Positions 1 through 64,000 of a DNA stretch of 64,000 nt are shown here, piece after piece. Under the pieces are notes generated by a model that worked only from the letters and a program-made list of their open reading frames with translations, was not told the DNA's origin and ran no database searches. The position numbers and the translations under genes were made by a program. Every line of letters starts with the position of its first letter. Position 1 is the stretch's first letter. This DNA is from Escherichia virus TH44, in the sequence record MT446415.1. One strand, written 5' to 3'.

Positions 1-1573
1 AACGAGTATCATCACGGCGAGACCAGTTAAAGAACGGTTCAGCGTAATATGACATACGTCCAGGTTTAAACTCTTCCCAACCTGAATCTTTATTTGACCT
101 AAAACTCATCATCAAATAATGCTTGTCATGTATCCATTGTTCATCATACACATATTTGACTGCTTCGTTAACTTCTTCAGGATACTTAGCAGGGAGTTCG
201 GTATCTGGCTCAACGGAATAACGGAAGTTACTTGAACTGATAAAAAGTTCAATTCCATCAGTTGACATGCTTGTGTAACCATGTTCAATACGGCGACGTT
301 CATCCTCTGTATTACCAAAAACTCGTGTCCATGTATCGGTATCGGTATTTAATTTATAAACACCCTTTGATAATGAATCGACAACGTTTTCAGGCTTAGT
401 CGGGTCTTGGCGTTCTTCCTTTACTTCACCCGTGATTAATGCAAACACTTCACCGTCAATTGAATCCATCTTGTAACAAACAGCTTTTGGGTTGCCGCTT
501 ATTGTGCTATATCCAGCTTCAAATAATTTTTCACCGAATGTTGGGGAGTTAGGGTCGTTATCAATTGGAGCATCAGAAGATTTAGCTTTATATACACGGT
601 CGCGGCCAGCAACGTAAATCATGGAATCGGTCGTGGTAATTGCTTCGGCAATTGTTGAGATATATGCCGGAAGTCTTGCGTATGTGCCAAATATTTCAAT
701 ATCAAATCCGAGATTGATATCCGAACCAATTTTTGCAAATGTTATATCCTGAGAACTGAATCGAACATCATCAGCAGACCATCTTATGTCACTTGATTTA
801 CGACCGTAAAAAATTCGGTCATATCCGAGTACATAAGTTGTCGTATCTGATTGATAATAAATTGTGCGCGATACTGGGTTACCGATACGGTCATTAAACA
901 ATTTTACATAATACCAGTTCTGCCCTTTATCATTGGAGACTTTGACAGTTGTCTGGAATCGTTCAAACAAATACAGTACACCACCAAGTTCAGCAATCAT
1001 CGTACGATTAACATCGTTACACACTGGCTGAATACTGCCCTGAATTTCGTGATATTGGTCTTCTTTTAATACATAGTTTGAAATTGAAGACAAATGAGAA
1101 TAAGCAGGAGTAAAGCTAAAATCTTCAGACATCAACGATGCCATAATTGCATCATTATTAAAGTTGATATAAGCCTGATTATTGTTTGTGAATTTTTCTT
1201 CGATGAATTTATTTGTTAATGTAAACTCACGCATGTGTTCAAATGTGTATGCGTTAGTTGCAAAGGTTTCAAATTCTTCGGTATAAACCCAATCAGATTG
1301 TTCAAAACCCATTGCTGCAACAGCAACACGCATTTTGTAAAATGACACTGGACGAATAAAATCTTGTTCGAACCATTCATTGTCTGGAGTATAACCTAAA
1401 TTCCTCCATAACAGATTTTCTTCTGGAATAGCAACACCATTTTCTTTTGTCGTAGCAATCTCAACAAAATAATAAAAGTTGGCGCCAACATTATCCCATT
1501 TTATGCTAACCTGGTTAGCAGATAGTTTATCAATCCGTAAGCTGGTTACATAAGGGGCTTTAACACTCATCAT
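1..1573 (-). CDS. 7: baseplate wedge protein gp7, N-terminal ~524 codons (gene runs past window start)
   Basis: Open minus-strand frame from ATG at 1573 to window edge; N-terminus MMSVKAPYVTSLRIDKLSANQ resembles T4 gp7; lies after gene 6 as in T4. Confidence 0.8.
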   Translation of the reverse strand, partial: MMSVKAPYVTSLRIDKLSANQVSIKWDNVGANFYYFVEIATTKENGVAIPEENLLWRNLGYTPDNEWFEQDFIRPVSFYKMRVAVAAMGFEQSDWVYTEEFETFATNAYTFEHMREFTLTNKFIEEKFTNNNQAYINFNNDAIMASLMSEDFSFTPAYSHLSSISNYVLKEDQYHEIQGSIQPVCNDVNRTMIAELGGVLYLFERFQTTVKVSNDKGQNWYYVKLFNDRIGNPVSRTIYYQSDTTTYVLGYDRIFYGRKSSDIRWSADDVRFSSQDITFAKIGSDINLGFDIEIFGTYARLPAYISTIAEAITTTDSMIYVAGRDRVYKAKSSDAPIDNDPNSPTFGEKLFEAGYSTISGNPKAVCYKMDSIDGEVFALITGEVKEERQDPTKPENVVDSLSKGVYKLNTDTDTWTRVFGNTEDERRRIEHGYTSMSTDGIELFISSSNFRYSVEPDTELPAKYPEEVNEAVKYVYDEQWIHDKHYLMMSFRSNKDSGWEEFKPGRMSYYAEPFFNWSRRDDTR

Positions 1574-1601
1574 GGTTTCCTTAAAAAGCCTCCGAAGAGG
1601 C

Positions 1602-3548
1602 TTATAGTGTAATTGGTTCAAGGTCAATCTTTGTATATTGCGGACGAAGGTCATTCTCAAATACAATCAGTGAACCATCTTGCGTGTATATATTATCTTG
1701 GTTAGGACTTGCATAAAGTTCGATTGATTGAACTTCAAAGCGCTCGGAGGTCAATCCAATCGCGGCGATATCCCAAAAAATATAATCAGAGTAATAGTCA
1801 ATTTCGCCAATTGCGTAATAAACTGTTTGGTCAGCCGGAGCTTCCATTTTATTAAAGTCATCTTGCAGGTAAGGCTGGATGTTTACATTTTCAATAACAT
1901 CGCCTGGACGGAATGGACCAATTACCATTTTACCATCGCCACGAGAATCTTTATCAGTTGCAACAATGCGAACGTTATAGGCTTCACCCGTGGTCGGAAC
2001 AAATTCAAATTCACTTGATTCGACTGAACGGTTGCCATACTGGTTATAGTATTTAATGCCGGATTCTGGAGTCTTAAAGAAGTTCAGGACTTCACGCACC
2101 ATCGAAATGGTTGCAGATGAACCAAGAATACTATGGTCAGTATTATCCACATACGTAAGCATTTTTGACTTAGCAAAACTTCTGTTAAAGATTTCAACTT
2201 CATCGATATAATAACGGTCAATCTGATTAATGATTTGTGCTTGCAGCCATTGTTCAGATTCTTGTAATTTGTTCAGCGCATAAGATACTTTGATATTATG
2301 TTTAAGGAACAAATAATCCGGAGAAATTACCGAGGGTGTAATTGTTGATACGTTGAACTCGCTAAGGTAGTTCTGGATGTCCTCACGCTGCACTGCAGTG
2401 AGATACAAGCCCGATTTAGGCTTAACTGATATAAACGCATACCCAGGCTTATTTGCGTCTGTAAACGTCTGTACGGCTTGCACGATTGAACCAAATCTTT
2501 CAGATACGAAGGTATCATAATCTGTTCCGGTGACAGCACGCATCTGCGCTTCACGTTTAACAACAGCCAGTTCACGGATACGTTCGATATCTTCTGGGTC
2601 ACCACCGCCATCGGCACCGACATAATCAGGGTCGTTGTTGTAGTTTTCAGTAATTTTATCCACTGTGATATAAGACAAAGTATCGGCATAACTGAAATCA
2701 ACAGCGCCGTTTGCATCTGCCCCTGAGGTACGAAGATATTCAATAACAATTGTCGAATCTTGCACCGGTTTGAGACCGCCAATATAGTTGGCTTCCATAA
2801 CGCCACCGGCTACGGATTTGGTGGATTCACCTTCACCGAAGAAAAATTCAGTATAGCCATCGATTGTTTCACGCATATAAAATATGGTGGAAGTCGAACC
2901 AGCATGGACCATTGATTTGTTCGTCCAGTCAACCCACTCAACACCGTTCACATATAACTTAACTTCTTTGCGGTCGATATCCGGGTCGCGAATAAGAATA
3001 GGTTGTTTCGGGTCATATAAAAGTTCTGTACGAATAATACGGCCCTGGGCCAGAGATACAATCGGAAGGTATTGGTTGTTAATATCTTTAACCGCAATAA
3101 CGTTTTCCGTGGTAACAAAAACATAAGGGTCAGCTGATGTATCACGAGCATATGCCAGGAATTTAGTTCCTCGTGGGATTTCAATATTCGATGGTTGCAG
3201 AGCATGAGAACATGTCAACATAACCGAAGTCTTTGCGGCCGAACGTGAAGATGGAAGATATCCATTATCCTGTGCCGCCTGAACAACCGAAGACCTTAAG
3301 TTTGCAGTTCCGATAAATGATTCATAAACTGCTGTATTAGCAAACTGCTGCATATAAAGTGTATTATACGCAAGCATGTCAATCAGGATATTCATTCGCG
3401 AACCTACGAAATCATAATCCTTAAATTCATCCTGGCTTGATAACCAGTCGATGATGTTCTTTTTAATTTCTTCAAACGTAGCTCCCACAAATACTTTTGG
3501 GATAGCGTTAACGGTTCTTGTTAATTGGTAATTCGTAGGAGTAGCCAT
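1602..3548 (-). CDS. 6: baseplate wedge protein gp6
   Basis: 648 aa; N-terminus MATPTNYQLTRTVNAIP...DYDFVGSRMNIL matches remembered T4 gp6; T4 gene order. Confidence 0.9.
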   Translation of the reverse strand: MATPTNYQLTRTVNAIPKVFVGATFEEIKKNIIDWLSSQDEFKDYDFVGSRMNILIDMLAYNTLYMQQFANTAVYESFIGTANLRSSVVQAAQDNGYLPSSRSAAKTSVMLTCSHALQPSNIEIPRGTKFLAYARDTSADPYVFVTTENVIAVKDINNQYLPIVSLAQGRIIRTELLYDPKQPILIRDPDIDRKEVKLYVNGVEWVDWTNKSMVHAGSTSTIFYMRETIDGYTEFFFGEGESTKSVAGGVMEANYIGGLKPVQDSTIVIEYLRTSGADANGAVDFSYADTLSYITVDKITENYNNDPDYVGADGGGDPEDIERIRELAVVKREAQMRAVTGTDYDTFVSERFGSIVQAVQTFTDANKPGYAFISVKPKSGLYLTAVQREDIQNYLSEFNVSTITPSVISPDYLFLKHNIKVSYALNKLQESEQWLQAQIINQIDRYYIDEVEIFNRSFAKSKMLTYVDNTDHSILGSSATISMVREVLNFFKTPESGIKYYNQYGNRSVESSEFEFVPTTGEAYNVRIVATDKDSRGDGKMVIGPFRPGDVIENVNIQPYLQDDFNKMEAPADQTVYYAIGEIDYYSDYIFWDIAAIGLTSERFEVQSIELYASPNQDNIYTQDGSLIVFENDLRPQYTKIDLEPITL

Positions 3549-3556
3549 TTTATTTC

Positions 3557-3850
3557 CTATTTTATAAAGACTTTTGATGAGGCTTGAGCCACAGTATCAC
3601 CACATGAAATCGGGTCTGCCATTTGAACAGCTTTCTTACCGGTAACAAATACTTTTGATGTGCGCGGTTGTGTTACTCCACCGTGAGTTTCATATGGTTT
3701 TTTAATTTCGGTATGCTCGGTAATAGGGTCCCCGGCAACTAACACCGGAATTCCCCCGGTGAATACTTTACCTTGAGTTGCATTAATTACAGTCGGTGGC
3801 CATGCTTCGTGGCCTGCTGTAACACATTGATTGAAACTTAATCCAGCCAT
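3557..3850 (-). CDS. 5.4: PAAR-repeat spike-tip protein gp5.4
   Basis: 97 aa, same length and position as T4 gp5.4; start overlaps 5.1 stop (TAATG). Confidence 0.8.
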
Positions 3851-4371
3851 TAATCCCTCGCATATACGTATGAACGCAATTTATCTGCCCATCTTGACCA
3901 GTTACCAACGATAGTTTTTGTGTAAACTTTTGTCATTGTTTTTCTTACTGGAGCAGGAGGTGGGTCGGTCTCATTACCCGCACGGCTATTACTGCCACCA
4001 GAGCTCCCTGTGTCTCCACCAGAGCTCTCTTCTTGAAAGTCATAGGTTAGGGTTACCGTGTATGAAAAGACTCTCTGGAGGCTCGCTGGGGCCCTCCAGA
4101 GATACAATTGAGTACTCTTATCGGTAGGAAGGTCTTCCCATGAACCAGCAGTTTTGAATTCATCATTAAGCCGATATTTAAGTGCATCATCTGCGAATCC
4201 GAACACGGATTCATAAACGCCATAAAGATGATTCTCCTCAACATTAACGCCAGGGGTGGCCTCATATTCAGTTATATTTATTTCGACTAATGTTTCGTTT
4301 GTTTCTAATTGAGCTGTAAACGTAACATCGATTGAGGCTCCTTCCATGGAGTCTCCTAAGTCAGTGCTCAT
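3850..4371 (-). CDS. 5.1: gp5.1-like protein
   Basis: ORF between genes 5 and 5.4; first ATG downstream of gene 5 stop chosen (track ORF begins at TTG 4431). Confidence 0.6.
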
Positions 4372-4381
4372 TGGAAGTATA

Positions 4382-6124
4382 TTAGCCAATGTCAATCCTC
4401 GAACCATCAATAGTATATTGACCAGATGCAATAGAACTCATTGTTGACATTGTTTCGGACCAATTGCCAGCCACGGTCATATCAACGTTTCCATTAACGG
4501 ACCATTTGACATTACCATTTACCGTATAATCATGGTTACCTTCGACAAGAGTTTTTGCGTCACCTTTAACAGTTATTTCAGCATTACCTTCGACCAAAAT
4601 ACTTACATTACCTTTGACAATAATTGTACCGTCACCTTCAATGGTTTTGGTTTCATTCCCACGAATATGAATGCTTTCGTTTCCATCGGTCTGACGACGA
4701 ACGTTAGCCATATTATAATAGGTTTCATCACCACCAACGTTGACTTTATTATTACCGCCAACGTAAGTACTCGAATCGCCCTGGGTCATATAATAACCAT
4801 CAGCCACTGTCTTCGAAGTCTTACGACCGTCTGGTGCAACTTCCTCATAGGAACCGGTTGGATGAATCAGTCGATAACGTTCTTGTCCAGGGGTGTTATC
4901 AAATTCCTGAATATGACCGCCTTCAGTTTGCATTGTCTGCACGTAAGGATATTCGCCCTTGTAACTGGATTCTGGCTCTTTAAACAGAATCCTCGTATCT
5001 TCTGGAGTCCATGGGTCGGCTGGGTCAGAATTTGCAGGGGCTGCAAAGGTTTGAATCATCCTATATGAACGCCCTTTAAATGACCTTTCTTTAGGGGCCA
5101 TAATACCATATGATTCCATGTTACCTGTAAGGATAATCATTGATACCCTTGATGCACGGCCTTTAGTTTGGTTAAACCATACAGAATCACGAGCGGCATC
5201 AAATGCTTTCTTATAATCTCCAGCTAACATTGCAGCGAGCATCGTTTTAAATTTAGCAAGCCCACCCAATCCCATTTGGAAAGCCATGTTTTCAAGAGCC
5301 ATTTGTCTCGAACGGTTTTCTTTATTGTAAACTGGACCCACGACACTATGTCGACCTATATCGTTTTGCACTTTTTTAAGGTCTTCTTGGAATAATTTAG
5401 AGGCCTCGTCCATTGATATTGCACCAGGGTTACCTTTAACTTCACGGCCTATTTGATTAGATAATATTTTGTTTATCTGATTCATATCTCTAATAGGTTG
5501 TGGTGCAATCAAGTGTCCTATACCTATAGTAGGATAACCTTCGGTGTCCCAATATACTTTCAAACGAAGACCTTCATCACGGTGAAGCATATTTTCAATT
5601 GTGAAATTAGGATTATCATCTGGCTTAACTTGACTCAAATCAAGGCCATCGGGGTTAATACCAAGGTCAAGGTTTGCATCCTGAATTACGTTCGAAGTTG
5701 CATCATAACCGACCTCACCGCCTCGGTTGAGCGCAGCAGCATCATTACCTACATAAAGTGGATATTGTCCTGTGGGGTCAGAGAAGCCTTCGTTGGGATT
5801 TGCTTTTTGTCTTGAGGCTGAACCATATGTACCAAGGACTAATCCGTTAAGTTTCCACTTGTCTAAAAAGTGACCATACACTTGAGTCCCTGGCACCATA
5901 CCGGTCATTGCAGTTTGAATACCCGAAACTGATGCAGATGATGTTGGCATCAATACAGACATCCATGGCAGGTCTTCAGTTCTGATACCTTTTACAGGCC
6001 CTTGCGATTTCTCATATGGATGCATACCCCATACACGGACACGGACTCGACCTTGTTGAAGTGGGTCCATTCGGTCTTCGACAACACCGACGAACCAACT
6101 TACACTATCTGACATATTAATCAT
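4382..6124 (-). CDS. 5: baseplate hub and tail lysozyme gp5
   Basis: 580 aa; internal lysozyme motif GYPTIGIGHLI; C-terminal VxGxxxxx beta-helix repeats; start overlaps gene 53 stop (ATGA). Confidence 0.93.
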   Translation of the reverse strand: MINMSDSVSWFVGVVEDRMDPLQQGRVRVRVWGMHPYEKSQGPVKGIRTEDLPWMSVLMPTSSASVSGIQTAMTGMVPGTQVYGHFLDKWKLNGLVLGTYGSASRQKANPNEGFSDPTGQYPLYVGNDAAALNRGGEVGYDATSNVIQDANLDLGINPDGLDLSQVKPDDNPNFTIENMLHRDEGLRLKVYWDTEGYPTIGIGHLIAPQPIRDMNQINKILSNQIGREVKGNPGAISMDEASKLFQEDLKKVQNDIGRHSVVGPVYNKENRSRQMALENMAFQMGLGGLAKFKTMLAAMLAGDYKKAFDAARDSVWFNQTKGRASRVSMIILTGNMESYGIMAPKERSFKGRSYRMIQTFAAPANSDPADPWTPEDTRILFKEPESSYKGEYPYVQTMQTEGGHIQEFDNTPGQERYRLIHPTGSYEEVAPDGRKTSKTVADGYYMTQGDSSTYVGGNNKVNVGGDETYYNMANVRRQTDGNESIHIRGNETKTIEGDGTIIVKGNVSILVEGNAEITVKGDAKTLVEGNHDYTVNGNVKWSVNGNVDMTVAGNWSETMSTMSSIASGQYTIDGSRIDIG

Positions 6125-6723
6125 AATGACTTCTCCATCTCACGGATTAATGCCGAAATAAATGATTCGATATCATTAGGGTCGATTATCTTTATTTCTC
6201 GTTTATATTCATTTTTGCGAATAGCATCTTCATAGATATCTACTGCAGCTAATGGACCTTCATATTGGGGGTACAATTTATTCTTATCACCTTTATCATA
6301 CCAGGTGTACGGATTATCAGGATAAGAAACAAGATTCCAGAATTTTTCACCATCTTCATTTACATGATAAAGAACCTGATTACCACCTATATTCGAATAG
6401 CGTTGAATTGATGCCTGATACGATGATTCTTGTGAACATATCCAACCATAATAAGGGTCATAGATATTATTAAGCATAAGGAGAACCCAATAGAGTTGCG
6501 TGTTCCCATAGAGCTGGTATGCAAGTTCTTCAGGTCTCGGAGCTCCGGCGATGTAATATGTTTTTGGTGTATAATTAACCGCAACCTTATCAAAATAGGC
6601 ACGATAGTTTCTGAAGATGTCAGTCATTGGGATGCTTAAGACGTCTTCTTTCGTTAATGATGCCGAGTTTTTTCTGATTGTTTTTGCATCATAATCAATT
6701 GGGTTAAAAAATGAAAAAAGCAT
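6121..6723 (-). CDS. 53: baseplate wedge protein gp53
   Basis: N-terminus MLFSFFNPIDYDAK resembles T4 gp53 (MLFTFF...); ATG at 6723 with GGAGG 5 nt upstream (track ORF starts at upstream TTG). Confidence 0.88.
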   Translation of the reverse strand: MLFSFFNPIDYDAKTIRKNSASLTKEDVLSIPMTDIFRNYRAYFDKVAVNYTPKTYYIAGAPRPEELAYQLYGNTQLYWVLLMLNNIYDPYYGWICSQESSYQASIQRYSNIGGNQVLYHVNEDGEKFWNLVSYPDNPYTWYDKGDKNKLYPQYEGPLAAVDIYEDAIRKNEYKREIKIIDPNDIESFISALIREMEKSL

Positions 6724-6735
6724 AAAGCCTCCATT

Positions 6736-6743
6736 TATAAATA
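6736..6743 (+). promoter_or_regulatory. T4-type late promoter TATAAATA for gene 4; divergent 7/8 late-like box on the other strand (6754-6761) for gene 53
   Basis: Exact TATAAATA about 28 nt before gene 4 ATG with SD taggagg in between. Confidence 0.6.
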
Positions 6744-6771
6744 AGTATATCAATATTTATTAGGAGGCTAT

Positions 6772-7221
6772 ATGGCATACTCCGGGAAATTTAAGCCCAC
6801 CAATATAGAAAAATATAAGGGCGACTGGAAGAAAATACAATACCGGTCAAGCTGGGAGGCTTGGTTGATGAGATGGCTCGACAATCATCCGAACGTTGTT
6901 CAATGGGGCTCTGAGACTGTGATTATTCCATACTTCTGCAATGCTGAAGGGAAAAAGCGCAGATATTATATGGATTTCTGGGTTAAGTTTGATACAGGGC
7001 AACAGTTCTTTTTTGAAGTTAAGCCGTTAAAAGAAACAAGACCCCCAACCAAACCGGCTAATAATACCACTGCGAGTAAAAAGAGATTTATTAACGAAAT
7101 GTACACCTGGAGCGTTAACTCTGACAAATGGAAAGCTGCACAAGCTACCGCGGATAAGATGGGTATAACTTTCAGGATAATCACTGAAAACTCACTGAAA
7201 AAATTAGGATGGAAAGGATGA
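6772..7221 (+). CDS. 4: head completion protein gp4
   Basis: 149 aa; MAYSGKF...[11 protein letters not shown] resembles T4 gp4. Confidence 0.92.
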
Positions 7222-8042
7222 GTATTTTTACATTTATCAATGAATCTGCAGATAAACCAGGTCCGAAACCCAGTAAATCAGAACAACAATGGGTTGAAAT
7301 AGGGGTTGAATTTTATACAGCAAAAGAAAAGGGAATGACCTCGAAGAAGTTTGCTGAAGAGAAAGGAATCAACTATTCGACCTTTACCAAAAGCATGTCA
7401 AGATATCATTCGAGAATTCAGACTGCTTATAAAGTATCCAAGCTCAAAAAGAAACCTGCTGGTAAACTTACGAAGGCTGAACGTCAGCTGATAATGGTGA
7501 ATAGCTTTAGAAAGAGCATAAGAGATAAGATTGCTAACGAAGGCGCTGCAAGCAACACCAAATCTGCCAGATGGTTCGCTGAGACAATTAAGAAATCAGT
7601 TCGTGGTCACGTAACGGCTAAACCCCAACCGGGTAAGATTTATGCTTATATCTATGATGCAAAGCATAAGGATACTCTTCCGTACTGGGACAAATATCCG
7701 TTAATCATTTATCTTGGGCTAGGTAAGCACAATTTGATGTATGGTTTGAACTTGCACTATATTCCACCGAAGGCACGTCAAGAGTTCCTTGAGGAACTTC
7801 TTAAGCAATATGCTAATACTCCTACGATTACGAACAAGACTCATCTGAAGATTGATTGGTCAAAGGTAAAGGGATTTAAAGGGGCTGACCAGATGATTAA
7901 AGCATATATACCTGGCAATATAAAAGGTACTATCACTGAAATCAAGCCCAGCGACTGGGCAAACGTGGTATTACTCCCCCTTCAGCAGTTCATGTCGAAA
8001 GGCAAAAGATATTCTTCCCAGAAAGTATGGAGAAATTCATAA
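7209..8042 (+). CDS. 2: DNA end protector protein gp2
   Basis: 277 aa ORF in T4 gene-2 position (T4 gp2 is 274 aa); called by synteny and size. Confidence 0.8.
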
Positions 8043-8053
8043 TCTATTATCGG

Positions 8054-8101
8054 TCAGTGTTATTGGTAAGGACAAAAGGTCTAGAACCATTATAACACTG
8101 A
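8054..8101 (+). repeat. 10-bp perfect inverted repeat (tcagtgttat / ataacactga) with 28-nt spacer between genes 2 and 3
   Basis: Read directly from sequence; possible RNA hairpin or protein-binding site. Confidence 0.5.
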
Positions 8102-8127
8102 TTGTTTTAAAGCAAACAAGGTGCACT

Positions 8128-8727
8128 ATGTCAGGTTTATATAATCAAACTAACACGACTAACTTTATATTAGAGGTGAGCGATTCAAACCTCACACAGA
8201 CCTTTAAACTAAACGTTCAAGACGTTACCCTCCCAGGGGTTCACATTCCTGTGACGGATGTTCCTGGCGGAACACAAGGTATAAATCGCTCCAGTCTTCC
8301 TGGTAGTACAATAGAATTCGACCCGCTGATTGTTAACTTTCTGTGTGACAAAGACCTAAGAGCGTGGCTTGACATCTATAAATGGATGCTCTCGCTCAAC
8401 AACTACATCACACACGAATCAAAAGCATGGCATCCGAAGGGTCGTCCCGAAGCGGTCACGCTTCATATCTTAGATAACAACAAGGACAAAATTGTCATGT
8501 CAATCCATTACTATGGAGCATGGCCGTCCGACCTGTCAGAGATTCAGTACTCATATAAAGAAGATTCTGACCCGGCTATCAATGCAACAGCAACTTTTAA
8601 CTTTAAGTCTTTTGCTGTAGAAATTGATGGTATAATAATAGAAGGTAGACCACAGATTGATAGTAATGCAGCAATGCAACAGGAAATCAGGTCTAAGTCA
8701 ATGCATCCATCTATGAGAAACGTATGA
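8128..8727 (+). CDS. 3: tail completion / sheath stabiliser gp3
   Basis: 199 aa ORF in T4 gene-3 position between 2 and 1; called by synteny. Confidence 0.7.
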   Translation: MSGLYNQTNTTNFILEVSDSNLTQTFKLNVQDVTLPGVHIPVTDVPGGTQGINRSSLPGSTIEFDPLIVNFLCDKDLRAWLDIYKWMLSLNNYITHESKAWHPKGRPEAVTLHILDNNKDKIVMSIHYYGAWPSDLSEIQYSYKEDSDPAINATATFNFKSFAVEIDGIIIEGRPQIDSNAAMQQEIRSKSMHPSMRNV

Positions 8728-9400
8728 AATTAATTGCGATTGTGGGTAAAAAACGCAGTGGTAAAGATACGACTGCTGATTATGTTATTAGTCAAAACGG
8801 AACAAAGTGGCAGCTTGCAGGTCCGATTAAAGAAGCGCTTTATAAAGCGTGGATTCGTCAAGACCTGCCACACAATTTGACCCTGGAAAATTTTGATGGA
8901 CAAGGTTATGACCGTGAAAAAACCTTGATAATGAACAACACCGAAGCTCATATTCTTCTGGCTGATGCTCTTGAATGGTTGAAACAACAATACAATCTCG
9001 ACCTTCCGAATCCGGATATGGTTCGTAAAATTATTGAATTTCACACACTAAATAATGTTGAGCCCTGGACAGTTAGACGTTTCATGCAGACCCTTGGAAC
9101 TGACATTGTTTGTACAGAGTTCGACAGCATGTTTTGGATTAAAACTTTTGCCTGCGACTATCTTGACAACCTCTATTCTGGATATAAATATTACGTTGTC
9201 CCAGATGTTCGCCAAAAGAACGAACTTGATTCGCTTCGGGCGATGGGTGCTACAATAATCTTTGTAGAACGCGATGAAGCAAATCATTCTACTGATACAC
9301 ACATTACGGAAGCTGGACTTCCACCACTAGCTAGTGACATTGTTATTAAAAACGATGGCACACTCGAAGAACTTTTTGATAAAATTAATAAGGTAATATA

Positions 9401-9401
<1 letters not shown>
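8724..9401 (+). CDS. 1: deoxynucleoside monophosphate kinase gp1
   Basis: MKLIAIVGKKRSGKDTTADYV P-loop start and ...THITEAGLP...NDGTLEELF resemble T4 gp1. Confidence 0.92.
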
Positions 9402-10092
<691 letters not shown>

Positions 10093-10152
10093 TGTACAAA
10101 TGAGTGTAGGTGCAGTATTATGCACCTACGTCAACGAACAAACGGAGTTAAA

Positions 10153-10485
10153 ATGAACATCAAAACTTACAACGAGTTTTTAGCCGAATCCGCCATCAAT
10201 GAGACCAAATCAATTGATGATAGTGAAGGCTCTCTGAAATTTGGTTTATCCAAAAATGCAGATGGTGTTTTCTTTCAGATTGGTAATGAACGTTTTCAAA
10301 CGTCCAAATATTCCAAAGCTGCAGTTGAAGCTGTCCTGAAATCTGGTGGCAAGTGGAAAGGCAAAGAAGGTACTAAAGAAATTGGTATCGCTGTTGACGG
10401 TGGTATGGCTTATTTTAAAATTGGCGATGAACAATTTATTATGTCTGCTCGCGGGCGTAAAGAACTGGCAAAACTTTATAAATAA
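10153..10485 (+). CDS. CTS-tagged internal-protein-like protein
   Basis: Starts MNIKTYNEFLAES (T4 internal-protein capsid-targeting motif); ATG after ggag; track ORF starts upstream at 10120. Confidence 0.65.
   Translation: MNIKTYNEFLAESAINETKSIDDSEGSLKFGLSKNADGVFFQIGNERFQTSKYSKAAVEAVLKSGGKWKGKEGTKEIGIAVDGGMAYFKIGDEQFIMSARGRKELAKLYK
10477..10484 (+). promoter_or_regulatory. T4-type late promoter TATAAATA
   Basis: Exact octamer overlapping stop of previous gene, 9 nt before the 10494 CTS gene. Confidence 0.5.
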
Positions 10486-10493
10486 GGTTTCTT

Positions 10494-10766
10494 ATGAAAA
10501 CTTTCAATGAATTTTTCAACGAGTCACAACTGAATGAAGAAGTAAAAATTAGTAAAGCAGTCAAATCTATGATTGACAATATCAATCACCTGTATAGCAT
10601 TGACTTGACTGACCATATAACAATTGGTAACAAACGCAACTTTTTCGCGTTTGACATTTCAGAACTTGACCAGAACCAAATTAATAACATTGAGCGTTTT
10701 GCCAATGACAAGGGTCTCCGTCATGAGACGGCTGGTTATAAAAAATATGCAATTTATCTAAAATAG
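10494..10766 (+). CDS. CTS-tagged internal-protein-like protein
   Basis: Starts MKTFNEFFNES. Confidence 0.65.
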   Translation: MKTFNEFFNESQLNEEVKISKAVKSMIDNINHLYSIDLTDHITIGNKRNFFAFDISELDQNQINNIERFANDKGLRHETAGYKKYAIYLK

Positions 10767-10774
10767 GATTTCAA

Positions 10775-11074
10775 ATGCAAACGCTCCATGAATTTTTAGT
10801 AGAAAACAATTACCTGGCAGAAGCAAAAACCTGGCCTCTGGGTCTTCAGAAGAAAAACACTTTCAAATGGGTTGACTTCAAAGGTAAAGGTGACGAAGAA
10901 GATTTTATGCAACTGCGTAAAAATGGTTATACCTTCCTTGACTCCAACTATAACAAAATTACCTCTTTTAGTCAGAAGTCAAGCATTGCCTTCATTGAAA
11001 CTGGTAAGAACTCTCCTAAAGATATTTCTGACGACTTCGCCGCTTATGGTGTAATTCGTGGCGGTAAGATGTAA
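10775..11074 (+). CDS. CTS-tagged internal-protein-like protein
   Basis: Starts MQTLHEFLVEN; C-terminal ...YGVIRGGKM tail shared with the 24785 gene. Confidence 0.6.
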   Translation: MQTLHEFLVENNYLAEAKTWPLGLQKKNTFKWVDFKGKGDEEDFMQLRKNGYTFLDSNYNKITSFSQKSSIAFIETGKNSPKDISDDFAAYGVIRGGKM

Positions 11075-11083
11075 ATAACACAA

Positions 11084-11104
11084 GGGGATAATTATCCCCT
11101 TTTT
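11084..11104 (+). terminator. rho-independent terminator
   Basis: ggggataattatcccc palindrome followed by TTTTT. Confidence 0.7.
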
Positions 11105-11120
11105 ATGGCTTGGAGACAAC

Positions 11121-11363
11121 ATGAAAACTTATCAAACATTTATAACAGAATCTTCTCATGGTATGGAAGTTAAACTTGGTCAAGCCCTTGCTGAAGCTGA
11201 GCGTTTGTTTGCACGCATCAAAGAACTTGCTGATTCCGTAGATGCATCATCTTTTAAAGGTGACCAAGGCAAAGTTAAAGCTCTCCTCGCTCTTTGTTCA
11301 GACGCGGGTGAAATTGCTAAGAATGGCACCAAGATGAAAAAACGTCTGGAAGACTTAAAATAA
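11121..11363 (+). CDS. CTS-tagged internal-protein-like protein
   Basis: Starts MKTYQTFITES. Confidence 0.65.
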   Translation: MKTYQTFITESSHGMEVKLGQALAEAERLFARIKELADSVDASSFKGDQGKVKALLALCSDAGEIAKNGTKMKKRLEDLK

Positions 11364-11393
11364 GTATACGCGATGGGATAACTGCATTATAAT
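11364..11393 (+). promoter_or_regulatory. early-promoter cassette (gtatac-N18-tataat) with gggataa/ttatccc inverted repeat around the -10
   Basis: Sigma70-like spacing; followed by conserved leader tatcccatcaactactggagacaacATG. Confidence 0.55.
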
Positions 11394-11418
11394 TATCCCA
11401 TCAACTACTGGAGACAAC

Positions 11419-11697
11419 ATGAAAACTTATCAAGAATTTATTAACGAATCAATTAGTCACCCGGATATGCTGGAAGACCTGAAAGGATATCTGATGGTTA
11501 AGGCCAAACCGGTTGATGGTGGCGCATTTGAGTTGTTTCTTGTTAAAGGCGAAAACGGTCCTGATAACAAGAAAGTTTCAGCAATGATGTTGACTAAAGG
11601 TTACAAAGTCAGTTCTTCCTGGAATGCTCCATTCACTTACGCGGTAAGCCCTCGTGAACTGAAAAAAGTTAAAGCTGGGCAATATACAAAAATTTAG
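11419..11697 (+). CDS. CTS-tagged internal-protein-like protein
   Basis: Starts MKTYQEFINES. Confidence 0.7.
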   Translation: MKTYQEFINESISHPDMLEDLKGYLMVKAKPVDGGAFELFLVKGENGPDNKKVSAMMLTKGYKVSSSWNAPFTYAVSPRELKKVKAGQYTKI

Positions 11698-11726
11698 TGT
11701 ACGTGATGGGATAACTGTAGTATGAT
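11697..11726 (+). promoter_or_regulatory. early-promoter cassette (gtgtac-N18-tatgat)
   Basis: Same architecture and leader as the 11364 cassette. Confidence 0.55.
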
Positions 11727-11751
11727 TATCCCATCAACTATTGGAGACCAC

Positions 11752-12006
11752 ATGAAAACTTATCAAGAATTTATTACTGAATCTGCAAATACAAAAGTTG
11801 AGTTTGCTTATGTTGGTTCGCCGCGTGGCAGTTTTTCCAATGAGGAATTCCGTCGTTCACTGGACAATTTCATGCAGTTAAGTGCTGAAGTATCGCATGA
11901 TGGTCGTTATGACATCGTTACTATTAGCGGTTCTGAAGACCTTATCAAAAAGTGGCACAAGCAGAAAGATGTTGAGATGCGTTACTATCGTATCCCTAAA
12001 AAATAA
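11752..12006 (+). CDS. CTS-tagged internal-protein-like protein
   Basis: Starts MKTYQEFITES at internal ATG of track ORF 11722. Confidence 0.7.
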   Translation: MKTYQEFITESANTKVEFAYVGSPRGSFSNEEFRRSLDNFMQLSAEVSHDGRYDIVTISGSEDLIKKWHKQKDVEMRYYRIPKK

Positions 12007-12035
12007 GTGTACTTTTAAATGGGATAGTGTATAAT
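12007..12035 (+). promoter_or_regulatory. early-promoter cassette (gtgtac-N17-tataat)
   Basis: Followed by leader tatcccatcaactactgaggagaataaaATG. Confidence 0.55.
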
Positions 12036-12063
12036 TATCCCATCAACTACTGAGGAGAATAAA

Positions 12064-12249
12064 ATGAAACGTTGCGAATTAATTAGAAATGTTACTGCCC
12101 TTGTTGCTGTTACCACTTTTGGTTTTAACATGTTTGCTGGCTTTATGTTGAATATGCTTTCAACTTCTGAGAATATAATCTCTTTAGTAGTTGCATTTTT
12201 AATTGGTTCAATCTCTTTCGTTATGGATAAAATCTCTAAAGGTGAGTAA
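12064..12249 (+). CDS. small hydrophobic protein
   Basis: 61 aa, predicted membrane helices; cassette-driven. Confidence 0.55.
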   Translation: MKRCELIRNVTALVAVTTFGFNMFAGFMLNMLSTSENIISLVVAFLIGSISFVMDKISKGE

Positions 12250-12250
12250 A

Positions 12251-12640
12251 ATGTATAAAGTGTATGCGGATTATCAGGCAAATCCATCTGAAAAACCAGA
12301 TTGTCAAATTGGGTGGGCGCATGACACCCTGCTTGAAGCGGTAGATGAAGCTCAAAAATTAGGGTATAGTTATGTAGATATTGTTCAACCAAATGGAACA
12401 GTTATTACTCTTGAAGAATTCAAGAATATCAAAACAAACTTTTTGCTCTTTGCTGGTGATAGCTATTATCCTCGTGGCGGTTATGCTGACTTAATTGCAA
12501 AAGCTGCGACTGAAGATGAACTGCGTGATATCATTAAAGAAAACGAGAAGAAGCCTTGTTATGGTTCCAACCGTTTTGACTGGTGGCAGATTGTTAATGC
12601 CAATACGCATACTATTGTTGATGAAGGAACATGCGAATGA
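12251..12640 (+). CDS. hypothetical protein
   Basis: ATG after ggtgagtaaa; track ORF starts at 12203. Confidence 0.55.
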   Translation: MYKVYADYQANPSEKPDCQIGWAHDTLLEAVDEAQKLGYSYVDIVQPNGTVITLEEFKNIKTNFLLFAGDSYYPRGGYADLIAKAATEDELRDIIKENEKKPCYGSNRFDWWQIVNANTHTIVDEGTCE

Positions 12641-13113
12641 ATATCAAATTTGGTCAGACCATCCCTAAAGGTTATGTGATTGAAATTGAAACCTGGGAAA
12701 ATGATGGTGACAACTATAAAACCCAAACGGTATTTGGCGTAGAAGAACAAGAAATCCAACAGTACAAATATATCCTGGAACTTTTCCATGGTTCGCATTG
12801 CAATAACCGCAATAAATGTGGTAATTCAGAATGGGATGTGGTTAAACACTTGGTTATCGCCCACATTGCATCTGGTGTAAAATCTGGCCAGTTGACTTAT
12901 GAATTTTTGGATAAAGTTCTTGGTATCCAAGACTTAGAAGCCTTGCTGAATGATGATGAAGAAGCATACTATTTGAATGAAGCCCTTACTGAGCTCCTTG
13001 GTATGGCTTGCGAATATGATGGCGATTTCATGCGTGTAATTTCTTATGTTAAGCTATATATAATCGAAGAAGAAATCCGAATCCCATCTGTTAAAGCGCT
13101 TGATATGCTTTAA
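12631..13113 (+). CDS. hypothetical protein
   Basis: 160 aa ORF, start overlaps previous stop. Confidence 0.6.
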   Translation: MRMNIKFGQTIPKGYVIEIETWENDGDNYKTQTVFGVEEQEIQQYKYILELFHGSHCNNRNKCGNSEWDVVKHLVIAHIASGVKSGQLTYEFLDKVLGIQDLEALLNDDEEAYYLNEALTELLGMACEYDGDFMRVISYVKLYIIEEEIRIPSVKALDML

Positions 13114-13234
13114 CAAAAACGCGTTATTATTAATAAGTACCCTCTATTACCAAAGGTTCTTCCCTCAAAGAACCTTTCATAATAGCATGTGCTATTAATC
13201 AAACTTACTTTACTTAATTTTACTTGAGGTGTTT

Positions 13235-13504
13235 ATGTTAGTATTAAAATTAGCTTTTTACGACCCTAAAACAAAGACAACCACTACCAAACGTTGCTCT
13301 ATCTCGTATGAGTGTCAATTTGGCGAAATTCAGCATCCAACAGGCGAAACCTTTATGTCAATTGGTTGTTCAACATTCAATAAAGTCAAATTAATCCCGT
13401 TGGTTAATACGGCGGCTTATCTGGTTGCACCAGAAGAAATGACTTATCATACAATTCAGCATATGGTTAAAGATGATAATGCTCCCGCTGGATTTGTAAT
13501 TTAA
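13235..13504 (+). CDS. hypothetical protein
   Basis: ATG 7 nt after gagg (track ORF begins at GTG 13229). Confidence 0.5.
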   Translation: MLVLKLAFYDPKTKTTTTKRCSISYECQFGEIQHPTGETFMSIGCSTFNKVKLIPLVNTAAYLVAPEEMTYHTIQHMVKDDNAPAGFVI

Positions 13505-13509
13505 TTTTA

Positions 13510-13583
13510 GGCCCTGTAGCTCAATTGGTTAGAGCATCCGGCTCATAACTGGCAGGTTTCCGGTTCAAGTCCGGATGGGGCCA
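13510..13583 (+). tRNA. tRNA with CAT anticodon (Met or lysidine-type Ile2)
   Basis: Manual cloverleaf: acceptor ggccctg/tggggcc, D arm gctc..gagc, anticodon loop ctCATaa, T arm tccgg-ttcaagt-ccgga; resembles E. coli tRNA-Ile2. Confidence 0.8.
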
Positions 13584-13585
13584 CC

Positions 13586-13662
13586 CGGGGTGTAGCTCAA
13601 TTGTATAGAGCAACGGTCTTCTAAACCGTAGGTTGTGGGTTAGAATCCCACCACCCCGACCA
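13586..13662 (+). tRNA. tRNA-Arg (anticodon TCT), CCA encoded
   Basis: Manual cloverleaf: acceptor cggggtg/caccccg, anticodon stem acggt/accgt, loop ctTCTaa, T arm gtggg-ttagaat-cccac, then A+CCA. Confidence 0.88.
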
Positions 13663-13677
13663 ATTACTGAGGATATT

Positions 13678-13917
13678 ATGGTTATTAGTGAATCATATGC
13701 AGTTATGGATATAACCAGCAACGAGCTGGTTTATAGCTTTGATGAGTTTGACGAAAATGATAAACAAGTCCCATGGTTTGCATTAACTGCTCCACCTGAA
13801 CATAATAAATATCTAAGTTTCCCGACTCGCAGACTAGCAACAAATTTTATGGAATTCAATGACCTTGATTCCAATTATAAGGTTGTTAAAGTCAAATTAG
13901 CTATTACAATTGAATGA
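13678..13917 (+). CDS. hypothetical protein
   Basis: ATG after gagga; track ORF 13633 would overlap the tRNA. Confidence 0.55.
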   Translation: MVISESYAVMDITSNELVYSFDEFDENDKQVPWFALTAPPEHNKYLSFPTRRLATNFMEFNDLDSNYKVVKVKLAITIE

Positions 13918-14110
13918 GAAACCGGGTCGCTACCGGTAAGTCGTCGGACTGATGTTCCCTGGAGTATAGTTCCTCCCACGGTTTTACTGTGTTCTGGTTC
14001 TTTACTATCACAGCTGAAACGGCGCACCCTTTTAACGGAGTTTTTCCAGAGCGGACGGTGCGTCCGGTAGTACGAGAAATCAGAGCGGGTGGTGCATCCG
14101 GTACTATGGA
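13918..14110 (+). ncRNA. candidate small stable RNA (ORF-free, stem-rich)
   Basis: About 190 nt with no ORF; repeated GC-rich stems (accgggtcgctaccggt, ggacggtgcgtccggtag, gggtggtgcatccggtac); T4 has small stable RNAs in its tRNA region. Confidence 0.3.
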
Positions 14111-14111
14111 A

Positions 14112-14119
14112 TATAAATA
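14112..14119 (+). promoter_or_regulatory. T4-type late promoter TATAAATA
   Basis: Exact octamer 32 nt before the 14151 CTS-like gene. Confidence 0.55.
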
Positions 14120-14150
14120 TTAACAACAACCCTAATAATGGAAAAACAAA

Positions 14151-14534
14151 ATGCTTACATATGCAGAATTTTTAAATCGCAATACCATCACTGAATCCGT
14201 ACTGACTGAAGCTGGCAAATTTTCTTTAGTGGCTCCAGAAAAAGCCGGTGTTTCAATTGGTGACCGTGTTATGTTCAAGAAACCAGTTAATGGCGTTTCT
14301 TGGGGTATCGTAACTGGGTTTGGCATCAAAGCTAAAGACGTTAAAAACGCCGCAGCACCTGGTGCTAAACTGGCTGGTTCCAAAGTTTCAACTTATATGG
14401 TTCGCCCTAAACAGTCTCCAGGTAATGGTGCTGCTGACTGGGTTGGTGCTCCAATCGAAATCGCTCGTGATAAATTCTTGAACATCACTGACCGTGCCAA
14501 CGAACGCGCTGCAATGGCATTCGCTCGCGGATAA
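14151..14534 (+). CDS. CTS-like small protein
   Basis: Starts MLTYAEFLNRN (variant of the MKTYQEF tag); late promoter upstream. Confidence 0.6.
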   Translation: MLTYAEFLNRNTITESVLTEAGKFSLVAPEKAGVSIGDRVMFKKPVNGVSWGIVTGFGIKAKDVKNAAAPGAKLAGSKVSTYMVRPKQSPGNGAADWVGAPIEIARDKFLNITDRANERAAMAFARG

Positions 14535-14571
14535 GAACACTTGCCTTGCAGGTGGAACCCCGACAAGGTAT

Positions 14572-14600
14572 AGCCCCTTCCGAAAGGTTGGGGCTTTTTT
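14572..14600 (+). terminator. rho-independent terminator
   Basis: agcccc-ttccgaaaggtt-ggggct hairpin followed by TTTTTT. Confidence 0.75.
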
Positions 14601-14623
14601 ATAAATCAACTAAAGAGAAACGT

Positions 14624-15178
14624 ATGAAACTGTTAAAATATTTGAGTTGGATTCTGTTAGTTCCGCTGGATTTTATCTCCATGATTCTGGCCGTTATCCT
14701 GGCTCCATTTGTAGTTCCGTTCCATAATAAAAAGACTGGTAAACTTCCGTTCGGGTTTGATTGGATGATGACTTATGATAATCCGATTGATGGTGACCGT
14801 GGCCATGTCAAACGTTGGTCAAAAATCCGAAAATGGCCATTAGGTGTTTACTTCCAACGAGTAGCCTGGCTCTGGCGAAACAAAGCATACAATTTTGCTT
14901 ACCACAAGCTCGGCCGTGATTGCAATTCAGAATTCCATTATAAAGGTAATCCGGATGTTGAATCGGGCTCCCCTGATAAAGCTCATCATGGTTGGCTCTT
15001 TATGTGGACTGATAATGCATGGGGTGTTTTTGCTTCTGTTCCTTATCTTAAGGTCGGTGGAATCACCTTTTATCTGCGTGTTTATTGTGGCTGGAAGCTC
15101 AAGAGTCTTCTGTCCCGACCTATCCCTAAGGCTATGCTCGCCTTCCATATAAATCCGTTCCGCTTTTATAAGAACTAA
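14624..15178 (+). CDS. membrane protein
   Basis: Starts MKLLKYLSWILLVPLDF... after the terminator; hydrophobic N-terminus. Confidence 0.6.
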   Translation: MKLLKYLSWILLVPLDFISMILAVILAPFVVPFHNKKTGKLPFGFDWMMTYDNPIDGDRGHVKRWSKIRKWPLGVYFQRVAWLWRNKAYNFAYHKLGRDCNSEFHYKGNPDVESGSPDKAHHGWLFMWTDNAWGVFASVPYLKVGGITFYLRVYCGWKLKSLLSRPIPKAMLAFHINPFRFYKN

Positions 15179-15179
15179 C

Positions 15180-15201
15180 AGCCCGCATTGCGGGCTTTTT
15201 T
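15180..15201 (+). terminator. rho-independent terminator
   Basis: agcccgc-attg-cgggct followed by TTTTT. Confidence 0.75.
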
Positions 15202-15238
15202 ATACCCCGAATAAATTTGAAATTTTCTTCAAAAAGTA

Positions 15239-15268
15239 GTGTACATCCGAATTGACCCGGCGCATAAT
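15239..15268 (+). promoter_or_regulatory. early-promoter cassette (gtgtac-N18-cataat)
   Basis: Followed by leader gattccatactgagttac...ggagaaataaaATG. Confidence 0.55.
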
Positions 15269-15319
15269 GATTCCATACTGAGTTACACACTGAATCAAAC
15301 AAAACTTTGGAGAAATAAA

Positions 15320-15745
15320 ATGAACTTTCTGACCCTGACCTCTGCATTCTCTGTTACCCGCATCACCAACAAAATGGTTGCTGACGAAGTATGTGAAATC
15401 TGCATTCGTGAAGATGCACTTATCCATCTGACTTCAACCCAGATTGTTGCCATTGCCAAGTCCCTTAATTCTGAACTGAAGGTAAACACCAAACAGTCAA
15501 AAGAATCTATCATTGAATTAATCCAAGCTGAAATGATTGAATTCCCAATTGAAGAAGTTAAAGAAGAAAAAATCCAGTCCAAATCTGGTAATGCTCGTGA
15601 CATTTGCTTCCAGGCATTTGCAGAAATTGATATGAATGATAATGCAGCTCGTCGCGCTCTGATTGATGTTCTGGTTACCACCCATGATATCAAAAAGACT
15701 GTTGTTCAGTCATATGCTTCCAACTTCCGCAAAGCTCAAAAATAA
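15320..15745 (+). CDS. hypothetical protein
   Basis: Starts MNFLTLTSAF after the cassette leader; C-terminal module shared with the 16198 gene. Confidence 0.6.
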   Translation: MNFLTLTSAFSVTRITNKMVADEVCEICIREDALIHLTSTQIVAIAKSLNSELKVNTKQSKESIIELIQAEMIEFPIEEVKEEKIQSKSGNARDICFQAFAEIDMNDNAARRALIDVLVTTHDIKKTVVQSYASNFRKAQK

Positions 15746-15756
15746 TTGAGAAAAGT

Positions 15757-15786
15757 GTTTTACTTCCAGATGGGATAATGTATAAT
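15757..15786 (+). promoter_or_regulatory. early-promoter cassette (gtttta-N18-tataat)
   Basis: gggataa/ttatccc repeat around the -10; same leader. Confidence 0.5.
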
Positions 15787-15827
15787 TATCCCATACTGAG
15801 TTACCAAATAAAACACTGGAGAATAAA

Positions 15828-16124
15828 ATGTTTAACGCACCTGCATGGCACGCTACCCAAGCTCAAGAAGAAAACAAAGCAATCGTTTCTGCTAAAATTG
15901 AAGCTCAACTGAATGAATTGTGTGAAACTGCTTCTGAAGAAGTTGTTGCAATCATCAAACAGTATCCTGCATCCAACTACTCCCTGGCATGCATCAAAAC
16001 AGAAATGGTTAACTTGTGGCGTAAGAACAAGAAAACTTTCTTGGGTATGCAGTACCAAGCAATCGCGTCTGCAGTAGTAAACATGTATGACTTTGAAGTT
16101 TATTTCCCAACTTCTGAAAATTAA
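15828..16124 (+). CDS. hypothetical protein
   Basis: 98 aa ORF after cassette leader. Confidence 0.6.
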   Translation: MFNAPAWHATQAQEENKAIVSAKIEAQLNELCETASEEVVAIIKQYPASNYSLACIKTEMVNLWRKNKKTFLGMQYQAIASAVVNMYDFEVYFPTSEN

Positions 16125-16125
16125 T

Positions 16126-16155
16126 GTGTACTTTGGAATTTAACTAAGACATAAT
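16126..16155 (+). promoter_or_regulatory. early-promoter cassette (gtgtac-N18-cataat)
   Basis: Same architecture. Confidence 0.55.
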
Positions 16156-16197
16156 GATTCCATACTGAGTTAACAAATAAACAAACGGGATAATAAA

Positions 16198-16641
16198 ATG
16201 AAAACTTCAAAACTGGTTAAGTATGTTAAACTGGCATTAAACAACTCTTCTGAAGCTGAAGCACAATCCGCAGCACGTATGTTCTTCAAACGTCTGACAG
16301 CTGAAGGTATTTCATTTAACCCGGCAGTATTTGGTATCACTCGTGGCGAAGCTGCTAAACTGGCAACTCTGGCAGGTAAAATTTTTAAAGGTCTGAATGA
16401 TGGACAGGTTAAACCAGAAGTTAAACCTACTCCTAAAGCTGAACCAAAAGCTGAACGTAAGGCACCTAAACGCTCCGGTATGAGCAACAAAGATTTATGC
16501 TATGATATGTTCAAAACTGTTAATATGTCTAATGGTGCCGCTCGCAGGGCTGTTATTGATATGATTGTGCGTGAGTTTGGATTCAACAAAGCATCAGTTC
16601 AGTCTTATGCTTCCAACTTCCGCAAAGAATTTGAAATTTAA
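16198..16641 (+). CDS. hypothetical protein
   Basis: 147 aa; C-terminus ARRAVIDMIV...VQSYASNFRK parallels the 15320 gene. Confidence 0.6.
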   Translation: MKTSKLVKYVKLALNNSSEAEAQSAARMFFKRLTAEGISFNPAVFGITRGEAAKLATLAGKIFKGLNDGQVKPEVKPTPKAEPKAERKAPKRSGMSNKDLCYDMFKTVNMSNGAARRAVIDMIVREFGFNKASVQSYASNFRKEFEI

Positions 16642-16652
16642 TTTAAAAGGGG

Positions 16653-16682
16653 GTATACAAGCCCCCTGCTTTAAGGCATAAT
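16653..16682 (+). promoter_or_regulatory. early-promoter cassette (gtatac-N18-cataat) inside hairpin gggggtatacaagccccc
   Basis: -35 sits in the loop of a 5-bp G/C stem directly after the upstream stop. Confidence 0.5.
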
Positions 16683-16723
16683 GATTCCATACTGAGTTAC
16701 ACAATAAAACACTGGAGAATAAA

Positions 16724-17029
16724 ATGAAATTCATCATCAACCTGGCGCTTGTTGACTTTGATAAAACTGGTAATTTCGCATCTGCTGAAAATATGATTCG
16801 TAACACCAAGTTCAAAGTGCAAGTCCAACAGGCGGTAGCAAAAGAGTTCTTTACTGATAAATTAACTAACGTTGTTAATCACCTGAATGTGCAAGTTAAA
16901 TTTACTCGTGAAGCGGAAACTACTGTTGCATTTGATTTTGACTGCCAATACCATGATGAATATGTTCGCCGCATCCTGGATATCGTGTCTGACGAACTTT
17001 ATTATGGTGTACAGGAAAACAAAATCTAA
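16724..17029 (+). CDS. hypothetical protein
   Basis: 101 aa ORF after cassette leader. Confidence 0.6.
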   Translation: MKFIINLALVDFDKTGNFASAENMIRNTKFKVQVQQAVAKEFFTDKLTNVVNHLNVQVKFTREAETTVAFDFDCQYHDEYVRRILDIVSDELYYGVQENKI

Positions 17030-17101
17030 ATTAGTGCTTTAATGGGAACATGATAGTATGTTCCCTGGATAATAAAACATTAACCAACTGAAGGAAATAC
17101 C

Positions 17102-17695
17102 ATGAATACTTTAAAGAAACTTGTTGAATTCATCCGCTCCAAACTGGGTACTGCAATGGCACAAAACCTGTCTATTGAAGACCAATATACTAAAGCTGCT
17201 TCTACCCTGATTGACAAGATTACTGAGCTCCAGACTGCCCATGTTAAGTCTGTTAATGAAGAAAAACGCATCCGCGAGTTAGCGAATGAAAAAGACCAGC
17301 TCGCCGCTTCAAAAGAGCGTGAAATCCGCAAACTGATTTCTGATGGTGCAGATGTTCAGGTCCATGCTAAACTGGGTCTTCTGTATCGTCGCACTGCTAA
17401 ACAACTTCGTAAGAAGGCAGATGATTATGTTGAAATGCGTAATGAAATTAAATTGAAAGTTAAAGAGCTGGATGACTCTCGTCAGGAACTAGCTGTTAAA
17501 CTGGAATACATCCGCGAAACCCGTAAGGTGTCTGCACTGGGTATTGCGACTGCAGATGATGTTGTTGAAATCGCTGCATTGACTAAGATTGATATTGAAG
17601 ACACCCTGATGCGTGTTGAAACCTTCAAAGGCCCACAGGTTGGTGTGGATACCACGTCCGCGGACATTGAAGAATACATCAATTCACTTAAGTAA
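17102..17695 (+). CDS. hypothetical coiled-coil protein
   Basis: 197 aa, charged heptad-rich sequence. Confidence 0.6.
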
Positions 17696-17737
17696 GATAA
17701 AGGGGGCTTTGCCCCCTAATTGGGAGAGGAGAATATT

Positions 17738-18292
17738 ATGAGCTTATATAATGACCTTATATCAAATGTAGAATGGTTTGGCGGTAGTGGTCTTGCTACT
17801 GAAACTAATACAGTTCTTTATAGAATCCGTGGTGACTTGGGTTATTCCAATGATTTCTTAAGAAGAACAACTAGCCGTGGACACACTACAAAATTGCCTT
17901 TTATTTTTGCTTTAGCTGAAGACCTTTCTTTCGCAGATGCCTTGGAAATTATTGATGTAAATCTGGGTATTCAACGAGTGGAATTCGGTGGGCTGAGTTA
18001 TTCCGTGTATGCGTTAAATGACCCAAGCGATTATAGGCAACTTATTAATGCGAACGATGATGACCATTTGGTGTGTTATTTGATGTTGGAAAATGGTGAC
18101 CACTTTGGAATGGTTGACCGCCGACCAGCTTATACTGATATTAAAAATTATGATAAAGATGAGCTTCTTGATTTGACGTCTGAGTACACATTAGAGAGTC
18201 GTAAACAAAAACGAAAGCTTAATCGTTTTATTGCTGAATGTCGTGAATATGCTAAAGAGGTTCAAAATGCGAACGTTATATCTGCCAAATAA
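17738..18292 (+). CDS. hypothetical protein
   Basis: ATG after gaggag (track ORF starts at TTG 17720). Confidence 0.55.
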   Translation: MSLYNDLISNVEWFGGSGLATETNTVLYRIRGDLGYSNDFLRRTTSRGHTTKLPFIFALAEDLSFADALEIIDVNLGIQRVEFGGLSYSVYALNDPSDYRQLINANDDDHLVCYLMLENGDHFGMVDRRPAYTDIKNYDKDELLDLTSEYTLESRKQKRKLNRFIAECREYAKEVQNANVISAK

Positions 18293-18626
18293 ACCAGAAA
18301 AATTTGTATACGCAAACAAGATTGATAAAGACTTGATGCCTCCATTTGGAGCTTTGTCCATGTGCATCGTTGGGGTTATAATGATGGTGCTTTGTGGGGA
18401 TATGGATATCATTAGTGTCGGAGTCGCCTGGGCACTAATAATCGCAGCTCCTTTTATTACAGTCCTGAGCATGATTTTGATAAATGTGTGGCATCAAAAT
18501 CATATGAATAAAGGATATCGTGGGCGAGTTAAAGAGTGGGAACAAAAATGTATTTCCCTACAAGAAGAGCACAAAATTAAATGTGCAGAAGAATTTATCA
18601 AGGAGGTTCGTAATGGAACGGCCTAG
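18267..18626 (+). CDS. membrane protein
   Basis: ATG after aaagagg; two predicted TM helices; overlaps upstream gene end. Confidence 0.5.
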   Translation: MRTLYLPNKPEKFVYANKIDKDLMPPFGALSMCIVGVIMMVLCGDMDIISVGVAWALIIAAPFITVLSMILINVWHQNHMNKGYRGRVKEWEQKCISLQEEHKIKCAEEFIKEVRNGTA

Positions 18627-18966
18627 TCTTGCATCACATGTTTATCAATTGGCTGAATATGATATTGGTGCCAGTTTATTATTAGGGATACCCACCGCCA
18701 TGCTTGGTGGTTTGGTTGGTCTGGTAATGACCACGGTTATGGCTGCAATCGAGGGAGTGATGCCCATTGAGATGGGTTTCTTTATGATAATCGCTCCGGC
18801 TGTTGTGTCTTATTTTATCCCTGTTGTGTATGATATCTGCCACACAAACGCCGTGAATGCTCCTAGTCGGAAGAGATATGCTTCAGCAATGGCTGAGTAT
18901 AATAAGTTCCTAGACAAAACAAAACGTAATGACCTTGAAACCTTTATTAAGGAATGTAAATCATGA
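18613..18966 (+). CDS. membrane protein
   Basis: ATG after aggagg; TM helices; C-terminus LETFIKECKS resembles end of the 22203 gene. Confidence 0.55.
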   Translation: MERPSLASHVYQLAEYDIGASLLLGIPTAMLGGLVGLVMTTVMAAIEGVMPIEMGFFMIIAPAVVSYFIPVVYDICHTNAVNAPSRKRYASAMAEYNKFLDKTKRNDLETFIKECKS

Positions 18967-19253
18967 ATAAAATTGAAATTGCTATCCCCAAGTATTATGA
19001 TGAGAAATCTGCAGAAAAAGCTATCTATTCTCTTCTAAATAAGACCTCTGAAATTGAAAAACACTGTGAAGAAATCGCAGATGAATATGGTATCGAATTC
19101 AGCACTGGCGATTACGGCACCGGCCGTACATATCACCCAGTCGGTTATGAATGTTCCGAATGGTTCGCTCACCATATTGAAAACAACGGCGGGCAAGTTG
19201 AAAACGGCATTGTTACTGTTGGTGCCTGGGTTTCCTCTTCTGAGGTGTGCTAA
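18963..19253 (+). CDS. W-SS-C tail family paralog 1
   Basis: 96 aa; ends ...GAWVSSSEVC. Confidence 0.6.
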   Translation: MNKIEIAIPKYYDEKSAEKAIYSLLNKTSEIEKHCEEIADEYGIEFSTGDYGTGRTYHPVGYECSEWFAHHIENNGGQVENGIVTVGAWVSSSEVC

Positions 19254-19254
19254 T

Positions 19255-19536
19255 ATGATGAATGATTACCGTAAAAATAAAGAACTGGCTAACGCAGTAA
19301 ATGATATCCATAAAGCTATTCGTCGTGCCGAGGAAATTGCAAACAAATATGAGACTCATTTTAATATATACCCTGCTCGCGGTATGGGCGGTGACTATTA
19401 TTCTCCTGGCGCCCTGAAAGCTGACCTTGCTCATTGGGAAGAACATGGTCATCCTGAATGGGCTATTGTTAATACTCATGACTATACAACTGACCTGGAA
19501 AAAGGCGGTTGGGTGTCCTCCTCTTCTGAATGTTAA
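19255..19536 (+). CDS. W-SS-C tail family paralog 2
   Basis: 93 aa from ATG after previous stop; ends ...GGWVSSSSEC. Confidence 0.6.
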   Translation: MMNDYRKNKELANAVNDIHKAIRRAEEIANKYETHFNIYPARGMGGDYYSPGALKADLAHWEEHGHPEWAIVNTHDYTTDLEKGGWVSSSSEC

Positions 19537-19544
19537 GGAATGTT

Positions 19545-19742
19545 ATGTCTCGTGAATTAGATTGTGCAATCCGTACTGCTGCGGCAGCTATTGAAAACGT
19601 TATCCAGATTTGTAAAGAAGAGCGTGAAGAAGCTGATATCTATATTGACGGTCAGCGTAATCTGGAACGTCATATCACGCTTTATAATGGTTGTATTACA
19701 ATTAGTGGTACCTCTTGGGTGTCCTCCTCTTACGAATGCTAA
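19545..19742 (+). CDS. W-SS-C tail family paralog 3
   Basis: 65 aa; ends ...TSWVSSSYEC; taaggaa SD. Confidence 0.6.
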   Translation: MSRELDCAIRTAAAAIENVIQICKEEREEADIYIDGQRNLERHITLYNGCITISGTSWVSSSYEC

Positions 19743-19751
19743 GGAAATAAA

Positions 19752-19970
19752 ATGACTACTAAAACTGTTAAAGAAATTGAAGACCAAATCCGTGCACTAA
19801 TCTGTGAAGGTGAACAACTGGCCGATAAAACCGGCGAACACTTCTGTAGCGGTGGCGAAGAATATATTCCAGCTTCTAGTCCGGAATATAACGATTACGA
19901 ATGGGTTCGTGATGAATATTGTATTCCAGAAGGTGAAGGTTTCTGGTTTAACTCCTCTATGTCTTGCTAA
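19752..19970 (+). CDS. W-SS-C tail family paralog 4
   Basis: 72 aa; ends ...GFWFNSSMSC. Confidence 0.55.
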   Translation: MTTKTVKEIEDQIRALICEGEQLADKTGEHFCSGGEEYIPASSPEYNDYEWVRDEYCIPEGEGFWFNSSMSC

Positions 19971-19979
19971 GGTGATAAA

Positions 19980-20213
19980 ATGACTACTGCTGTTGAACAT
20001 GCTGAATTAGAAAAAGCTGCCCTTGAACTGGCCGCGCTGTATAAGAAAGTAAAAGATATGGCTTTTGCTCAAGATTTCGGTGTCGAGCTTGATGATTATG
20101 ACGGCGAAGTTCGTCTTGAAGATTGGTTGAATAGCTCTTGTTACGGTGAAGAAGCTGGTCGTACCTTCGTTGCTCGTGCCGATGGTAAAATCTGGTATCC
20201 GAGTAGCTGCTAA
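19980..20213 (+). CDS. W-SS-C tail family paralog 5
   Basis: 77 aa; ends ...KIWYPSSC. Confidence 0.55.
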   Translation: MTTAVEHAELEKAALELAALYKKVKDMAFAQDFGVELDDYDGEVRLEDWLNSSCYGEEAGRTFVARADGKIWYPSSC

Positions 20214-20258
20214 AATTATCACAAGGATGTGATAGGAGGACTTATGTGCAGAAATTTA

Positions 20259-20288
20259 GTGTACAAGCCTAAAGAAACGTAGTATCAT
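20259..20288 (+). promoter_or_regulatory. early-promoter cassette (gtgtac-N18-tatcat)
   Basis: Preceded by perfect 7-bp palindrome tatcaca-agga-tgtgata (20217-20234). Confidence 0.5.
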
Positions 20289-20316
20289 TATCTCGTCAAC
20301 TAATGAGGAAAATATT

Positions 20317-20484
20317 ATGTATAATGTTCTTATTGTTTTTGTCACTCACCCGCAAGGTGGAGTAAGACAGAATACTTCTCAAGTGGTTCAATTTTCTTCA
20401 CTAGAGGCCGCCAATCTTGCTGCCTCACGAATTGAAGCGAAAAAATCGGCACTTGGAAAATATGAAGTAACTCGTCTTTACTAA
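20317..20484 (+). CDS. small hypothetical protein (55 aa)
   Basis: Below track cutoff; ATG after leader aatgaggaaaatattATG, which also precedes the 20498 and 21517 genes. Confidence 0.45.
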   Translation: MYNVLIVFVTHPQGGVRQNTSQVVQFSSLEAANLAASRIEAKKSALGKYEVTRLY

Positions 20485-20497
20485 TGAGGAAAATATT

Positions 20498-21457
20498 ATG
20501 ATGTTAGTTATTGGTTCTCGTGCATTACATAACGCTGGTCTGATTGAAAGTCAGAAAATTGAAAACTCTGATTGGGACTTTATCGCTGACCAGGGTTCTT
20601 GGAACCACTTTAAAGCACGTATGTTCGGGGCTCATGTTCCTGTGGATAACCCTAACGTCCAAGCTTTTAAATGTATGTACAATGGCAAAGAAACCTATTT
20701 TGAAGCTTATATTGTCCGTGCCCTGACCAATGTCAGAGAAATTACTGGTGAGCTTCAAGACGAAGATTTCACCTCAAGTTATCGTCTCTTGAAATACGCT
20801 GAAAATCATATTAAGAAAGACCGTCTTACAGGTTTCTATTGGGCGACGCCTGATATTTGCCTGGCGATTAAATTGTCTCATCGTTACCTGAAGAACAATC
20901 CATTCTTCCTGAAGACCATGAGTCATATTAATTACCTTCGCAATAAGGGTGTTGTTCTTAATGATGAACTGCAAAAAATCATGCTACAGCGTCAGGCAGA
21001 AACATTGTCATATAGTCACCCTAAACTAGACGTGGGCAAGAAAACTTTCTTTAATGATACAATCTATACCCTTGACCATGACTCCATCCACGAGGCCGTG
21101 GCGCTTGCTGATAAGCCTGCATATAAGTTCTATATGAAGGATGATTCAGAAGTCATGACCTCACGTGAAAAATTTGAAGCACTCCCTGATGTTATTAAAC
21201 TGGCAGGGGTTTATGAAGAAGCATGTGTGCTCGCTCTGGAGCGTTCGCAGGTTCCTAATGAGTTCAATATCTCTCCATCCGTGAGCTTCCATGTTGCGCT
21301 GGAAAAAGTCTGCACCTCCATTACTTCTGGATGGTTCCGTGAGTACGCCTGGGAACATTACCAGGAAGTGGTTAATATGTATAACACCCTGGGTCGCGAA
21401 GACTATGTTAAACGCTTCAAGGCTAACCAACATTTAATTCGCCCTTTCACAAAATAA
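20498..21457 (+). CDS. hypothetical protein (319 aa)
   Basis: N-terminus LVIGSRALH...ENSDWDF weakly resembles a nucleotidyltransferase G[S]...D.D motif. Confidence 0.6.
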   Translation: MMLVIGSRALHNAGLIESQKIENSDWDFIADQGSWNHFKARMFGAHVPVDNPNVQAFKCMYNGKETYFEAYIVRALTNVREITGELQDEDFTSSYRLLKYAENHIKKDRLTGFYWATPDICLAIKLSHRYLKNNPFFLKTMSHINYLRNKGVVLNDELQKIMLQRQAETLSYSHPKLDVGKKTFFNDTIYTLDHDSIHEAVALADKPAYKFYMKDDSEVMTSREKFEALPDVIKLAGVYEEACVLALERSQVPNEFNISPSVSFHVALEKVCTSITSGWFREYAWEHYQEVVNMYNTLGREDYVKRFKANQHLIRPFTK

Positions 21458-21516
21458 GTATGTACATCCAAGTGGGACCATGACACAATGGTCCCACAAT
21501 CAATGAGGAAAATATT

Positions 21517-22203
21517 ATGAACAGTCCAAAAACTTTTAATTCTCAAGCTCGTGCAGTAGGCGGATTTGCAGGTCATATTTCTAATGATGATATTAAAAAC
21601 GAGCCTATGTTCTTTAACTGTGATTTGAATTTTGCTGCACAAAATGGCGGTCCTATTACTCGTAGCTTTATTACTAATCTCCCTGATGAGTGGAAAGCCG
21701 CTGAATGTGTATTTGATTCTCGGGTTCATATGTTGATGCCTGGTTGGTATCCTGCTATCCCAGGGTATCATCATGACGATGTACCACGCCCAGATATTCC
21801 GGTTGGTCAACACTTTATTACTGCAGGGCAACCTGATTATGATAATCCTCGTTACCATTCTGAACATATTCTTGGTCTTGTTAACGCTGATGTGTGTCCT
21901 ACTTATTTTGCAACCGGAACTGCACAATTTAGTCAGATTCCTGAAGGCGAACTTATCTATCGCCAGTGGCATAAAGAAGTTCTGGAAAAAATTGAGTCCA
22001 ATGAATTAACCAAGTGGGATGCTCCTGACCGTACGTTGCTCCAGTTTGATTGGCAGACATGGCATACAGGTTCTCGCGCAGTAAGTAATGGTTGGCGCTG
22101 GTTTGGTCGCGTATCTCGTAAAACTGACCGCGTTAATAAAATCACCAATGAAATTCGCGTTAATGCTCAAGTATATCTGGAATTCCCTATGGAGGGCTGG
22201 TAA
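21517..22203 (+). CDS. hypothetical protein (228 aa)
   Basis: Preceded by hairpin gtgggaccat...atggtcccac and the shared leader. Confidence 0.6.
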   Translation: MNSPKTFNSQARAVGGFAGHISNDDIKNEPMFFNCDLNFAAQNGGPITRSFITNLPDEWKAAECVFDSRVHMLMPGWYPAIPGYHHDDVPRPDIPVGQHFITAGQPDYDNPRYHSEHILGLVNADVCPTYFATGTAQFSQIPEGELIYRQWHKEVLEKIESNELTKWDAPDRTLLQFDWQTWHTGSRAVSNGWRWFGRVSRKTDRVNKITNEIRVNAQVYLEFPMEGW

Positions 22204-22790
22204 TGGCCCTTTATGAACCTGGGTGTATGGGTGTTGATGTAAACTTCATCCGTCGCCCAGAAAATGCAGGAATTATTGTCTCAAGAGACGAATTTATGAT
22301 TACCAAAAGATATTGGGCGGACCTTGATGATGGTGATGAAGGAATCAAGGTTGAAAACGTTGATTGGTCGCGATGCAATCGTCATGTGAAAGAGCTTTTA
22401 ATTAAGGAATATAAAATGGGATATATTGTTAATGGGTATCAACCGGAACCACTCAAAGAACAGACACCCGACCCATTAATTTCTTATAGCAAGAAATATG
22501 GATTTCGTACCTGGAGTGATGAATTTGATAAGTTAATTTGTTCCAGGTTTTATGCCTGGTCTGGAATCTTATTTTTACCATTCCTGTGGTTTTTCCTGAC
22601 AGGTAAAAATGAAGCATCTGTAGCTGTAATGGGCGCGTGCTTTTCTACTGCTCTTGCTGGACTTATTGCATCATTTTTATGGACTATGGTTATTGAAGTA
22701 CCTTTTCGTATTTCTAAAGTTAAAAAGGTGTACGACGATATCACTAAGAAAAATACATTGAACTCTTTTATTGAGGAATGCCGTAAATGA
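22203..22790 (+). CDS. membrane protein
   Basis: 195 aa with predicted TM helices; ATGG overlap with upstream stop. Confidence 0.6.
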   Translation: MALYEPGCMGVDVNFIRRPENAGIIVSRDEFMITKRYWADLDDGDEGIKVENVDWSRCNRHVKELLIKEYKMGYIVNGYQPEPLKEQTPDPLISYSKKYGFRTWSDEFDKLICSRFYAWSGILFLPFLWFFLTGKNEASVAVMGACFSTALAGLIASFLWTMVIEVPFRISKVKKVYDDITKKNTLNSFIEECRK

Positions 22791-23023
22791 GTATTGCAAT
22801 TTATATTAAATCCGAGTCATGTGATTCTTATCTGTATTCCTATGACACCGGAACATCAGAAGAGAAAATCAAAGAAGATTTAGAAAGTGATTTGGATATG
22901 TTCTGCCCAATTTCCGATTATATGGTCCAAATATCTGATAGTGAAAGTCCGTCAACAGAAACACGCGTTGAAATTATTATGGCCGAAATCTTTAAAAAAT
23001 CTTGGGAACGTGATGATGAGTAA
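22787..23023 (+). CDS. acidic small protein
   Basis: 78 aa ORF overlapping nudE start. Confidence 0.5.
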   Translation: MSIAIYIKSESCDSYLYSYDTGTSEEKIKEDLESDLDMFCPISDYMVQISDSESPSTETRVEIIMAEIFKKSWERDDE

Positions 23024-23468
23024 GAAAGTGAAGGAATTATCTGCTGGCATTATTTTCATGACCGAAGATAAAGAGTTATTCATGGGTCGTGTGACTGGTT
23101 CTCGTAAACCAGGTATGCCTGCGCACAAATGGGACATCCCTAAGGGTCATGTTGAAGCTGGCGAATCACCGATTGAAGCTGCTATCCGTGAAACCGAAGA
23201 AGAAACTGGGTTTACCCAATACGACCCGGCATTCTTAAAAGACCTCGGTGAATTCCGTTATTCAGATAATAAAAACCTTCACCTGTTTTTATATACGGTT
23301 CCGGTTGAGCATGAACAATTCAGACATAGTAAATGCTCTGCATATCATACCTTCCCGGATGGTAGTACGGTCCCAGAGTTCGATGCATTTGCTCTGATTA
23401 AACCGAGCCAATGGCAGTATGTGATGGGCAAATCGATGTACAAGGTAATGACTCAAATTTTCGGATAA
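23013..23468 (+). CDS. nudE: Nudix hydrolase NudE
   Basis: 151 aa; Nudix box GHVEAGESPIEAAIRETEEETG; directly upstream of e as T4 e.1/nudE. Confidence 0.85.
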   Translation: MMSKKVKELSAGIIFMTEDKELFMGRVTGSRKPGMPAHKWDIPKGHVEAGESPIEAAIRETEEETGFTQYDPAFLKDLGEFRYSDNKNLHLFLYTVPVEHEQFRHSKCSAYHTFPDGSTVPEFDAFALIKPSQWQYVMGKSMYKVMTQIFG

Positions 23469-23493
23469 TAAATACCCCTATATAAGGGGGTAT
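23467..23493 (+). promoter_or_regulatory. late-promoter-like box (aataaata) plus RBS-sequestering hairpin of the lysozyme gene
   Basis: Hairpin atacccc-tatataag-ggggtat ends 1 nt before the e ATG and contains its SD; 7/8 late box overlaps the 5' arm. Confidence 0.55.
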
Positions 23494-23494
23494 T

Positions 23495-23986
23495 ATGAAT
23501 ATATTCGAAATGTTACGCATAGATGAAGGTTGTAAGTTGGATTTGTATAAAGATACCGAAGGCTATTGGACCATTGGTATCGGGCAATTGATAACTAAGA
23601 ACCCATCAAAAGATGTAGCTCGTGCTGAGCTCGACAAGCTTATGGGTCGCGTCTGTAATGGTCGCATAACCCAGCACGAAGCTGAAACATTGTTTAATCG
23701 TTCGGTCGAAAAAGCTAAAGCCGGAATCTTGAGGCATCCTGTCTTAAAACCTGTTTATGATGTACTGGATGAAGTTCGTCGTTGTGCGCTCATTAATATG
23801 GTATTCCAGATGGGTGTTGCCGGGGTAGCTGGTTTTCCTAAGGGTATGCGATTGCTGAAGGCTAAATCATGGGAAGCCGCTGCTAAGGAACTAGCTGACT
23901 CAAGATGGTATAAAGTCCAGACTCCGAATAGGGCAAAACGAGTTATCGAAACTTTCCGTACTGGAACTTTTGACGCATACAAATAA
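23495..23986 (+). CDS. e: endolysin (T4 lysozyme)
   Basis: 163 aa; [12 protein letters not shown]...[18 protein letters not shown]...[14 protein letters not shown], near-identical pattern to T4 gpe. Confidence 0.97.
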
Positions 23987-23994
23987 GGTAAAAT

Positions 23995-24264
23995 ATGAAA
24001 ACGTATCAAGAATTTTTGGCTGAATCTGTATTAAATGAATCAGATGAAAGTCGCATGGCATTTTTAGCTAAGAAAGAAGGCTTTGAGTTTACTTCTATTA
24101 AAAAAGTTAATGGAACTTCATTTAAAGTTGGTGATTGGACCTTTGGTAACAAAGGAAATGGCCAGTGGCAAATTGTAGATAAATCTGGCAAAGAAGTGGA
24201 TTATTTGTTTAATCAGAAATTGGGTGATATCGCTAAACTTATGGGTCAATACTCTAAGAAATGA
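23995..24264 (+). CDS. CTS-tagged internal-protein-like protein
   Basis: Starts MKTYQEFLAES. Confidence 0.7.
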   Translation: MKTYQEFLAESVLNESDESRMAFLAKKEGFEFTSIKKVNGTSFKVGDWTFGNKGNGQWQIVDKSGKEVDYLFNQKLGDIAKLMGQYSKK

Positions 24265-24293
24265 TGTACATCTCCAAACGATAGGGTTATAAT
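24264..24293 (+). promoter_or_regulatory. early-promoter cassette (atgtac-N18-tataat)
   Basis: Leader ccctatcaactacggagaataaacATG before denV. Confidence 0.5.
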
Positions 24294-24319
24294 GACCCTA
24301 TCAACTACGGAGAATAAAC

Positions 24320-24736
24320 ATGACTCGTATTAATTTAACCCTGGTATCTGAACTTGCCGACCAACATCTTATGGCTGAATACCGTGAACTTCCTCGCGTG
24401 TTTGGTGCGGTTCGTAAGCATGTGCAAAATGGTAAAAAGGTTTCTGACTTTAAAATCCCATCATCTTTTCTTTTAGGGACTGGTCATGTCACCTTCTTTT
24501 ATGATAAACTTTTGTTCCTTAAAAACCGCCATCAAGAACTTATTGCGGAATGTTTAAAGCGAGGGTTTAACATAAAAGATATTTCTACCCAGGATTTAAA
24601 TGATATTCCTGATGAATGGAAGAATGATTATCAACCATCAATCTGGTCAATTGAAATCAGTCAAGCCAGACTGAATGAGAAAATTTCTCAAAAGCCTACC
24701 TGGTACAAATACTATGGGAAAGCTGTGTACGCTTAA
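24320..24736 (+). CDS. denV: endonuclease V (pyrimidine-dimer DNA glycosylase)
   Basis: 138 aa; [35 protein letters not shown]...[13 protein letters not shown], near-identical to T4 DenV. Confidence 0.96.
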
Positions 24737-24754
24737 TTAAAAAGGTTGTATAAT
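24725..24754 (+). promoter_or_regulatory. early promoter (gtgtac-N18-tataat)
   Basis: Overlaps denV 3' end; TG immediately before the -10. Confidence 0.5.
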
Positions 24755-24784
24755 GATTTTATCAACCAAACAATGGAATATAAA

Positions 24785-25048
24785 ATGAAAACTTATCAAG
24801 AATTTATTACTGAATCTGCCAAAGCTCCTGCTGGTTCTTTTAAAGTTCGCGCCTTCGCGGGTGATGCTGAAGACTTTGGCACCATGAAGCGTAACGGTTA
24901 TTCTTTCTTTGGCGGAGATGGTAAAGAAATTGTAACCTATGCAAAACGTCGCGAAATCGCATTTGTGGTTGCTGGTAAGAAAGTTGATGTTGACGATATT
25001 GAATGGGACTTTGAGACCTTTGGTATTGTTTCTGGCGGTAAAGCATAA
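24785..25048 (+). CDS. CTS-tagged internal-protein-like protein
   Basis: Starts MKTYQEFITES at internal ATG of track ORF 24746; C-terminal ...FGIVSGGKA tail shared with the 10775 gene. Confidence 0.7.
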   Translation: MKTYQEFITESAKAPAGSFKVRAFAGDAEDFGTMKRNGYSFFGGDGKEIVTYAKRREIAFVVAGKKVDVDDIEWDFETFGIVSGGKA

Positions 25049-25050
25049 CT

Positions 25051-25079
25051 GTTTACTTTATGATGGGATAGTGTATAAT
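25051..25079 (+). promoter_or_regulatory. early-promoter cassette (GTTTAC-N17-TATAAT)
   Basis: Best match to a T4 early promoter in the window; gggata/ttatccc repeat; conserved leader. Confidence 0.6.
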
Positions 25080-25107
25080 TATCCCATCAACTACTGAGGA
25101 GAATAAA

Positions 25108-25305
25108 ATGTTAACTTATAAAGAATTTATGAAAGAAGTTAAAAAACTTAAAAAGACTTCTGGTGATGTTAAAATTGAAATCCATGGCCAAACCGTAAAT
25201 GCGGTAGCGGATGGTCAGGCATTAGTTCTTTATAGTGATAAAGACCAAGAATTTCGCGAAGCACAAAAGAAAAAATTTACCGTGTGGCTCAAAAAAGCTG
25301 TTTAA
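25108..25305 (+). CDS. CTS-like small basic protein
   Basis: Starts MLTYKEFMKEV. Confidence 0.6.
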   Translation: MLTYKEFMKEVKKLKKTSGDVKIEIHGQTVNAVADGQALVLYSDKDQEFREAQKKKFTVWLKKAV

Positions 25306-25313
25306 GGACCAAT

Positions 25314-25613
25314 ATGAAAACTTATCAAGAATTTATCACAGAAGCCAAAGCCCCTAAAGCATTCCAAATTGGAGTCCAAGGCAATTTAGACCAACAATAT
25401 GTTGATGCTATTGTAGCAAGCCTCGGTAAACAGGGTGTACAAGTGGATTTGGTTGATTTTACTAAAGGCAATACTTTTAATATTGTCACATCTAAAGGTT
25501 CTTTAGCTAAAGTTAAAAAGGCCTTTGGTGTAGCACAAGCATATGAAATCGACCACTCTGAATTGGAAAATAAAGGTCGCCAGAACACAATTAAAGGTTC
25601 TGGTTCTTTCTAA
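25314..25613 (+). CDS. CTS-tagged internal-protein-like protein
   Basis: Starts MKTYQEFITEA at internal ATG of track ORF 25284. Confidence 0.7.
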   Translation: MKTYQEFITEAKAPKAFQIGVQGNLDQQYVDAIVASLGKQGVQVDLVDFTKGNTFNIVTSKGSLAKVKKAFGVAQAYEIDHSELENKGRQNTIKGSGSF

Positions 25614-25777
25614 TAAAGGCAAGCCGACCCTCTCCTCATGAACTTCGTGTCCTCTGAGTGATGGACCTTTCCCTACCTGTAATAAGGTCGAGCCCAAGTG
25701 CGGTAAAGGGTTTACATACGGATACATGGACGAATTATGTGCCAAGGAATGGCCCCACAACTTAAAAAGAGACAATT

Positions 25778-26323
25778 ATGAAAACGTTTTTAACCGGTAG
25801 TTATCTATCCCTGATGAATGCTTTTGCAAACCATTCTGATGCTAGAGTAGAACACATTTGTAATAGTGGGTTTTATGTACCCGATTCGCAAACCTTGTTT
25901 AAAGAATGTTGCACCTTAAAACTTGATGGTGGGCGCCAATCTGGTAAAACTAAAGCAGTATCCATTTTTGCTACGGAATGGTTAGCTGATGGCGGCTCTA
26001 TTGTTATTTTGTCTAATAACACGGCATATGCTAATGTTTCGGCTACTGCAATCCGAAAGGAATATTTTAATAACCATACAGAAAGTATTAAGCACCGCTT
26101 GTACACTGATTCTGTTCGTAGTTTTATTGGTAACACTGCATGTAAATTCCGTGGATTATCACTTTCACGGGTTCTGTATATAATTGATGAGCCTGTTAAA
26201 ACACCTGATATGGATAAGATTTATGATGCCCACATAAAGGTTGTGCATTATTGCTGCCGTGCATCATGTGAAGAAACCAATCAAACCACACGCCCTCTGT
26301 TCTTTGTGATAGGAATGCAATGA
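25778..26323 (+). CDS. small P-loop NTPase-like protein
   Basis: Walker A-like GGRQSGKT and Walker B-like LYIIDEP. Confidence 0.55.
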   Translation: MKTFLTGSYLSLMNAFANHSDARVEHICNSGFYVPDSQTLFKECCTLKLDGGRQSGKTKAVSIFATEWLADGGSIVILSNNTAYANVSATAIRKEYFNNHTESIKHRLYTDSVRSFIGNTACKFRGLSLSRVLYIIDEPVKTPDMDKIYDAHIKVVHYCCRASCEETNQTTRPLFFVIGMQ

Positions 26324-26619
26324 TGACCCATGAAGAGCTTTTTGACCAAATCTATTTTATTCCAAAGGTTAGGTCAGAAGATTTCGTAAAGAATTTTGAA
26401 ATCTTTAATAAAGCAAATTTCTTTGAGTATGTGTTTTTGTCTGGGCCTTTTAATGGGTCCAGATTTCGTTGCACTGCTCCGAGTATTCGCTTGATGAAGT
26501 TGGTTCCTTACTTTACTCTGGAATTTATTTCTGGACCGTGTAAGGGTATTATCACTCGTAGCCTCCTGACCTATGACCAGGATGTGCGATTAATTAGTGA
26601 CTGGAAAAAATATGTCTAA
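26320..26619 (+). CDS. hypothetical protein
   Basis: 99 aa, overlapping start/stop with neighbours. Confidence 0.55.
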   Translation: MMTHEELFDQIYFIPKVRSEDFVKNFEIFNKANFFEYVFLSGPFNGSRFRCTAPSIRLMKLVPYFTLEFISGPCKGIITRSLLTYDQDVRLISDWKKYV

Positions 26620-26826
26620 ATTGACTATTGAAGGTTCTGATGCAGCCCTGAAAAGATTTGTTGAATGGTTTAATGGCCCAGGTGAACAAGACTTTCTGGA
26701 AGTCTGGAACGGTGGACAGTGGAATGGTAAAGAAATAGTTTACCCAACTACCTATATCTCCGTGCAAGGTTGGACTGAAGGCCTTCGTTTGGTAGAATAT
26801 GATATCGCAACTGGCGAGGAAGTGAA

Positions 26827-26830
<4 letters not shown>
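26612..26830 (+). CDS. hypothetical protein
   Basis: Internal ATG of track ORF 26597. Confidence 0.5.
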
Positions 26831-27409
<579 letters not shown>

Positions 27410-27410
<1 letters not shown>

Positions 27411-27439
27411 TGTACAAGCAGGTTGAAATGAGTTATGAT
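27410..27439 (+). promoter_or_regulatory. early-promoter cassette (gtgtac-N18-tatgat)
   Basis: Leader tatcccatcaaacaaaaggagataatcATG. Confidence 0.5.
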
Positions 27440-27466
27440 TATCCCATCAAACAAAAGGAGATAATC

Positions 27467-27925
27467 ATGACTACTATCGATTCAAGTGTTTACATTCGCC
27501 GCAATAAACTTCGTCGCATTTTTGAAACGGAGTTCCTCAAAATTAATAATGCTATCAACAAGGCTTGTAAAGAAGCAGGCCTTGAAGCATTCTTCATTAA
27601 GTACAGTCCACACCTGTTGGACCGTGCAATCCAACGTGAAATTGATGAACAATATGTTTTTGACTTGTTTGGAAAAATCACACCACATGTAAAAGAAATC
27701 GTTGAATTCCTGGAGATGAAACCACTCCCGGAAGTTGAAGCACAAATTGACCCGAATGTGAACTATCGTCCACTTCGTCTGGAAATCACAGACAAGAACC
27801 TGTGGTTAGGAATGACAGTTAACCCAGCTCTTCCTGGGAAGTCTCCGACCATGTGTTGTCGTATGGCGTTTGTTAACTCTAATCGTCTGGAAGGAAAAAT
27901 TAGCACAAAAGTGATTTATATCTAA
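27467..27925 (+). CDS. hypothetical protein
   Basis: 152 aa from ATG after aaggag. Confidence 0.6.
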   Translation: MTTIDSSVYIRRNKLRRIFETEFLKINNAINKACKEAGLEAFFIKYSPHLLDRAIQREIDEQYVFDLFGKITPHVKEIVEFLEMKPLPEVEAQIDPNVNYRPLRLEITDKNLWLGMTVNPALPGKSPTMCCRMAFVNSNRLEGKISTKVIYI

Positions 27926-27935
27926 TGGGGAATTC

Positions 27936-28478
27936 ATGAAAAAAGTAATCGCCACCTTACTATTGACAGTTAGTATGTCTGCCCATAGCGTAGAGCCTAC
28001 TTTCAGTAATGAACAAATGGGGAACCTCCAATATGCTTATGCGTTTGGAGAACAGTTCCAGAAAAATGGTAAGTACAAAGAAAATCCGCACCAACATAAT
28101 GGTTTGGGATATATCATGGCTGGTTTAGCCTGGCAGGAAAGTTCTGCTGGGATTAATACTGGATTAAATAAAGATAAGCATCATGCATATGGTATATTCC
28201 AAAATTATCTTCCAACCGTGCGCGAACGCGTGAAACAGGTTGGGTGGACAATGACAGATAAAGAAATAATCAAGATGATAAGCAAGAGAGAGAACAGTGC
28301 ACGCTGGGCTTATATTGAGCTTTCATACTGGTTGAATATTCATAAGGGGGATATAAGGAAAACACTATCATCATATAACGCAGGGTGGAATGTGAAAGCT
28401 GGTAATACGTATGCTTCACAGGTCCTAGAAAAAGCTAACTACTTAAAATCACGAGGCCTATTAAAAACGGTGGATTAA
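27936..28478 (+). CDS. secreted lytic-transglycosylase-like (SLT-domain) protein
   Basis: N-terminal signal peptide MKKVIATLLLTVSMSAHS; motifs AWQESSAG, GIFQ and SSYNAGWN resemble SLT-domain motifs. Confidence 0.6.
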   Translation: MKKVIATLLLTVSMSAHSVEPTFSNEQMGNLQYAYAFGEQFQKNGKYKENPHQHNGLGYIMAGLAWQESSAGINTGLNKDKHHAYGIFQNYLPTVRERVKQVGWTMTDKEIIKMISKRENSARWAYIELSYWLNIHKGDIRKTLSSYNAGWNVKAGNTYASQVLEKANYLKSRGLLKTVD

Positions 28479-28480
28479 AA

Positions 28481-28840
28481 ATGGTAAGAGTTATCACTTT
28501 AGCCATAGGGTTAGTATTCAGCACGGGAGGAATAGCTTCAGTACAGAGCGACGACAACAACAGCATCATAGAATATGCAACGAGGACGGCTAAAGATTAT
28601 TGCGCAGCAAGCAATGTGGATTGTGTAATCCAGTTCAGTGCCAAGCTCACCGCAGCCTATAAAGATGGCCAAAATGATGTTGAACATACGCTTTTGAAAA
28701 AGAATGTATTATCCAACAAATATGAAAAGAAACTATTTGAAATGGATTGCATTCTGTCAAGTGCAAAATATAAGGCGGCCTGCACCAGTATGGTTGACAG
28801 GTTAGTGGATTCATATAATAGAGGATTGAACTCTAAATGA
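28481..28840 (+). CDS. secreted small Cys-containing protein
   Basis: Signal-peptide-like N-terminus MVRVITLAIGLVFSTGGIASVQS; four Cys. Confidence 0.55.
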   Translation: MVRVITLAIGLVFSTGGIASVQSDDNNSIIEYATRTAKDYCAASNVDCVIQFSAKLTAAYKDGQNDVEHTLLKKNVLSNKYEKKLFEMDCILSSAKYKAACTSMVDRLVDSYNRGLNSK

Positions 28841-29310
28841 TTACCCAGTATATTAAGGGCGATATCGTCGCCCTCTTTCTTCAAGGCAATATTATTGCAC
28901 ATGGTTGTAACTGCTTTCACACAATGGGTTCTGGCGTAGCTGGGCAGCTGGCGAAGGCTTATCCAAAAGTTTTAGAAATAGATAAAACCACTACTGAATA
29001 CGGTTCTCGTGATAAATTAGGCGATATGTCTATTGTTTTTAAACATAAGACTACAGGTTTTGGCATGTGCTATAACTTGTATACGCAATACGAACCAGGC
29101 CCTAATCTTGATTATGGTGCTTTAGTAAATTGTATGATAGAATTAAATCTACAAGCAGAAACCCTTTTGTTTAAACCGGTAATTTATATTCCTCGTATTG
29201 GTTGCGGTATTGCAGGCGGAGATTGGGATAAGGTTTCTAAATTAATCGACATGTTTACTCCTGACATTGATTTAATAGTGGTGGATTATGAGCCAAGCCC
29301 GAATTCTTAA
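28837..29310 (+). CDS. macro-domain-like protein (putative ADP-ribose binding/hydrolase)
   Basis: Motifs HGCNCFHTMGSGVAGQ and PRIGCGIAGGDW resemble the two glycine-rich signatures of macrodomains. Confidence 0.6.
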   Translation: MITQYIKGDIVALFLQGNIIAHGCNCFHTMGSGVAGQLAKAYPKVLEIDKTTTEYGSRDKLGDMSIVFKHKTTGFGMCYNLYTQYEPGPNLDYGALVNCMIELNLQAETLLFKPVIYIPRIGCGIAGGDWDKVSKLIDMFTPDIDLIVVDYEPSPNS

Positions 29311-29494
29311 AACGGCCAAATGTGAAAAATGTGAATGGCCAGTAATCGCAGCTTTGTGCAACGATGAAATGAATTGCGAATATGATTACTGGTGGTACTG
29401 TTCTAATAAAGGATGTTCTAATCATAAGGGTGAAGGTTTTCATTCTGGTTATTGCGAACATCCTAAATTTGTGCGATATGGGGAACCGAAATGA
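29288..29494 (+). CDS. Cys-rich small protein (zinc-binding-like)
   Basis: 68 aa with 9 Cys incl. CEKCEW, CSNKGC. Confidence 0.5.
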   Translation: MSQARILKTAKCEKCEWPVIAALCNDEMNCEYDYWWYCSNKGCSNHKGEGFHSGYCEHPKFVRYGEPK

Positions 29495-29676
29495 GTTTAA
29501 GCATTAGTCAGAAAAGTAGATTATTTGAGCTTATCCATGAGCTTTTGGATGAGCATACGGAAGCAAACGCCTTTTATGATGAATACGGTCCAATAGATGC
29601 CGAACATCAGGAAGAATTTGCCAATCGATTTGATGCGAAAGAAAACGAATTAATAGCTTATGTGAATACGCTTTAA
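29491..29676 (+). CDS. acidic small protein
   Basis: 61 aa. Confidence 0.5.
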   Translation: MSLSISQKSRLFELIHELLDEHTEANAFYDEYGPIDAEHQEEFANRFDAKENELIAYVNTL

Positions 29677-29685
29677 GAAGGTGAT

Positions 29686-30258
29686 ATGGCGAGTTTAATT
29701 TATCATTACGCAGCAATGAATGCAGGCAAAACAGCTTCATTGCTGACTGCAGCTTATTCCTATAAAGAGCGTGGAATGAGTGTGCTTTTGCTAAAACCTG
29801 TTATTGATAATCGGGACTCGGAAGGCGAAATTAAATCACGCATCGGTATTAGCCAGGAAGCAAACCTGGTGACGGCCGACATGAACCTGTTTGAATTCTA
29901 TAAATGGGCCGAGTCTCAAAAGGATATCCATTGTGTCCTGGTCGATGAAGCTCAATTTTTGTTACCAGAGCAAATTGACCAGTTAGCTCAAGTGGTTGAT
30001 AATTACAATATCCCCGTTATGTGTTACGGGTTAAGAACAGATTTTCGGGGCCAATTATTTCCCGGTTCGGCTAGACTTCTGGCTATTTCGGATAAACTGG
30101 TTGAATTAAAGGGCGTCTGTCATTGCGGTCGGAAAGCAACCATGACCGCTCGAGTAATCGACGGTGCTGCTGTAAAGGACGGCGAGCAAGTATTGGTCGG
30201 TGGGAATGAATCGTACGTATCTTTATGCAGAAAACATTGGCTCGAATTGACAAGCTGA
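29686..30258 (+). CDS. tk: thymidine kinase
   Basis: 190 aa; MASLIYHYAAMNAGKTASLL...VDEAQF...CHCGRKATMTAR...LCRKHW, very close to T4 Tk. Confidence 0.95.
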   Translation: MASLIYHYAAMNAGKTASLLTAAYSYKERGMSVLLLKPVIDNRDSEGEIKSRIGISQEANLVTADMNLFEFYKWAESQKDIHCVLVDEAQFLLPEQIDQLAQVVDNYNIPVMCYGLRTDFRGQLFPGSARLLAISDKLVELKGVCHCGRKATMTARVIDGAAVKDGEQVLVGGNESYVSLCRKHWLELTS

Positions 30259-30265
30259 GGTTCGC

Positions 30266-30541
30266 ATGGTATACAAGGTTTGGACGTATATCTCTATTTT
30301 GATATTCCTGGTTTTGGTTTTTGTTCCGATGCAACAAGACCAGGAAAGGTATGAGCGCGAAGTTGAAATTGTTGCAAGTACCTATCACTCGTTCAACAAA
30401 GAGTGCCCCAATAAAAACGGAATAAGCCTGCAACAAGCATACTATTTGTCAACGGTCACCAGCCCAAAACAACGGGTCTGGGTTGAACGTAATTTTGCAA
30501 GTTTATTTTCAGAGTACTGCTTTAATTTTAAACGTCTATAA
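30266..30541 (+). CDS. membrane-anchored small protein
   Basis: N-terminal TM helix. Confidence 0.55.
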   Translation: MVYKVWTYISILIFLVLVFVPMQQDQERYEREVEIVASTYHSFNKECPNKNGISLQQAYYLSTVTSPKQRVWVERNFASLFSEYCFNFKRL

Positions 30542-30613
30542 ATACAGTTACTAACTAGTATTCCGCTATGTTAAGGCTGCAAAGCGTAATCATGACCAAC
30601 AATAGGAGTCCTT

Positions 30614-30907
30614 ATGGACCTTATTCGAGGACTTTCATTAAGTCTAATAATCCTGGGCTGTTTAGGCCCAAATCTGTCCTCTGCAACAGAGGGGAAGTTT
30701 ACCCAATATGCAGATAGTGCGATGAAGATTTATTCGCAATTCAAAGAACCAAGCGTGCACCAATCCGAACAGTTCTGGGCGTTTATCAAGACTGAATGGA
30801 ACAACAAAAGCCAATGCGAAACAGAAATCACCTGCAAAAGCGATGGTAAAGCTGCGGCGAGAGAGTACGCTAAATTAATGAAGGTAAAATTGGAAGATGA
30901 AATTTGA
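30614..30907 (+). CDS. rI: lysis-inhibition regulator RI-like protein
   Basis: 97 aa with signal-anchor-like N-terminus; ...SEQFWAFIKTEW...YAKLMKVKLEDEI resembles remembered T4 RI; next to tk. Confidence 0.6.
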   Translation: MDLIRGLSLSLIILGCLGPNLSSATEGKFTQYADSAMKIYSQFKEPSVHQSEQFWAFIKTEWNNKSQCETEITCKSDGKAAAREYAKLMKVKLEDEI

Positions 30908-31280
30908 TGATTTCGTAACGGGTCGTGGGTCTGAGGTGGATTCATATATTGGGTGGCTATTAGTCTCTTTGGCTTATTTTAAGTCTGCTCATCTTGAAAC
31001 CAAAAGTTATGCCCGCCATAAAGCTTATGATTTCTACTTCACAGAAATCCAGGGTCCACTCGACCAGTTCAGTGAGCAATGGTTAGGTTACAGCGGGAAA
31101 CAATACAAAGCTGCATTACCGTCCGCCTCGGACTTGCCGAAAGATACAATTTTGTTTTTAGATGAAATGATTAAAAGCTCGGAAAGAGTCTATAAAGTTG
31201 TACCCAAGGCTATTCAATCGACTCTGGACGATATCGTTGGAGTTTTCTTTCAGACTAAGTATCTGTTAACACTAGAGTAA
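30897..31280 (+). CDS. hypothetical protein
   Basis: 127 aa. Confidence 0.55.
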   Translation: MKFDDFVTGRGSEVDSYIGWLLVSLAYFKSAHLETKSYARHKAYDFYFTEIQGPLDQFSEQWLGYSGKQYKAALPSASDLPKDTILFLDEMIKSSERVYKVVPKAIQSTLDDIVGVFFQTKYLLTLE

Positions 31281-31286
31281 TTCAAA

Positions 31287-31313
31287 AGGTCTGCCTTCGG
31301 GTGGACCTTTTTT
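31287..31313 (+). terminator. rho-independent terminator with UUCG tetraloop
   Basis: aaggtctgcc-ttcg-ggtggacctt then TTTTT; ~90-bp block repeated at 60581-60670. Confidence 0.75.
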
Positions 31314-31381
31314 CATTTAGGGGGTTTACAACACCATAAAAAGGGTGTACTATTATCCCATCAACTACTGAGGAGAACACA

Positions 31382-31585
31382 ATGAGAATTAAAAATATCA
31401 AGATTGATGCAGTTAATACTGGTGATGAGGTTGTTATCTATCTTAATGATTATGCAATCTTTATGGACAGTGCCACTGATGAAGAAGTGGTTGAACTCTT
31501 ACAGAAAGCTCCATTTGAACTGTGTGAAGAAGATGCTACCCATCTTTCATCAGCAATTTTCTCATTATCATATGTGGTGGAATAA
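31382..31585 (+). CDS. hypothetical protein
   Basis: 67 aa after conserved leader. Confidence 0.55.
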   Translation: MRIKNIKIDAVNTGDEVVIYLNDYAIFMDSATDEEVVELLQKAPFELCEEDATHLSSAIFSLSYVVE

Positions 31586-31821
31586 TGAAACTTACAAATA
31601 CCATGGTTTCATTGGAATATGAAACCAATAATCATATTCTTGAAATTAAGATATTTGATGACGGAAGCATATTTGCTGATTACCGCGGATATAGAATCCG
31701 CCTGGAAAAGGATGAGCTCAATGAACCATGGCTCCTTAAAGACACCTTAAAGGGTTGTGGGTGTAAACTGAAGACCACTCAAGTCCAAGAATTAATTTCT
31801 ACCATCAAAAAATACTGGTGA
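31585..31821 (+). CDS. hypothetical protein
   Basis: 78 aa. Confidence 0.55.
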   Translation: MKLTNTMVSLEYETNNHILEIKIFDDGSIFADYRGYRIRLEKDELNEPWLLKDTLKGCGCKLKTTQVQELISTIKKYW

Positions 31822-31825
31822 TATT

Positions 31826-32008
31826 ATGTTAACTACTGAACAGATTGAACAAATCCTTAAACTTGCTACTGCTGTTGAACGCGATTCTTATGATATGGCA
31901 GTAGAACATTGTGAAGGCTATTCATATTCCGGAATAGAGCAGTGTAAACGAGATTTAGCGAATTCTAAAGCAGCATTGGTTGGGTATCTGAATGAGTTGA
32001 AAGAATAA
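31826..32008 (+). CDS. hypothetical protein
   Basis: 60 aa. Confidence 0.5.
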   Translation: MLTTEQIEQILKLATAVERDSYDMAVEHCEGYSYSGIEQCKRDLANSKAALVGYLNELKE

Positions 32009-32265
32009 TGGCTGTTGGATTTGCAAAAGATGGTGCTGAACAGTTAGAGATGGAAGCGGTTGTCCAAGCCGCTATCACCCACGCTCGTAAGCAAGTTGCA
32101 GTTGAAAGGGAGTCTGCTGAATTCTGTTTTGACTGCGACGAAAAAATTCCTGAAGCGCGGAGACAAGCGATTAAAGGCGTGATATATTGTGTTGGTTGTC
32201 AATCAATGCATGATGAAATTTTTAAACGTGAGCCACGAAATTGTTGGCACAGGAGCATGAGATGA
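32008..32265 (+). CDS. TraR/DksA-family C4 zinc-finger protein
   Basis: CFDCDEKIP...CVGCQ (CxxC-N17-CxxC). Confidence 0.65.
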   Translation: MAVGFAKDGAEQLEMEAVVQAAITHARKQVAVERESAEFCFDCDEKIPEARRQAIKGVIYCVGCQSMHDEIFKREPRNCWHRSMR

Positions 32266-32356
32266 TTTACTATCTTGAATCTTGGGCTTGGTTAACAATG
32301 ACCGTAGGACCTGTTTTAATTGGTTTATTCTTTTCATGGTTAGCGAGGAAACTGTA

Positions 32357-32554
32357 ATGTTATATGACCCGAGTGGTAATTCTGAAGATGGTATTATTGT
32401 CCTCTTGGCAGATGTTGAAGAATCCGACGATGACATCTTTGTTAAAGATTGGGAAGAAAAAGGTGGAATCACAATCCAGCAAGAAAATGATATGATTTGT
32501 CTGAATGCAGACCAAGTCGAAGAGCTTTATAGTATTTTAAAACATAACCGTTGA
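32357..32554 (+). CDS. acidic small protein
   Basis: ATG after gcgaggaaactgtaATG; track ORF 32282. Confidence 0.5.
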   Translation: MLYDPSGNSEDGIIVLLADVEESDDDIFVKDWEEKGGITIQQENDMICLNADQVEELYSILKHNR

Positions 32555-32564
32555 GGAACAGAAA

Positions 32565-33125
32565 ATGATTATTGAAACAACTGAATTGTTTGGCGAACTG
32601 ACCGCTGAAGTAGTTAATAATGCAATTGAGCTTTGTCAAGAAGACGATAAAATCGTACTGACTATCCAAGATATTAAACCACTTTATGATTTAATGGTTT
32701 TGGATAGACACGATTATCTTAATGGTCGTGCTAGTGCTCCTATTGATATCAATGATGATATGTATGCCTATATCTATAAAAATGAAGCTGGGTTTAATCT
32801 GGAAAATGGTATTGAATGTCTGAGCATCAGCGATTCTGATAAATTCTTTGATTGTATCTTCAAACTCTTCCAGGAAGAATGCAAGCCAGAAGTTGAATGG
32901 AAAGTACCAGGTCAAGATGCGCTGATTCGCTCCAGTGAAACCTTTGATGGCGACGAAGAAGAATTGAATTATAATACTGAACTGTCTGTTGTTCAACATG
33001 GCGGCCGTGACCAACTATGTATTACCCAAGTACACGATGGTTTTAATGAAGTGGTATTTACTAAAGACGAGCTAAAAGTTTTAGTCTCTTATCTGAACTC
33101 TGTTATCCCAACTATGAACGCTTAA
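32565..33125 (+). CDS. acidic hypothetical protein
   Basis: 186 aa. Confidence 0.6.
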   Translation: MIIETTELFGELTAEVVNNAIELCQEDDKIVLTIQDIKPLYDLMVLDRHDYLNGRASAPIDINDDMYAYIYKNEAGFNLENGIECLSISDSDKFFDCIFKLFQEECKPEVEWKVPGQDALIRSSETFDGDEEELNYNTELSVVQHGGRDQLCITQVHDGFNEVVFTKDELKVLVSYLNSVIPTMNA

Positions 33126-33135
33126 GGAAAATATT

Positions 33136-33588
33136 ATGATTATCAATGCAAACTCTTGGCACGTTAAATTACACGACCGTTTTTACGACCGTAATTCTCG
33201 ACCACACTCTCTGTGTGCTTATTTCTGGAAAATGGTTTGGGCTTGTTTTGCTTGTGCTGTTGTTGCAGGTAGTACGCTTTTTGGATTAACTGTTGCAGGG
33301 GCTGGGGTATTAGAGCATTTCTTTGTATTAAGTACTCCTGTTCTGTTGAGTCTCGGGTTTGTTTTAGGGTTGGCTACGATAGCTCTTATTATTGCGCTAT
33401 CCATTGGTTTGGCATTAGGTGCGATGAATTTACACGCATGGTATGATGCACGTATAGAAGAAAAGGAATGGCAACGTATTCTAGCCAAACGTGAAGGAAA
33501 GGAAATTAAAGAAAATATCGTCATTCAATATATCAAAGCTCGTAAATCTAAGATGTGTCCGGTAATCCATTTTGAGGCGAAGAAATGA
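33136..33588 (+). CDS. membrane protein
   Basis: 150 aa, several TM helices. Confidence 0.6.
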   Translation: MIINANSWHVKLHDRFYDRNSRPHSLCAYFWKMVWACFACAVVAGSTLFGLTVAGAGVLEHFFVLSTPVLLSLGFVLGLATIALIIALSIGLALGAMNLHAWYDARIEEKEWQRILAKREGKEIKENIVIQYIKARKSKMCPVIHFEAKK

Positions 33589-34595
33589 GAACAGTTATGA
33601 AAGGCTACTTCGGTAGCCATCTTTATGGAACAAGTACCCCGGAATCTGATGTCGATTTTAAAGAAATCTTTGTTCCGCATCCTCGTGATATTCTACTTGG
33701 GACGGCGATGAACCATACCAACCTGAATACGAATAACACGGCCACCAAAAATACAAAAGATGATGTTGACCATGAGCTTTACAGCCTGAAATATTTCTTT
33801 AAACTGGCGGCCGAAGGCGAAACCGTTGCTCTGGATATGATTCACACCCCGGCTGACCTGGTTGTCAAATCCGATTTACCGGATGTATGGAAGTTTATTC
33901 AAGACAACCGTTCGCGGTTTTATACAACTAACATGAAAGCCTATTTGGGGTATGTCCGTAAGCAAGCTTCCAAATATGGTGTTAAAGGTTCTCGTCTGGC
34001 TGCTCTGCGTGGTGTACTGGCAATCGTTAACCAGATTCCTGAACAGTGGGTCGACTATCAAGAAGGAATCCCTGATAGACTTCGTCGTACTAAGGTAGAA
34101 GATATCAAACACAGACTCCCTGAAAACGAGTTCTGTGAATGGGTATTCCATAACCATGAGAAAACAGGTCCACAAACGTTCTATACTGTTCTCGGACGTA
34201 AGTACCAAACAACGTTATCAATTACAGAGCTTAAGCAATCTCTGAATAAACTTGATGCTGAATATGGTGAACGTGCTCGTAAGGCAGAAGCCAATGAAGG
34301 TATTGACTGGAAAGCTCTGAGTCACGCTTATCGCGCAGGGTATCAATTGATGGAAATCTACCAAACAGGTGACTTGGTGTTCCCATTGCGCGAAGCCTCT
34401 ATCATTAAGCTGATTAAAGCCGGTGAATTACCATTTAAAGAAGTTCAAGAACTTCTTGAAGATACTGTTGATTTGGTTGAAGTTCTGGCTATCCAGGCTC
34501 ATAAGAACGGTATGCCTGAGAAGGTAGACATGAAGTTCTGGGACAAGTTCGTTGAAGAGGTATATCTTGACAACCACAACTCTTATTATCGATAA
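33585..34595 (+). CDS. Pol-beta-superfamily nucleotidyltransferase-like protein
   Basis: N-terminal GSHLYGTSTPESDVDF fits G[S]x9D.D nucleotidyltransferase motif; 336 aa. Confidence 0.6.
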   Translation: MRTVMKGYFGSHLYGTSTPESDVDFKEIFVPHPRDILLGTAMNHTNLNTNNTATKNTKDDVDHELYSLKYFFKLAAEGETVALDMIHTPADLVVKSDLPDVWKFIQDNRSRFYTTNMKAYLGYVRKQASKYGVKGSRLAALRGVLAIVNQIPEQWVDYQEGIPDRLRRTKVEDIKHRLPENEFCEWVFHNHEKTGPQTFYTVLGRKYQTTLSITELKQSLNKLDAEYGERARKAEANEGIDWKALSHAYRAGYQLMEIYQTGDLVFPLREASIIKLIKAGELPFKEVQELLEDTVDLVEVLAIQAHKNGMPEKVDMKFWDKFVEEVYLDNHNSYYR

Positions 34596-34791
34596 CCAGG
34601 AAATCAAGGTCTTCTTATCATATGGAAGACCTCATAAAGGTCGCCGCTGGTATCTCGAAGCAGTCTGTCGGGAAACTGGTCGTCGAGTCAATATTAAGTA
34701 CACATGCAAACCAACTCCCAAGCAAACTCGCAGGTTTGTCAACTGGGCTATCAATACTATAAGATTCCATAATTTTTGGAGTGCAATCTAA
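34552..34791 (+). CDS. small basic protein (uncertain)
   Basis: 79 aa ORF overlapping previous gene by 44 nt; terminator directly after its stop. Confidence 0.35.
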   Translation: MKRYILTTTTLIIDNQEIKVFLSYGRPHKGRRWYLEAVCRETGRRVNIKYTCKPTPKQTRRFVNWAINTIRFHNFWSAI

Positions 34792-34814
34792 GGACCCTTC
34801 GGGGTCCTTTTTTA
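34792..34814 (+). terminator. rho-independent terminator
   Basis: ggaccc-ttcg-gggtcc followed by TTTTTT. Confidence 0.75.
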
Positions 34815-34826
34815 TTTTAAAAAGTA

Positions 34827-34856
34827 GTGTACAACCAGATGGTCATGAGGCATAAT
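34827..34856 (+). promoter_or_regulatory. early-promoter cassette (gtgtac-N18-cataat)
   Basis: Leader gattccatactgagttaccaaataaacaaacggagaataaaATG. Confidence 0.55.
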
Positions 34857-34897
34857 GATTCCATACTGAGTTACCAAATAAACAAACGGAGAATAAA

Positions 34898-35104
34898 ATG
34901 TTAGAATTAATCAAAGCTGCTGGTGAAAAAGGTCTGATGGTTAACACTCGTGACCCAGAACAACGTCAAGCATTTGGTGAGTTAAAAGCCAAAGGGCTGG
35001 TTAAAGCATCCCTTGGTATTGGTAATGCTTTGCGTGTGACTTTGACCCCTGCAGGTAAAGCAATGTTCTTCCCTAAACCATTACCAAAACGTCGTCGCAA
35101 GTGA
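34898..35104 (+). CDS. small basic protein
   Basis: 68 aa, C-terminal KRRRK. Confidence 0.55.
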   Translation: MLELIKAAGEKGLMVNTRDPEQRQAFGELKAKGLVKASLGIGNALRVTLTPAGKAMFFPKPLPKRRRK

Positions 35105-35110
35105 GGAATT

Positions 35111-35413
35111 ATGAAGAAGTATGAACTTGACATGATTGATGCATGTCTGAAATCTGCTGACCATTTTAAGTTGAAAATGCACAAGTTAAGAGGAATGATC
35201 AAAACTCCAGAAGAGAAGAAGCGATATGCTCTGAAGGAGAAATGTAAAGCTCTTATCATGATGGATAAGCTGCAAATGGTCGCCGCAGAAGCCCACAGGA
35301 CACGTAAAGCTGAGGCCCTTGGTGTTTATATGGCAGAGCAGCTTCATCGCGCCCAGCAAGCTGTTAAGAGCGTCTGGTTCAGCGGTGAAAATACTGAAAG
35401 AACTTTTAATTAA
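35111..35413 (+). CDS. hypothetical protein
   Basis: 100 aa. Confidence 0.55.
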   Translation: MKKYELDMIDACLKSADHFKLKMHKLRGMIKTPEEKKRYALKEKCKALIMMDKLQMVAAEAHRTRKAEALGVYMAEQLHRAQQAVKSVWFSGENTERTFN

Positions 35414-35415
35414 AT

Positions 35416-35445
35416 GTGTACATAGTATGGGGATAGACGTATAAT
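35416..35445 (+). promoter_or_regulatory. early-promoter cassette (gtgtac-N18-tataat)
   Basis: Leader gttcccatactgagttaccaaatactggagaataaaATG. Confidence 0.55.
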
Positions 35446-35481
35446 GTTCCCATACTGAGTTACCAAATACTGGAGAATAAA

Positions 35482-36006
35482 ATGGAAGCCAAATCAATCT
35501 TTAATCTGATTAATTACAATAATGGTAATTTTAAATCAGAAGCACAAAGTAAGTTCTTTAATGATGTTGCTTGTGCAGGCGAGATTACAGTATCAGGTGG
35601 TCAGACTTATAAAAACGCCTGGAACTGGATTGTGACTGTTGATTCAGTTGGTATTGTTGATGTGTATAAAAACACCAACAAAAACCGCTCTTTGTTCTGG
35701 TCAAGAGAGACTAATGCAGAATATCAAGCGGCAAGAGCAAAGAAAAATATGCCTACTGAATCTGATGTACAAAACATCAAATCAGATATTCAATATTATG
35801 ATGGTCTGATTGCTGAACAACAAGCGGTGCTTGATAAGTTCAATGAAATCAAGGCGTGTAAAGAGATTCCTGAATTCATGAGGGAATCAGTTAATGAACA
35901 ATACAATCTCACTTCAGAGCGTATTGAAACCTATACCAAACAAAGAGCAGAGCGCCAGGTACTCCTTCAGAAGTTTGAAGAGCGTTTAAAGACGGTTCTC
36001 GCATAA
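35482..36006 (+). CDS. hypothetical protein
   Basis: 174 aa. Confidence 0.6.
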   Translation: MEAKSIFNLINYNNGNFKSEAQSKFFNDVACAGEITVSGGQTYKNAWNWIVTVDSVGIVDVYKNTNKNRSLFWSRETNAEYQAARAKKNMPTESDVQNIKSDIQYYDGLIAEQQAVLDKFNEIKACKEIPEFMRESVNEQYNLTSERIETYTKQRAERQVLLQKFEERLKTVLA

Positions 36007-36069
36007 ACGCTTTATACCAAGGATGGTATAATGGTTCTGACCTTTGATTAATCTATTGAGGAAATTATT

Positions 36070-36918
36070 ATGTCACAAGCAATTAATGAAATTCGTTCTG
36101 AAGTTAAAAACGCTGTTAAATTCACAGGACGTATTCCAAGCACTAAAGATGTGGTTTTAAATGTTCTGTATATGATGTGGAATAAGTTCAATGTTTGTAC
36201 TAATTCTGCTGAATTCACTAAAATCTTTGAAAAGACCAAAGGTCTTCTTACATTAGAAGACCGAGTCATGAAATCTCTTCATCGTTCAGGTATGTTGTCT
36301 CGTGCTAATGCCAAAATTATTCTTAAAAAATATAACAAAGGCTATGACCTTTATGGTCGTGCGATTAGCACCATGACGTTTGATGAAGTGGTTAAAGACC
36401 TTTGGAAGAACCAACGTCGTTTACTGGCGCTTGGTGCGCGTCTTGCGAGTGGTCAAGATAAACAAATGACCTTTAAAACCAATAATTCTTTAGATTATAA
36501 ACTATTTAATGTTATTAAAGGTCAAAATGAAGGCGAATACAGTATTTCTTCTTTTAGTGGATGTCAATACGAAAACTGGAAATTCCATCTTCGTTTGGCG
36601 TTGTCTGTACTGGAATGCCACGGTGTTCTTACCTTTTATGATGTTCAAACTGGAGGCGTCCAGCGTATTAAATTATGTCAAATTAAAGACCAAGTTGAAG
36701 CCAGCCCTTCAGAACAAGCTCCTAAAATGGAACCTGTTCCAGTGCGAAGCAATGAAAAATATTCAGAGCAAATTGAGCTTTTCACTAAACAGATTGAAGA
36801 ACTTAACATCACCATCCAGCAACAAGATGATGAAATTTTCCGCCTGACAGGGTTGAACAGCGCAGCGAAAGCTGAACGTCAGAAACTGATGAACGTTATT
36901 GAATTGCTTAAGGATTAA
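36070..36918 (+). CDS. hypothetical protein
   Basis: 282 aa, C-terminal coiled-coil-like. Confidence 0.6.
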   Translation: MSQAINEIRSEVKNAVKFTGRIPSTKDVVLNVLYMMWNKFNVCTNSAEFTKIFEKTKGLLTLEDRVMKSLHRSGMLSRANAKIILKKYNKGYDLYGRAISTMTFDEVVKDLWKNQRRLLALGARLASGQDKQMTFKTNNSLDYKLFNVIKGQNEGEYSISSFSGCQYENWKFHLRLALSVLECHGVLTFYDVQTGGVQRIKLCQIKDQVEASPSEQAPKMEPVPVRSNEKYSEQIELFTKQIEELNITIQQQDDEIFRLTGLNSAAKAERQKLMNVIELLKD

Positions 36919-37002
36919 TAATGGAATGGCTTGCTGTTCTTGGTTATGTAATCATCGCCACAGGTATTCTGTGGCTGATATTCTCAAATATTGTAGGTTA
37001 AT

Positions 37003-37218
37003 ATGGAAATAGTAGGTTTTATTCTCCTTTACTTTGTGCTAGGATTCATAACGACCATTATCATTCATAAATCGGGTGATTGGAATCCAATCGAAATTGA
37101 ATCAAGCTATGACGCAGTATTCATTACACTAGTATGGCCTCTGCTTTGGTTTGTTTGGGCAATTATGATGGTGTTTTGGCCTATTGCTAAATTCTATGAA
37201 AAATTATTTGGACTATGA
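37003..37218 (+). CDS. small membrane protein
   Basis: 71 aa, two TM helices. Confidence 0.55.
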   Translation: MEIVGFILLYFVLGFITTIIIHKSGDWNPIEIESSYDAVFITLVWPLLWFVWAIMMVFWPIAKFYEKLFGL

Positions 37219-37219
37219 T

Positions 37220-38104
37220 ATGAAAATTAAAACTCGCGCTGAATATGCTAGTAGTTATGGACCATATGACGGTCGTGTGACTCGTCTTATCGCAATGAAT
37301 TCTTTGGTTAACTTTGGCAAAATCAAATCAGGTTCTGCTACCCAGGGGTATGGTCAACGTATTGTAAGAATTAACTCTCTGAATGATTACTGCCGTCGCC
37401 CGGCGTTTTTGTTTGGTGCCACGGTTCGTAAGAGTATCAAGGAAATCCTGGCTGCTGGATTTCGTATTCGCAAAGCTCCGGTTAACATCAAGAACTATAA
37501 TTTTAACTCTGACAACTTGATTATCAATATCAATTATGATGGTGTACAGATTAAGTTCAAACCAACCACTAAGGGTGATGTTGCTCTTTGTGATACCTTT
37601 AAAGAGGTTATGGGTATTGCTCTGTTTTATATGCGTCATGCCGTTGAAGCATACACGTTTGAAGAAGATACAAATTATATCCATCAAACAGAAAAATTCC
37701 TTAAAACCGTAACTATCGATATTAAACTGACAAAGGAATATCTTTTGTCTTATGCACCTTATCAAGAGAAAAAGGAACCAGAAATGGCGGAACGTATCCC
37801 TACTGCGACATATAACCCATCAGTTACAGGTCAGTTTAAATCTTACGACCAGGCTAAAATTTCACCGCTGGACGTTAAAAATATGTATCAATGGAAAATC
37901 CAGCCAAACAGCTCTCTTGAAATCTTTAACCCACCAATGAAGCCTATTGAGAGCTATCATGCTGATGCTATCCAGGAATCAGTCAACCGCTTAAATGGTC
38001 TGATTGAAGATGAGAAAAAGGGTATCCAGGATGTTCTGAATCGCATCAAGAACATGGAAAAACAACGCAATAAATTGCAAGCTGCAATCAAAGCATTAAA
38101 ATAA
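37220..38104 (+). CDS. hypothetical protein
   Basis: Start at ATG 2 nt after previous stop (alternatives 37184, 37196). Confidence 0.55.
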   Translation: MKIKTRAEYASSYGPYDGRVTRLIAMNSLVNFGKIKSGSATQGYGQRIVRINSLNDYCRRPAFLFGATVRKSIKEILAAGFRIRKAPVNIKNYNFNSDNLIININYDGVQIKFKPTTKGDVALCDTFKEVMGIALFYMRHAVEAYTFEEDTNYIHQTEKFLKTVTIDIKLTKEYLLSYAPYQEKKEPEMAERIPTATYNPSVTGQFKSYDQAKISPLDVKNMYQWKIQPNSSLEIFNPPMKPIESYHADAIQESVNRLNGLIEDEKKGIQDVLNRIKNMEKQRNKLQAAIKALK

Positions 38105-38162
38105 TGTTTACTTCCAAGGATGGAGGGAGTATAATGAATTCCTACTTTATGAGGAGAACACT

Positions 38163-39152
38163 ATGACACGTAACGAATATATCCAGGCCTTTAACTCAAC
38201 TATCGACACAAAAGTAAAACCATTAATAGGTGAATCGGCTATCCTTTTAATTATCAATTACTGGTTAAATCAGATTGACTCGACGATTGTTGCATCTGGT
38301 CGCTTCAAGAAAGACATTGCAACTATTGCGAGTCGTGCTGGTAACGATGATATCAAGAAAACTTTTAAAAGTTCCCGAGTCCTGGCATACCTGGTTAATA
38401 AAGACCTTCTTAATAAGTTTGGTGTTGAATCCAGACGTGGTAAAGGTACAATTGGATATCATTGGTTTGGTGATGTTGAAAAATACTACCTTGATAAACA
38501 AGGCTATACTGTTTCTGAATTCGCACATTGCTGGGCTCGTGAATTCAGAGATAACAAAATGTCTATCATAAAATCAGCGACAAAATTGATGGATGGCGAT
38601 TATCGCACTATCTGTCATTTGGCAGAGCACATGGTCAAGGTTAAAGAGTCTGGTAAAAACCAGGTAATTATTACAGTTAATCATGAGTTCTTTACTCCAG
38701 TGGCTACTCCAGAAAATGTCAAAAAGTATTTTGATGCTGCGAGCACGCTTACTTCACAGATGCAGTGTGCCCTTAACTATATGCGCACTGTTGAAAAAAT
38801 TAAAGTAGACCCTATCACCAGTACTCGTGGTTGGAAAGGTTGGAAAATTGTGGTGACATTGCGTGAAGTTAAATGCGCAAAACAACCAACTGATGCAGAA
38901 ATTTATAAAAAGAAAAGTGAGGAAATTATGAATGCACCGCAAGAAACCACCCTTGAAGACCTGATTGATAATCTGAACAATGAGCCAGTGAAACAAAAAG
39001 CGCCTGAAATTATTGCTCTGGAAATGGCGTATAATAAAGCTCTTGCTGTTAATAAAAAGGCAACTGAAGATTATACAAAAGCCAAGCGACTTTGGGAAGA
39101 ATCAACTAATCGTCTGGATAAACTGGAACAGGCTCTGGAGCTGCTGAAATGA
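38163..39152 (+). CDS. hypothetical protein
   Basis: 329 aa. Confidence 0.6.
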   Translation: MTRNEYIQAFNSTIDTKVKPLIGESAILLIINYWLNQIDSTIVASGRFKKDIATIASRAGNDDIKKTFKSSRVLAYLVNKDLLNKFGVESRRGKGTIGYHWFGDVEKYYLDKQGYTVSEFAHCWAREFRDNKMSIIKSATKLMDGDYRTICHLAEHMVKVKESGKNQVIITVNHEFFTPVATPENVKKYFDAASTLTSQMQCALNYMRTVEKIKVDPITSTRGWKGWKIVVTLREVKCAKQPTDAEIYKKKSEEIMNAPQETTLEDLIDNLNNEPVKQKAPEIIALEMAYNKALAVNKKATEDYTKAKRLWEESTNRLDKLEQALELLK

Positions 39153-39463
39153 AACAACGTTTAGCTGAAGATATTGCTTCATCATCTAATACCGGTTTAT
39201 TGGAATTTATTAAAGCCGAGGATGTTGAAGCTGAATTGGTTGGTAAGATTCATGGCTGTGATGATTATAGCCAAGATATTCCCGATTGGAATGCTATTAT
39301 TAAAATTGTCGAACGTCGTGAAAAAGCTTCTAAGAACGTTCCGAACTGTCCTATGTGTGGAACTGAACAGGTCCAGTTGGTTCAATGGCGGCATAATCCG
39401 CTTCAGTATAAATGTCGCATGTGTAAACACAAATTTGAGCGAGACGAAAATGGCAAAGCGTAA
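39149..39463 (+). CDS. zinc-ribbon small protein
   Basis: CPMCG...CRMCKHKF. Confidence 0.55.
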
Positions 39464-39695
39464 AGAATATGTTGAGACCGCCGAAAGGGTGGTCCGCGAA
39501 CTTGCTCTGGCTTATTATAAAGAACATGGTAAATTCCCGGATAGTTATTCGGTATTGAAATCTGCTTTAACTCGTTCGTATAATAATATCCTTACTGAAG
39601 TGCATGATATCAGAAATGCACACCTTAAAGAAACTGGAACAGAGCTTGACCGCTCTGAAGTATTCAAACAAGTATTAGGAATTCAAGATGTTTAA
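39450..39695 (+). CDS. hypothetical protein
   Basis: Internal ATG of track ORF 39174. Confidence 0.5.
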
Positions 39696-39951
39696 AATTT
39701 ATGGTTACGATTCAAACATTCATCGTTGCGTTTTCTGCGATAATGCAAAACGTTTACTTGACGTTAAAAAACAACCTTATGAGTTCATCAATGTTATGCC
39801 GGAAAAAGGTGTGTTTGATGATGAGAAGATTGCTCAACTCCTGTCTGCACTTGGTCGTGAATCTCAAATTGGTTTGACCATGCCACAGGTATTTGCCCCT
39901 GATGGAAGTCATATTGGCGGCTTTGACCAACTGCGAGCATATTTCAAATGA
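39688..39951 (+). CDS. nrdC: glutaredoxin/thioredoxin NrdC
   Basis: 87 aa; [24 protein letters not shown]...[24 protein letters not shown], near-identical to T4 NrdC. Confidence 0.95.
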
Positions 39952-40115
39952 TTGAATTAATGTTGGGTGTTTTGTATCTTATCATCGGTATTGGTTATGC
40001 TAAGACCCTAGCTAAATTAGATGATTTCGGTGCAGGTGACTTTTGCTGGTGGCTGACGTCTATGATTTGTTGGCCTTTATTTCTGGTTGGTGCTTCATTC
40101 TGGAACTTTAAATGA
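39948..40115 (+). CDS. small membrane protein (55 aa)
   Basis: Below track cutoff; ATGA overlap with nrdC stop; hydrophobic. Confidence 0.4.
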   Translation: MIELMLGVLYLIIGIGYAKTLAKLDDFGAGDFCWWLTSMICWPLFLVGASFWNFK

Positions 40116-40300
40116 CCGAATTTGATATGGCCTATGAAACCTGCGCAAGAGAGTTTGCAAGAGAGTTTGATACTCCTGCGCCTAGTAAAGAAACCGTATT
40201 GGCAAATCTCCCGGATTGGTTAAAAGAAGAAGCCAACAAATGGGGTTGGACTGATACTTGTGTACGTGACCAGCTATTTGAATTTATGGTGGAATTATGA
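40112..40300 (+). CDS. hypothetical protein
   Basis: 62 aa. Confidence 0.5.
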   Translation: MTEFDMAYETCAREFAREFDTPAPSKETVLANLPDWLKEEANKWGWTDTCVRDQLFEFMVEL

Positions 40301-40605
40301 GTGAATTAGACGGACAAACAATTTATCTGGGTGACGGTAAAGAAGACGACCTGGAATATAAACTCTATGAATACATGGTAGCCCTGGCGAAAGAAGAAGG
40401 TATCGATTTTGCTGTGGCTAACCCGTATGGTGAGAACACTGTTGTAATTGGTGGCACTGCTTATGAAGTCCAATGGCAATATGTTGGACTTGAATCTGAA
40501 ATATACGAAGAAGATAAGCATGGCGATTGGCATCCGGTTGGTCCTTGGTACTGGGACGACGGCGAGCCTGATTTTGAAGTAAGCAGTTATTGGTGTGACC
40601 GTTAA
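40297..40605 (+). CDS. acidic hypothetical protein
   Basis: 102 aa. Confidence 0.55.
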   Translation: MSELDGQTIYLGDGKEDDLEYKLYEYMVALAKEEGIDFAVANPYGENTVVIGGTAYEVQWQYVGLESEIYEEDKHGDWHPVGPWYWDDGEPDFEVSSYWCDR

Positions 40606-40721
40606 GCCATGGTATACCGCTCGATGGGAAACTGTCGAGCCAGAGGAACCTGTTTACAACGATTCCGAAATAGATTATAATGAACCTTCAAACAATGATT
40701 TAATCGATATGAGGTTTGGAT

Positions 40722-40895
40722 ATGAGTACCAAAATTGAAGTTGGCCGTCACAAAGGCCGTCTGATTGAACATTCACTTTACGAATTGTCGGATTCTCGTA
40801 AGTTACCCGATGAAGAATCTGCTTTAATTTTTGCTGCAGCTGACTACATTCATTGGCTTGAAGCACAACTCCGCTTTTCTGATGAGGCCTTTTAA
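40722..40895 (+). CDS. small hypothetical protein (57 aa)
   Basis: Below track cutoff; ATG after gagg; stop overlaps next start. Confidence 0.4.
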   Translation: MSTKIEVGRHKGRLIEHSLYELSDSRKLPDEESALIFAAADYIHWLEAQLRFSDEAF

Positions 40896-41167
40896 TGTTT
40901 TTAGAAATTGTTAATATTCATGCTGCTGCTCAATCAGGTTTTATGAAAGAGCTTCAAGACGCAGGATTTAAAAATGGCGATGTTATCCAGGCATTAAGAC
41001 AACGTTTTGACCCTGATGTTGAATGTAATGTTTGGGACGTTGTTGAAACAGATGAATACCTTTTTGATACCATAGAAATTGAAGGGTCATGGGCCTGTAT
41101 CACTGAGTATATGATAATTGATAATGGTAACGTTGAATGTCATTATCCTTGTTTTAGGATTGTTTAA
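40895..41167 (+). CDS. hypothetical protein
   Basis: 90 aa. Confidence 0.55.
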   Translation: MFLEIVNIHAAAQSGFMKELQDAGFKNGDVIQALRQRFDPDVECNVWDVVETDEYLFDTIEIEGSWACITEYMIIDNGNVECHYPCFRIV

Positions 41168-41343
41168 TGAAAACTGCATTAGTCTATACCGAAAAGTTAA
41201 ACGGTGACAAGGTCTGGAAACTTCTTATTAAAGGAAGTCCTACTGACCAGTTTATGGCCACCTGTGTGGGATTGTATACTCGTCCTACCAAAAAGATGAT
41301 TCGACAATTTAAACGGTTACATCGCTCGTTCTATGGGGTCTGA
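41167..41343 (+). CDS. small hypothetical protein (58 aa)
   Basis: Below track cutoff; start overlaps previous stop. Confidence 0.4.
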   Translation: MKTALVYTEKLNGDKVWKLLIKGSPTDQFMATCVGLYTRPTKKMIRQFKRLHRSFYGV

Positions 41344-41472
41344 TATGGATGCTCTTATTACGGTATTTTGGGCCGGAGTTGCTTTATTCGGATTGTTGTT
41401 AGTGCTAAGTTGCACTGCTAAACTATTAGGATATTAATAAATACCCTTATCTAATAATGGTAAGGGTTGATT

Positions 41473-41946
41473 ATGTTGTTGACTGGCAAATTATACAAAG
41501 AAGAAAAACAAAAACTTTATGATGCACAAGCTGGTAAGTGTCCAATTTGCCACCGTGATTTGGACTCCGATGTTCAGGCCAACCATCTTGACCATGACCA
41601 CGAATTGAACGGGCCAAAAGCTGGTAAGGTTCGCGGGTTACTATGCAATCTGTGCAATGGAACAGAAGGACAAATGAAGCATAAGTTCAGCCGTTCGGGT
41701 CTAAAAGGTCGCAATGTTGACTACCTGGAATGGTTAGAGAGTTTGCTTGTCTATCTGAAATCTGATTATACCGAAAATAATATTCACCCTAATTTTGTGG
41801 CAGACAAAGCCAAAGAGTTCGGTCGCCTAGGGAAAGAAGAAATGATTCAGGAAATGCTTTTGAACGGCATGACTTATAATGAATCTGATACGAAGCCTAA
41901 ACTACAAGCTTCATTTAAAAAACAACTGAGGAAATCACTTAAATGA
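41473..41946 (+). CDS. 49: endonuclease VII (Holliday junction resolvase)
   Basis: MLLTGKLYKEEKQKLYDAQAGKCPIC...HLDHDHELNGPKAGKVRGLLCNLCN...FKKQLRKSLK, near-identical to T4 gp49. Confidence 0.95.
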   Translation: MLLTGKLYKEEKQKLYDAQAGKCPICHRDLDSDVQANHLDHDHELNGPKAGKVRGLLCNLCNGTEGQMKHKFSRSGLKGRNVDYLEWLESLLVYLKSDYTENNIHPNFVADKAKEFGRLGKEEMIQEMLLNGMTYNESDTKPKLQASFKKQLRKSLK

Positions 41947-42031
41947 TTAATTTTTATGGAATTATTGTTTATTGTATTGGCGAAGCTATAAACAATTTAA
42001 TACGAGTGATGGGTGACGAGTATCCTTCTCA

Positions 42032-42283
42032 ATGGCTATTCCTCGTAACCAATACAGGACCTTTCTAATGAACAAATTTCGTAATGCTGTTTCTGATATC
42101 CTGGCCAATATTACATTTGTCCTGTTTATTGTATGCCTTTTAATCTTGGTCATCCCATTTGGATTGCTGTTTGTGATGATTGGCGCCCTGAGTACTGAAA
42201 AGGGCCTTGAAGGGTCTGAGTTCGACAAACGAATCCAGGCTGTCCATAGTGTTATTACTAAAATGATGAAGGTGAAAGAATGA
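42032..42283 (+). CDS. small membrane protein
   Basis: 83 aa with TM helix; start uncertain. Confidence 0.45.
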   Translation: MAIPRNQYRTFLMNKFRNAVSDILANITFVLFIVCLLILVIPFGLLFVMIGALSTEKGLEGSEFDKRIQAVHSVITKMMKVKE

Positions 42284-42579
42284 AACGTTTTGAAGAATAT
42301 GTAGCTACTAATTGGACCGCGTGGGACAAGTTCGGTGATGAATGGTACTTCCACGACTGTGACTTGGACCCGGAATTCTTTGTCGGTAAGGAAGAAGACC
42401 TTAAAGACATCTATGCATTGTCTGAGATTCATGGAATCAAACCGACGGTTTATTTCTCTTTCGACGATACCGGATTTCTTATTCAGATTTATGTTCCATA
42501 CAAAACCGTTGATGATGAAGAAGTTATTAAAACCTGGAACTACCAAGGAGTGATTTCCTGTGGGCCAAAACTCGACTAA
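42280..42579 (+). CDS. hypothetical protein
   Basis: 99 aa. Confidence 0.55.
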   Translation: MKRFEEYVATNWTAWDKFGDEWYFHDCDLDPEFFVGKEEDLKDIYALSEIHGIKPTVYFSFDDTGFLIQIYVPYKTVDDEEVIKTWNYQGVISCGPKLD

Positions 42580-42877
42580 GATTGAAATCTATGGTATCCC
42601 CGAAGAAGTCGGTCGATGCCCTGGTTGTATGCACGTCAGGAGCCTTCTGGGCTCCTTAAACCTTCCTTATACATTCTATTCAGTCCTTAACAAACAAGGC
42701 TCTGAAATCGCTTATGACAGGCCTTTAATCGTGTCTCTGGCTAAGCGTGCTGGATATCCTACCCTTAACATTCGTTACCCGGTGATTTTTGTCAATGATG
42801 AAAAAATGACCAATATTCCTGCCTTTAAAACAAAACTGATATCCCTGGGGTATGACCAGGACTTAATTGAAGATTAA
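42560..42877 (+). CDS. glutaredoxin-like protein (CPGC active-site motif)
   Basis: GTG start after aaggag; KIEIYGIPEEVGRCPGCMHV thioredoxin-fold signature. Confidence 0.55.
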   Translation: MGQNSTKIEIYGIPEEVGRCPGCMHVRSLLGSLNLPYTFYSVLNKQGSEIAYDRPLIVSLAKRAGYPTLNIRYPVIFVNDEKMTNIPAFKTKLISLGYDQDLIED

Positions 42878-42883
42878 AAAGGG

Positions 42884-42913
42884 GTGTACAAGCCCCTTTG
42901 AATGATGTATCAT
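42884..42913 (+). promoter_or_regulatory. early-promoter cassette (gtgtac-N18-tatcat) in hairpin ggggtgtacaagcccc
   Basis: Leader tatcccatcaactactgatgaggaaaacataATG. Confidence 0.5.
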
Positions 42914-42944
42914 TATCCCATCAACTACTGATGAGGAAAACATA

Positions 42945-43121
42945 ATGACTATCCAAGATAAAGAAATTAAAGTCAACCAGTATTATTCAATCAACGGCAA
43001 AGCTGTTCTAGTGACTGGAATATCTAGCCTGGATGTGTGGTATACCATAATTGACCTTAATATTAAAATGATTTGTGACCGTGGTGTATTTTGTTCGATA
43101 GCTAAGGAAATCAAATTATGA
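42945..43121 (+). CDS. small hypothetical protein (58 aa)
   Basis: Below track cutoff; ATG after cassette leader. Confidence 0.45.
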   Translation: MTIQDKEIKVNQYYSINGKAVLVTGISSLDVWYTIIDLNIKMICDRGVFCSIAKEIKL

Positions 43122-43372
43122 GCCTGAAATTACATTCAATGAAAAATGTCGCCACCCTTAATCTTGATGATGAACGTTTGATTTTTATCACCGTCACTGA
43201 TAAGAATATTGAAATTGCAAATGGTCCTAAGACTTATTGTTGCCCAGTGAAGAATTGGAAACATGTAACCTTTTTGACCCTGGGCGAACGTCTGAAAGAC
43301 CTTAAGTTGGATTTGGATGTCAAAGATATCCAGTACATTAAAAATCTTATTGGATACAAACTGCTGAGGTAA
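43118..43372 (+). CDS. hypothetical protein
   Basis: 84 aa. Confidence 0.55.
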   Translation: MSLKLHSMKNVATLNLDDERLIFITVTDKNIEIANGPKTYCCPVKNWKHVTFLTLGERLKDLKLDLDVKDIQYIKNLIGYKLLR

Positions 43373-43400
43373 CTATGGGTAAACTATTCGTCGCAAAGAA

Positions 43401-43667
43401 TTGTCTGTAAAAGATTTTTATTATTCAGGGCGTCGTCAGGCACCTGATGGTGTAAGTCAGGAACAAGTTGAAGAAAATATCTTCCGTTCAGACAAATGGA
43501 AGCGTATGCGTGGCGTTGATTCAGAAGTCAAGAATGAGATGAATCGTCAACTGCGTAAAGAAGTTCGTCAGTTGAAAAAAGATGTATACGTTGAGGATGA
43601 TTTGGATTATAATACTTCTCATCGTGTTGCAAAACGTAAATCAAACGAGTGTTATCGTTACAGCTGA
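43401..43667 (+). CDS. hypothetical basic protein (uncertain start)
   Basis: Track ORF begins at TTG; no in-frame ATG near the 5' end. Confidence 0.3.
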   Translation: MSVKDFYYSGRRQAPDGVSQEQVEENIFRSDKWKRMRGVDSEVKNEMNRQLRKEVRQLKKDVYVEDDLDYNTSHRVAKRKSNECYRYS

Positions 43668-43674
43668 GGAAAAT

Positions 43675-43872
43675 ATGAATCCTGAATCTAAATTATCACA
43701 GCGAATTGCTGAATCTCGTCGTCAGTTCTTTGAAAATATGATAGCTCAAGGTATTGATGATGAAGTTTTTCTGAACTGGTTTTGGAATCTCTATTATTCA
43801 AAATGTGCAGGAGCAATATTAATTTCCGCCGCAATGATGTATGAAGGTTGGAAAGGCGCTAAAGCGCAGTAA
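43675..43872 (+). CDS. small hypothetical protein
   Basis: ATG after gaggaaaat; track ORF 43582. Confidence 0.5.
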   Translation: MNPESKLSQRIAESRRQFFENMIAQGIDDEVFLNWFWNLYYSKCAGAILISAAMMYEGWKGAKAQ

Positions 43873-43944
43873 AAACCAACGGGGTCATGGTATAATGACC
43901 CCAGGATAATAAAATTTTAATTGAATGAGACTGAGGAATATATC

Positions 43945-44271
43945 ATGACTGCATCTATCACTAACACCATCGCTAATTTCGCATTTGCTAAAGTTAACAC
44001 TCTGATGAAATCTGGTTTCGTTACCCCTGAGATTCTGGACCAGTGGGAAGGCGATGTACAGAAGTTGATTATTGCAGAAGGTCAGACAATGGGTAAAGCT
44101 CGCATTCGTGAAAGCCTTGTCCAGTATATCCTGAATGAATTTGATGTAGTAGCGTTTGGTCTGCCGCTTCCACGTGAAAACAAAGAAGTTTCTGACAAAG
44201 CCATCAAGCGTATGAACTCCCAGCGTAAGAAAGGTTTTGTTGACCTGAAAATTATTAAGGGTGCGAAATGA
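43945..44271 (+). CDS. hypothetical protein
   Basis: ATG after gagga; track ORF 43921. Confidence 0.55.
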   Translation: MTASITNTIANFAFAKVNTLMKSGFVTPEILDQWEGDVQKLIIAEGQTMGKARIRESLVQYILNEFDVVAFGLPLPRENKEVSDKAIKRMNSQRKKGFVDLKIIKGAK

Positions 44272-44516
44272 ATAATTTACCAGAAGGTGTATCAGCCATA
44301 ATCGTCCTTAAAGCTTTGTCTAGCTTCCAACGTACATCTATGATGGTTAATAGTGAAACTATTATAAAAGAGGCTAAGATGCTAAGTGGAAGTCATCGTG
44401 ATTTCAGGATACTTCCTATAAGCTCTAAGACCACTTATATGCAAATGCCTGACCCTAAAATAGCCTGGGACGAAGGCATGACATTAGACGAATTCCTGGA
44501 CTACTTAAATGATTAA
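44268..44516 (+). CDS. hypothetical protein
   Basis: 82 aa. Confidence 0.55.
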   Translation: MNNLPEGVSAIIVLKALSSFQRTSMMVNSETIIKEAKMLSGSHRDFRILPISSKTTYMQMPDPKIAWDEGMTLDEFLDYLND

Positions 44517-44775
44517 AATAAAACTCTCTAATTACGATAAAAACCTGGAAATGATTACTATGAAAGAAGAACTCCTGAATGATGTCCGCTTTACGGGTTA
44601 TGCAGTTCAATTTAATAATGCTGGCGTTCTCCAGATTGAAGGTGACCACTTTATTATTGAATACGAATTCCACCAGTATTGGTTGTATGCTAAAGATGAA
44701 GTTGGTGGGATTGATTATATTGACCAGTTTGATAAGCTTGATGATGTTTTAGAAGCTGCTCAATTGGTGTACTGA
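44509..44775 (+). CDS. hypothetical protein
   Basis: 88 aa; start ambiguous (44509, 44551, 44560). Confidence 0.45.
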   Translation: MIKIKLSNYDKNLEMITMKEELLNDVRFTGYAVQFNNAGVLQIEGDHFIIEYEFHQYWLYAKDEVGGIDYIDQFDKLDDVLEAAQLVY

Positions 44776-45041
44776 TGCACATCAATCATACAATGATATC
44801 CATCCAGGACCTGGGAACGTTTTGGGTGGATGAATTCATGAAAATAACATTCTTCCCACACGTAGAAGGGTATGGCTCTTGGGAGTCTCATATCGGCATG
44901 TTGAATGAAGGACAATACCGCAACGAGCATGACCGTCTGATGGAATTCATTAGTGATGCCGAGGTTATCCCTTATATTGACATCCATGAATTTAAGGCAA
45001 TTATGGAGAAGGTCTTCCAGGCTTACTGTTTACTTCGCTAA
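44775..45041 (+). CDS. hypothetical protein
   Basis: 88 aa. Confidence 0.55.
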   Translation: MHINHTMISIQDLGTFWVDEFMKITFFPHVEGYGSWESHIGMLNEGQYRNEHDRLMEFISDAEVIPYIDIHEFKAIMEKVFQAYCLLR

Positions 45042-45089
45042 TGCTTTGTATCAAGGATGATATAATATTCATATACTAAGTGAGGCGAT

Positions 45090-45647
45090 ATGAACGAAAT
45101 TAAATTAACCAAGAATAACTATGTAAATAATAAAGAGCTTTTGAAAGCTATTTCGGAGTGGAAACAGAAGCTGAATGCGAACACTGACCCGAACAAAATT
45201 ATTCGCCAGAACGATGTTATTGGTCTGGCGATTATGCTTATAGCCGAAGGTCTTAGCAAACGTTTTAACTTCTCCGGATATACCCAATCCTGGAAGCAAG
45301 AAATGATAGCGGACGGAATTGAGGCCGCAATAAAAGGTCTTCACAACTTCGACGAAACAAAATACGATAATCCACATGCTTACATAACAATGGCTTGCTT
45401 CAATGCTTTCGTTCAGCGTATCAAAAAAGAACGTAAAGAAATGGCAAAGAAATATAGCTACTTCGTCCATAACGTATATGATTCACGTGACGACGATATG
45501 GTGGCTCTGGCTGATGAAACATTTATCCAGGACATCTATGACAAAATGACACAGTACGAATCCTCCTTAGTTAAAGTGCCAGGGTCTGATAAGAGCACCA
45601 AAGATAAAGAGGGTGATTTGGATTTTTTATATGGAACATCAATTTGA
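45090..45647 (+). CDS. 55: late-transcription sigma factor gp55
   Basis: 185 aa; [12 protein letters not shown]...[41 protein letters not shown]..., near-identical to T4 gp55. Confidence 0.96.
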
Positions 45648-45864
45648 TATTACCGATTTTTTAGATAAAATCGAGGAAGACTTTACGGCTCTCCCATATT
45701 TCATTAAACTTTATCTGCGAGACATAAAAGGTCTTCCAATTGATATCGACCCTTTAAACGTCCGGAATCTGGAATTTACTTCACCGGATAATAACGTTGA
45801 TTATCGTTATCATGTGGATAATGCTAATCTATATTTTACAATTGAGTTAACTCCCAAGGATTAA
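45631..45864 (+). CDS. hypothetical protein
   Basis: Internal ATG of track ORF 45613; overlaps gene 55 end. Confidence 0.45.
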
Positions 45865-45865
45865 T

Positions 45866-46177
45866 ATGCAAGCTCCAGATATTTCTCAACTGACCGATAA
45901 GCAGATTGAAGAAGCACAGGAACGTCTCGAAGAAGCGAACGCACTCGAAGCAACCAGTCAAGCAGCGAAGATTCTGAAAAAGAATGCTCGCGAAATTGCA
46001 CGACTGAATAAGCATGCTCAAGGGGCAGTGCTGGAAAACAATTTTGAAGCATACAAATACGCTTTAGTTAAACTGCGTGGGATTTACCGCCAACCCGTTA
46101 CGGAAGACCTGATTAAGTTGATGTGGGATTCTACTCGCAAACAAATTTGGGAAATCGTAAATGGCATTAGTAAATAA
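45866..46177 (+). CDS. hypothetical coiled-coil protein
   Basis: 103 aa. Confidence 0.55.
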   Translation: MQAPDISQLTDKQIEEAQERLEEANALEATSQAAKILKKNAREIARLNKHAQGAVLENNFEAYKYALVKLRGIYRQPVTEDLIKLMWDSTRKQIWEIVNGISK

Positions 46178-46361
46178 ACCCTTTAAACGGCTTCTTATTG
46201 GAGCCGCTTTCAGACTTCGCTCATATGGTAATATCTGTATCAAGCAGACCGAAACCGAATACAAAATGATGGGCCAATATTCTGATGGTATTTTTAAGAT
46301 TGAGCCTGTAGCCAAGGTTTGGGTCGATTCTCATCAACTTAAGAAATGGTGGCAACGATGA
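46161..46361 (+). CDS. small basic protein
   Basis: 66 aa ORF. Confidence 0.45.
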   Translation: MALVNKPFKRLLIGAAFRLRSYGNICIKQTETEYKMMGQYSDGIFKIEPVAKVWVDSHQLKKWWQR

Positions 46362-46379
46362 TAACATGGACAGGTGGCT

Positions 46380-46480
46380 AATGAAAGACGAACATCCTGA
46401 TTTTTAAAAGCTTATGAATGACGAATATGAAAAAGTTTAAGAGGCTGTATGAATGACGAATTCGACGGATTTTGATAAGA
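46380..46480 (+). repeat. three tandem ~34-bp units, each starting tATGAA(A/T)GACGAA and encoding an 8-codon mini-ORF
   Basis: Mini-ORFs MKDEHPDF (46381), MNDEYEKV (46414), MNDEFDGF (46449). Confidence 0.6.
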
Positions 46481-46626
46481 TTAAATCTGACAAAAATGAG
46501 ATGATACTTCAATTTGAAGCCGCTCGCATTAAAGCAGAAAATGAAGGTACTATTACCTATAAGCCTATCAAGTTCAGGTCTTCTCATGAACCTCTGTACG
46601 GTGTATTAATTGGAAAGGAAGCCTAG
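46453..46626 (+). CDS. small hypothetical protein (57 aa)
   Basis: Below track cutoff; ATG nested in third repeat unit, 8 nt after aagagg; stop inside terminator loop. Confidence 0.4.
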   Translation: MTNSTDFDKIKSDKNEMILQFEAARIKAENEGTITYKPIKFRSSHEPLYGVLIGKEA

Positions 46627-46639
46627 CGCTTCCTTTTTT
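46616..46639 (+). terminator. rho-independent terminator
   Basis: aggaagc-ctagc-gcttcct followed by TTTTT. Confidence 0.7.
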
Positions 46640-46683
46640 GCTTTATATTCGAGATGATAAAATGAACCAACTGAGGAGAACAT

Positions 46684-46827
46684 ATGGAATTATTTTTAGG
46701 ATATGTCGTGTTATTCATGGCATTCTACACATTCACACGAGCTTGTTGGATAGGATTCTTTTCCACTCCTGACGGGTTCATTTCAATAATTTTATTTTGC
46801 ACTGCGATAACGGCGCTTGGCTTATGA
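46684..46827 (+). CDS. small membrane protein (47 aa)
   Basis: ATG after ctgaggagaacat; hydrophobic; stop overlaps gene 47 start. Confidence 0.45.
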   Translation: MELFLGYVVLFMAFYTFTRACWIGFFSTPDGFISIILFCTAITALGL

Positions 46828-47843
46828 AAATTTTAAATTTAGGTGATTGGCACTTAGGTGTCAAAGCTGACGACCCATGGGCTCAAAACATTCAACGCGA
46901 TGGTATTTTACAGGCGATTGCATATTCCAAAGCGAATGGGATTAAAGTCTGGATTCAATATGGTGATATTTTTGACGTCCGTAAGGCCGTAACGCATAAG
47001 ACGATGGAATTCAGCCGTGAGATTATGGAACTCCTTCGTGAAGCAGGAATTACTATGCACACGATAGTCGGGAACCATGACATGAATCTGAAGAATAAGA
47101 TTCATCCTAATGCTATCACTGAACTCCTGAATAAGTATGACCATGTTAAAATCTACGATAAGCCAACGACTGTTGATTTTGACGGTTGTCAGATTGATAT
47201 GATTCCATGGATGTGTGACGAGAACGCAACTGACATTCACCAACATATCAAAACTTCTGGGGCTGAATATTGCATCGGTCACTGGGAATTAACCGGGTTT
47301 TATTTCTATAAAGGATTGAAATCCCACGGTCTTGAGCCTGATTTCCTTAAGAAGTACAAGCAAGTTTGGTCTGGTCACTTTCACACAATTTCAGAAGCTG
47401 CAAACGTTAAGTACATCGGGACACCATGGACATTAACAGCAGGTGATGAGAACGACCCGCGCGGGTTCTGGGAATTTGATACCGAAACCGAAGAGATGAA
47501 ATTTATTCCGAATGAAACCACCTGGCATCGGAAGATTTTCTATCCAAACGAAACTATTAACTACGACGACTTCAAAGACTTATCAGTCCGTGTTATTGTA
47601 GAAAAAGTCGATAAAGACCTGACCAAGTTCGAATCCGAATTAGAAAAGCGTGTACATGAATTACGTGTTGTCAATAAGGTTGATAACAGTGTTGATACGA
47701 CTGACTCCGAAGAAGAGTTAGATATAAAACGCTTAACTGATATGATGGCAGAATATATCGATGCATTACCTGACGCCAATGAGAAAGAATCAAAAGCTCT
47801 CAAAGCATTGGCCAACAAATTATATCTTGAGGTGCAACCATGA
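46824..47843 (+). CDS. 47: recombination endonuclease subunit gp47 (Mre11/SbcD-like)
   Basis: MKILNLGDWHLGVKADDPWAQNIQ...IQYGDIFDVRKA...VGNHD, near-identical to T4 gp47. Confidence 0.96.
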   Translation: MKILNLGDWHLGVKADDPWAQNIQRDGILQAIAYSKANGIKVWIQYGDIFDVRKAVTHKTMEFSREIMELLREAGITMHTIVGNHDMNLKNKIHPNAITELLNKYDHVKIYDKPTTVDFDGCQIDMIPWMCDENATDIHQHIKTSGAEYCIGHWELTGFYFYKGLKSHGLEPDFLKKYKQVWSGHFHTISEAANVKYIGTPWTLTAGDENDPRGFWEFDTETEEMKFIPNETTWHRKIFYPNETINYDDFKDLSVRVIVEKVDKDLTKFESELEKRVHELRVVNKVDNSVDTTDSEEELDIKRLTDMMAEYIDALPDANEKESKALKALANKLYLEVQP

Positions 47844-48103
47844 GACTTTATGATTTTAATGAAGCGGGACTTGAGCATATCCGTGAATGTGATGTGGTTG
47901 ACGACGATAATCAACCGAATATTATTAAGTATTGGTTTGAAGCTATCACTGACCGGGAAACCGGTCAACTTATCAAAGTCTATGTAGTCACCGATTGGGC
48001 CGTAGAATTTAGTTTTAATGTAATGGAAAGTGATACTCCAGAAACATTAATCCATATGGCTGAATCATGCATTAAGGATGCTTATAATGATGAAAATGTA
48101 TAA
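47840..48103 (+). CDS. hypothetical protein
   Basis: 87 aa between 47 and 46. Confidence 0.55.
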   Translation: MRLYDFNEAGLEHIRECDVVDDDNQPNIIKYWFEAITDRETGQLIKVYVVTDWAVEFSFNVMESDTPETLIHMAESCIKDAYNDENV

Positions 48104-48302
48104 ACATGATTTTCATATTGGCGATGGCTGGTTCGGTAATGTAGAATGGGACGTGGATGGTTCTTGGTATACCGGAACTATGTATGTCACTTCTGAATAT
48201 TCTGAAGGTGTTTCATGGGCCATGGAACTTGACGACGTGTTTGCTTCTTCCGAAGAAATGCTAGAATATGCTGAACAAACAATTCGTGGGAACAATACAT
48301 GA
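48096..48302 (+). CDS. hypothetical protein
   Basis: Start ambiguous (48078-48096). Confidence 0.45.
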   Translation: MYKHDFHIGDGWFGNVEWDVDGSWYTGTMYVTSEYSEGVSWAMELDDVFASSEEMLEYAEQTIRGNNT

Positions 48303-49981
48303 AAACGTTTAAGCTAAAGAAAGTCATCTACAAAAATATTATGTCGGTAGGCCAGCAACCTATTACAATCCAACTTGACAAGGTCCAAAAAACTCTGGTC
48401 ACCGGTAAGAATGGCGCTGGTAAATCTACGTTCCTTGAAGCCGTTACATTTGCTCTGTTTGGAAAGCCTTTTCGTGATGTTAAGAAAGGGCAGTTGATTA
48501 ACTCAAGTAATAAGAAAGACCTTTTGGTCGAACTGTGGATGGAATATGATGGAAAAGAATACTATATCAAACGCGGGCAAAAACCCAATGTTTTTGAAAT
48601 CACTTGTGGCGGTAAACGTCTTGATGAATCTGCCAGCAGTAAAGACTTCCAAGCGGAATTTGAACAGCTCATCGGAATGTCCTATGCGAGCTTCAAACAA
48701 ATTGTCGTACTCGGCACAGCTGGATATACCCCTTTTATGGGCCTATCCACTCCTGCAAGAAGAAAACTTGTCGAAGACCTTTTAGAGGTTTCTGTACTGG
48801 CCGATATGGATAAGCTGAACAAATCTCTTATCCGCGAAGTCAATAGTCAAATCCAGGTGATGGATGTGCAGCATGACGGGATTGTTCAACAGATTAAAAT
48901 CTATCAGGACAACGAAGACCGTCAAAGAAAATTATCAGGTGATAATCTGTTGCGGCTGCAAACGATGTATGATGAACTTGCCACAGAAGCACGTGGAATC
49001 AAAACGACTATCGAAGAAGCAACGACAAGACTGACCGAGATAATCTTGGGAGAAGACCCTGAGCATGAACTCACGAAGTTAAAGCAGGAATCATTCCTGA
49101 TTAAATCGAAGATTGACGATTACCGAAAGGTGGTTGGTCTGTACGAGAAAGGTGGTTGTTGTCAGACTTGTGCCAGTCAGTTGCATCCAGGAGACCCTAT
49201 TGTCGCCAGGATTGAGTCAAAGATTGAAGAATGTAATGTATCAGCTGATAACCATAAAGCTCGCCAGAATGCTGTTCAGGAGCAATTTGATGAGTATTCT
49301 GCTGCAAGACAAAAGCAACGTACAATAGCTCAAGACATTCAAACTAAGAAACAAACCTTAGTCCAGACTGTCGAAAAAGCTAAAAAGGTTAAAGCATTAA
49401 TCGAGCAAGCTAAGTCAGAATTCATTGACCATGCAGCAGACATTAAAATGCTTCAAGACCAGCTTGATAAAATAGTCAAACAGAAATCTGACCTTGTGAT
49501 GGAAAAATATCAACGTGGCATCTTAACGGATATGTTGAAAGATTCTGGTATTAAGGGCGCGATTATTAAGAAATATATTCCTATCTTTAATAAGCAGATA
49601 AACGCTTACCTTAAAGTTATGGAAGCTGATTATAGTTTTACGTTAGATGAAGAGTTCAACGAAACGATTAAATCTCGTGGACGTGAAGACTTCAGCTATG
49701 CATCATTTAGCCAGGGTGAAAAAGCTCGTATCGATATTGCATTGCTGTTTACATGGCGTGATATTGCTGCGAAAGTATCTGGTGTTAATATTAACACATT
49801 GATTCTGGACGAAGTTTTCGATTCAGCTACTGATGTAGAGGGTGTTAAAGCAATTGCTACCATCCTGAACAAATTGGAAGACACCAACATCTTTATTATC
49901 AGTCACCGAGACCATGACCCGGAAGCATACGGGCAACATCTCCAGATGAAAAAAGTTGGTCGATTCACTGTTATGGAATAA
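48299..49981 (+). CDS. 46: recombination endonuclease subunit gp46 (Rad50/SbcC-like ATPase)
   Basis: 560 aa; Walker A TGKNGAGKST, central coiled coil with CQTC zinc hook, C-terminal LILDEVFDS. Confidence 0.96.
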   Translation: MKTFKLKKVIYKNIMSVGQQPITIQLDKVQKTLVTGKNGAGKSTFLEAVTFALFGKPFRDVKKGQLINSSNKKDLLVELWMEYDGKEYYIKRGQKPNVFEITCGGKRLDESASSKDFQAEFEQLIGMSYASFKQIVVLGTAGYTPFMGLSTPARRKLVEDLLEVSVLADMDKLNKSLIREVNSQIQVMDVQHDGIVQQIKIYQDNEDRQRKLSGDNLLRLQTMYDELATEARGIKTTIEEATTRLTEIILGEDPEHELTKLKQESFLIKSKIDDYRKVVGLYEKGGCCQTCASQLHPGDPIVARIESKIEECNVSADNHKARQNAVQEQFDEYSAARQKQRTIAQDIQTKKQTLVQTVEKAKKVKALIEQAKSEFIDHAADIKMLQDQLDKIVKQKSDLVMEKYQRGILTDMLKDSGIKGAIIKKYIPIFNKQINAYLKVMEADYSFTLDEEFNETIKSRGREDFSYASFSQGEKARIDIALLFTWRDIAAKVSGVNINTLILDEVFDSATDVEGVKAIATILNKLEDTNIFIISHRDHDPEAYGQHLQMKKVGRFTVME

Positions 49982-50016
49982 TGTTTTAAAACAAGGATGT
50001 TATAATAGAGGCTATT

Positions 50017-50208
50017 ATGGCTGACTTCTTAACCGGGCAGCATTTATTGGCTGTCCCTGAAATTAAACGGTATGTGTTAGTTAATACCTTTTCGAAAGAT
50101 GAACACCTTGTTACTGAACGTGACTTACAAAACGCTTTCGGTGAAGAATATGTTAAAATAATCGCGAACAGACATAATGCCTGGTTTGCATATGAATACT
50201 TTGATTAA
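50017..50208 (+). CDS. gp45.2-like small protein
   Basis: 63 aa in the T4 45.2 position. Confidence 0.55.
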   Translation: MADFLTGQHLLAVPEIKRYVLVNTFSKDEHLVTERDLQNAFGEEYVKIIANRHNAWFAYEYFD

Positions 50209-50232
50209 TTGATAATGAATAGAGAGAATATT

Positions 50233-50640
50233 ATGAACAACGTAACTGCTAAAGATATCCAAGTTAAAACCATTCGCACCGACGCTAACCCACATAACCA
50301 AAACCGCGTCCGCAAATCCTGGGTCCTGGCATGTGATGAAGCATCTGCTACCCGTCTGCAGTCTCTGCCGCAAGAAATTAAATTCATGCTGTATGGTGTG
50401 ATTGATACTGATGTATCTGATAAGTGGATTGAACTGATGCGCAATCACTACAACGATTCACTGGCTGCTGGTGCTAAACTGGTTATCGACCGTGACGGTT
50501 CCGAACGTCTTGAAGATGATTATTGTGTTAACTCTGACGACCATCTGGTGCAAGCTGGTTCTATTATTGCTGCACAACTTCCAGAGTATATTGAATCTCT
50601 TCCGGAAGCTATCCGCAAACAAATGGCAGTTGTTGCTTAA
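50233..50640 (+). CDS. rpbA: RNA-polymerase-binding protein RpbA-like
   Basis: 135 aa from MNNVTAKD...; between 46 and 45 as T4 rpbA. Confidence 0.6.
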   Translation: MNNVTAKDIQVKTIRTDANPHNQNRVRKSWVLACDEASATRLQSLPQEIKFMLYGVIDTDVSDKWIELMRNHYNDSLAAGAKLVIDRDGSERLEDDYCVNSDDHLVQAGSIIAAQLPEYIESLPEAIRKQMAVVA

Positions 50641-50670
50641 TTAATTTTGATTTGAATAAAAGGTAATTAA

Positions 50671-51366
50671 ATGAAATTCTCTAAAGACACCATCGCAGTT
50701 TTGAAAAACTTCACCTCCATCTACTCTGGCATTATGCTTAAACCAGGTAATACCATCCTGACTCGTTCCGTAACTGGAGCGTCATATGGCGAATCCGAAA
50801 TCAATGATACAATTGACTTTGAAGCTGCGATTTATGACCTGAACGGCTTCTTAAGTATTCTGGGCCTGGTAACTGACCAAGCTGAAGTATCTCTGGCTGA
50901 AGATGCATCGAATATCATTATCAAAGACCAACGTTCAACGATTCACTGGCCTGCGGCAGACCCGAGCACTATCGTGTTCCCTGCTAAGAAGATTCCTTTC
51001 CCGGTAGCTAAGGTTATCTTCGACCTGAAAGGCAGTGACCTGCAGCAGCTTCTGCGTGTGGCTGGCGGTTTGTCTCTGGATACTTTTGCAATCACCAACA
51101 AAGACGGTAAGATTGTTATCCATGGTTATAACCAGCTCGAAGATAAAGAATTAGCGCGTCCATTGTATTCCCTGGTGTGTGGCGATTACGAAGGCGATGC
51201 AGCGTTTAAATTTATCATTAACAAACTGAACATGAAAATGATTCCGGCTGATTACCGTGTTATGCTTTGGGCGAAAGATGATAAATTTGCTACGAAGTTT
51301 GAAGGCACACAAGCAAGCTATGTGATTGCAATGGAACAAGGCTCTAGCCACGAATTCCAAGATTAA
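50671..51366 (+). CDS. 45: sliding clamp gp45
   Basis: MKFSKDTIAVLKNF...FWPAADPSTIVFP...LQQLLRV, near-identical to T4 gp45. Confidence 0.96.
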   Translation: MKFSKDTIAVLKNFTSIYSGIMLKPGNTILTRSVTGASYGESEINDTIDFEAAIYDLNGFLSILGLVTDQAEVSLAEDASNIIIKDQRSTIHWPAADPSTIVFPAKKIPFPVAKVIFDLKGSDLQQLLRVAGGLSLDTFAITNKDGKIVIHGYNQLEDKELARPLYSLVCGDYEGDAAFKFIINKLNMKMIPADYRVMLWAKDDKFATKFEGTQASYVIAMEQGSSHEFQD

Positions 51367-51422
51367 TAAATGGGGCTTCGGCCCCATGGAGTACAAAGTA
51401 GAAACTAATATGAGGAAAATAT

Positions 51423-52382
51423 ATGTTAACGGTTAATGACAAAGAATTCATGTGGGAACAAAAATACCGCCCAGGTACATTATCAGAGTGTATTCTCCCG
51501 GCTCATGATAAAGAAACATTAGAGGCGATTGTTAAAAAAGGTTTGATTCCTAACTTGATTCTGGTCAGTAGTTCTCCTGGCACTGGTAAGACAACAGTTG
51601 CAAAAGCTATGTGCGCAGATACGAATTCTGATATGCTGTTTGTTAACGGCTCCGATTGTCGAATTGACTTTGTGCGTAATGAATTGACTCGCTTTGCATC
51701 ATCCAAATCAATCGAAGGTCGCCGCAAGGTAATCGTTATCGATGAGTTTGACCGTGCAGGTCTGGCTGAATCACAACGACACCTCCGTAGCTTTATGGAA
51801 GCTTATTCAAGCAACTGTTCAATCATTATGACCGCGAACAATATTGATGGTATCATCACTCCGTTGCAGTCTCGTTGTCGCGTCATTAAGTTCGGTGAAG
51901 CAACTCCGGCTGACCAGACTACCATGATGAAAGAGATGATTCATCGTGCAGTTGCGGTATGTAAAAACGAAGGCGTTGAAATCGAAGACCTGAAAGTTGT
52001 TGCTGCTCTGGTTAAGCATAACTTCCCGGACCTGCGTAAGACAATTAACGAGCTTGACCGTTACTCTGCAAAGGGTGTTATCGATTCTGGTATTCTGAGT
52101 ATCGTGACAAACAATCGCACACCAATTGATGATGTGATTGATGCCCTTAAGGACCGTAACTTTAAAGTTCTCCGTGGCCTGGCTCCTAAGCATGCAAATG
52201 ATTATTCAAGCTTCATTGCAAAGCTGGCTGATGAAATGTATGGTAAACTGACTGGTGCAAGTATCATCCGCATGTATGAGATTGTAGGTGAGAATAATCA
52301 GTACCATGGCATTGCGGCCAATACCGAAGTACACTTGACTTATCTGTTTGCTCAACTGGCTGGGGAAATGAAATGGCTGTAA
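51423..52382 (+). CDS. 44: clamp loader large subunit gp44
   Basis: 319 aa; SPGTGKTTVAKA, VIVIDEFDR, IIMTANNIDGII, near-identical to T4 gp44. Confidence 0.97.
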   Translation: MLTVNDKEFMWEQKYRPGTLSECILPAHDKETLEAIVKKGLIPNLILVSSSPGTGKTTVAKAMCADTNSDMLFVNGSDCRIDFVRNELTRFASSKSIEGRRKVIVIDEFDRAGLAESQRHLRSFMEAYSSNCSIIMTANNIDGIITPLQSRCRVIKFGEATPADQTTMMKEMIHRAVAVCKNEGVEIEDLKVVAALVKHNFPDLRKTINELDRYSAKGVIDSGILSIVTNNRTPIDDVIDALKDRNFKVLRGLAPKHANDYSSFIAKLADEMYGKLTGASIIRMYEIVGENNQYHGIAANTEVHLTYLFAQLAGEMKWL

Positions 52383-52951
52383 GTCTCTTTGATGATGACG
52401 TTCAATTAAACGAACATGAGGTTGCGTGGAAATCACGCGACTTTAACAAAATTCAGGAATTGTCCGATTCATACAAAGAGAAAGCAGAAAATGAATTGTT
52501 CGCGATTCTTAACGACATAACCGTTAGCAAAAAACCACGGAACCTGATTCAATCAGAAAACTACAATAAATTCTGGCTGGATAACGCATTGAGTCAACAT
52601 GTTGATTGCATCATGCAGGTGAACGTGATGAACTTAATCGGTTCCGGGTTAACAGACCAGCAGCATTATAATTATTTGCTGCATGCAGTTCCACAAGGCA
52701 AGCGTTATGGCAAATGGGCCAAGGCTGAACCGGATGTAGTCAACGTCCAGCTTGTGCTCAAGCTTTTAATGAAATATTATACAATTAATGCAGATGATGC
52801 TTTGATGTATATGGAAACATTGAAAGTCAAAGGTAGTCTTAAAGATGTTTTGAAAAAGACAAAAGGTCTGGTGACGGATGAATTCTTAAAGACCGTTACC
52901 AGTAATGTGAAAGAACAAAAAGAAATTAAAAAACAAATATTGGAATGGTAA
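52373..52951 (+). CDS. 62: clamp loader small subunit gp62
   Basis: 192 aa ORF overlapping gene 44 end as in T4. Confidence 0.88.
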   Translation: MAVSLFDDDVQLNEHEVAWKSRDFNKIQELSDSYKEKAENELFAILNDITVSKKPRNLIQSENYNKFWLDNALSQHVDCIMQVNVMNLIGSGLTDQQHYNYLLHAVPQGKRYGKWAKAEPDVVNVQLVLKLLMKYYTINADDALMYMETLKVKGSLKDVLKKTKGLVTDEFLKTVTSNVKEQKEIKKQILEW

Positions 52952-52952
52952 A

Positions 52953-53321
52953 ATGATTGAAATTACATTAAAGCAACCTGAAGACTTCCTGAAAGTTAAA
53001 GAAACTCTGACCCGTATGGGCATCGCAAATAATAAAGACCGTGTGCTGTACCAGAGCTGCCACATCCTCCAGAAGCAAGGTCGTTATTATATTGTTCACT
53101 TCAAAGAAATGCTGCGCATGGATGGTCGTCAGGTTGATATTGACGGCGAAGACTACCAGCGCCGTGATTCCATTGCTCAACTGCTCGAAGACTGGGGCTT
53201 AATCGCTATTAAAGAAGAAGAGCATAATGAATTGTTCGCAGTAACAAATAACTTCCGTGTTATCTCATTCAAACAAAAAGACGACTGGAAGCTCGTAGCC
53301 AAATATACAATTGGTAATTGA
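52953..53321 (+). CDS. regA: translational repressor RegA
   Basis: 122 aa; MIEITLKQPEDFLKVKETLTRMGIANNKD...FKEMLRMDGRQV, near-identical to T4 RegA. Confidence 0.96.
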   Translation: MIEITLKQPEDFLKVKETLTRMGIANNKDRVLYQSCHILQKQGRYYIVHFKEMLRMDGRQVDIDGEDYQRRDSIAQLLEDWGLIAIKEEEHNELFAVTNNFRVISFKQKDDWKLVAKYTIGN

Positions 53322-53322
53322 T

Positions 53323-53538
53323 ATGAAGCATGAAATTGAAACATGTGAACGCCTTAAAGAAGTATACGGACTTTCCCCAACTCAAACTATTTTTGACCTT
53401 TCCGAAGAACTTCAAATAGAATTTCAAAAGGAACTCAATAAATTATTGCATCCTGGTCAGAGAGTCTTCCAGGCTATGGTTAGAACTAAAGATGAAACTG
53501 GTAATCCGACTATCGAACGTCGTACAATAGAAATTTAA
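53323..53538 (+). CDS. hypothetical protein
   Basis: ATG 1 nt after regA stop (track ORF starts at TTG 53311). Confidence 0.5.
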   Translation: MKHEIETCERLKEVYGLSPTQTIFDLSEELQIEFQKELNKLLHPGQRVFQAMVRTKDETGNPTIERRTIEI

Positions 53539-53544
53539 AGCAAA

Positions 53545-53562
53545 GGGACTTCGGTCCCTTTT
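53545..53562 (+). terminator. rho-independent terminator with UUCG tetraloop
   Basis: gggac-ttcg-gtccc followed by TTTT. Confidence 0.7.
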
Positions 53563-53623
53563 GTAGTATAATAGCGTCAAGTCATAAAACAAAAGTCAAT
53601 CACTCGACTATAAAGGAAACCAA

Positions 53624-56338
53624 ATGCAAGAATTTTATTTAACTATCGAACAAATTGGTGACAATCTGCTCGAACGATACATTGACAAGAACGGTCATGA
53701 ACGTGTTCGTGAAATCCCTTATGCTCCATGCTTGTTTATGCACGCCCGGGAAGGTCAGGCTGCAAAGTATACAGACATCTATAATAAAGGTTGTGTGAAA
53801 AAAGAATTCGATTCCATGCGTGATGCGTCCCAGTGGATGAAGCGAATGAATGACATGGGTCTCGAAGCTATGGGTATGGATGACTTTAAACTCGCATACT
53901 TGTCCGACCGTTACCCGCACGAAATCAAATATGATTCAAGTAAAATCCGTGTTGCTAACTTCGATATCGAGGTGACATCTCCCGATGGGTTCCCTGAACC
54001 GTCTGAAGCACGTCACCCTATTGATGCCCTGACGCACTATGATTCGGTAGACGATAAATTCTATGTCTTTGACCTTTTGGGCTCACCATACGCCACTGTG
54101 GAGCAATGGTCTATTGATATTGCTGCTAAGCTACAGGAAGACGGCGGTGATGAAGTCCCTGAAGAAATCCTGGAAAAAATTGTTTATATGGCTTTCGATT
54201 CAGAAGAAGAAATGCTCCAGCAGTATTTGGTATTCTGGAACGAGAAAACTCCGGTTATGCTAACTGGTTGGAACATCGAGAAGTTTGATATTCCATATAT
54301 CTACAACCGCCTTAAAAATATATTTGGTGAAGCTACAGCAAAACGTCTGAGCCCACATCGTCGTACAAAAGTTAAGGTCATTAACAACGGCTTTGGTGAA
54401 GAACAAGAAATCATTCAGATTCTGGGTATCTCTGTTCTGGATTATCTGGACCTGTATAAAAAGTTCAGCTTCACAAACCAACCGTCTTATTCGTTGGATT
54501 ATGTTGCGGAATCTGAACTTGGTGTTGGTAAACTCCCGTATGATGGCCCGATTTCTAAACTGCGTGAATCAAATCACCAGCGGTATATTTCTTATAACAT
54601 CATCGACGTTTATCGTGTTGTGCAGATTGACCGTAAGCGGCAGTTTATTAACCTGAGCCAGTCAATGGGTTATTATGCAAAAATGCAGATTCAGTCTGTA
54701 TTCAGCCCAATCAAAACTTGGGATGCGATTATCTTTAACAGCCTGAAGACTCAAAACAAAGTCATTCCGGAAACCAAATCGCATGTTCGTCAATCGTTCC
54801 CTGGTGCATTTGTTAAGGAACCGATTCCGAACGCATACAAATATGTAATGAGCTGTGACTTAACATCTCTGTATCCGAGCATTATCCGACAGATTAACAT
54901 CAGTCCAGAAACGATTGCCGGTTCATTTGCACCAGCCCAGATGTATGAATACATCGCAGGAACTGCTGACCGTCCATCTGATACATTTAGTTGTGCTCCA
55001 AATGGTATGATGTATTTTAAAGATGTTGCGGGTATTATTCCGACAGAAGTCACCAAGGTGTTTAATCAGCGTAAAGAACACAAAGGCTATATGCTTGCGG
55101 CTCAACGTAATGGTGAACTGATTAAGGAAGCTCTGCGTAATCCAGGAACGGGTACAACCGAGCCTGAAGTTGATTATCGTTATGACTTTGATGACAATAT
55201 GAAAACGGCCCTGCATGGTCTGAATCAAACAGTCCTGAATGGTATGCTGTACAAAGCGCAGATGGAAGAAGTTGCAGGCATGACCGCACAGATTAACCGT
55301 AAACTGCTTATCAACAGTTGTTATGGCGCTCTGGGCAATATCTGGTTCCGTTACTTTGACCTGCGAAATGCGACCGCGATTACATCTTTCGGACAACTTG
55401 CATTGCAGTGGATTGAGCGTAAAGTTAACGAATACTTCGATAGTGTTTGTGGGACAAGCGGCGAAACTTATGTGTTCTATGGCGATACTGACTCCATTTA
55501 TATCCAGTGCGATAACCTTATTAAAAAGGTTGGTGGTGAATCTAAATTCCGTGATACAAACCACCTGGTTGACTTCATGGACAAGTTTGCGAAAGACCGC
55601 CTGGAACCGGCAATCGATAAAGCTTTCCGTGAGCTGGCTGAATACATGAACAACAAACAGCATCTTATGTTTATGGACCGTGAAGCGATTGCATGTCCTC
55701 CGCTGGGTTCTAAAGGTGTGGGTGGATTCTGGACGGCGAAGAAACGTTATGCGCTGAACGTGTACGATATGGAAGGCACACGTTATGCTGTTCCGAAATT
55801 GAAAATCATGGGTCTGGAAACTCAAAAGTCGAGTACTCCAAAGGCATGTCAGAAAGCTCTGAAAGAATGTATCCGCCGTATGCTGCAAGAAGGTGAAGAA
55901 TCCCTGCAGACATACTTCAAGGAATTCAATAAGGAATTTAATGAGCTTAACTATATGACCATCGCGGGTGTATCATCGGTTAACAACATCCAGAAATATA
56001 ATGAAGGTGGTTTCCCTGGATTTAAGTGCCCGGCTCATATCAAAGGTGTGCTTGCATATATGCGTGCAACTAAAGGTCTGAAGACTGTTCCGCAAATCAT
56101 GGAAGGGGAAAAGGTGTATGTACTTCCTCTTAAAGTCGGCAACCCGTTTGGTGAAACCGTGATTGCATGGCCATCTGGGATTGAACTCCCGATTGAAATC
56201 CGTGACCAGGTTCTGCAGTGGATGGATTACAGTGCTTTGTTCCAGAAGACTTTTGTTAAGCCGTTATCAGGTTTCTCTGAAGCTGCAAAGGTTGATTACG
56301 AAAAGAAAGCAACTCTTTTTGACATGTTCGACTTTTAA
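53624..56338 (+). CDS. 43: DNA polymerase gp43
   Basis: 904 aa; exo motifs FDIEV and YNIIDV, pol motifs DLTSLYPSII, KILINSCYGALG, YGDTDS. Confidence 0.98.
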   Translation: MQEFYLTIEQIGDNLLERYIDKNGHERVREIPYAPCLFMHAREGQAAKYTDIYNKGCVKKEFDSMRDASQWMKRMNDMGLEAMGMDDFKLAYLSDRYPHEIKYDSSKIRVANFDIEVTSPDGFPEPSEARHPIDALTHYDSVDDKFYVFDLLGSPYATVEQWSIDIAAKLQEDGGDEVPEEILEKIVYMAFDSEEEMLQQYLVFWNEKTPVMLTGWNIEKFDIPYIYNRLKNIFGEATAKRLSPHRRTKVKVINNGFGEEQEIIQILGISVLDYLDLYKKFSFTNQPSYSLDYVAESELGVGKLPYDGPISKLRESNHQRYISYNIIDVYRVVQIDRKRQFINLSQSMGYYAKMQIQSVFSPIKTWDAIIFNSLKTQNKVIPETKSHVRQSFPGAFVKEPIPNAYKYVMSCDLTSLYPSIIRQINISPETIAGSFAPAQMYEYIAGTADRPSDTFSCAPNGMMYFKDVAGIIPTEVTKVFNQRKEHKGYMLAAQRNGELIKEALRNPGTGTTEPEVDYRYDFDDNMKTALHGLNQTVLNGMLYKAQMEEVAGMTAQINRKLLINSCYGALGNIWFRYFDLRNATAITSFGQLALQWIERKVNEYFDSVCGTSGETYVFYGDTDSIYIQCDNLIKKVGGESKFRDTNHLVDFMDKFAKDRLEPAIDKAFRELAEYMNNKQHLMFMDREAIACPPLGSKGVGGFWTAKKRYALNVYDMEGTRYAVPKLKIMGLETQKSSTPKACQKALKECIRRMLQEGEESLQTYFKEFNKEFNELNYMTIAGVSSVNNIQKYNEGGFPGFKCPAHIKGVLAYMRATKGLKTVPQIMEGEKVYVLPLKVGNPFGETVIAWPSGIELPIEIRDQVLQWMDYSALFQKTFVKPLSGFSEAAKVDYEKKATLFDMFDF

Positions 56339-56340
56339 GT

Positions 56341-56370
56341 GTTTACAACGGCAATGGATTGCCGTATTAT
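56341..56370 (+). promoter_or_regulatory. early promoter (GTTTAC-N18-TATTAT) with palindromic spacer
   Basis: Directly after gene 43 stop; spacer contains cggcaat-gg-attgccg. Confidence 0.5.
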
Positions 56371-56407
56371 TACCTCATCAACTGATGAATAACTTAAGGA
56401 TATTAAA

Positions 56408-56650
56408 ATGGAAACATTAATTGCGGGTACTGTTGTTCTTGGTGCAGGTTCTTTCTTCCTGGCTGCACTGGCATATTTTCTGCCGTGGATTATCGCGCTG
56501 CTGCGTGGTACCAAAAGTAATTGTGGAATCTTCTTTGTTAACCTCCTGATAGGTTGGACAATGGTCGGATGGTTTATTGCATTTATCTGGGCACTCGTTG
56601 CTGAACGTAAATCAAACGCACAAGTAATTATCATCAAGGAAGCAAAATGA
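56408..56650 (+). CDS. small inner-membrane protein (Imm-like position)
   Basis: 80 aa, two TM helices; lies where T4 has imm. Confidence 0.55.
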   Translation: METLIAGTVVLGAGSFFLAALAYFLPWIIALLRGTKSNCGIFFVNLLIGWTMVGWFIAFIWALVAERKSNAQVIIIKEAK

Positions 56651-56790
56651 AGATAATTACAATTATTGTACTGATTGCATTTTTTAGTATGTCAATCTAT
56701 TGGGCAATAATGACTCCACATATGATTCCAACTTTAATTTTGGGTTGGGTATTTTTGGGGCTCCAAGCCCGCTATGAATGTTTTAATTAG
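56647..56790 (+). CDS. small membrane protein (47 aa)
   Basis: Below track cutoff; hydrophobic; ATGA overlap. Confidence 0.4.
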   Translation: MKIITIIVLIAFFSMSIYWAIMTPHMIPTLILGWVFLGLQARYECFN

Positions 56791-56798
56791 GAAGCAAA

Positions 56799-57302
56799 AT
56801 GAAAAAGTTAGCTATCGCAGCTGTTATGCTGCTATCTGGTTGTGCTTACCAGGGTGATGTTGTTAATGCCAACGAGATTGGTAAAGCGCGAATTGCTGCA
56901 GACCGTCAGGTGCATAATGGTTCCTTTGATTTCAAAGGTGGTACTGGACTTATCTACAAACGCGACAACAATCAATGTGGAAACAACTGCGCGAAATATG
57001 CTCAACAAGAAATTGAGTACAAACGCGAGCAAGCTGCGAAGCATGACGAAATCATTGCCAAGCTGGAAGCAGAAACCAAGCGACAAAATGACCTGGATAC
57101 TGTTAACCAGATTTCACAGGTCTGCATGTCATATATCAATATGCAGATAAACATCATGCGCGCAGAAGCTTATCAGGCAGCGGAGACGGGTTCTCCAAAA
57201 GCTAATGAGTACCGCGATATGTATCAGCGTTCTGCTCAAAACCGTCTGAGCTATATTAATAAATGTGTAGCTAAAGAGAAAGCACGCCAAGGTATTAACT
57301 GA
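56799..57302 (+). CDS. lipoprotein
   Basis: Signal peptide with lipobox MKKLAIAAVMLLSGC. Confidence 0.65.
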   Translation: MKKLAIAAVMLLSGCAYQGDVVNANEIGKARIAADRQVHNGSFDFKGGTGLIYKRDNNQCGNNCAKYAQQEIEYKREQAAKHDEIIAKLEAETKRQNDLDTVNQISQVCMSYINMQINIMRAEAYQAAETGSPKANEYRDMYQRSAQNRLSYINKCVAKEKARQGIN

Positions 57303-57644
57303 TGTTATTATTACTTCTGATTGTTGTAACAGTAATTGGTTTGTTGCTATTAGAAAAGCGTAATAAGCATTTGGCTGAAGAAAACTGGAAACGTGGTAAC
57401 GTTTACTAAATTACTCTGAACTGCGAGAAAAATATTATGATTGGTGCGCTATTGATTAGTCTGTGGCTGTTGTCTGCATTTGGTATTGGTTTTATGTACT
57501 GGTGGGACAAACGTCAGACCCGGAAGATTGTTGAACGTGCAATTAATCGTGGTTTCAATCGTTAATTGCTCTAAAAATACAGTGATATAATTATCCTATC
57601 TTAAACCTGTGAGAAAAATATAATGGTGCCTATGGAAAAAATGA

Positions 57645-58823
57645 ATGTCTATTGCAGATTTGAAATCCCGTTTGATTAAAGCTTCTACATCCAAAATGAC
57701 CGCGACTCTTACCAAGTCCAAGTTTTTTAATGATAAAGATGTAGTTCGTACAAAAATCCCGATGCTGAACATTGCAATCAGCGGTGCACTAGATGGTGGT
57801 ATGCAGTCAGGTTTGACTATTTTTGCTGGTCCGTCAAAACACTTTAAATCCAATATGGGTTTAACGATGGTCTCTGCATATATGAACAAATACCCCGATG
57901 CAATCTGTTTGTTCTATGATTCAGAATTTGGTATCACAGAAGCATATCTTCGTGCAATGAAAGTTGACCCGGAACGTGTTATCCATACACCAATCCAGTC
58001 GGTTGAACAATTGAAAGTTGATATGGTTAACCAGCTTGAAGCAATTGAGCGTGGTGAAAAAGTCATTATCTTTATTGACTCAATCGGTAACATGGCGTCG
58101 AAAAAAGAAACAGAAGATGCGATGAACGAAAAAGTCGTTGGCGATATGACCCGTGCTAAATCCTTGAAATCTCTATTCCGTATTGTTACTCCGTATTTTA
58201 GTATCAAGGATATTCCTTGTGTCGCGGTTAACCATACAATCGAGACGATTGAGATGTACAGCAAAACCGTTATGACTGGTGGTACTGGTGTTATGTATTC
58301 TGCTGATACCGTATTCATTATCGGTAAACGCCAGATTAAAGAAACCGGTAAAGAACTTGAAGGTTTCCAATTTGTTCTGAACGCCGAAAAATCTCGTATG
58401 GTCAAAGAGAAAAGTAAATTCTTCATTGATGTAAAATTCGATGGTGGGATTGACCCGTATTCTGGCCTGCTTGATATGGCAATGGAAATCGGATTTGTGG
58501 TGAAACCGAAAGTTGGTTGGTATAACCGTGAATATCTTGATGTTGAGACCGGTGAAATGGTCCGCGAAGAAAAATCATGGCGTGCAAAAGATACCAACTG
58601 TACTGAATTCTGGGGCCCGTTGTTCAAGCACGAACCTTTCCGTGACGCAATCAAACGTCATTACCAGCTGGGTGCAATCGATAGCAATGCTGTTGTTGAT
58701 GCCGAAGTTGATGCGCTTATTGCCTCCAAGGTTGAAAAATACTCCGCTCCTGAAGGTAAGACAAAACCGTCCGCGGCAGATATCGAAAACGATTTAGATA
58801 TGATGGAAGACCTTGATGAATGA
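57645..58823 (+). CDS. uvsX: RecA-like recombinase UvsX
   Basis: 392 aa; LKSRLIKASTSK, GPSKHFKSN (Walker A), VIIFIDSIGN, near-identical to T4 UvsX. Confidence 0.97.
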   Translation: MSIADLKSRLIKASTSKMTATLTKSKFFNDKDVVRTKIPMLNIAISGALDGGMQSGLTIFAGPSKHFKSNMGLTMVSAYMNKYPDAICLFYDSEFGITEAYLRAMKVDPERVIHTPIQSVEQLKVDMVNQLEAIERGEKVIIFIDSIGNMASKKETEDAMNEKVVGDMTRAKSLKSLFRIVTPYFSIKDIPCVAVNHTIETIEMYSKTVMTGGTGVMYSADTVFIIGKRQIKETGKELEGFQFVLNAEKSRMVKEKSKFFIDVKFDGGIDPYSGLLDMAMEIGFVVKPKVGWYNREYLDVETGEMVREEKSWRAKDTNCTEFWGPLFKHEPFRDAIKRHYQLGAIDSNAVVDAEVDALIASKVEKYSAPEGKTKPSAADIENDLDMMEDLDE

Positions 58824-59157
58824 TATCGATTTATCTGATTTAGATAATTTCGAGAAAGATGCGGAGGGAGCTAAGGCTCCTTCTGTACCTTACTACGAAA
58901 AAAGTTTGGAGATTATCCGGCAATCCATGGGAACCGTACGACAGGAAATTCTGTTATCACTCCCTGATGGGTCCAGTCACATTGTGTACGTAACCGGAAT
59001 TAAAATTGAACCATCTGGAAAAGTTTCAGTTGATTTCGGCACCCCTTCTGAAGACCGCAAAGCGGAGCTTGCAGTGCATGTAGAAAAGTGTGTTACAATG
59101 CAAATACAAGATGAAATTGATAAGATTAAAATGAAAAAGAGGTGGTGGAAGTGGTAG
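58813..59157 (+). CDS. 40: gp40-like protein
   Basis: 114 aa ORF between uvsX and 41 as T4 gene 40; called by synteny only. Confidence 0.55.
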   Translation: MMNDIDLSDLDNFEKDAEGAKAPSVPYYEKSLEIIRQSMGTVRQEILLSLPDGSSHIVYVTGIKIEPSGKVSVDFGTPSEDRKAELAVHVEKCVTMQIQDEIDKIKMKKRWWKW

Positions 59158-60581
59158 AAACTATTTTATCCCAGCTACTCTTTAACAAGGAATATTTTGT
59201 TAAAGTCTGGCCATATCTGAATAACACATATTTTGAAAAGGGTCCTGCAAAGACCCTTTTTAATACGATTAACGAACACGTAAAAGAATATCAAGCGGTA
59301 CCAACTAAGACTGCACTTGATATCGCGCTCGACAGTTCTGACCTTTCTGAAGTCGAATATGAAGGCACAAAGAAACTCTTAGGAGTCCTGGCCGATACTC
59401 CAGAAGACCAGGAATGGTTGGTTAAAGAAACCGAGAAGTATGTGCAGAAGTCTGCGATGTTCAATGCCACATCCAGGATTATCGAAATCCAGAGTAATGC
59501 CGAACTTCCGAAAGACAAACGTGATAAACGAATCCCGGATATTGGCGCTATCCCCGACATCATGCGCGATGCATTGTCTATCTGTTTTGACTCTGCTCTG
59601 GGTCATGACTGGTTAAACGATTACGAAGCTCGATTCCAGACTTATCTGAACAAATCGAAGAAGGTTCCGTTCCGTATTAACATCCTGAATAAAATCACAA
59701 AGGGTGGGGTTGAGTACGGTACAGAGAACGTTTTACTGGCCGGGACAAACGTCGGGAAATCCCTTGGACTTTGTTCGTTAGCGGCTGACTATCTTCAGAC
59801 TGGCCATAATGTGCTTTATATAAGCATGGAAATGGCAGAAGAAGTATGTGCCAAGCGTATTGACGCCAACTTGCTGGATGTATCTCTGGATGATATTGAT
59901 GAAGGTCATATATCGTGGGCAGAATACAAAGCTAAGATGGAAAAATGGCGTGCAGCAGGGACTCTTGGGACTCTGAAGATAAAACAATATCCAACTGGCG
60001 GTGCTCATGCGGATACCTTTCGTGCATTGCTGAATGAATACAAACTGAAGCAAGGGTTTGTGCCGGATGTGATTATTGTTGACTACCTAGCAATCTGTGC
60101 AAGCTCAAGACTGAAAACGTTTACCGAAAACAGTTACGGTCTGATTAAGATGGTTGCAGAAGAACTTCGTGGTCTGGCGGTCGAGAAAAATGTGGTCCTG
60201 TGGACTGCAGCACAGACAACCAGGGGTGCGAACGTTGCAGCTGAGATTGATATGGCTGACATCGCAGAATCATTTGGTATTGCTCACACGGCCGACTTTA
60301 TGTTGGGTGTTGTTGAGACCGAAGAATTCGCTCAAATGGGACTACAGTTAATCAAACAGCTTAAGTCTCGTTATGGCGATAAGAACTACTATAATAAATT
60401 CAAGATGGGTGTTAAGAAAGGTAATCAGCGCTGGTATGAGGTTGATGATGATTCAGCTCCTAAACAAGGCCCTACGGTTAAAGAAGCCACTGGTGAGATG
60501 AATCGCCAGGCTGAAATGAATAGACAAACCAGGGTCAACAGGAGCGACCTGGACGACCTTGCTGCTCAAATGAAATTCTAA
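59151..60581 (+). CDS. 41: replicative DNA helicase gp41 (DnaB family)
   Basis: MVETILSQLLFNKEYFVKVWPY...GTNVGKSLGLCSLAADYL...VLYISMEMAEE resembles T4 gp41; GTG start 5 nt after gaggtgg. Confidence 0.95.
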   Translation: MVETILSQLLFNKEYFVKVWPYLNNTYFEKGPAKTLFNTINEHVKEYQAVPTKTALDIALDSSDLSEVEYEGTKKLLGVLADTPEDQEWLVKETEKYVQKSAMFNATSRIIEIQSNAELPKDKRDKRIPDIGAIPDIMRDALSICFDSALGHDWLNDYEARFQTYLNKSKKVPFRINILNKITKGGVEYGTENVLLAGTNVGKSLGLCSLAADYLQTGHNVLYISMEMAEEVCAKRIDANLLDVSLDDIDEGHISWAEYKAKMEKWRAAGTLGTLKIKQYPTGGAHADTFRALLNEYKLKQGFVPDVIIVDYLAICASSRLKTFTENSYGLIKMVAEELRGLAVEKNVVLWTAAQTTRGANVAAEIDMADIAESFGIAHTADFMLGVVETEEFAQMGLQLIKQLKSRYGDKNYYNKFKMGVKKGNQRWYEVDDDSAPKQGPTVKEATGEMNRQAEMNRQTRVNRSDLDDLAAQMKF

Positions 60582-60600
60582 AGACCTTCGGGTCTTTTTC
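60581..60600 (+). terminator. rho-independent terminator with UUCG tetraloop
   Basis: aagacc-ttcg-ggtctt then TTT; start of ~90-bp block also at 31283-31381. Confidence 0.7.
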
Positions 60601-60670
60601 ATTTAGGGGGTTTACATCCTCATAAAAGGGGTGTACTATTATCCCATCAACTACTGATGAGGATAATAAA

Positions 60671-60919
60671 ATGTTATTAGTTAATGTGCATTACCAGTTC
60701 AAATCTGAAGAAGCTCTCCAAAAGTATGCTGACATTTGTGAGCATAATAAAAGAACAGCTGCCATTGTTGGTCTGAAGCCTTTTAAAATTTTGGATTGCT
60801 CCTTGAACAGAGCAAGGCGCTGGTGTAGTGTTGCCTGTCATGCTTCAGTTGAAGGGAATGATTATTTTTTCATTACTTTCAATGCACAAGATTTTCATTT
60901 AATTAATGAATTAAAATAG
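60671..60919 (+). CDS. hypothetical protein
   Basis: 82 aa after conserved leader. Confidence 0.55.
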   Translation: MLLVNVHYQFKSEEALQKYADICEHNKRTAAIVGLKPFKILDCSLNRARRWCSVACHASVEGNDYFFITFNAQDFHLINELK

Positions 60920-60948
60920 TGTACAAACCCCTTGTCTTAGGACATAAT
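60919..60948 (+). promoter_or_regulatory. early-promoter cassette (gtgtac-N18-cataat)
   Basis: Leader gattccatactgagttacacaataaacc... Confidence 0.55.
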
Positions 60949-60998
60949 GATTCCATACTGAGTTACACAATAAACCAACTGTTAAAAAGGAAAACCAT

Positions 60999-61301
60999 AT
61001 GTTTAATCAAACCGATATGAACCGTTACTATTTTGGTCAGTTCGCTCGCCGTGATGAAAACTGTGCTGCTCTTATCGCATCAGGCATTCAAACTGGTAAA
61101 TTAATAAAGCTCAAAAGCGATGTTCAACCTTCATCTGTTCGCAGCTCTCTTCGTGAGTATCTGCTTGCAGGCGGTGAAGTGTACGTCATCGCTGAACCTT
61201 TTGTTAACGTGTGTGATGATTACACAATTAGTGTGACTGTTATGCACCCAACTACTGGGAAAATTCGTTGTCTGACTATGCACAACTATGAGTTGGCGTA
61301 A
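60999..61301 (+). CDS. hypothetical protein
   Basis: 100 aa. Confidence 0.55.
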   Translation: MFNQTDMNRYYFGQFARRDENCAALIASGIQTGKLIKLKSDVQPSSVRSSLREYLLAGGEVYVIAEPFVNVCDDYTISVTVMHPTTGKIRCLTMHNYELA

Positions 61302-61311
61302 GTGAACAAAA

Positions 61312-61331
61312 GGGGCTTACAGCCCCTTTTT
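61312..61331 (+). terminator. rho-independent terminator carrying the -35 of the next promoter
   Basis: ggggc-ttaca-gcccc then TTTTT; followed by TGtTATAAT (61336-61344). Confidence 0.65.
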
Positions 61332-61370
61332 CTTATGTTATAATGACTCTATCAACTACTGGAGAATAAA

Positions 61371-61688
61371 ATGAAAACCATTGATTGCAAGGCAGAATAC
61401 AAAGTTTATTATCATGGGTCAAGCTCTAATGCTGGAATCCAAAATATGCTTTGTCCTCCTGATGCAACTGGTGTTCTGTCAGAAGTTGGACGTAAGAAAA
61501 ATTTAGGGCGTGTGTTTTTTACTGAAGATATTGGTTTGGCGCGTATCTATGCAGGAAGAGCAGCTCGCTCATATGGAGGAGAACCCCGTCTTTATCGTGT
61601 GATTGCACCTGTTGACGTGGTTTGTTTAAATGACACTAAAGGCGCAACAGTTTATCACGCCGCATGGGCGTTTTGTGAGGAAATCTAA
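61371..61688 (+). CDS. hypothetical protein
   Basis: 105 aa after leader ctatcaactactggagaataaaATG. Confidence 0.55.
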   Translation: MKTIDCKAEYKVYYHGSSSNAGIQNMLCPPDATGVLSEVGRKKNLGRVFFTEDIGLARIYAGRAARSYGGEPRLYRVIAPVDVVCLNDTKGATVYHAAWAFCEEI

Positions 61689-61892
61689 ATGTATAAATTA
61701 GAGAACGTAGTGTTTATTGGTTGGTTTGAAAATGGTAATATGTTTACCAAAGAAACCGCGCTGGATGTCAGTGACAAAAATATGATTGAATGGGTTACAG
61801 TGCAGTATGCAGAAGTGAATAATGCGCTGGTTAAAGCCTTTGTTAATGACAATAAAGTTTTTGAATATGATGCCCGCATTGAGGAAATCTAA
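61689..61892 (+). CDS. hypothetical protein
   Basis: 67 aa; ends ...ARIEEI; weak paralog of next gene. Confidence 0.5.
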   Translation: MYKLENVVFIGWFENGNMFTKETALDVSDKNMIEWVTVQYAEVNNALVKAFVNDNKVFEYDARIEEI

Positions 61893-62234
61893 ATGACTTT
61901 TAATCCAGAAGACCGCGTAAAAGTAACAATCAAAGTGAGTGCCGTTGGCGTTCCATCTTTTGAGCGCTCAAGTATGTTCCATCCCGCAGGTATTCACTGG
62001 TATGTCCAGAAGACTGCTGATAACTATAATGCACTGGTTGAAGCTTTTGTTGATGACAAGCTAATTCATAAAGTAGACATGCGTAAGGGTACTGCATTGC
62101 GTAATCTGATTTTGACCGTTGAAGCTCAACTGGTAAATGAAGAAATCTGCCTTACTGATATTGAAGCGGCTCTTCATATTGCGCGTGCTGAATATTACAA
62201 CTTGACTGGTTTTTCAGTTGAAGGTGAAAAATAA
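61893..62234 (+). CDS. hypothetical protein
   Basis: 113 aa. Confidence 0.55.
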   Translation: MTFNPEDRVKVTIKVSAVGVPSFERSSMFHPAGIHWYVQKTADNYNALVEAFVDDKLIHKVDMRKGTALRNLILTVEAQLVNEEICLTDIEAALHIARAEYYNLTGFSVEGEK

Positions 62235-62264
62235 GTGTACATCAAAGGGATAATGCAGTATATT
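62235..62264 (+). promoter_or_regulatory. early-promoter cassette (gtgtac-N18-tatatt)
   Basis: agggataa/ttatccct repeat; leader atcaactactgaggagattgaaATG. Confidence 0.5.
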
Positions 62265-62292
62265 ATCCCTATCAACTACTGAGGAGATTGAA

Positions 62293-62586
62293 ATGAAAAA
62301 GTTATTAATCGCAGCAATTCTTACCGTAGCATCATGTGGTACAGCTCCAGTTACTGCTGGACTTGATAAAGACCTTTGTGAGTGGTCTATGACTGCGGAC
62401 CAGACTGATGTTGAACACCAGATTTATGCTGACATCATGAACATTACTAAACGTGACCGCCCAGATATGGTTAAAGAAGTATCTGACCAACTGGCTTCTG
62501 GTGACGTTATGCAGTATAACTATGTTCTGTATTGCGATGCTTCATTTGACAACAGCAAGATTGTTCAATGGGTTACAGGTGAATAA
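62293..62586 (+). CDS. lipoprotein
   Basis: Signal peptide with lipobox MKKLLIAAILTVASC. Confidence 0.6.
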   Translation: MKKLLIAAILTVASCGTAPVTAGLDKDLCEWSMTADQTDVEHQIYADIMNITKRDRPDMVKEVSDQLASGDVMQYNYVLYCDASFDNSKIVQWVTGE

Positions 62587-62587
62587 A

Positions 62588-63028
62588 ATGATTAACAGAA
62601 ATTTAGTTATCAAAAAACTTCGTTGTAAAAATCAAAATGCACAAGCATACAGGATGTTTTGGAGCGACGAGCCCATTCAATACCTGGGTTATTTTCTTGT
62701 TGATAGTGATAATAGAATTACGTTTGCTCATAAACTTCTTAACAAAGAATTAAACCATTGGCAAGAACTTATTGCGGTCAAGTCTAAATTATTTTCGCGC
62801 AATACAATACACCAATTGGTTTATTTTTTCGCTGATGGTATTCCTGACAAGGTTGAGTTTGACGGGTTTGAATTTAAAGACATCAACCCTGATAATGAAT
62901 TGAATGACAGTATTGTTAATATGGGTATCCCGGGTAAGTACATCAAAAACAGTCTTTTGAAACTTCTGGAAACCCCTGTATATTCAGTTGACGACCAGAT
63001 TTTTAATGCCTTCATGAAGCGAGATTAA
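62588..63028 (+). CDS. hypothetical protein
   Basis: ATG 1 nt after previous stop (track ORF 62453 is another gene's region); ends DDQIFNAFMKRD. Confidence 0.55.
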   Translation: MINRNLVIKKLRCKNQNAQAYRMFWSDEPIQYLGYFLVDSDNRITFAHKLLNKELNHWQELIAVKSKLFSRNTIHQLVYFFADGIPDKVEFDGFEFKDINPDNELNDSIVNMGIPGKYIKNSLLKLLETPVYSVDDQIFNAFMKRD

Positions 63029-63032
63029 TATG
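62990..63032 (+). repeat. 43-bp direct repeat, copy 1 (3' end of gene plus next ATG)
   Basis: gacgaccagatttttaatgccttcatgaagcgagattaatATG vs copy at 63362. Confidence 0.7.
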
Positions 63033-63184
63033 CATATTCAAAGTGATTTATCTTATCTGAATTTTGAATTAGTTAAAAATAATGATGGTAATGCTCATTA
63101 TGAATTCCGTGAACCCAGGTTTAATCAGGCGCGATTGGTTATATTATCGTTAAAGATGATGTTATCATAAAGGCTCGCTCATTT

Positions 63185-63400
63185 ATGGTAATGAATGGAC
63201 CGTATGAAGATACTCGTGGCTACCCATTTGATAAAAAGAATGTGCGCGATTGTGCAGTCTGGATAACTGGAAACCCTGAAATTGGGGTCATGTTATCTAC
63301 TGAAGCAAATGACATTCTGGAAGCGGGCTGGGTCAAAGCTCAAGAACCGCCTACTGATATTGATGACCAGATTTTTAATGCTTTCATGAAGCGAGGTTAA
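63185..63400 (+). CDS. hypothetical protein
   Basis: 71 aa; ends DDQIFNAFMKRG. Confidence 0.55.
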   Translation: MVMNGPYEDTRGYPFDKKNVRDCAVWITGNPEIGVMLSTEANDILEAGWVKAQEPPTDIDDQIFNAFMKRG

Positions 63401-63404
63401 TATG
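63362..63404 (+). repeat. 43-bp direct repeat, copy 2
   Basis: tgatgaccagatttttaatgctttcatgaagcgaggttaatATG; 40/43 identical to copy 1. Confidence 0.7.
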
Positions 63405-63623
63405 TTTGTTTTGACACAATTCTCTAAAGCAATATATAGTTACACTTGTCAGTGGGAAGTCTTTATTGATACTCCATCTCCCAAGTATGGAGTTTTTGGA
63501 CGAGTAACTACTCAAGCCTACGTTGCACGACCGACTAAACGTCAGATTCGTAAACTTAAAAAGGCGCATCGTCAACTGATTAAAAGAAGGGAACAATATG
63601 AGTGCAATGTGTACGGGCTCTAA
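63402..63623 (+). CDS. small basic protein
   Basis: 73 aa, Lys/Arg-rich C-terminus. Confidence 0.5.
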   Translation: MFVLTQFSKAIYSYTCQWEVFIDTPSPKYGVFGRVTTQAYVARPTKRQIRKLKKAHRQLIKRREQYECNVYGL

Positions 63624-63789
63624 GATTTCTGTCTTCCAGATTTTTGAAGAATATGAAATCGTGTCGCAAGACCAAGAAGCAATCCATGTTATCGCTGATG
63701 ATGGTGTTACCTGGATTATTCCGTTGTATCATGAAGACACTTATGAAGTGACTGATGCAAATGGTGATAAAGCTATCTTCGTTGTATAA
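63598..63789 (+). CDS. hypothetical protein
   Basis: 63 aa ORF overlapping previous gene end. Confidence 0.4.
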   Translation: MSAMCTGSKISVFQIFEEYEIVSQDQEAIHVIADDGVTWIIPLYHEDTYEVTDANGDKAIFVV

Positions 63790-63792
63790 ATA
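63785..63792 (+). promoter_or_regulatory. T4-type late promoter TATAAATA
   Basis: Exact octamer 17 nt before the 63809 CTS-like ORF. Confidence 0.55.
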
Positions 63793-63808
63793 GCGGAAAG
63801 GGGGTGTT

Positions 63809-63976
63809 ATGAAAACATTCAAAGATTTTATCAACGAAGATATGGTTGCTGGTGACGCAGGTGGAAACCCAACTAATATCGCAACAGGTACCACTTCCGG
63901 GGCAGTTGTCAATAAAGGCCCTGAACAAATCCCATCAAAAAAGCGTAAGAACAAAGACGATAAACCTACAGTATAA
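63809..63976 (+). CDS. CTS-like small protein (55 aa)
   Basis: Below track cutoff; starts MKTFKDFINED; ATG after aaagggggtg. Confidence 0.5.
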   Translation: MKTFKDFINEDMVAGDAGGNPTNIATGTTSGAVVNKGPEQIPSKKRKNKDDKPTV

Positions 63977-64000
63977 TGGTCCTCCGGGACCATTGAAATG

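What the first reader, a model, noticed from the sequence alone, without database searches (positions are those of the whole stretch)
20217..22203. Palindromic operator-like sites and a shared 19-nt leader mark an inserted block of large novel ORFs
A perfect 7-bp palindrome tatcaca-agga-tgtgata (20217-20234) follows the W-SS-C array, and a 10-bp palindrome gtgggaccat-gacaca-atggtcccac (21472-21497) precedes the 21517 gene. The 20317, 20498 and 21517 ORFs share the identical leader aatgaggaaaatattATG, distinct from the ggagaataaaATG leader used elsewhere. The two larger ORFs (319 and 228 aa) have no T4 counterpart I recognise. The distinct leader and the palindromes suggest a separately acquired, possibly separately regulated module.
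Basis: seen in the sequence. Interest (0 to 1): 0.4.

Follow-up and report, generated by a model that had tools for sequence, protein, structure and literature searches.

The report
Recycled promoter, hairpin and ribosome-site cassettes
The palindromes and shared leader are the ordinary promoter/hairpin/ribosome-binding cassettes that T4-like phages use to express and shuffle accessory genes, not repressor operators around a newly inserted module.

Summary

- **Palindrome 1 (20217-20234):** an orphaned hairpin+SD+ATG start region of a gene that relatives still have (JS98 orf124-like). That gene is deleted here and replaced by an early-promoter cassette paralogous to the one at 42885-42947.
- **Palindrome 2 (21472-21497):** the stem-loop of a PeSL-type early promoter (TGTACA-17-CACAAT). 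It is one of 11 dyad-bearing promoters among 26 in the window, and it covaries with the equivalent hairpin in another genus.
- **The leader AATGAGGAAAATATTATG:** a translation initiation region that stays with the 319-aa and 228-aa genes across genera. It is nearly identical to the T4 gene 44 initiation region, the classic RegA operator, and lacks the RegB cleavage motif GGAG. In Dhakavirus relatives it is the exact crossover point for presence or absence of the 55-aa gene.
- **The two large ORFs:** widespread conserved phage genes, a nucleotidyltransferase-like protein (DUF7277+DUF7275) and a PhyH-like Fe/2OG-dioxygenase-like protein. They are absent from T4's e.3/e.2 junction but compositionally native.

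RegA control of the three genes is inferred, not shown. Overall this is a new example of known kinds of element, of modest interest.

The parts
20217..20234 (+). Palindrome 1: a 7-bp stem and 4-nt loop hairpin, the orphaned upstream hairpin of the start region of a deleted gene (JS98 orf124-like).
   Evidence: Exact. In nine related loci the same hairpin precedes GGAGGACTT-ATG of a full gene starting MHKDSVFKYLL. Stem position 3 varies T-A / T.G / C-G.
20235..20282 (+). SD GGAGG (20235-20239), ATG (20244) and a 12-codon remnant (MCRNLVYKPKET*) of the deleted orf124-like gene.
   Evidence: Alignment with VR25 (L021): homology runs from the hairpin to about 20265 and then stops.
20260..20288 (+). 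Early-promoter-like site TGTACA (20260-20265) - 17 nt - TATCAT (20283-20288), part of a cassette paralogous to 42885-42947.
   Evidence: promoter scans. GTGTACAAGCC matches 11/11, and the -10 and leader are nearly identical to the unit at 42885-42947.
20302..20319 (+). Leader copy 1: SD GAGG, 8-nt A/U spacer and the ATG of the 55-aa ORF.
20317..20484 (+). 55-aa ORF (phrog_20278). It forms a 181-bp cassette between two leader copies.
   Evidence: The gene is precisely absent in L006, L010, L011, L064 and L035, with breakpoints inside the leader repeat.
20483..20500 (+). Leader copy 2 (it contains the TAA stop of the 55-aa ORF) and the ATG of the 319-aa ORF.
   Evidence: Positions -12..-1 are about 100% conserved in homologues of 63-72% aa identity. 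Cross-genus DNA homology begins at this leader.
20498..21457 (+). 319-aa ORF: DUF7277+DUF7275, nucleotidyltransferase-like.
   Evidence: Pfam 1.3e-75 and 2.3e-26. G6 S7 D25 D27 are invariant. The model has pLDDT 91.7 and its best PDB matches are MenT1 and NTase-like proteins, E 6.5e-3.
21461..21489 (+). Weak early-promoter-like site TGTACA (21461-21466) - 17 nt - CACAAT (21484-21489). VR7 has CATAAT at the -10.
   Evidence: It has the same register as the denV promoter at 24265-24293.
21472..21497 (+). Palindrome 2: a 10-bp stem and 6-nt loop straddling the -10 hexamer, the stem-loop of a PeSL-type cassette.
   Evidence: -19.7 kcal/mol, z -2.9. (one of five 10-bp promoter dyads). (92.9% paired, 4 pairs with compensatory changes).
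21502..21519 (+). Leader copy 3 and the ATG of the 228-aa ORF.
21517..22203 (+). 228-aa ORF: PhyH-like Fe(II)/2OG-dioxygenase-like protein (phrog_1843).
   Evidence: Model pLDDT 89.5. Foldseek hits to HygX, GriE, SnoK and proline hydroxylases, E about 4e-4. H85 H86 D87 D88 and H183 are invariant.

Best explanation
The region is a stretch of a T4-type hyperplastic region (between the e.3 and e.2 homologues) built from reusable regulatory cassettes.

1. **Shown by comparison.** Palindrome 1 plus GGAGG plus ATG is the orphaned start region of an orf124-like gene. That gene was deleted when an early-promoter cassette, a paralogue of the one at 42885-42947, replaced the gene bodies. The joins are a microhomology in the -35 (AGTGTACA vs AGTATTCA) and the GAGGAAAA..AT.ATG leader.
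2. **Shown by anatomy, inferred for function.** Palindrome 2 is the stem-loop of a PeSL-type composite element. It comprises a T4-type early promoter (TGTACA-17-CACAAT, weak here), a dyad straddling the -10, and an SD+ATG at its 3' end. Transcripts reading through from upstream would contain the whole hairpin, which could attenuate, terminate or stabilise them. Transcripts starting at the element's own promoter would contain only its 3' arm.
3. **Shown by conservation, inferred for RegA/RegB.** The identical leader is a translation initiation region made of SD GAGG, the spacer AAAAUAUU and AUG. It is inherited with each gene across genera. It is nearly identical to the gene 44 start region, the reference operator of the RegA translational repressor, and lacks GGAG, the RegB cleavage motif. 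These genes are therefore probably translated from RegB-resistant messages and shut off by RegA competing with the ribosome.
4. **Shown by comparison.** Because the leader is repeated in direct orientation, it is also a crossover point. The 55-aa gene is gained or lost as a 181-bp unit with breakpoints inside the repeat.
For: - **Promoter family:** 26 T4-type early-promoter matches on the + strand, against 2 on the - strand and 2.4 in shuffles. 42% carry a perfect dyad of at least 7 bp, against 5.6% of background windows. The 21461 site is in the top class, and the aligned units are shown.
- **PeSL definition:** early promoter plus stem-loop (upstream of the promoter, or overlapping -10) plus SD/ATG, located in hyperplastic regions beside indels (PMC2839356 and PMC4122927).
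- **Hairpin 2:** 92.9% of cells paired against 32-56% in slid controls, four pairs with double changes, and 0 of 500 shuffles reaching the covariation score.
- **Hairpin 1:** it is the start region of a real gene in nine loci, with T-A / T.G / C-G variation at one stem position.
- **Leader conservation:** conserved upstream of the 319-aa and 228-aa homologues whatever the neighbouring gene. Mean identity over -15..-1 is 0.85, against 0.51 for e and 0.42 for denV.
- **Gene 44 resemblance:** T4 gene 44 TIR is AATGAGGAAATTATG and the window's gene 44 has ATGAGGAAAATATATG. The three genes rank 1-3 of 128 in similarity to that TIR, and none has GGAG.
- **Unstructured:** the leaders are predicted to be unstructured, z about 0.
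- **Regulators present:** regA and regB are encoded in the window. RegA is 79% identical to T4 RegA with K14, T18, R21, W81 and F106 kept.
- **RegA site features:** A+U-rich, 5' poly(A) tract, at or next to the AUG, unstructured, with gene 44 as the model operator (review PMC3014915).
- **Cassette loss:** the 55-aa gene is lost with breakpoints in TGAGGAAAATATTATG.
- **Indel hotspot:** the gap between the 319-aa and 228-aa genes varies from 10 nt to about 2 kb.
Against: - No expression, binding or termination data exist for this phage, so promoter use, hairpin function and RegA/RegB sensitivity are all inferred.
- The -10 of the second element (CACAAT) is poor and the site falls below the generic promoter scan threshold. 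It may be a decaying promoter.
- Neither hairpin is followed by a U-tract, so neither is a canonical intrinsic terminator.
- RegA sites are low in information content (review), so resemblance to the gene 44 site is suggestive, not diagnostic. Any strong A/U-rich start region would look similar.
- The covariation for hairpin 2 rests on two clades only, 7 distinct sequences.
- Palindrome 1 is not more stable than shuffled sequence.
Confidence: 0.7

Rival explanations
1. One reading: the palindromes are DNA operators bound by a phage early protein, and they define a separately regulated, separately acquired gene module.
For: Both are exact inverted repeats in intergenic DNA next to promoter-like sequences. 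Palindrome 2 overlaps a -10 hexamer, where a repressor could act.
Against: - Palindrome 1 belongs to the start region of a gene that is deleted here.
- The two palindromes share no sequence.
- The stem sequence of palindrome 2 is replaced between genera while pairing is kept, and the eleven promoter dyads in the window all differ in sequence. This is expected for structure, not for a common protein-recognition site.
- Variation passes through G.U-compatible intermediates on the + strand.
- The block is compositionally native and widely conserved.
Confidence: 0.05
2. The leader is simply an efficient ribosome-binding site with no dedicated regulator. Its identity among the three genes reflects common descent and gene conversion between adjacent repeats, and its cross-genus conservation reflects selection for high translation only.
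For: - GAGG plus an A/U-rich 8-nt spacer is a near-optimal unstructured start region.
- Recombination between copies demonstrably occurs and would homogenise them.
- RegA sites are poorly defined.
Against: - The spacer sequence, not just the SD, is conserved far beyond what is seen for e and denV in the same loci.
- The closest match in both T4 and the window is the gene 44 start region, the best-characterised RegA operator.
Confidence: 0.3
3. Palindrome 2 is only an RNA element of the 319-aa to 228-aa transcript, for example a 3' stabiliser or processing barrier or a U-tract-less attenuator. The overlapping promoter-like hexamers are no longer functional.
For: - The -10 is weak (CACAAT) and the site is below the generic scan threshold.
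- The hairpin is strong (-19.7 kcal/mol) and covaries.
Against: - The geometry (-35, 17 nt, -10 inside the dyad, then the leader) is the same as at clearly promoter-like sites such as denV at 24265, and at the Kanagawavirus-like homologues with TTTACA-17-TAAGAT.
- VR7 has a better -10, CATAAT.
Confidence: 0.2

Closest known systems
PeSL (promoter-early stem-loop) cassettes of T4-like phages (Arbiol et al. 2010, PMC2839356; Comeau et al. 2014, PMC4122927)
   Same: - A composite of a sigma70-like early promoter, a stem-loop (upstream of the promoter as in T4/PST, or overlapping -10 as in RB49/phi1) and an SD+ATG.
- Many copies per genome, concentrated in hyperplastic regions.
- They flank small accessory ORFs.
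- Indels and replacements have breakpoints in them, and 'half' or degraded copies occur.
   Different: - Described for the RB49/phi1, T4/PST and KVP40/nt-1 pairs, not for the VR7/VR20 (Gaprivervirus) or JS98 (Dhakavirus) groups.
- The -35 here is mostly GTGTACA/GTTTACA.
- In the 55-aa gene case the crossover lies in the 16-nt SD/AUG leader alone, without promoter or stem-loop.
- No promoter, terminator or mini-circle assay has been done.
RegA translational operators of T4 and RB69, with the gene 44 operator as the reference site (review PMC3014915)
   Same: The site is unstructured and A+U-rich with a poly(A) tract, immediately 5' of and including the AUG. Its first ten bases (AAUGAGGAAA) are identical to the T4 gene 44 start region, and an upstream UAA is present in two copies. 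regA is present with its RNA-binding residues conserved.
   Different: The spacer is 3 nt longer than in T4 gene 44. The genes concerned are accessory genes absent from T4. Binding and repression are untested.
RegB endoribonuclease targets (GGAG in early Shine-Dalgarno regions; review PMC3014915)
   Same: The standard early leader of this phage (..ACTGAGGAGAATAAAATG) carries GGAG, and regB is encoded in the window.
   Different: The three leaders of the finding lack GGAG, so they would be expected to escape RegB. The orphaned SD after palindrome 1 (GGAGG) does contain it.
Deletion or duplication by recombination between short direct repeats (cited in PMC4122927 as Albertini et al. 1982)
   Same: A 181-bp unit bounded by 16-21-nt direct repeats is present in some phages and precisely absent in others.
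   Different: Here the repeats are functional start regions, so every recombinant keeps an intact start region for the downstream gene.

Membership tests
PeSL cassette | Sigma70-like early promoter with -35 and -10 boxes about 17 nt apart | tested here: met
   Site 20260-20288 is TGTACA-17-TATCAT. Site 21461-21489 is TGTACA-17-CACAAT, weak here, with CATAAT in VR7. The motif class is strongly strand-specific: 26 + strand, 2 - strand, 2.4 in shuffles.
PeSL cassette | Stem-loop adjacent to or overlapping the promoter | tested here: met
   20217-20234 lies 25 nt upstream of the -35, but it derives from the deleted gene's start region. 21472-21497 straddles the -10.
PeSL cassette | SD and start codon at the 3' end of the element | tested here: met
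   GAGG-N8-ATG at 20306-20319 and 21506-21519.
PeSL cassette | AT-rich tract upstream of the -35 | tested here: inconclusive
   Short A/T runs are present (agaaattta, acaaaataa) but are not distinctive in a genome of about 40% GC.
PeSL cassette | Located in a hyperplastic region, beside insertions, deletions or replacements | tested here: met
PeSL cassette | Demonstrated promoter and terminator/attenuator activity, and mini-circle formation | not testable with these tools
   Requires reporter fusions and inverse PCR on infected cells.
RegA translational operator | Site overlaps or lies immediately 5' of the initiator AUG | tested here: met
   The conserved block runs from -15 to +3.
RegA translational operator | A+U-rich with a 5' poly(A) tract and no stable secondary structure | tested here: met
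   The spacer is AAAAUAUU. Folds are -4.9 and -4.5 kcal/mol with z about 0.
RegA translational operator | Resemblance to a validated operator (gene 44) | tested here: met
   T4 gene 44 is AATGAGGAAATTATG and the leader is AATGAGGAAAATATTATG. The three genes rank 1-3 of 128.
RegA translational operator | Cognate RegA present with RNA-binding residues | tested here: met
   PF01818 at 4.2e-61. 79% identity to T4 RegA, with K14, T18, R21, W81 and F106 conserved.
RegA translational operator | RegA binding and regA-dependent repression | not testable with these tools
   Needs RNA-binding assays and a regA mutant.
Rho-independent terminator | GC-rich stem followed by a U-tract | tested here: not met
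   The scan reports no terminator at either palindrome. The stems are followed by GGAGGAC and AATCAAT.
Fe(II)/2OG dioxygenase, PhyH-like (228-aa ORF) | Double-stranded beta-helix fold with an HxD...H metal triad | tested here: inconclusive
   The model is confident (pLDDT 89.5). The top 50 PDB hits are nearly all Fe/2OG enzymes, but with E about 4e-4 and TM 0.3-0.4. H85/H86, D87/D88 and H183 are invariant. There is no Pfam hit.
Pol-beta-type nucleotidyltransferase (319-aa ORF) | N-terminal G[SG]...DxD motif on an NTase fold | tested here: inconclusive
   G6, S7, D25 and D27 are invariant. The best structural matches are MenT1 toxin and an NTase-like protein, at E 6.5e-3 to 7.6e-3 and TM 0.3-0.5. 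Pfam gives only DUF7277 and DUF7275.

The most novel reading that the evidence does not exclude
The invariant 15-16-nt leader GAGGAAAAUAUUAUG may be a dual-purpose element. It would be a RegA-type translational operator placing a conserved pair of accessory enzymes (nucleotidyltransferase-like and Fe/2OG-dioxygenase-like) under the same post-transcriptional clock as the replication genes. It would also be a minimal, promoter-less recombination joint that lets single genes be excised or inserted while always regenerating an intact start region. That would be a 'TIR-cassette' mode of modular shuffling distinct from full PeSLs.
Probability: 0.25. Interest if true: 0.5.

Novelty: new member of a known kind. 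Interest (0 to 1): 0.3.

Why it matters
- **Annotation.** Exact intergenic palindromes in T4-like phages are usually parts of promoter/stem-loop cassettes or relics of lost genes, not operators. Repeated leaders can be read as regulatory class labels: a gene-44/RegA-like type lacking GGAG, against the standard type that carries the RegB motif GGAG.
- **Mechanism of gene gain and loss.** The region gives clean, base-resolved examples of how accessory genes are lost and gained in a hyperplastic region. One is a promoter cassette overwriting two genes. The other is a 181-bp gene cassette excised between two start-region repeats.
- **Extension of earlier work.** This extends the PeSL idea to the VR7/JS98 groups.
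- **Testable prediction.** RegA is predicted to control a widespread but uncharacterised enzyme pair.

Tried and rejected
- **Intrinsic terminators:** the scan found none at either palindrome and neither has a U-tract.
- **Known RNA families:** no Rfam match in 19000-23000 at E up to 1.
- **Foreign acquisition:** GC is 0.40-0.435 in the block and 0.36-0.43 in the flanks, so there is no compositional signal.
- **Solved-structure sequence searches:** nothing significant for either large ORF. NCBIfam was not run on these two ORFs.
- **Lambda-type operator idea for palindrome 1:** the outer bases TATCAC/GTGATA recall lambda operator half-sites. This is from my own knowledge, not tested. I rejected it because relatives have AACCACA/TGTGGTA, keeping pairing but not sequence, and because the element is tied to an SD+ATG.
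- **Primary RegA papers:** I tried to confirm the gene 44 operator oligonucleotide sequence in PMC29736, PMC146235 and PMC49227. None is held, and a full-text search for the string found nothing. The comparison therefore rests on the T4 genome sequence and the review.
- **T4 coverage:** the whole T4 genome was not scanned for the two ORFs. Only the e-segB region and the 26-36 kb region were examined.
Full report
**Context**

The window is a T4-like phage. The closest relative is Gaprivervirus VR20, at 93.6% identity over 19500-23500. The + strand is the early-transcription direction. Downstream of the finding lie homologues of e.2 (22203-22790), nudE, e and denV. Upstream lie e.3/e.4 homologues and an array of small paralogous ORFs ending in W-SS-C. 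In T4 itself e.3 overlaps e.2 by 4 nt. Everything from the W-SS-C array to the 228-aa ORF is therefore extra relative to T4. It lies in the e-segB hyperplastic region.

**Check of the observation**

All strings are present as described.
- The 18-mer AATGAGGAAAATATTATG occurs exactly three times, each ending in a start codon. With up to 3 mismatches there are 7 matches against 0.23 expected.
- Palindrome 2 is a strong hairpin: -19.7 kcal/mol, z = -2.9.
- Palindrome 1 is exact but no more stable than shuffled sequence: -8.2 kcal/mol, z = -0.7.

**The genes**

- The 55-aa ORF belongs to phrog_20278.
- The 319-aa ORF matches Pfam DUF7277+DUF7275 and is found in 731 phage records. Its model is confident (pLDDT 91.7). 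It weakly resembles MenT1 and other nucleotidyltransferases, and G6, S7, D25 and D27 are invariant.
- The 228-aa ORF has no Pfam hit but is found in 471 phage records, including Aeromonas, Klebsiella and actinobacteriophages. Its model (pLDDT 89.5) matches PhyH-type Fe(II)/2OG dioxygenases almost exclusively, though weakly at E about 4e-4. H85-H86-D87-D88 and H183 are invariant.

These are conserved hypothetical enzymes, not novel ORFs. GC content does not differ from the flanks.

**A genome-wide promoter family**

Tabulating the start context of every gene and aligning upstream regions revealed a recurring unit. It consists of a -35 GT(G/T)TACA, a 16-18 nt spacer, a -10 TATAAT-like hexamer, and then TATCCCATCAACTACTGAGGAGAATAAAATG or a second sub-type.
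- A T4-type early-promoter pattern gives 26 hits on the + strand and 2 on the - strand, with 2.4 expected in shuffles.
- 11 of the 26 (42%) contain a perfect dyad of at least 7 bp within the promoter window, against 5.6% of background windows. The dyad usually brackets the -10 (e.g. GGGATAgtgTATAATTATCCC) or the -35 (e.g. GGGGCttacAGCCCC).

This is the anatomy of PeSLs, the promoter-early stem-loop cassettes described in RB49/phi1, T4/PST and KVP40/nt-1. Those comprise an early promoter, a stem-loop either upstream of the promoter or overlapping -10, and an SD plus ATG at the 3' end. They are concentrated in hyperplastic regions beside indels and are thought to act as terminator/promoter composites and recombination sites (PMC2839356 and PMC4122927).

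**Palindrome 2**

The site 21461-21497 reads TGTACA-17-CACAAT, with the 10-bp dyad straddling the -10. It has the same register as the denV promoter at 24265 (AGGGTtataatgACCCT) and is one of five 10-bp cases in the window.
- In VR7 the -10 is CATAAT, and two stem positions become G.U-compatible.
- In a different genus (loci L019, L020, L027, like Kanagawavirus Q7622) the orthologous gene is preceded by TTTACA-17-TAAGAT. There the stem GAGGACAT/ATGTCCTC sits at the same positions.
- On the alignment, 92.9% of cells pair, against 32-56% when partners are slid. Four pairs change on both sides, and no shuffle reaches the covariation score.

Pairing is conserved while sequence is not. Together with the diversity of the eleven dyads, this argues for a structural element, RNA or single-stranded, rather than a protein operator. 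There is no U-tract, so any termination or attenuation is inferred from the PeSL literature only.

**Palindrome 1**

In nine related loci (JS98, JS10-like, VR5, VR25, EAWsc9 and others) the same hairpin is followed by GGAGGACTT-ATG and a full-length gene starting MHKDSVFKYLL. This is JS98 orf124, labelled 'DUF295' in EAWsc9. One stem position runs T-A, T.G, C-G across phages.

In the window, VR20, VR7 and VR26, only 12 codons remain (20244-20282). Homology to orf124 stops at the -35, AGTGTACA against AGTATTCA. What follows, 20259-20319, is a close paralogue of the promoter cassette at 42885-42947: GTGTACAAGCC matches 11/11, and the -10 and leader are nearly identical. A promoter cassette therefore overwrote orf124 and the next gene, joining at microhomologies in the -35 and in the leader. 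Palindrome 1 is a relic.

**The leader**

GAGGAAAATATTATG precedes the 319-aa and 228-aa homologues in several genera, whatever lies upstream.
- For the 319-aa gene, positions -12..-1 are essentially invariant in homologues of 63-72% amino-acid identity. Mean identity over -15..-1 is 0.85. For e and denV in the same loci it is 0.51 and 0.42, and only the SD core persists.
- Cross-genus nucleotide homology begins exactly at the leader.
- T4's gene 44 start region is AATGAGGAAATTATG, and the window's own gene 44 has ATGAGGAAAATATATG.
- Of 128 + strand genes, the three genes of the finding rank 1-3 in similarity to the T4 gene 44 site. None contains GGAG.

According to the review PMC3014915, RegA represses about 30 mRNAs by binding unstructured, A+U-rich sites with a poly(A) tract at or just 5' of the AUG. 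Gene 44 is the reference operator, and an upstream UAA may contribute. RegB inactivates early mRNAs by cutting GGAG in Shine-Dalgarno regions.

Both regA and regB are in the window. RegA is 79% identical to T4's, with the RNA-binding residues conserved. The leaders are predicted to be unstructured.

I therefore infer that these three genes carry a RegA-type, RegB-resistant start region. I put the probability at about 0.4-0.5 for this step, because RegA sites carry little information. However, the leader at 20317 is itself a sub-type of the common promoter cassette.

**The leader as a crossover point**

JS98 has orf123 - leader - 55-aa gene - leader - 319-aa gene. Five relatives (L006, L010, L011, L064, L035) have orf123 - leader - 319-aa gene. 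Their flanks are identical to JS98 up to TGAGGAAAATATTATG on both sides. The 55-aa gene is thus gained or lost as a unit bounded by the repeated leader, 181 bp start to start in the window.

The junction between the 319-aa and 228-aa genes is also highly variable, from 10 nt to about 2 kb. In VR7 it holds a 216-aa ORF that RefSeq labels 'restriction endonuclease'. In JS98 it holds a small ORF.

**Verdict**

These are not operators around a newly inserted novel module. They are:
- a relic start region;
- a PeSL-type promoter/stem-loop;
- a gene-linked, gene-44-like start region that also serves as a recombination joint.

All sit in a known plastic region. The elements belong to known kinds. What is new is their documentation in the VR7/JS98 groups, the base-resolved rearrangements, and the prediction of RegA control of a conserved enzyme pair.

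Noticed in passing
window 23465-23497: The lysozyme (e) start region is a hairpin, cccctatataagggggtattATG, that pairs the SD. Relatives keep the pairing with different sequences (cctcctata..taggagg, tcctatcaa..gataggagg). From my own knowledge, this resembles the SD-sequestering hairpin known for T4 gene e early transcripts.
   Followed up: partly
window ~31290-31350, ~34800-34860, ~60575-60640: Canonical terminator hairpins with TTCG loops and T-runs (e.g. ggtctgccttcgggtggacctttttt) sit immediately upstream of early-promoter units. These are textbook terminator-promoter composites.
   Followed up: no
window 9961-61345 (26 sites listed): Early-promoter-like sites are extremely strand-biased (26 against 2). 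They fall into two leader sub-families after the -10: TATCCCATCAACTACTGAGGAG.. and GATTCCATACTGAGTTAC..AAATAAA..GGAGAATAAAATG.
   Followed up: partly
L002 (VR7) 3462-4112: An extra 216-aa ORF (VR7ORF135c, labelled 'restriction endonuclease' in RefSeq) with Cys-rich CxC..CG/CGC motifs is inserted between the 319-aa and 228-aa genes. It overlaps the 319-aa stop and ends at the same AAAATAAGTGTGTACA junction. It is possibly a free-standing homing endonuclease.
   Followed up: no
window 18963-20213: The 'W-SS-C array' is a run of small paralogous ORFs (phrog_899, phrog_4882) ending in WVSSS(E/Y)(V/E)C-like tails. Each is separated by 9 nt and preceded by gctaagg(a/t)(a/g)ataaaATG. Copy number differs between relatives.
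   Followed up: no
window 33585-34595 and 28837-29310: A second nucleotidyltransferase, RlaP 'RNA repair pathway DNA polymerase beta family' (PF10127, 1.1e-12), and a Macro-domain protein (PF01661, 4.3e-08) are encoded in the same early region.
   Followed up: no
window 36055-36072 and 33121-33138: Two more genes (282 aa and 150 aa, function unknown) carry near-copies of the gene-44-like leader, ATTGAGGAAATTATTATG and CTTAAGGAAAATATTATG. The first is the best match in the window to the T4 RegA SELEX consensus, 12 of 15.
   Followed up: no
L004 (JS98) ~4490-4534: Upstream of the 228-aa homologue, JS98-type phages have a different A/T-rich palindrome at the end of orf121 (tactttttcaacaaaaagta), directly before the conserved leader.
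   Followed up: no
L004 (JS98) 3086-3250: The 55-aa gene is present in JS98 at 96% amino-acid identity but is not annotated in the RefSeq record.
   Followed up: partly

Follow-up and report, generated by a model that had tools for sequence, protein, structure and literature searches.

A probable T4-type temporal translational switch in the leader of the lysozyme gene e of a Gaprivervirus-type coliphage

The nudE-e locus and its leader hairpin

The window, which is the whole 64,000-nt stretch of DNA analyzed here, derives from a T4-like coliphage of the VR7/SP18 type (Gaprivervirus), and its region 23000-24300 shows 92-96% identity to DK-13, VR7, SP18, and other phages. Gene e, located on the + strand at 23495..23986, encodes a soluble lysozyme (endolysin) of 163 amino acids, as assigned from its open reading frame, PF00959 (Phage_lysozyme), and phrog_7. 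The product shares 69% identity with T4 gpe, and the catalytic residues E11, D20, and T26 are invariant in the alignment. The preceding gene, nudE (23010..23468, + strand), which is identified as a Nudix hydrolase gene by Pfam NUDIX, phrog_1185, and the nudE annotation in relatives, is co-oriented with e and ends 26 nt before the e ATG in the gene order nudE-e-(internal protein)-denV. The window also carries gene 55 (45090..45647, + strand), whose match to phrog_234 “late sigma transcription factor” (E = 8.4e-68) identifies the late sigma factor gp55, the trans-acting factor required to recognize the box at e.

A scan for sigma-70 promoters upstream of e yielded 10 sites versus 12.9 expected; as there was no enrichment and none of the sites was convincing, no early promoter is proposed for e, and early read-through into the gene is suggested instead by analogy with T4 and by the gene arrangement. 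In a sequence scan, the interval from nudE to e showed no terminator-like site on the + strand, and this absence, together with the nudE-e arrangement, is the basis for inferring read-through. The presumed source of early read-through RNA carrying the whole hairpin is nudE, the early timing being taken from T4.

Positions 23460-23500 read ttcggataat aaatacccct atataagggg gtattatgaa, and the leader sequence ggaTAATAAATACCCCTATATAAGGGGGTATTATG carries every element that the initial annotation had listed. A hairpin spans 23471-23494 on the + strand with 9 bp, in which AAUACCCCU pairs with GGGGGUAUU across the loop AUAUAA, and its predicted energy is -12.1 kcal/mol when it is folded alone. The 5' arm AAUACCCCU (23471..23479), recognized by folding and by its conserved, co-varying pairing, is the anti-Shine-Dalgarno (anti-SD) strand and would be present only on RNA that started upstream. 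The loop (23480..23485) holds the predicted late start (~23480), which is placed by the -13 to -6 promoter geometry (PMC1524935) and by comparison with T4. The region 23484..23494, as seen from sequence and folding, contains both the SD AAGGGGGU (23484-23491) and the 3' arm GGGGGUAUU (23486-23494). The initial annotation had correctly placed the SD, as aagggggt, inside the hairpin, and its stem of atacccc (23472-23478) with ggggtat (23487-23493) is present; however, 7 bp is too short, because an A23471-U23494 pair and a U23479-G23486 wobble extend the stem to 9 bp. The gap of 1 nt that had been placed between hairpin and start codon is closed by the same A23471-U23494 pair, so that the stem directly touches the e start codon ATG (23495-23497).

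Folding of 91 nt with ViennaRNA (z = -2.07) recovers the hairpin in the MFE structure as well as in the centroid. Both structures also contain a predicted outer helix (23459..23509, + strand), in which 23459-23467 pairs with about 23501-23509 and which, on read-through RNA, would enclose both hairpin and AUG. This outer helix is lineage-specific and shows no variation by which its pairing could be tested; in its place, the T4 and VR5 leaders are predicted to form other extensions that pair across the AUG. A covariance-model search of 22800-24200 on both strands against Rfam gave no match with E up to 1.

A hairpin between two genes may also be read as an intrinsic terminator or attenuator of the early nudE unit, in which case e would be silent early because little RNA arrives and not through a block on translation. 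The GenBank record of phage ATK47 indeed labels the homologous hairpin a “putative terminator determined with ARNold”, and the sequence following the stem in the window is A/U-rich (UAUUAUGAAUAUAUU). However, the + strand site is without a T-run and fails a simple terminator criterion, and a score is obtained on the antisense strand only (23489 to 23475, tail TATTTATTAT). Furthermore, early e mRNA demonstrably exists in T4, where it is untranslated (PMC3014915), and termination offers no account of the exact coincidence of the 3' arm with the SD, which holds in every lineage. A mainly terminating role for the hairpin is thus considered improbable, and the result cautions against giving this hairpin a terminator label of the kind found in the ATK47 record.

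The late-promoter box

The box AATAAATA (23467..23474, + strand) overlaps the 5' arm of the hairpin by 4 nt and also overlaps the nudE stop codon (TAA, 23466-23468). It had been noticed initially as a late-promoter match of 7/8 (aataaata) on the 5' arm; this match was found at 23467-23474 and can be described more precisely as the standard A(-13) variant of TATAAATA, an assignment that draws on its sequence, its conservation, and the previous description of the variant (PMC2988020, PMC1524935). In a T4 list of 50 late promoters, the box is perfect in 32 and carries A(-13) in 9 (PMC2988020). No other natural variant of this promoter is as common, and the base at -13 is commonly A or T in RB69, RB49, 44RR, KVP40, and S-PM2 (PMC1524935). 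A literature search for AATAAATA found no paper containing that sequence. Since the T4-type late box spans -13 to -6 (PMC1524935), placing AATAAATA at these positions predicts a late start near 23480, within the hairpin loop. The first 5 nt 3' of the box in the window are C-rich (CCCCT), while A/T is favored in the 5 nt after T4 late promoters (PMC2988020); the C-rich sequence is nevertheless a shared feature, because P1, T4's own late promoter at e, is followed by CCTTC.

Matches to TATAAATA are frequent by composition, with 112 one-mismatch matches in the window versus 118 expected and 6 exact matches versus 5.1 expected. The box alone is therefore not significant, and its significance comes only from comparison and the literature. 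On the + strand, no other late-type box with up to one mismatch was found within 4.2 kb upstream of e, and a late transcript carrying the 5' arm would therefore have to start far away.

A second occurrence of AATAAATA precedes the baseplate gene 53. Genes 4 (+ strand, ATG 6772) and 53 (- strand, ATG 6723) diverge from a 48-bp spacer, in which gene 4 has TATAAATA on its own strand and gene 53 has AATAAATA (6761-6754, - strand) as the only [AT]ATAAATA-type box on its strand. In T4, the orthologous spacer carries TATAAATA on each strand, including that of gene 53. Judged from these sequences, the gene 53 box may serve as the window's own control for AATAAATA as a late promoter. The 4/53 spacer is also a two-sided palindrome, and the palindrome is present in T4 too; no description of it was found in the searchable literature, which covers the older T4 work thinly, so that it may well be known.

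Conservation of the leader and predicted opening of the ribosome-binding site

Collection from 17 GenBank loci and 80 IMG/VR loci yielded 22 distinct e leaders of the Tevenvirinae type, which span Tequatro-, Gapriver-, Dhaka-, Mosig-, Jiaoda-, and Winklervirus as well as metagenomic relatives. A hairpin whose 3' arm is the SD covers the SD in all 22 (-7.5 to -15.9 kcal/mol), while the loop sequence, the stem length (6-12 bp), and the register vary. At the box position, ATAAATAC is invariant in 22/22 distinct leaders, and 13 leaders have A, 5 have T, and 4 have G at -13.

These comparisons bear on whether AATAAATA is a promoter at all. The hairpin could be real and the box kept as a structural component or an A/U-rich element, with late expression of e depending on a different start or on ribosomes that terminate on nudE and thereby unfold the hairpin. 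Such a reading accommodates the chance frequency of one-mismatch boxes, the position of the last four box bases within the stem in the window lineage, and the short distance of only 26 nt from the nudE stop to the e ATG. It fits poorly with the unpaired part of the box (ATAA), which is invariant in 22/22 leaders, including lineages with the box wholly outside the stem; in Jiaodavirus and its relatives, the box is unable to pair with the sequence after the SD, and its conservation there is thus not structural. Boxes with A(-13) are moreover accepted late promoters, one of which precedes gene 53 in this DNA, late 5' ends have been mapped at the orthologous T4 box according to the legend of Fig. 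5 in PMC3014915, and the 4.2 kb upstream of e offers no alternative late-type box on the + strand. Little probability is therefore assigned to a non-promoter role of the box.

Evidence for the pairing itself was obtained from an SD-anchored pair table for all 22 leaders and from counting pairs in ten leaders whose alignment is consistent in register. In these ten leaders, 90.9% of the cells are paired versus 45-56% when the partners are slid by 1-3 columns, two pairs are changed on both sides, and the covariation score of 0.174, versus a shuffled mean of 0.109, was reached by 0/500 shuffles. This covariation support is real but modest, given that the SD arm is under constraint in any case and that only two pairs in ten sequences are doubly changed. 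RNAalifold on a plain MAFFT alignment of the 22 leaders returned no consensus structure, owing to a one-base difference in the register of the 5' arm between lineages. The clearest substitution lies in the window lineage, which alone has C-G at the third SD pair where the 21 other leaders have U-A; this is a double, pairing-preserving (compensatory) change inside the SD/anti-SD helix. The leader of Serratia phage WSPA has a different hairpin that pairs the AUG and not the SD, and a perfect TATAAATA overlaps its 5' arm; its sequence suggests that the switch logic may be kept there though the structure differs.

The compensatory change is also informative about a possible protective or processing function, in which the structure would chiefly shield the SD from RegB or host RNases or stabilize the 5' end of the mRNA. 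The window does encode RegB (27467-27922), T4 RegB cuts GGAG in the SDs of early genes (PMC3014915), and most e leaders contain GGAGG within the stem. However, the SD in the window is GGGGG and offers no GGAG target, and the hairpin has still been kept by the compensating change. In addition, the late RNA that is translated would have no hairpin to protect it, and the T4 data assign the effect to blocked initiation (PMC3014915). A chiefly protective role is accordingly very improbable.

Chance occurrence in A/T-rich phage DNA was also considered, since a palindrome and a near-consensus box with no regulatory role could coincide. Hairpins of 7 bp or more number 95 in the window versus 38 +/- 7 in dinucleotide shuffles, and because they are so common a 7-bp stem alone proves little; with 38 such hairpins and about 118 one-mismatch boxes expected in 64 kb, either element could readily occur by accident. 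However, a hairpin of at least 7 bp over a fixed SD arose in only 11/20,000 shuffled leaders, the architecture is conserved across genera with a compensatory change, and the element is orthologous to one that has been experimentally proven in T4. On these sequence comparisons, coincidence is effectively refuted and is the least credible of the explanations.

The accessibility of the ribosome-binding site (RBS) was expressed as the ensemble opening energy of -13 to +3, which replaced the mean unpaired probability over -14 to +3 because the latter separated early and late RNA poorly. For read-through RNA (-100 to +40), the predicted opening cost at e is 14.8 kcal/mol, which ranks 4/90 among the SD-bearing ORF starts in the window (median 5.1, sd 3.5). 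For RNA started at 23480, 6 nt after the box, the predicted cost is 2.5 kcal/mol, and it is insensitive to the exact start, as any start within 23478-23483 gives 2.0-2.9 kcal/mol. The corresponding predictions for T4 are 15.5 kcal/mol for read-through RNA, 4.6 kcal/mol for RNA from P1, and 1.9 kcal/mol for RNA from P2, so that the early-to-late costs predicted for the window mirror those of T4. Twelve other leaders gave predicted drops of 5.7-12.7 kcal/mol.

All 11 [AT]ATAAATA boxes in the window were scanned in the same manner, and four showed a large early-to-late fall in predicted RBS opening cost. The largest among all 11 is that of e (12.3 kcal/mol), followed by gene 4 (9.8 kcal/mol), gene 53 (9.0 kcal/mol), and gene 49 (7.6 kcal/mol). 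Gene 49 of the window has a AATAAATA box at 41436-41443 and its ATG at 41473, in a box-plus-hairpin design as at e, and gene 49 is a documented case in T4 (PMC3014915).

A more general proposal, in which the anti-SD and late-box module is a portable device used at four or more genes in two geometries, is possible but doubtful. The first geometry may place the box before the anti-SD (e and gene 49), and the second may place the anti-SD before a box that pairs with its complement (genes 4 and 53). The 4/53 palindrome may then keep both divergent late genes silent on read-through or antisense RNA, and the late transcript of each gene itself would escape. Distant e homologues (42-55% identity) have leaders of the form CCTC-ATAAATA...TATTTAT-GAGG, for which no close isolate relatives were found. 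These look-alike leaders were rejected as a second switch geometry: the one homologue followed up belongs to an HK97-type siphovirus or prophage, where it stands at the head of a divergent operon, and its ATAAATA is therefore not read as a gp55 promoter.

Taken together, the e leader of the window is very probably a T4-type temporal translational switch on the endolysin gene. In the proposed mechanism, RNA polymerase transcribing nudE early in infection would continue into e, producing read-through RNA that holds both arms of 23471-23494 as well as the outer helix. The SD and the approach to the AUG would be base-paired on this RNA, and ribosomes could not initiate. After replication begins, RNA polymerase carrying gp55 may recognize AATAAATA (23467-23474) and initiate within the loop, about 6 nt 3' of the box and near 23480. 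The resulting late RNA would be without the anti-SD arm, its RBS would be open, and lysozyme would be made late only. In this scheme, the early read-through, the activity and start site of the promoter, and the translational outcome are projected from T4 experiments and promoter geometry. The evidence from sequence, comparison, and the literature supports such a switch, and the match to the T4 mechanism that had been claimed initially is strengthened by the orthology to T4, the 22 conserved leaders, the co-variation, and the T4-like predicted opening costs.

If this interpretation is true, the phage times endolysin synthesis as T4 does. The finding also serves as a check on the annotation, in that the start codon of e, the late promoter, and the operon structure of nudE and e all gain support from it. 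It opens no new question; what it adds is a clean case from nature of compensatory change within the SD/anti-SD helix and, at conserved positions, a further example of the late promoter with A(-13).

Comparison with T4 gene e and other known systems

The mechanism of the T4 e leader was described by McPheeters et al. in 1986 (Nucleic Acids Res 14:5813) and is summarized in PMC3014915. In T4, early read-through e mRNA forms an inhibitory structure, and lysozyme synthesis is about 100-fold lower than that from transcripts without the structure; late promoters located just upstream of the RBS produce transcripts that are without the 5' strand and are translated (PMC3014915). The T4 e leader, TTT-TATAAATA-CCTTC-TATAAATA-CTTA-GGAGGTATT-ATG, whose loop-box segment is also given as TATAAATACTTA, contains two perfect late boxes, one over the 5' arm and one in the loop. 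As in the window, the gene follows nudE, a late box lies over the 5' arm, and the 3' arm is the SD and adjoins the ATG. The stem flanks AAUAC...GUAUU are identical in both, and the window flanks ATAAATAC ... GGTATTATGAATATATT align with T4 base for base. In contrast to T4, the window has a single late box, since the T4 loop box TATAAATA has decayed to TATATAAG, which retains 5/8 matches as a remnant of the second late box. The window box has A at -13 where T4 has T, the loop is 6 nt long versus 8-12 nt in T4, and the SD GGGGG with anti-SD CCCC replaces GGAGG with CCUUC through the compensatory change. The outer helix also differs, and the switch has been measured in T4 and is predicted in the window lineage.

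For close T4-type relatives, Uzan and Miller predicted in 2010 comparable leaders whose 5' strand contains a late promoter (PMC3014915). As far as the legend of Fig. 5A in PMC3014915 describes this set, the window leader belongs to the same class with respect to the promoter in the 5' strand, and its GGGGG/CCCC stem is a lineage-specific difference. The T4 genes 49, soc, and I-TevI also have inhibitory RBS structures that are relieved on late-promoter transcripts (PMC3014915); they share the logic of the window e leader but involve other genes and stems, and they are analogues, not orthologues. In Aeh1, an Aeromonas phage related to T4, an RBS-sequestering hairpin likewise limits translation of upstream-initiated mobE transcripts (Gibb and Edgell, cited in PMC3014915). 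Unlike e, mobE is a homing-endonuclease gene with no sequence relationship to the window leader, and late promoters of the Aeh1 type are CTAAATA (PMC1524935).

The e-type switch and its conservation in T4 relatives have already been published, and the arrangement in the window is ordinary, being the classic T4 gene e design. Its differences from T4 are small and consist of the one box, the A(-13) base, the shorter loop, the compensated SD variant, and the lineage-specific outer helix.

Leaders of e in the window and in T4-like relatives

The SD of the lysozyme gene e (23484-23491) is GGGGG in the lineage of the window and lacks the GGAG motif that is cut by RegB; in all 21 of the other e leaders examined, GGAG is present in the SD. 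The same phage, whose e SD has no GGAG, encodes RegB (27467-27922). Read on the minus strand, the e palindrome with the late-box complement TATTTATTAT after it scores as an intrinsic-terminator-like site (23475-23489), which could act as a stop for antisense transcription coming from downstream. A minus-strand gene is absent near 23475-23489.

The e leader of Serratia phage WSPA (PQ600363; locus L013, 380-420) carries a perfect TATAAATA box that overlaps the 5' arm of a hairpin. What this hairpin, AAAUAGUCAUGUUA/UAACAUGACUAUUU, pairs is the AUG together with the first codons, and not the SD. The predicted opening cost is 13.0 kcal/mol for the early RNA, which would read through the whole leader, and 3.3 kcal/mol for the late RNA, which would begin shortly after the box. 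Compared with the e leader of the window, WSPA shows a different structural solution with the same logic. In five related T4-like contigs from IMG/VR (loci L019, L020, and L044-L046), the box GATAAATA occupies the conserved position, roughly 34 to 27 nt ahead of the e ATG, and has G at -13, the first position of the late box. Because of these G(-13) boxes, the -13 position tolerates A, T, or G, with ATAAATAC invariant. The leader of the 183-kb IMG/VR contig 3300045988_066415 (locus L047, about 340-400; ccgaacctcttCTAAATAtaattttagaggaggtttt) contains the Aeh1-type late box CTAAATA within the 5' arm of the SD-covering hairpin CCUCUUCUAAA/UUUAGAGGAGG, an indication that the same switch exists in a lineage having the divergent late-promoter consensus.

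There are two annotation problems among the relatives. The hairpin of the e leader of phage ATK47 (KT184309; locus L008, 474-510) is labelled "terminator (ARNold)", and phage Shf125875 (KM407600; locus L006, 500-515) has its annotated e start at an internal codon, Met6, which lies 15 nt downstream of the ATG following the SD hairpin.

Look-alike leaders of distant lysozyme genes

Distant e-type lysozyme genes with 42-55% identity (locus L098, 9945-9995; also L055, L062, L069, L072-L074, L076, L077, L080, and L081; roughly -55 to -5 relative to the ATG) are preceded by leaders with the pattern CCTC-(C/A/T)ATAAATA...TATTTAT-GAGG-ATG, and the SD of these leaders is paired. L098 belongs to an HK97-type siphovirus or prophage, as judged from its terminase, portal, protease, and major head genes, and its lysozyme gene is the first of a divergent operon. 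The RBS hairpin in the L098 leader is a look-alike, found in a phage that shows no T4-like features over the 14 kb examined.

Other sequestered starts in the window

The e design is repeated at gene 49 (endonuclease VII; PF02945 and PF09124; ATG 41473), the plus-strand leader of which (41436-41475; ttAATAAATAcccttatctaataatggtaagggttgattATG) consists of an A(-13) box followed by the hairpin CCCUUAUC/GGUAAGGG covering the SD. The predicted cost of opening the RBS is 12.1 kcal/mol in the early RNA and 4.5 kcal/mol in the late RNA. Gene 49 is included in the four T4 cases in PMC3014915.

The most strongly sequestered RBS of the window, with a predicted opening cost of 17.0 kcal/mol, is that of the endoribonuclease gene regB (27400-27470, plus strand; ATG 27467; PF10715), the SD of which, GGAG, lies inside a long stem, UGAUUAUCCC...GGAGAUAAUCA. 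No late box was found near the regB start, and its strong sequestration may be linked to the action of RegB on GGAG sites. Strong pairing, at a predicted 16.3 kcal/mol, is also seen at the start of a 195-aa membrane-protein ORF (22130-22210, plus strand; ATG 22203; phrog_2203). Here the start overlaps the stop codon that ends the preceding ORF (21517-22203), which points to translational coupling and not to a promoter switch.

Palindromic spacer between genes 53 and 4

Genes 53 (ATG 6723, minus strand) and 4 (ATG 6772, plus strand), which are late and divergently oriented, are separated by a 48-bp spacer (6724-6771, both strands) that is a single palindrome. On each strand the anti-SD GCCUCC comes first, followed by a late box, a loop, the box's complement, and finally the SD GGAGGC; the box is TATAAATA for gene 4 and AATAAATA for gene 53. 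Between early and late RNA, the predicted RBS opening cost drops for gene 4 from 16.6 to 6.7 kcal/mol, and for gene 53 from 14.4 to 5.5 kcal/mol. No description of this palindrome was found in the searchable literature. The same 4/53 palindrome is present in T4 (locus L177, 1839-1885), with TATAAATA on both strands.

Follow-up and report, generated by a model that had tools for sequence, protein, structure and literature searches.

The small transglycosylases of type III secretion systems, EtgA, IagB and IpgF, are proteins of about 150-180 aa with one domain and an N-terminal signal peptide, and EtgA-type genes lie in a secretion-system cluster. The catalytic residue of EtgA is E42, and this enzyme is localised, stabilised and activated 2-4-fold by a small helical partner (PMC10880428). 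The muralytic proteins of phages include the virion transglycosylases T7 gp16 and phiKZ gp144, the secreted/SAR endolysins, and gp5 and the endolysin e of T4, both of which are GH24 lysozymes. T4 also produces Spackle, a small, helical, signal-peptide-bearing early protein that is a periplasmic inhibitor of the gp5 lysozyme. For T4 Vs.1, Nolan et al. (2006) reported a similarity to the SLT family, citing an earlier T4 genome review for it, and the match was termed “marginally significant” at that time. T4 Vs is described in PMC8076793, with Muller & Marchin 1975 and 1977 cited, as a binder of the host valyl-tRNA synthetase (ValRS), and the binding or modification of ValRS by Vs is known only from the biochemistry of the 1970s, as cited in later literature. 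Both T4 proteins have been detected in infection, in the class of early RNA and middle protein (PMC9697503 supplement).

The window analysed here is a stretch of 64,000 nucleotides from Escherichia virus TH44 (MT446415.1), a T4-like phage of Gaprivervirus with about 98% identity to Shigella phage SP18. In megablast, Gaprivervirus phages matched at 97-99% identity, and vs.1 and vs are annotated there. Both ORFs pointed out in the earlier note lie exactly where it had placed them, and they matched phrog_600 and phrog_1256. The locus contains the following genes:

27428-27925, + strand: regB endoribonuclease gene, directly upstream of vs.1 (Pfam REGB_T4, E=5.7e-72; SP18 annotation), with two possible starts, ATG 27428 following SP18 and ATG 27467 following T4
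27936-28478, + strand: vs.1 orthologue (T4 Vs.1, UniProt Y06E_BPT4), predicted precursor of an exported single-domain lytic transglycosylase, 180 aa
28481-28840, + strand: vs orthologue (T4 Vs, “valyl-tRNA synthetase modifier”, UniProt VS_BPT4), 119 aa (phrog_1256, E=2.3e-32)
28837-29310, + strand: tk.4 macrodomain protein gene, directly downstream of vs (Pfam Macro, E=4.3e-8)

The order regB-vs.1-vs-tk.4-tk is that of T4, in which tk.4 has been named adfM, an anti-DarTG2 factor (bioRxiv 10.1101/2025.11.20.689424). The vs ATG lies 2 nt past the vs.1 stop, while the two T4 genes overlap by 8 nt; the vs stop overlaps the tk.4 ATG. The identity between T4 and window proteins is 65% for Vs.1 (P13311) and about 45% for Vs (P13310), and apart from the spacing the two loci differ by sequence divergence only, with gene order, signal peptides, motifs and Cys pattern alike. 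In the scan for promoters and terminators, promoter-like sites were no commoner than in shuffled sequence, and neither Vs.1 nor Vs had a match in NCBIfam.

The two ORFs are thus the known and annotated T4 genes vs.1 and vs, rediscovered. The SLT similarity of vs.1 is not new either, since publications of 2003 and 2006 describe it and many GenBank records state it, where vs.1 is labeled “SLT domain-containing protein” or “lytic transglycosylase domain-containing protein”. The earlier note had considered a third murein enzyme beside the gp5 lysozyme and the endolysin e unexpected. Both lysozymes are indeed in the window, each with a Pfam Phage_lysozyme domain (gp5 at 4382-6124, - strand; e at 23495-23986, + strand), and they belong to another family than Vs.1, but the third protein is the conserved vs.1 of T4 with its long published and annotated similarity, so that the surprise does not hold. 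The roles suggested in the note, namely superinfection exclusion, lysis timing or envelope remodelling, are not told apart by the present data. For the second ORF, the note recognised the signal peptide and the four Cys, but missed that it is the named gene vs, which is annotated as such in SP18 and T4.

Our main reading, to which we give a probability of about 0.7, is that the vs.1 orthologue encodes an exported single-domain SLT/GH23-type transglycosylase, most likely for accessory murein remodelling, and that the vs orthologue is predicted to be exported and coupled to vs.1. What is shown for it is homology, fold, the linkage of the two genes, and that catalytic residues and signal peptides are conserved. 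For Vs.1, these features carry it:

28002-28049, + strand: N-terminal helix peculiar to the family, residues 23-38, FSNEQMGNLQYAYAFG, in which Q27 is invariant and G38 nearly so (alignments A1 and A4)
28128-28151, + strand: motif I AWQESSAG, residues 65-72, in which Glu68, predicted to be catalytic, is encoded by gaa at 28137-28139
28191-28202, + strand: motif II GIFQ, residues 86-89, with G86 and Q89 invariant
28368-28391, + strand: motif III SSYNAGWN, residues 145-152, with Y147, N148 and G150 invariant

Alignment A1 holds the close family (32 homologues, 42-78% identity) and alignment A4 holds 40 distant representatives (25-49% identity). E68, G86, Q89, Y147, N148 and G150 are invariant in A1 (n=32), and E68, Y147 and G150 are still invariant in A4 (n=40). 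The stretches G86-I-F-Q89 and S146-Y147-N148-A149-G150 fit the family-1 patterns G-[LIM]-[MF]-Q and A/S-Y-N-x-G, and within them only S146 and A149 vary in A1. E68-S69, which is invariant or near-invariant, sits in helix 58-74 of the structure model, so that the putative catalytic Glu stands in an E-S motif at a helix end. Such conservation, read from the alignments, is not a chance feature. Motif I is aligned with AIAWNES of EtgA, and Q89, Y147, N148 and G150 correspond to EtgA Q65, Y116, N117 and G119; the two proteins have the same conserved active-site set of E, Q and Y-N-x-G (PMC10880428).

The earlier note had taken these motifs as resembling SLT-domain transglycosylases, proposed an HMM search as a check and named the lack of an SLT-family hit as refuting. 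The family as a whole and the fold clearly match SLT, while the window protein alone decides the matter neither way. Its score against Pfam SLT (PF01464) is 16.0 bits (E=0.0088; residues 60-154), below the gathering threshold of 21.3 bits. Its relatives reach this threshold or approach it: 31 of the 32 close homologues matched at E<=1 (best 1.3e-7) and 25 of the 40 distant representatives at E<=0.01 (best 2.2e-10). The AF2 model (pLDDT 86, pTM 0.80) has a lysozyme-like alpha-helical fold, and its top Foldseek matches in PDB are all transglycosylases or g-type lysozymes, with probabilities up to 0.99 and weak E-values (0.07-0.5). Among PDB sequences, the A4 profile matched EtgA, the closest solved relative by sequence, at E=1.4e-7 (AIAWqES over AIAWNES). 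This match is reached by the broader profile only: the A1 profile found chance-level matches in the PDB sequences (goose lysozyme, E=1.5), and a single-sequence search of solved structures gave nothing relevant for Vs.1 or its homologue P0077. Taken together, sequence and model support for the first ORF an SLT-type, lysozyme-like fold in which all three motifs of family 1 occur.

The sub-threshold Pfam score could also be read as a sign that Vs.1 has lost its catalytic activity or only binds murein, for instance as a sensor or decoy. The loop after the catalytic motif (residues 73-79) is modelled at pLDDT <50, and a harmless protein exported early would be easier to explain if inactive. We consider this quite improbable: pseudo-enzymes usually lose active-site residues, while this family keeps its catalytic Glu and the remaining active-site residues unchanged across a range of 25-78% identity, in agreement with the EtgA set. 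A biochemical test of any Vs.1 family member was not found in the searchable literature.

As a putative transglycosylase, Vs.1 is built in the “specialised” manner: its predicted architecture is that of a small single-domain enzyme with a signal peptide (EtgA, IagB, IpgF and VirB1 type), and not that of a holin-dependent endolysin. It lacks the accessory domains of family-1 enzymes (superhelical, LysM, lipoprotein anchor), and its identity to Slt70, MltC, MltD, MltE and MltF (PF01464, GH23) and to goose-type lysozyme is only 13-20%. The differences from EtgA are also clear. The EtgA disulfide is absent, the window Vs.1 having no Cys at all, and Vs.1 carries a 20-residue insertion and an extra N-terminal helix with the invariant Gln27 (helix 25-38 in the model, outside the Pfam SLT match). 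At the position of EtgA D60 and lysozyme D52, Vs.1 has Ala84, which is kept in at least 90% of the A1 sequences; the lack of this second carboxylate favours, on sequence grounds, transglycosylase over muramidase chemistry. The vs.1 gene belongs to a lytic phage and is not located within a trans-envelope machine, for its neighbours are regB, vs, tk.4 and tk, with no secretion or pilus gene near. It also differs from the phage muralytic proteins listed above in standing outside the baseplate and lysis modules. With the secreted/SAR endolysins Vs.1 shares a predicted N-terminal export signal, but not the role of lysis enzyme, as T4 Vs.1 is early/middle and non-essential and e is present separately.

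Export of both Vs.1 and Vs is read from a heuristic analysis of n-, h- and c-regions and from conservation. By this heuristic, every Vs.1 and Vs homologue has an N-terminal K/R, a hydrophobic core of 10-13 residues and small -3/-1 residues near position 18-21. In Vs.1 the following segment is concerned:

27936-27989, + strand: predicted Sec signal peptide of Vs.1, residues 1-18, MKKVIATLLLTVSMSAHS, with likely cleavage between AHS and VEPT

The Sec-type signal that the earlier note had proposed here is supported, as the features are kept in all 32 homologues, and the strings it quoted for this protein, from the signal to the three motifs, are present. The features also occur in the Vs.1 versions of Ackermannviridae, Felixounavirus and Acinetobacter phages. 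Identity is 0.33 in the signal segment versus 0.54 in the mature part. From the sequence, a core of about 13 residues with AHS behind it resembles a cleavable Sec signal rather than a SAR-like one, for which a longer hydrophobic segment would be needed.

Annotated starts differ among records, and with internal Met starts both proteins would be without signal peptides, Vs.1 then being a cytoplasmic, holin-dependent second endolysin. The SP18 annotation gives 167 aa for vs.1 and 105 aa for vs, and the Ac42 annotation gives 145 aa for vs.1. We discarded these starts because all homologues, including Ac42 (MKLKLIIAFVLTMICSTTFA, followed by YNF), keep a signal peptide in the in-frame upstream extension. 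Besides, the long vs.1 ORF has a G-rich Shine-Dalgarno-like sequence 6-9 nt upstream of its start, with the regB stop 10 nt before, while the internal ATG has none; the long form is used in T4 and in PGAP-annotated records; and expression is early/middle, not late. A cytoplasmic second endolysin is therefore very hard to believe.

For Vs, four segments are of importance:

28481-28537, + strand: predicted signal peptide of Vs, residues 1-19, MVRVITLAIGLVFSTGGIA, followed by S, kept in all full-length homologues
28601-28624, + strand: Cys pair 1, C41-x6-C48, on either side of the loop that joins helices 1 and 2
28748-28783, + strand: Cys pair 2, C90-x10-C101, on either side of the loop that joins the last two helices
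28787-28828, + strand: C-terminal motif SMVDRLVDSYNRGL, residues 103-116, invariant in enterobacterial Vs (alignment A3)

The signal peptide and the four Cys (C41, C48, C90 and C101), both noticed earlier, are conserved in the full-length homologues, where pair 1 appears as C-x5-6(10)-C and pair 2 as C-x8-10-C; in the model, the helices span residues 24-40, 46-66, 76-90 and 95-116. Identity is 0.48 in the signal segment versus 0.65 in the mature part, and the C-terminal motif is looser in distant homologues ([LM]xxYxxGL). By sequence, Vs belongs to the T4 Vs family (phrog_1256; PF26829), and all 28 homologue clusters carry PF26829 ValRS_modifier. With the periplasmic lysozyme inhibitors considered (Spackle, Ivy, PliG and MliC), no fold similarity was found.

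The name of this family places Vs in the cytoplasm, which its predicted export does not. It is quite possible, though short of an even chance, that Vs is a cytoplasmic polypeptide binding host ValRS, that its hydrophobic N-terminus is inefficiently used or has another role, and that its adjacency to vs.1 is ordinary T4 synteny with no functional link. The annotation is long-standing, and the T4 fitness data agree with it: no T4 gene is depleted more strongly than vs in minimal glucose medium (log2FC -2.19, padj 0), where a clean vs deletion impairs plaquing, and this suits an aminoacylation role when amino acids must be synthesised. The vs.1 mutants are far less affected there (-0.87, padj 0.155), and therefore the two genes are not phenotypically equivalent. 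Gene order around vs.1 is well kept in general, as 46 of 61 loci also have regB as its immediate upstream neighbour. Against a cytoplasmic Vs stand the signal peptide and the two conserved Cys pairs at the loops of helical hairpins in every full-length homologue. In one Enterobacter-phage clade, a canonical lipobox (ALSGC, followed by K) takes the place of the signal peptide; such a lipoprotein signal suggests a poor fit with a cytoplasmic target, and a swap between two signal types among orthologues is hard to explain unless Vs is exported. What is more, vs of Acinetobacter-type phages sits in a run of signal-peptide ORFs ending at the periplasmic antiholin rI, and full-length T4 Vs is insoluble when made in the cytoplasm. 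In the literature, nothing further was found on how the vs mutation was assigned to the vs ORF.

The Vs.1 family is found in 2,082 phage records of several phage families, forming 475 clusters at 50% identity; a distant member is also in a phage-like context, and tblastn against plasmids gave no Vs.1 homologue. Related loci were searched with A1, and in 53 of the 61 loci holding both genes, vs starts -8 to +7 nt from the vs.1 stop, and the Acinetobacter phages (about 42% identity), which have no regB upstream, keep this close spacing.

This linkage, together with the export predicted for both products, could mean that Vs.1 and Vs form a two-protein periplasmic module, in which Vs is the partner of the transglycosylase as activator, stabiliser, targeting factor or restraining inhibitor. 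Vs is thereby likened to the small helical EscI segment that controls EtgA, or to Spackle, which is likewise small and helical, has a signal peptide and acts on a periplasmic murein enzyme. Transposon mutants of T4 vs.1 and vs fall to similar read counts in liquid LB (22.6 and 26.6 versus 179-652 in flanking genes, about 7-25-fold fewer), although the polarity of vs.1 insertions on vs may contribute to such fitness data. On the other hand, Vs does not accompany the transglycosylase in Ackermannviridae, Felixounavirus and one T4-like locus, eight or nine divergent Straboviridae loci have it 0.5-1.2 kb from vs.1, and the phenotypes of the two genes differ in M9. Hence we put the module forward tentatively, as a somewhat unlikely proposal. 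A simple toxin/immunity reading of the pair was rejected because vs.1 insertions are less fit rather than neutral, with the caveat that they may also lower vs expression.

In T4, both genes are non-essential by the transposon data, and 46 of 52 TA sites of vs.1 are hit. Growth on host CFE299 significantly depletes the vs.1 mutants (log2FC -1.20, padj 0.015), which suggests that Vs.1 matters more on a natural host strain.

Returning to the exported transglycosylase as our main reading, its export, activity, reaction product and biological role may be pictured as follows. Translated from early/middle transcripts, the Vs.1 precursor would carry a Sec signal peptide of 18 residues and pass into the periplasm, and its cleavage would yield a basic protein of about 18.6 kDa and pI of about 9.5. 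The mature protein would act as a single-domain family-1 (SLT/GH23-type) lytic transglycosylase, with Glu68 of the E-S motif as the single acid/base, cutting the MurNAc-beta-1,4-GlcNAc bond non-hydrolytically to leave a 1,6-anhydro-MurNAc end. Vs, probably translationally coupled to vs.1, is predicted to be exported as a protein of about 11 kDa whose four helices form two hairpins, each stapled by a disulfide. If a murein-cleaving enzyme is exported early in active form, it should endanger the infected cell, so Vs.1 must be weak, regulated or locally confined. Its likely role is an accessory remodelling or weakening of the murein of the infected cell, which would bring a fitness gain, and not that of the main lysis enzyme.

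A further-reaching idea, which we hold to be doubtful, is that the whole “ValRS modifier” family consists of exported, disulfide-bonded periplasmic proteins (lipoproteins in some phages) that are partners of the co-translated Vs.1 in a murein-remodelling module across Straboviridae, the ValRS modification being a secondary or post-lysis association or belonging to another ORF. The predicted export of Vs clashes with a cytoplasmic function of 50 years' standing, and this clash is cheap to test; if export is confirmed, a textbook annotation copied into hundreds of genomes would be corrected.

In conclusion, few uncharacterised proteins of large lytic phages that infect Gram-negative bacteria are conserved as widely as Vs.1. 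It would be the third murein enzyme of T4, mechanistically different from the others and exported early rather than released at lysis, and knowing its function might show how infected cells are prepared for lysis, for lysis inhibition or for superinfection resistance.

Both ORFs described in the earlier note, with all the peptide strings quoted from them, are present in the window, and they are ordinary orthologues of the known T4 genes vs.1 and vs. The region is 97-99% identical to that of Gaprivervirus phages (e.g. Shigella phage SP18, Escherichia phage P479), both genes bear these names in the SP18 and T4 annotation, and the order regB - vs.1 - vs - tk.4 - ... - tk - ... - rI is the same in SP18, T4 and the window, where regB is matched by Pfam with E=5.7e-72. 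In PHROGs, Vs.1 is matched to phrog_600 (unknown function, E=2.6e-67) and Vs to phrog_1256 (valyl-tRNA synthetase modifier, E=2.3e-32). The window also contains gp5 and e, which the note named as further muralytic genes.

Features of the window
27936-28478, + strand, vs.1, 180 aa
28481-28840, + strand, vs, 119 aa
29686-30258, tk
30614-30907, rI antiholin
4382-6124, - strand, gp5, Phage_lysozyme domain
23495-23986, + strand, e, Phage_lysozyme domain

Several details of the neighbourhood were recorded. The mechanical regB ORF (27410-27925) opens at GTG 27410 and its RegB domain runs from residue 23; the true start is likely ATG 27428 (SP18-like) or ATG 27467 (T4-like length). The start of the tk.4 orthologue (28837-29310), a macrodomain gene by Pfam, overlaps the vs stop; T4 tk.4 was named adfM, an anti-DarTG2 factor, in a 2025 preprint. 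Within the start of tk.4, 16 nt past the vs stop, AGGGCGATATCGTCGCCCT and the T-rich run after it (28856-28874) resemble a terminator hairpin and might serve transcription attenuation between vs and tk.4. Between tk and rI, a 91-aa ORF (30266-30541) has a strongly hydrophobic N-terminus, MVYKVWTYISILIFLVLVFVPM, and two Cys; its Pfam search gave no match, and it may be a further envelope protein beside the antiholin.

The SLT likeness of the first ORF is clear for the family and marginal for the window protein alone, which reaches 16 bits (E=0.0088) against Pfam SLT (PF01464, gathering score 21.3 bits) and found no match in a sequence search of solved structures. Among close homologues, 31 of 32 match SLT at E<=1 (best 1.3e-7), as do 25 of 40 distant representatives at E<=0.01 (best 2.2e-10), the latter sampled from hits among 1.8 billion proteins. 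In Foldseek, an AlphaFold2 model from the 32-sequence alignment (pLDDT 86, pTM 0.80) has nothing but transglycosylases and goose-type lysozymes as its top matches (probability as high as 0.99, E a weak 0.07-0.5). The broad-alignment profile matches EtgA, a specialised transglycosylase that serves type III secretion in EPEC, at E=1.4e-7, with AIAWqES opposite AIAWNES. E68, Q89, Y147, N148 and G150 (precursor numbering) are invariant in the 32 homologues, and E68, Y147 and G150 show no change even among relatives of 25-49% identity. These five residues correspond to catalytic E42, Q65, Y116, N117 and G119 of EtgA, active-site residues for which full or nearly full conservation is reported (PMC10880428). 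Family and predicted fold are thus clearly of the transglycosylase type, and the architecture is that of specialised transglycosylases, unlike an endolysin. Ala84 stands where EtgA has D60 and lysozyme D52, which would favour non-hydrolytic transglycosylase chemistry. Two traits set the Vs.1 family apart: an extra helix at the N-terminus, in which Gln27 is invariant, and an insertion of 20 residues.

The signal peptides proposed for both ORFs were supported by comparison. In every homologue of either protein, a simple n/h/c-region analysis finds Lys/Arg once or twice at the N-terminus and then a 10-13-residue hydrophobic core, with -3/-1 taken by small residues near position 18-21; the segment is less conserved than the mature part, as signal peptides should be, and its features are kept in the Ackermannviridae, Felixounavirus, Pseudotevenvirus and Acinetobacter-phage versions. 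In the SP18 annotation (locus L001), vs.1 (4576-5079) and vs (5124-5441) begin at internal Met codons, as does vs.1 of Ac42 (locus L005, 1582-2019), so the conserved signal peptides are cut off. We favour the long forms (L001 4537 for vs.1 and 5082 for vs; about L005 1492 for vs.1), because the upstream extension is conserved, vs.1 starts 10 nt past the regB stop and a ribosome-binding sequence is present.

Homologues of Vs.1 occur in 2,082 phage records, a tblastn search of plasmids found none, and a distant member has a phage-like gene context. Versions with signal peptides are seen in Salmonella phage Mansal (Ackermannviridae, L006 1456-2073), Escherichia phage allfine (Felixounavirus, L007 1501-2049) and Cronobacter phage leN (Pseudotevenvirus, L008 1411-2058), all with 3-4 Cys of their own and no adjacent Vs; the Felixounavirus one adjoins rIIB near spanin genes and is annotated "putative lysin". 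One library protein of 2,679 aa (P0133) matches the Vs.1 profile in 18 separate stretches, all at profile positions ~122-166, which suggests either repeats of the domain's C-terminal part or an artefact of composition.

To describe the coupling of the two genes, we retrieved 80 IMG/VR loci with the Vs.1 family and scored their ORFs by profiles of Vs.1 and Vs. Vs is present in 61 of 80, and in 53 of these 61 it starts -8 to +7 nt from the vs.1 stop; in the remaining divergent ones it lies 0.5-1.2 kb downstream. The flanking gene regB is adjacent in 46 loci; for tk.4 the count is just 27. Among the tightly spaced loci are Acinetobacter phages (~42% identity) without regB upstream and a metagenomic contig. 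Vs is missing beside the transglycosylase in 18 loci of Ackermannviridae-like contig size (about 152-162 kb, cf. a Kuttervirus record) and in one T4-like locus. In Ac42-type phages (L005 2330-3302, L004 4836-5847), vs is followed by two small signal-peptide or membrane-anchor ORFs (e.g. MKYIFLLLAALSFPVLA/WE) and then rI, so that vs.1 and vs come first in a row of genes whose products are predicted to be exported.

The main rival to an exported Vs is that it binds host valyl-tRNA synthetase, a cytoplasmic target, as stated in a passage of PMC8076793 citing Muller & Marchin. Such an aminoacylation role would suit a recent transposon study, in which no T4 gene is depleted more strongly than vs in minimal glucose medium, where T4 with a clean vs deletion also plaques poorly. 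However, among about 50 distinct Vs sequences each full-length one has a signal and two Cys pairs, C-x5-6(10)-C ... C-x8-10-C, in line with the four Cys seen in the window, and full-length T4 Vs made in the cytoplasm is insoluble. The purified synthetase-binding factor is said to be ~10 kDa, which would fit cleaved Vs (calculated 11.0 kDa for mature T4 Vs). In one clade, that of Enterobacter phages vB-EclM_KMB19, KKP_3262 and EcL8g (L038-L040, L057; Vs ORF ~3049-3375), the signal closes with a canonical lipobox, ALSGC/K (N-terminus MKKLFVLLVVVALSGC/K), which predicts a lipoprotein in place of the soluble exported form. This switch between signal-peptidase-I and lipoprotein signals among orthologues is strong comparative evidence that Vs would function outside the cytoplasm. 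That Vs is exported as part of a two-protein module with Vs.1 is, taken as a whole, rather unlikely.

Both T4 proteins have been detected in infected cells (early RNA / middle protein class; PMC9697503 supplement). In the HIDEN-SEQ supplementary tables, vs.1 is listed as non-essential and has insertions at 46 of its 52 TA sites.

HIDEN-SEQ values for T4 genes; vs.1 values are to be read with possible polarity of its insertions on vs
Mean reads, liquid LB growth on K-12: vs.1 22.6; vs 26.6; flanking genes regB 179, tk.4 290, vs.3 652
LB to M9 glucose, log2 fold change: vs.1 -0.87 (p 0.0055, padj 0.155); vs -2.19 (padj 0)
K-12 to isolate CFE299, log2 fold change: vs.1 -1.20 (padj 0.015); vs -1.04 (not significant)

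Both genes therefore add to fitness, alike in rich liquid and differently in minimal medium. Most likely, Vs.1 would be exported early via Sec and cleaved, the mature protein acting as a small single-domain periplasmic lytic transglycosylase using Glu68, an accessory fitness factor and not the lysis enzyme. EtgA, activated and stabilised by EscI (PMC10880428), offers a model for a putative effect of Vs on Vs.1; by this analogy, regulation by co-translated Vs could keep an exported murein-cleaving enzyme harmless for 20 or more minutes, which is an attractive idea.

In conclusion, the observation in the earlier note is confirmed and its interpretation partly supported, though an exported murein enzyme is not the unexpected find it was taken for: Nolan et al. 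had reported the SLT similarity of vs.1, and many GenBank and UniProt-derived entries are named "SLT domain-containing protein", so it was already known at the annotation level. What is added here is firm fold and active-site support for Vs.1, the breadth of its family, its tight coupling with vs, and a comparative case that Vs may be exported.
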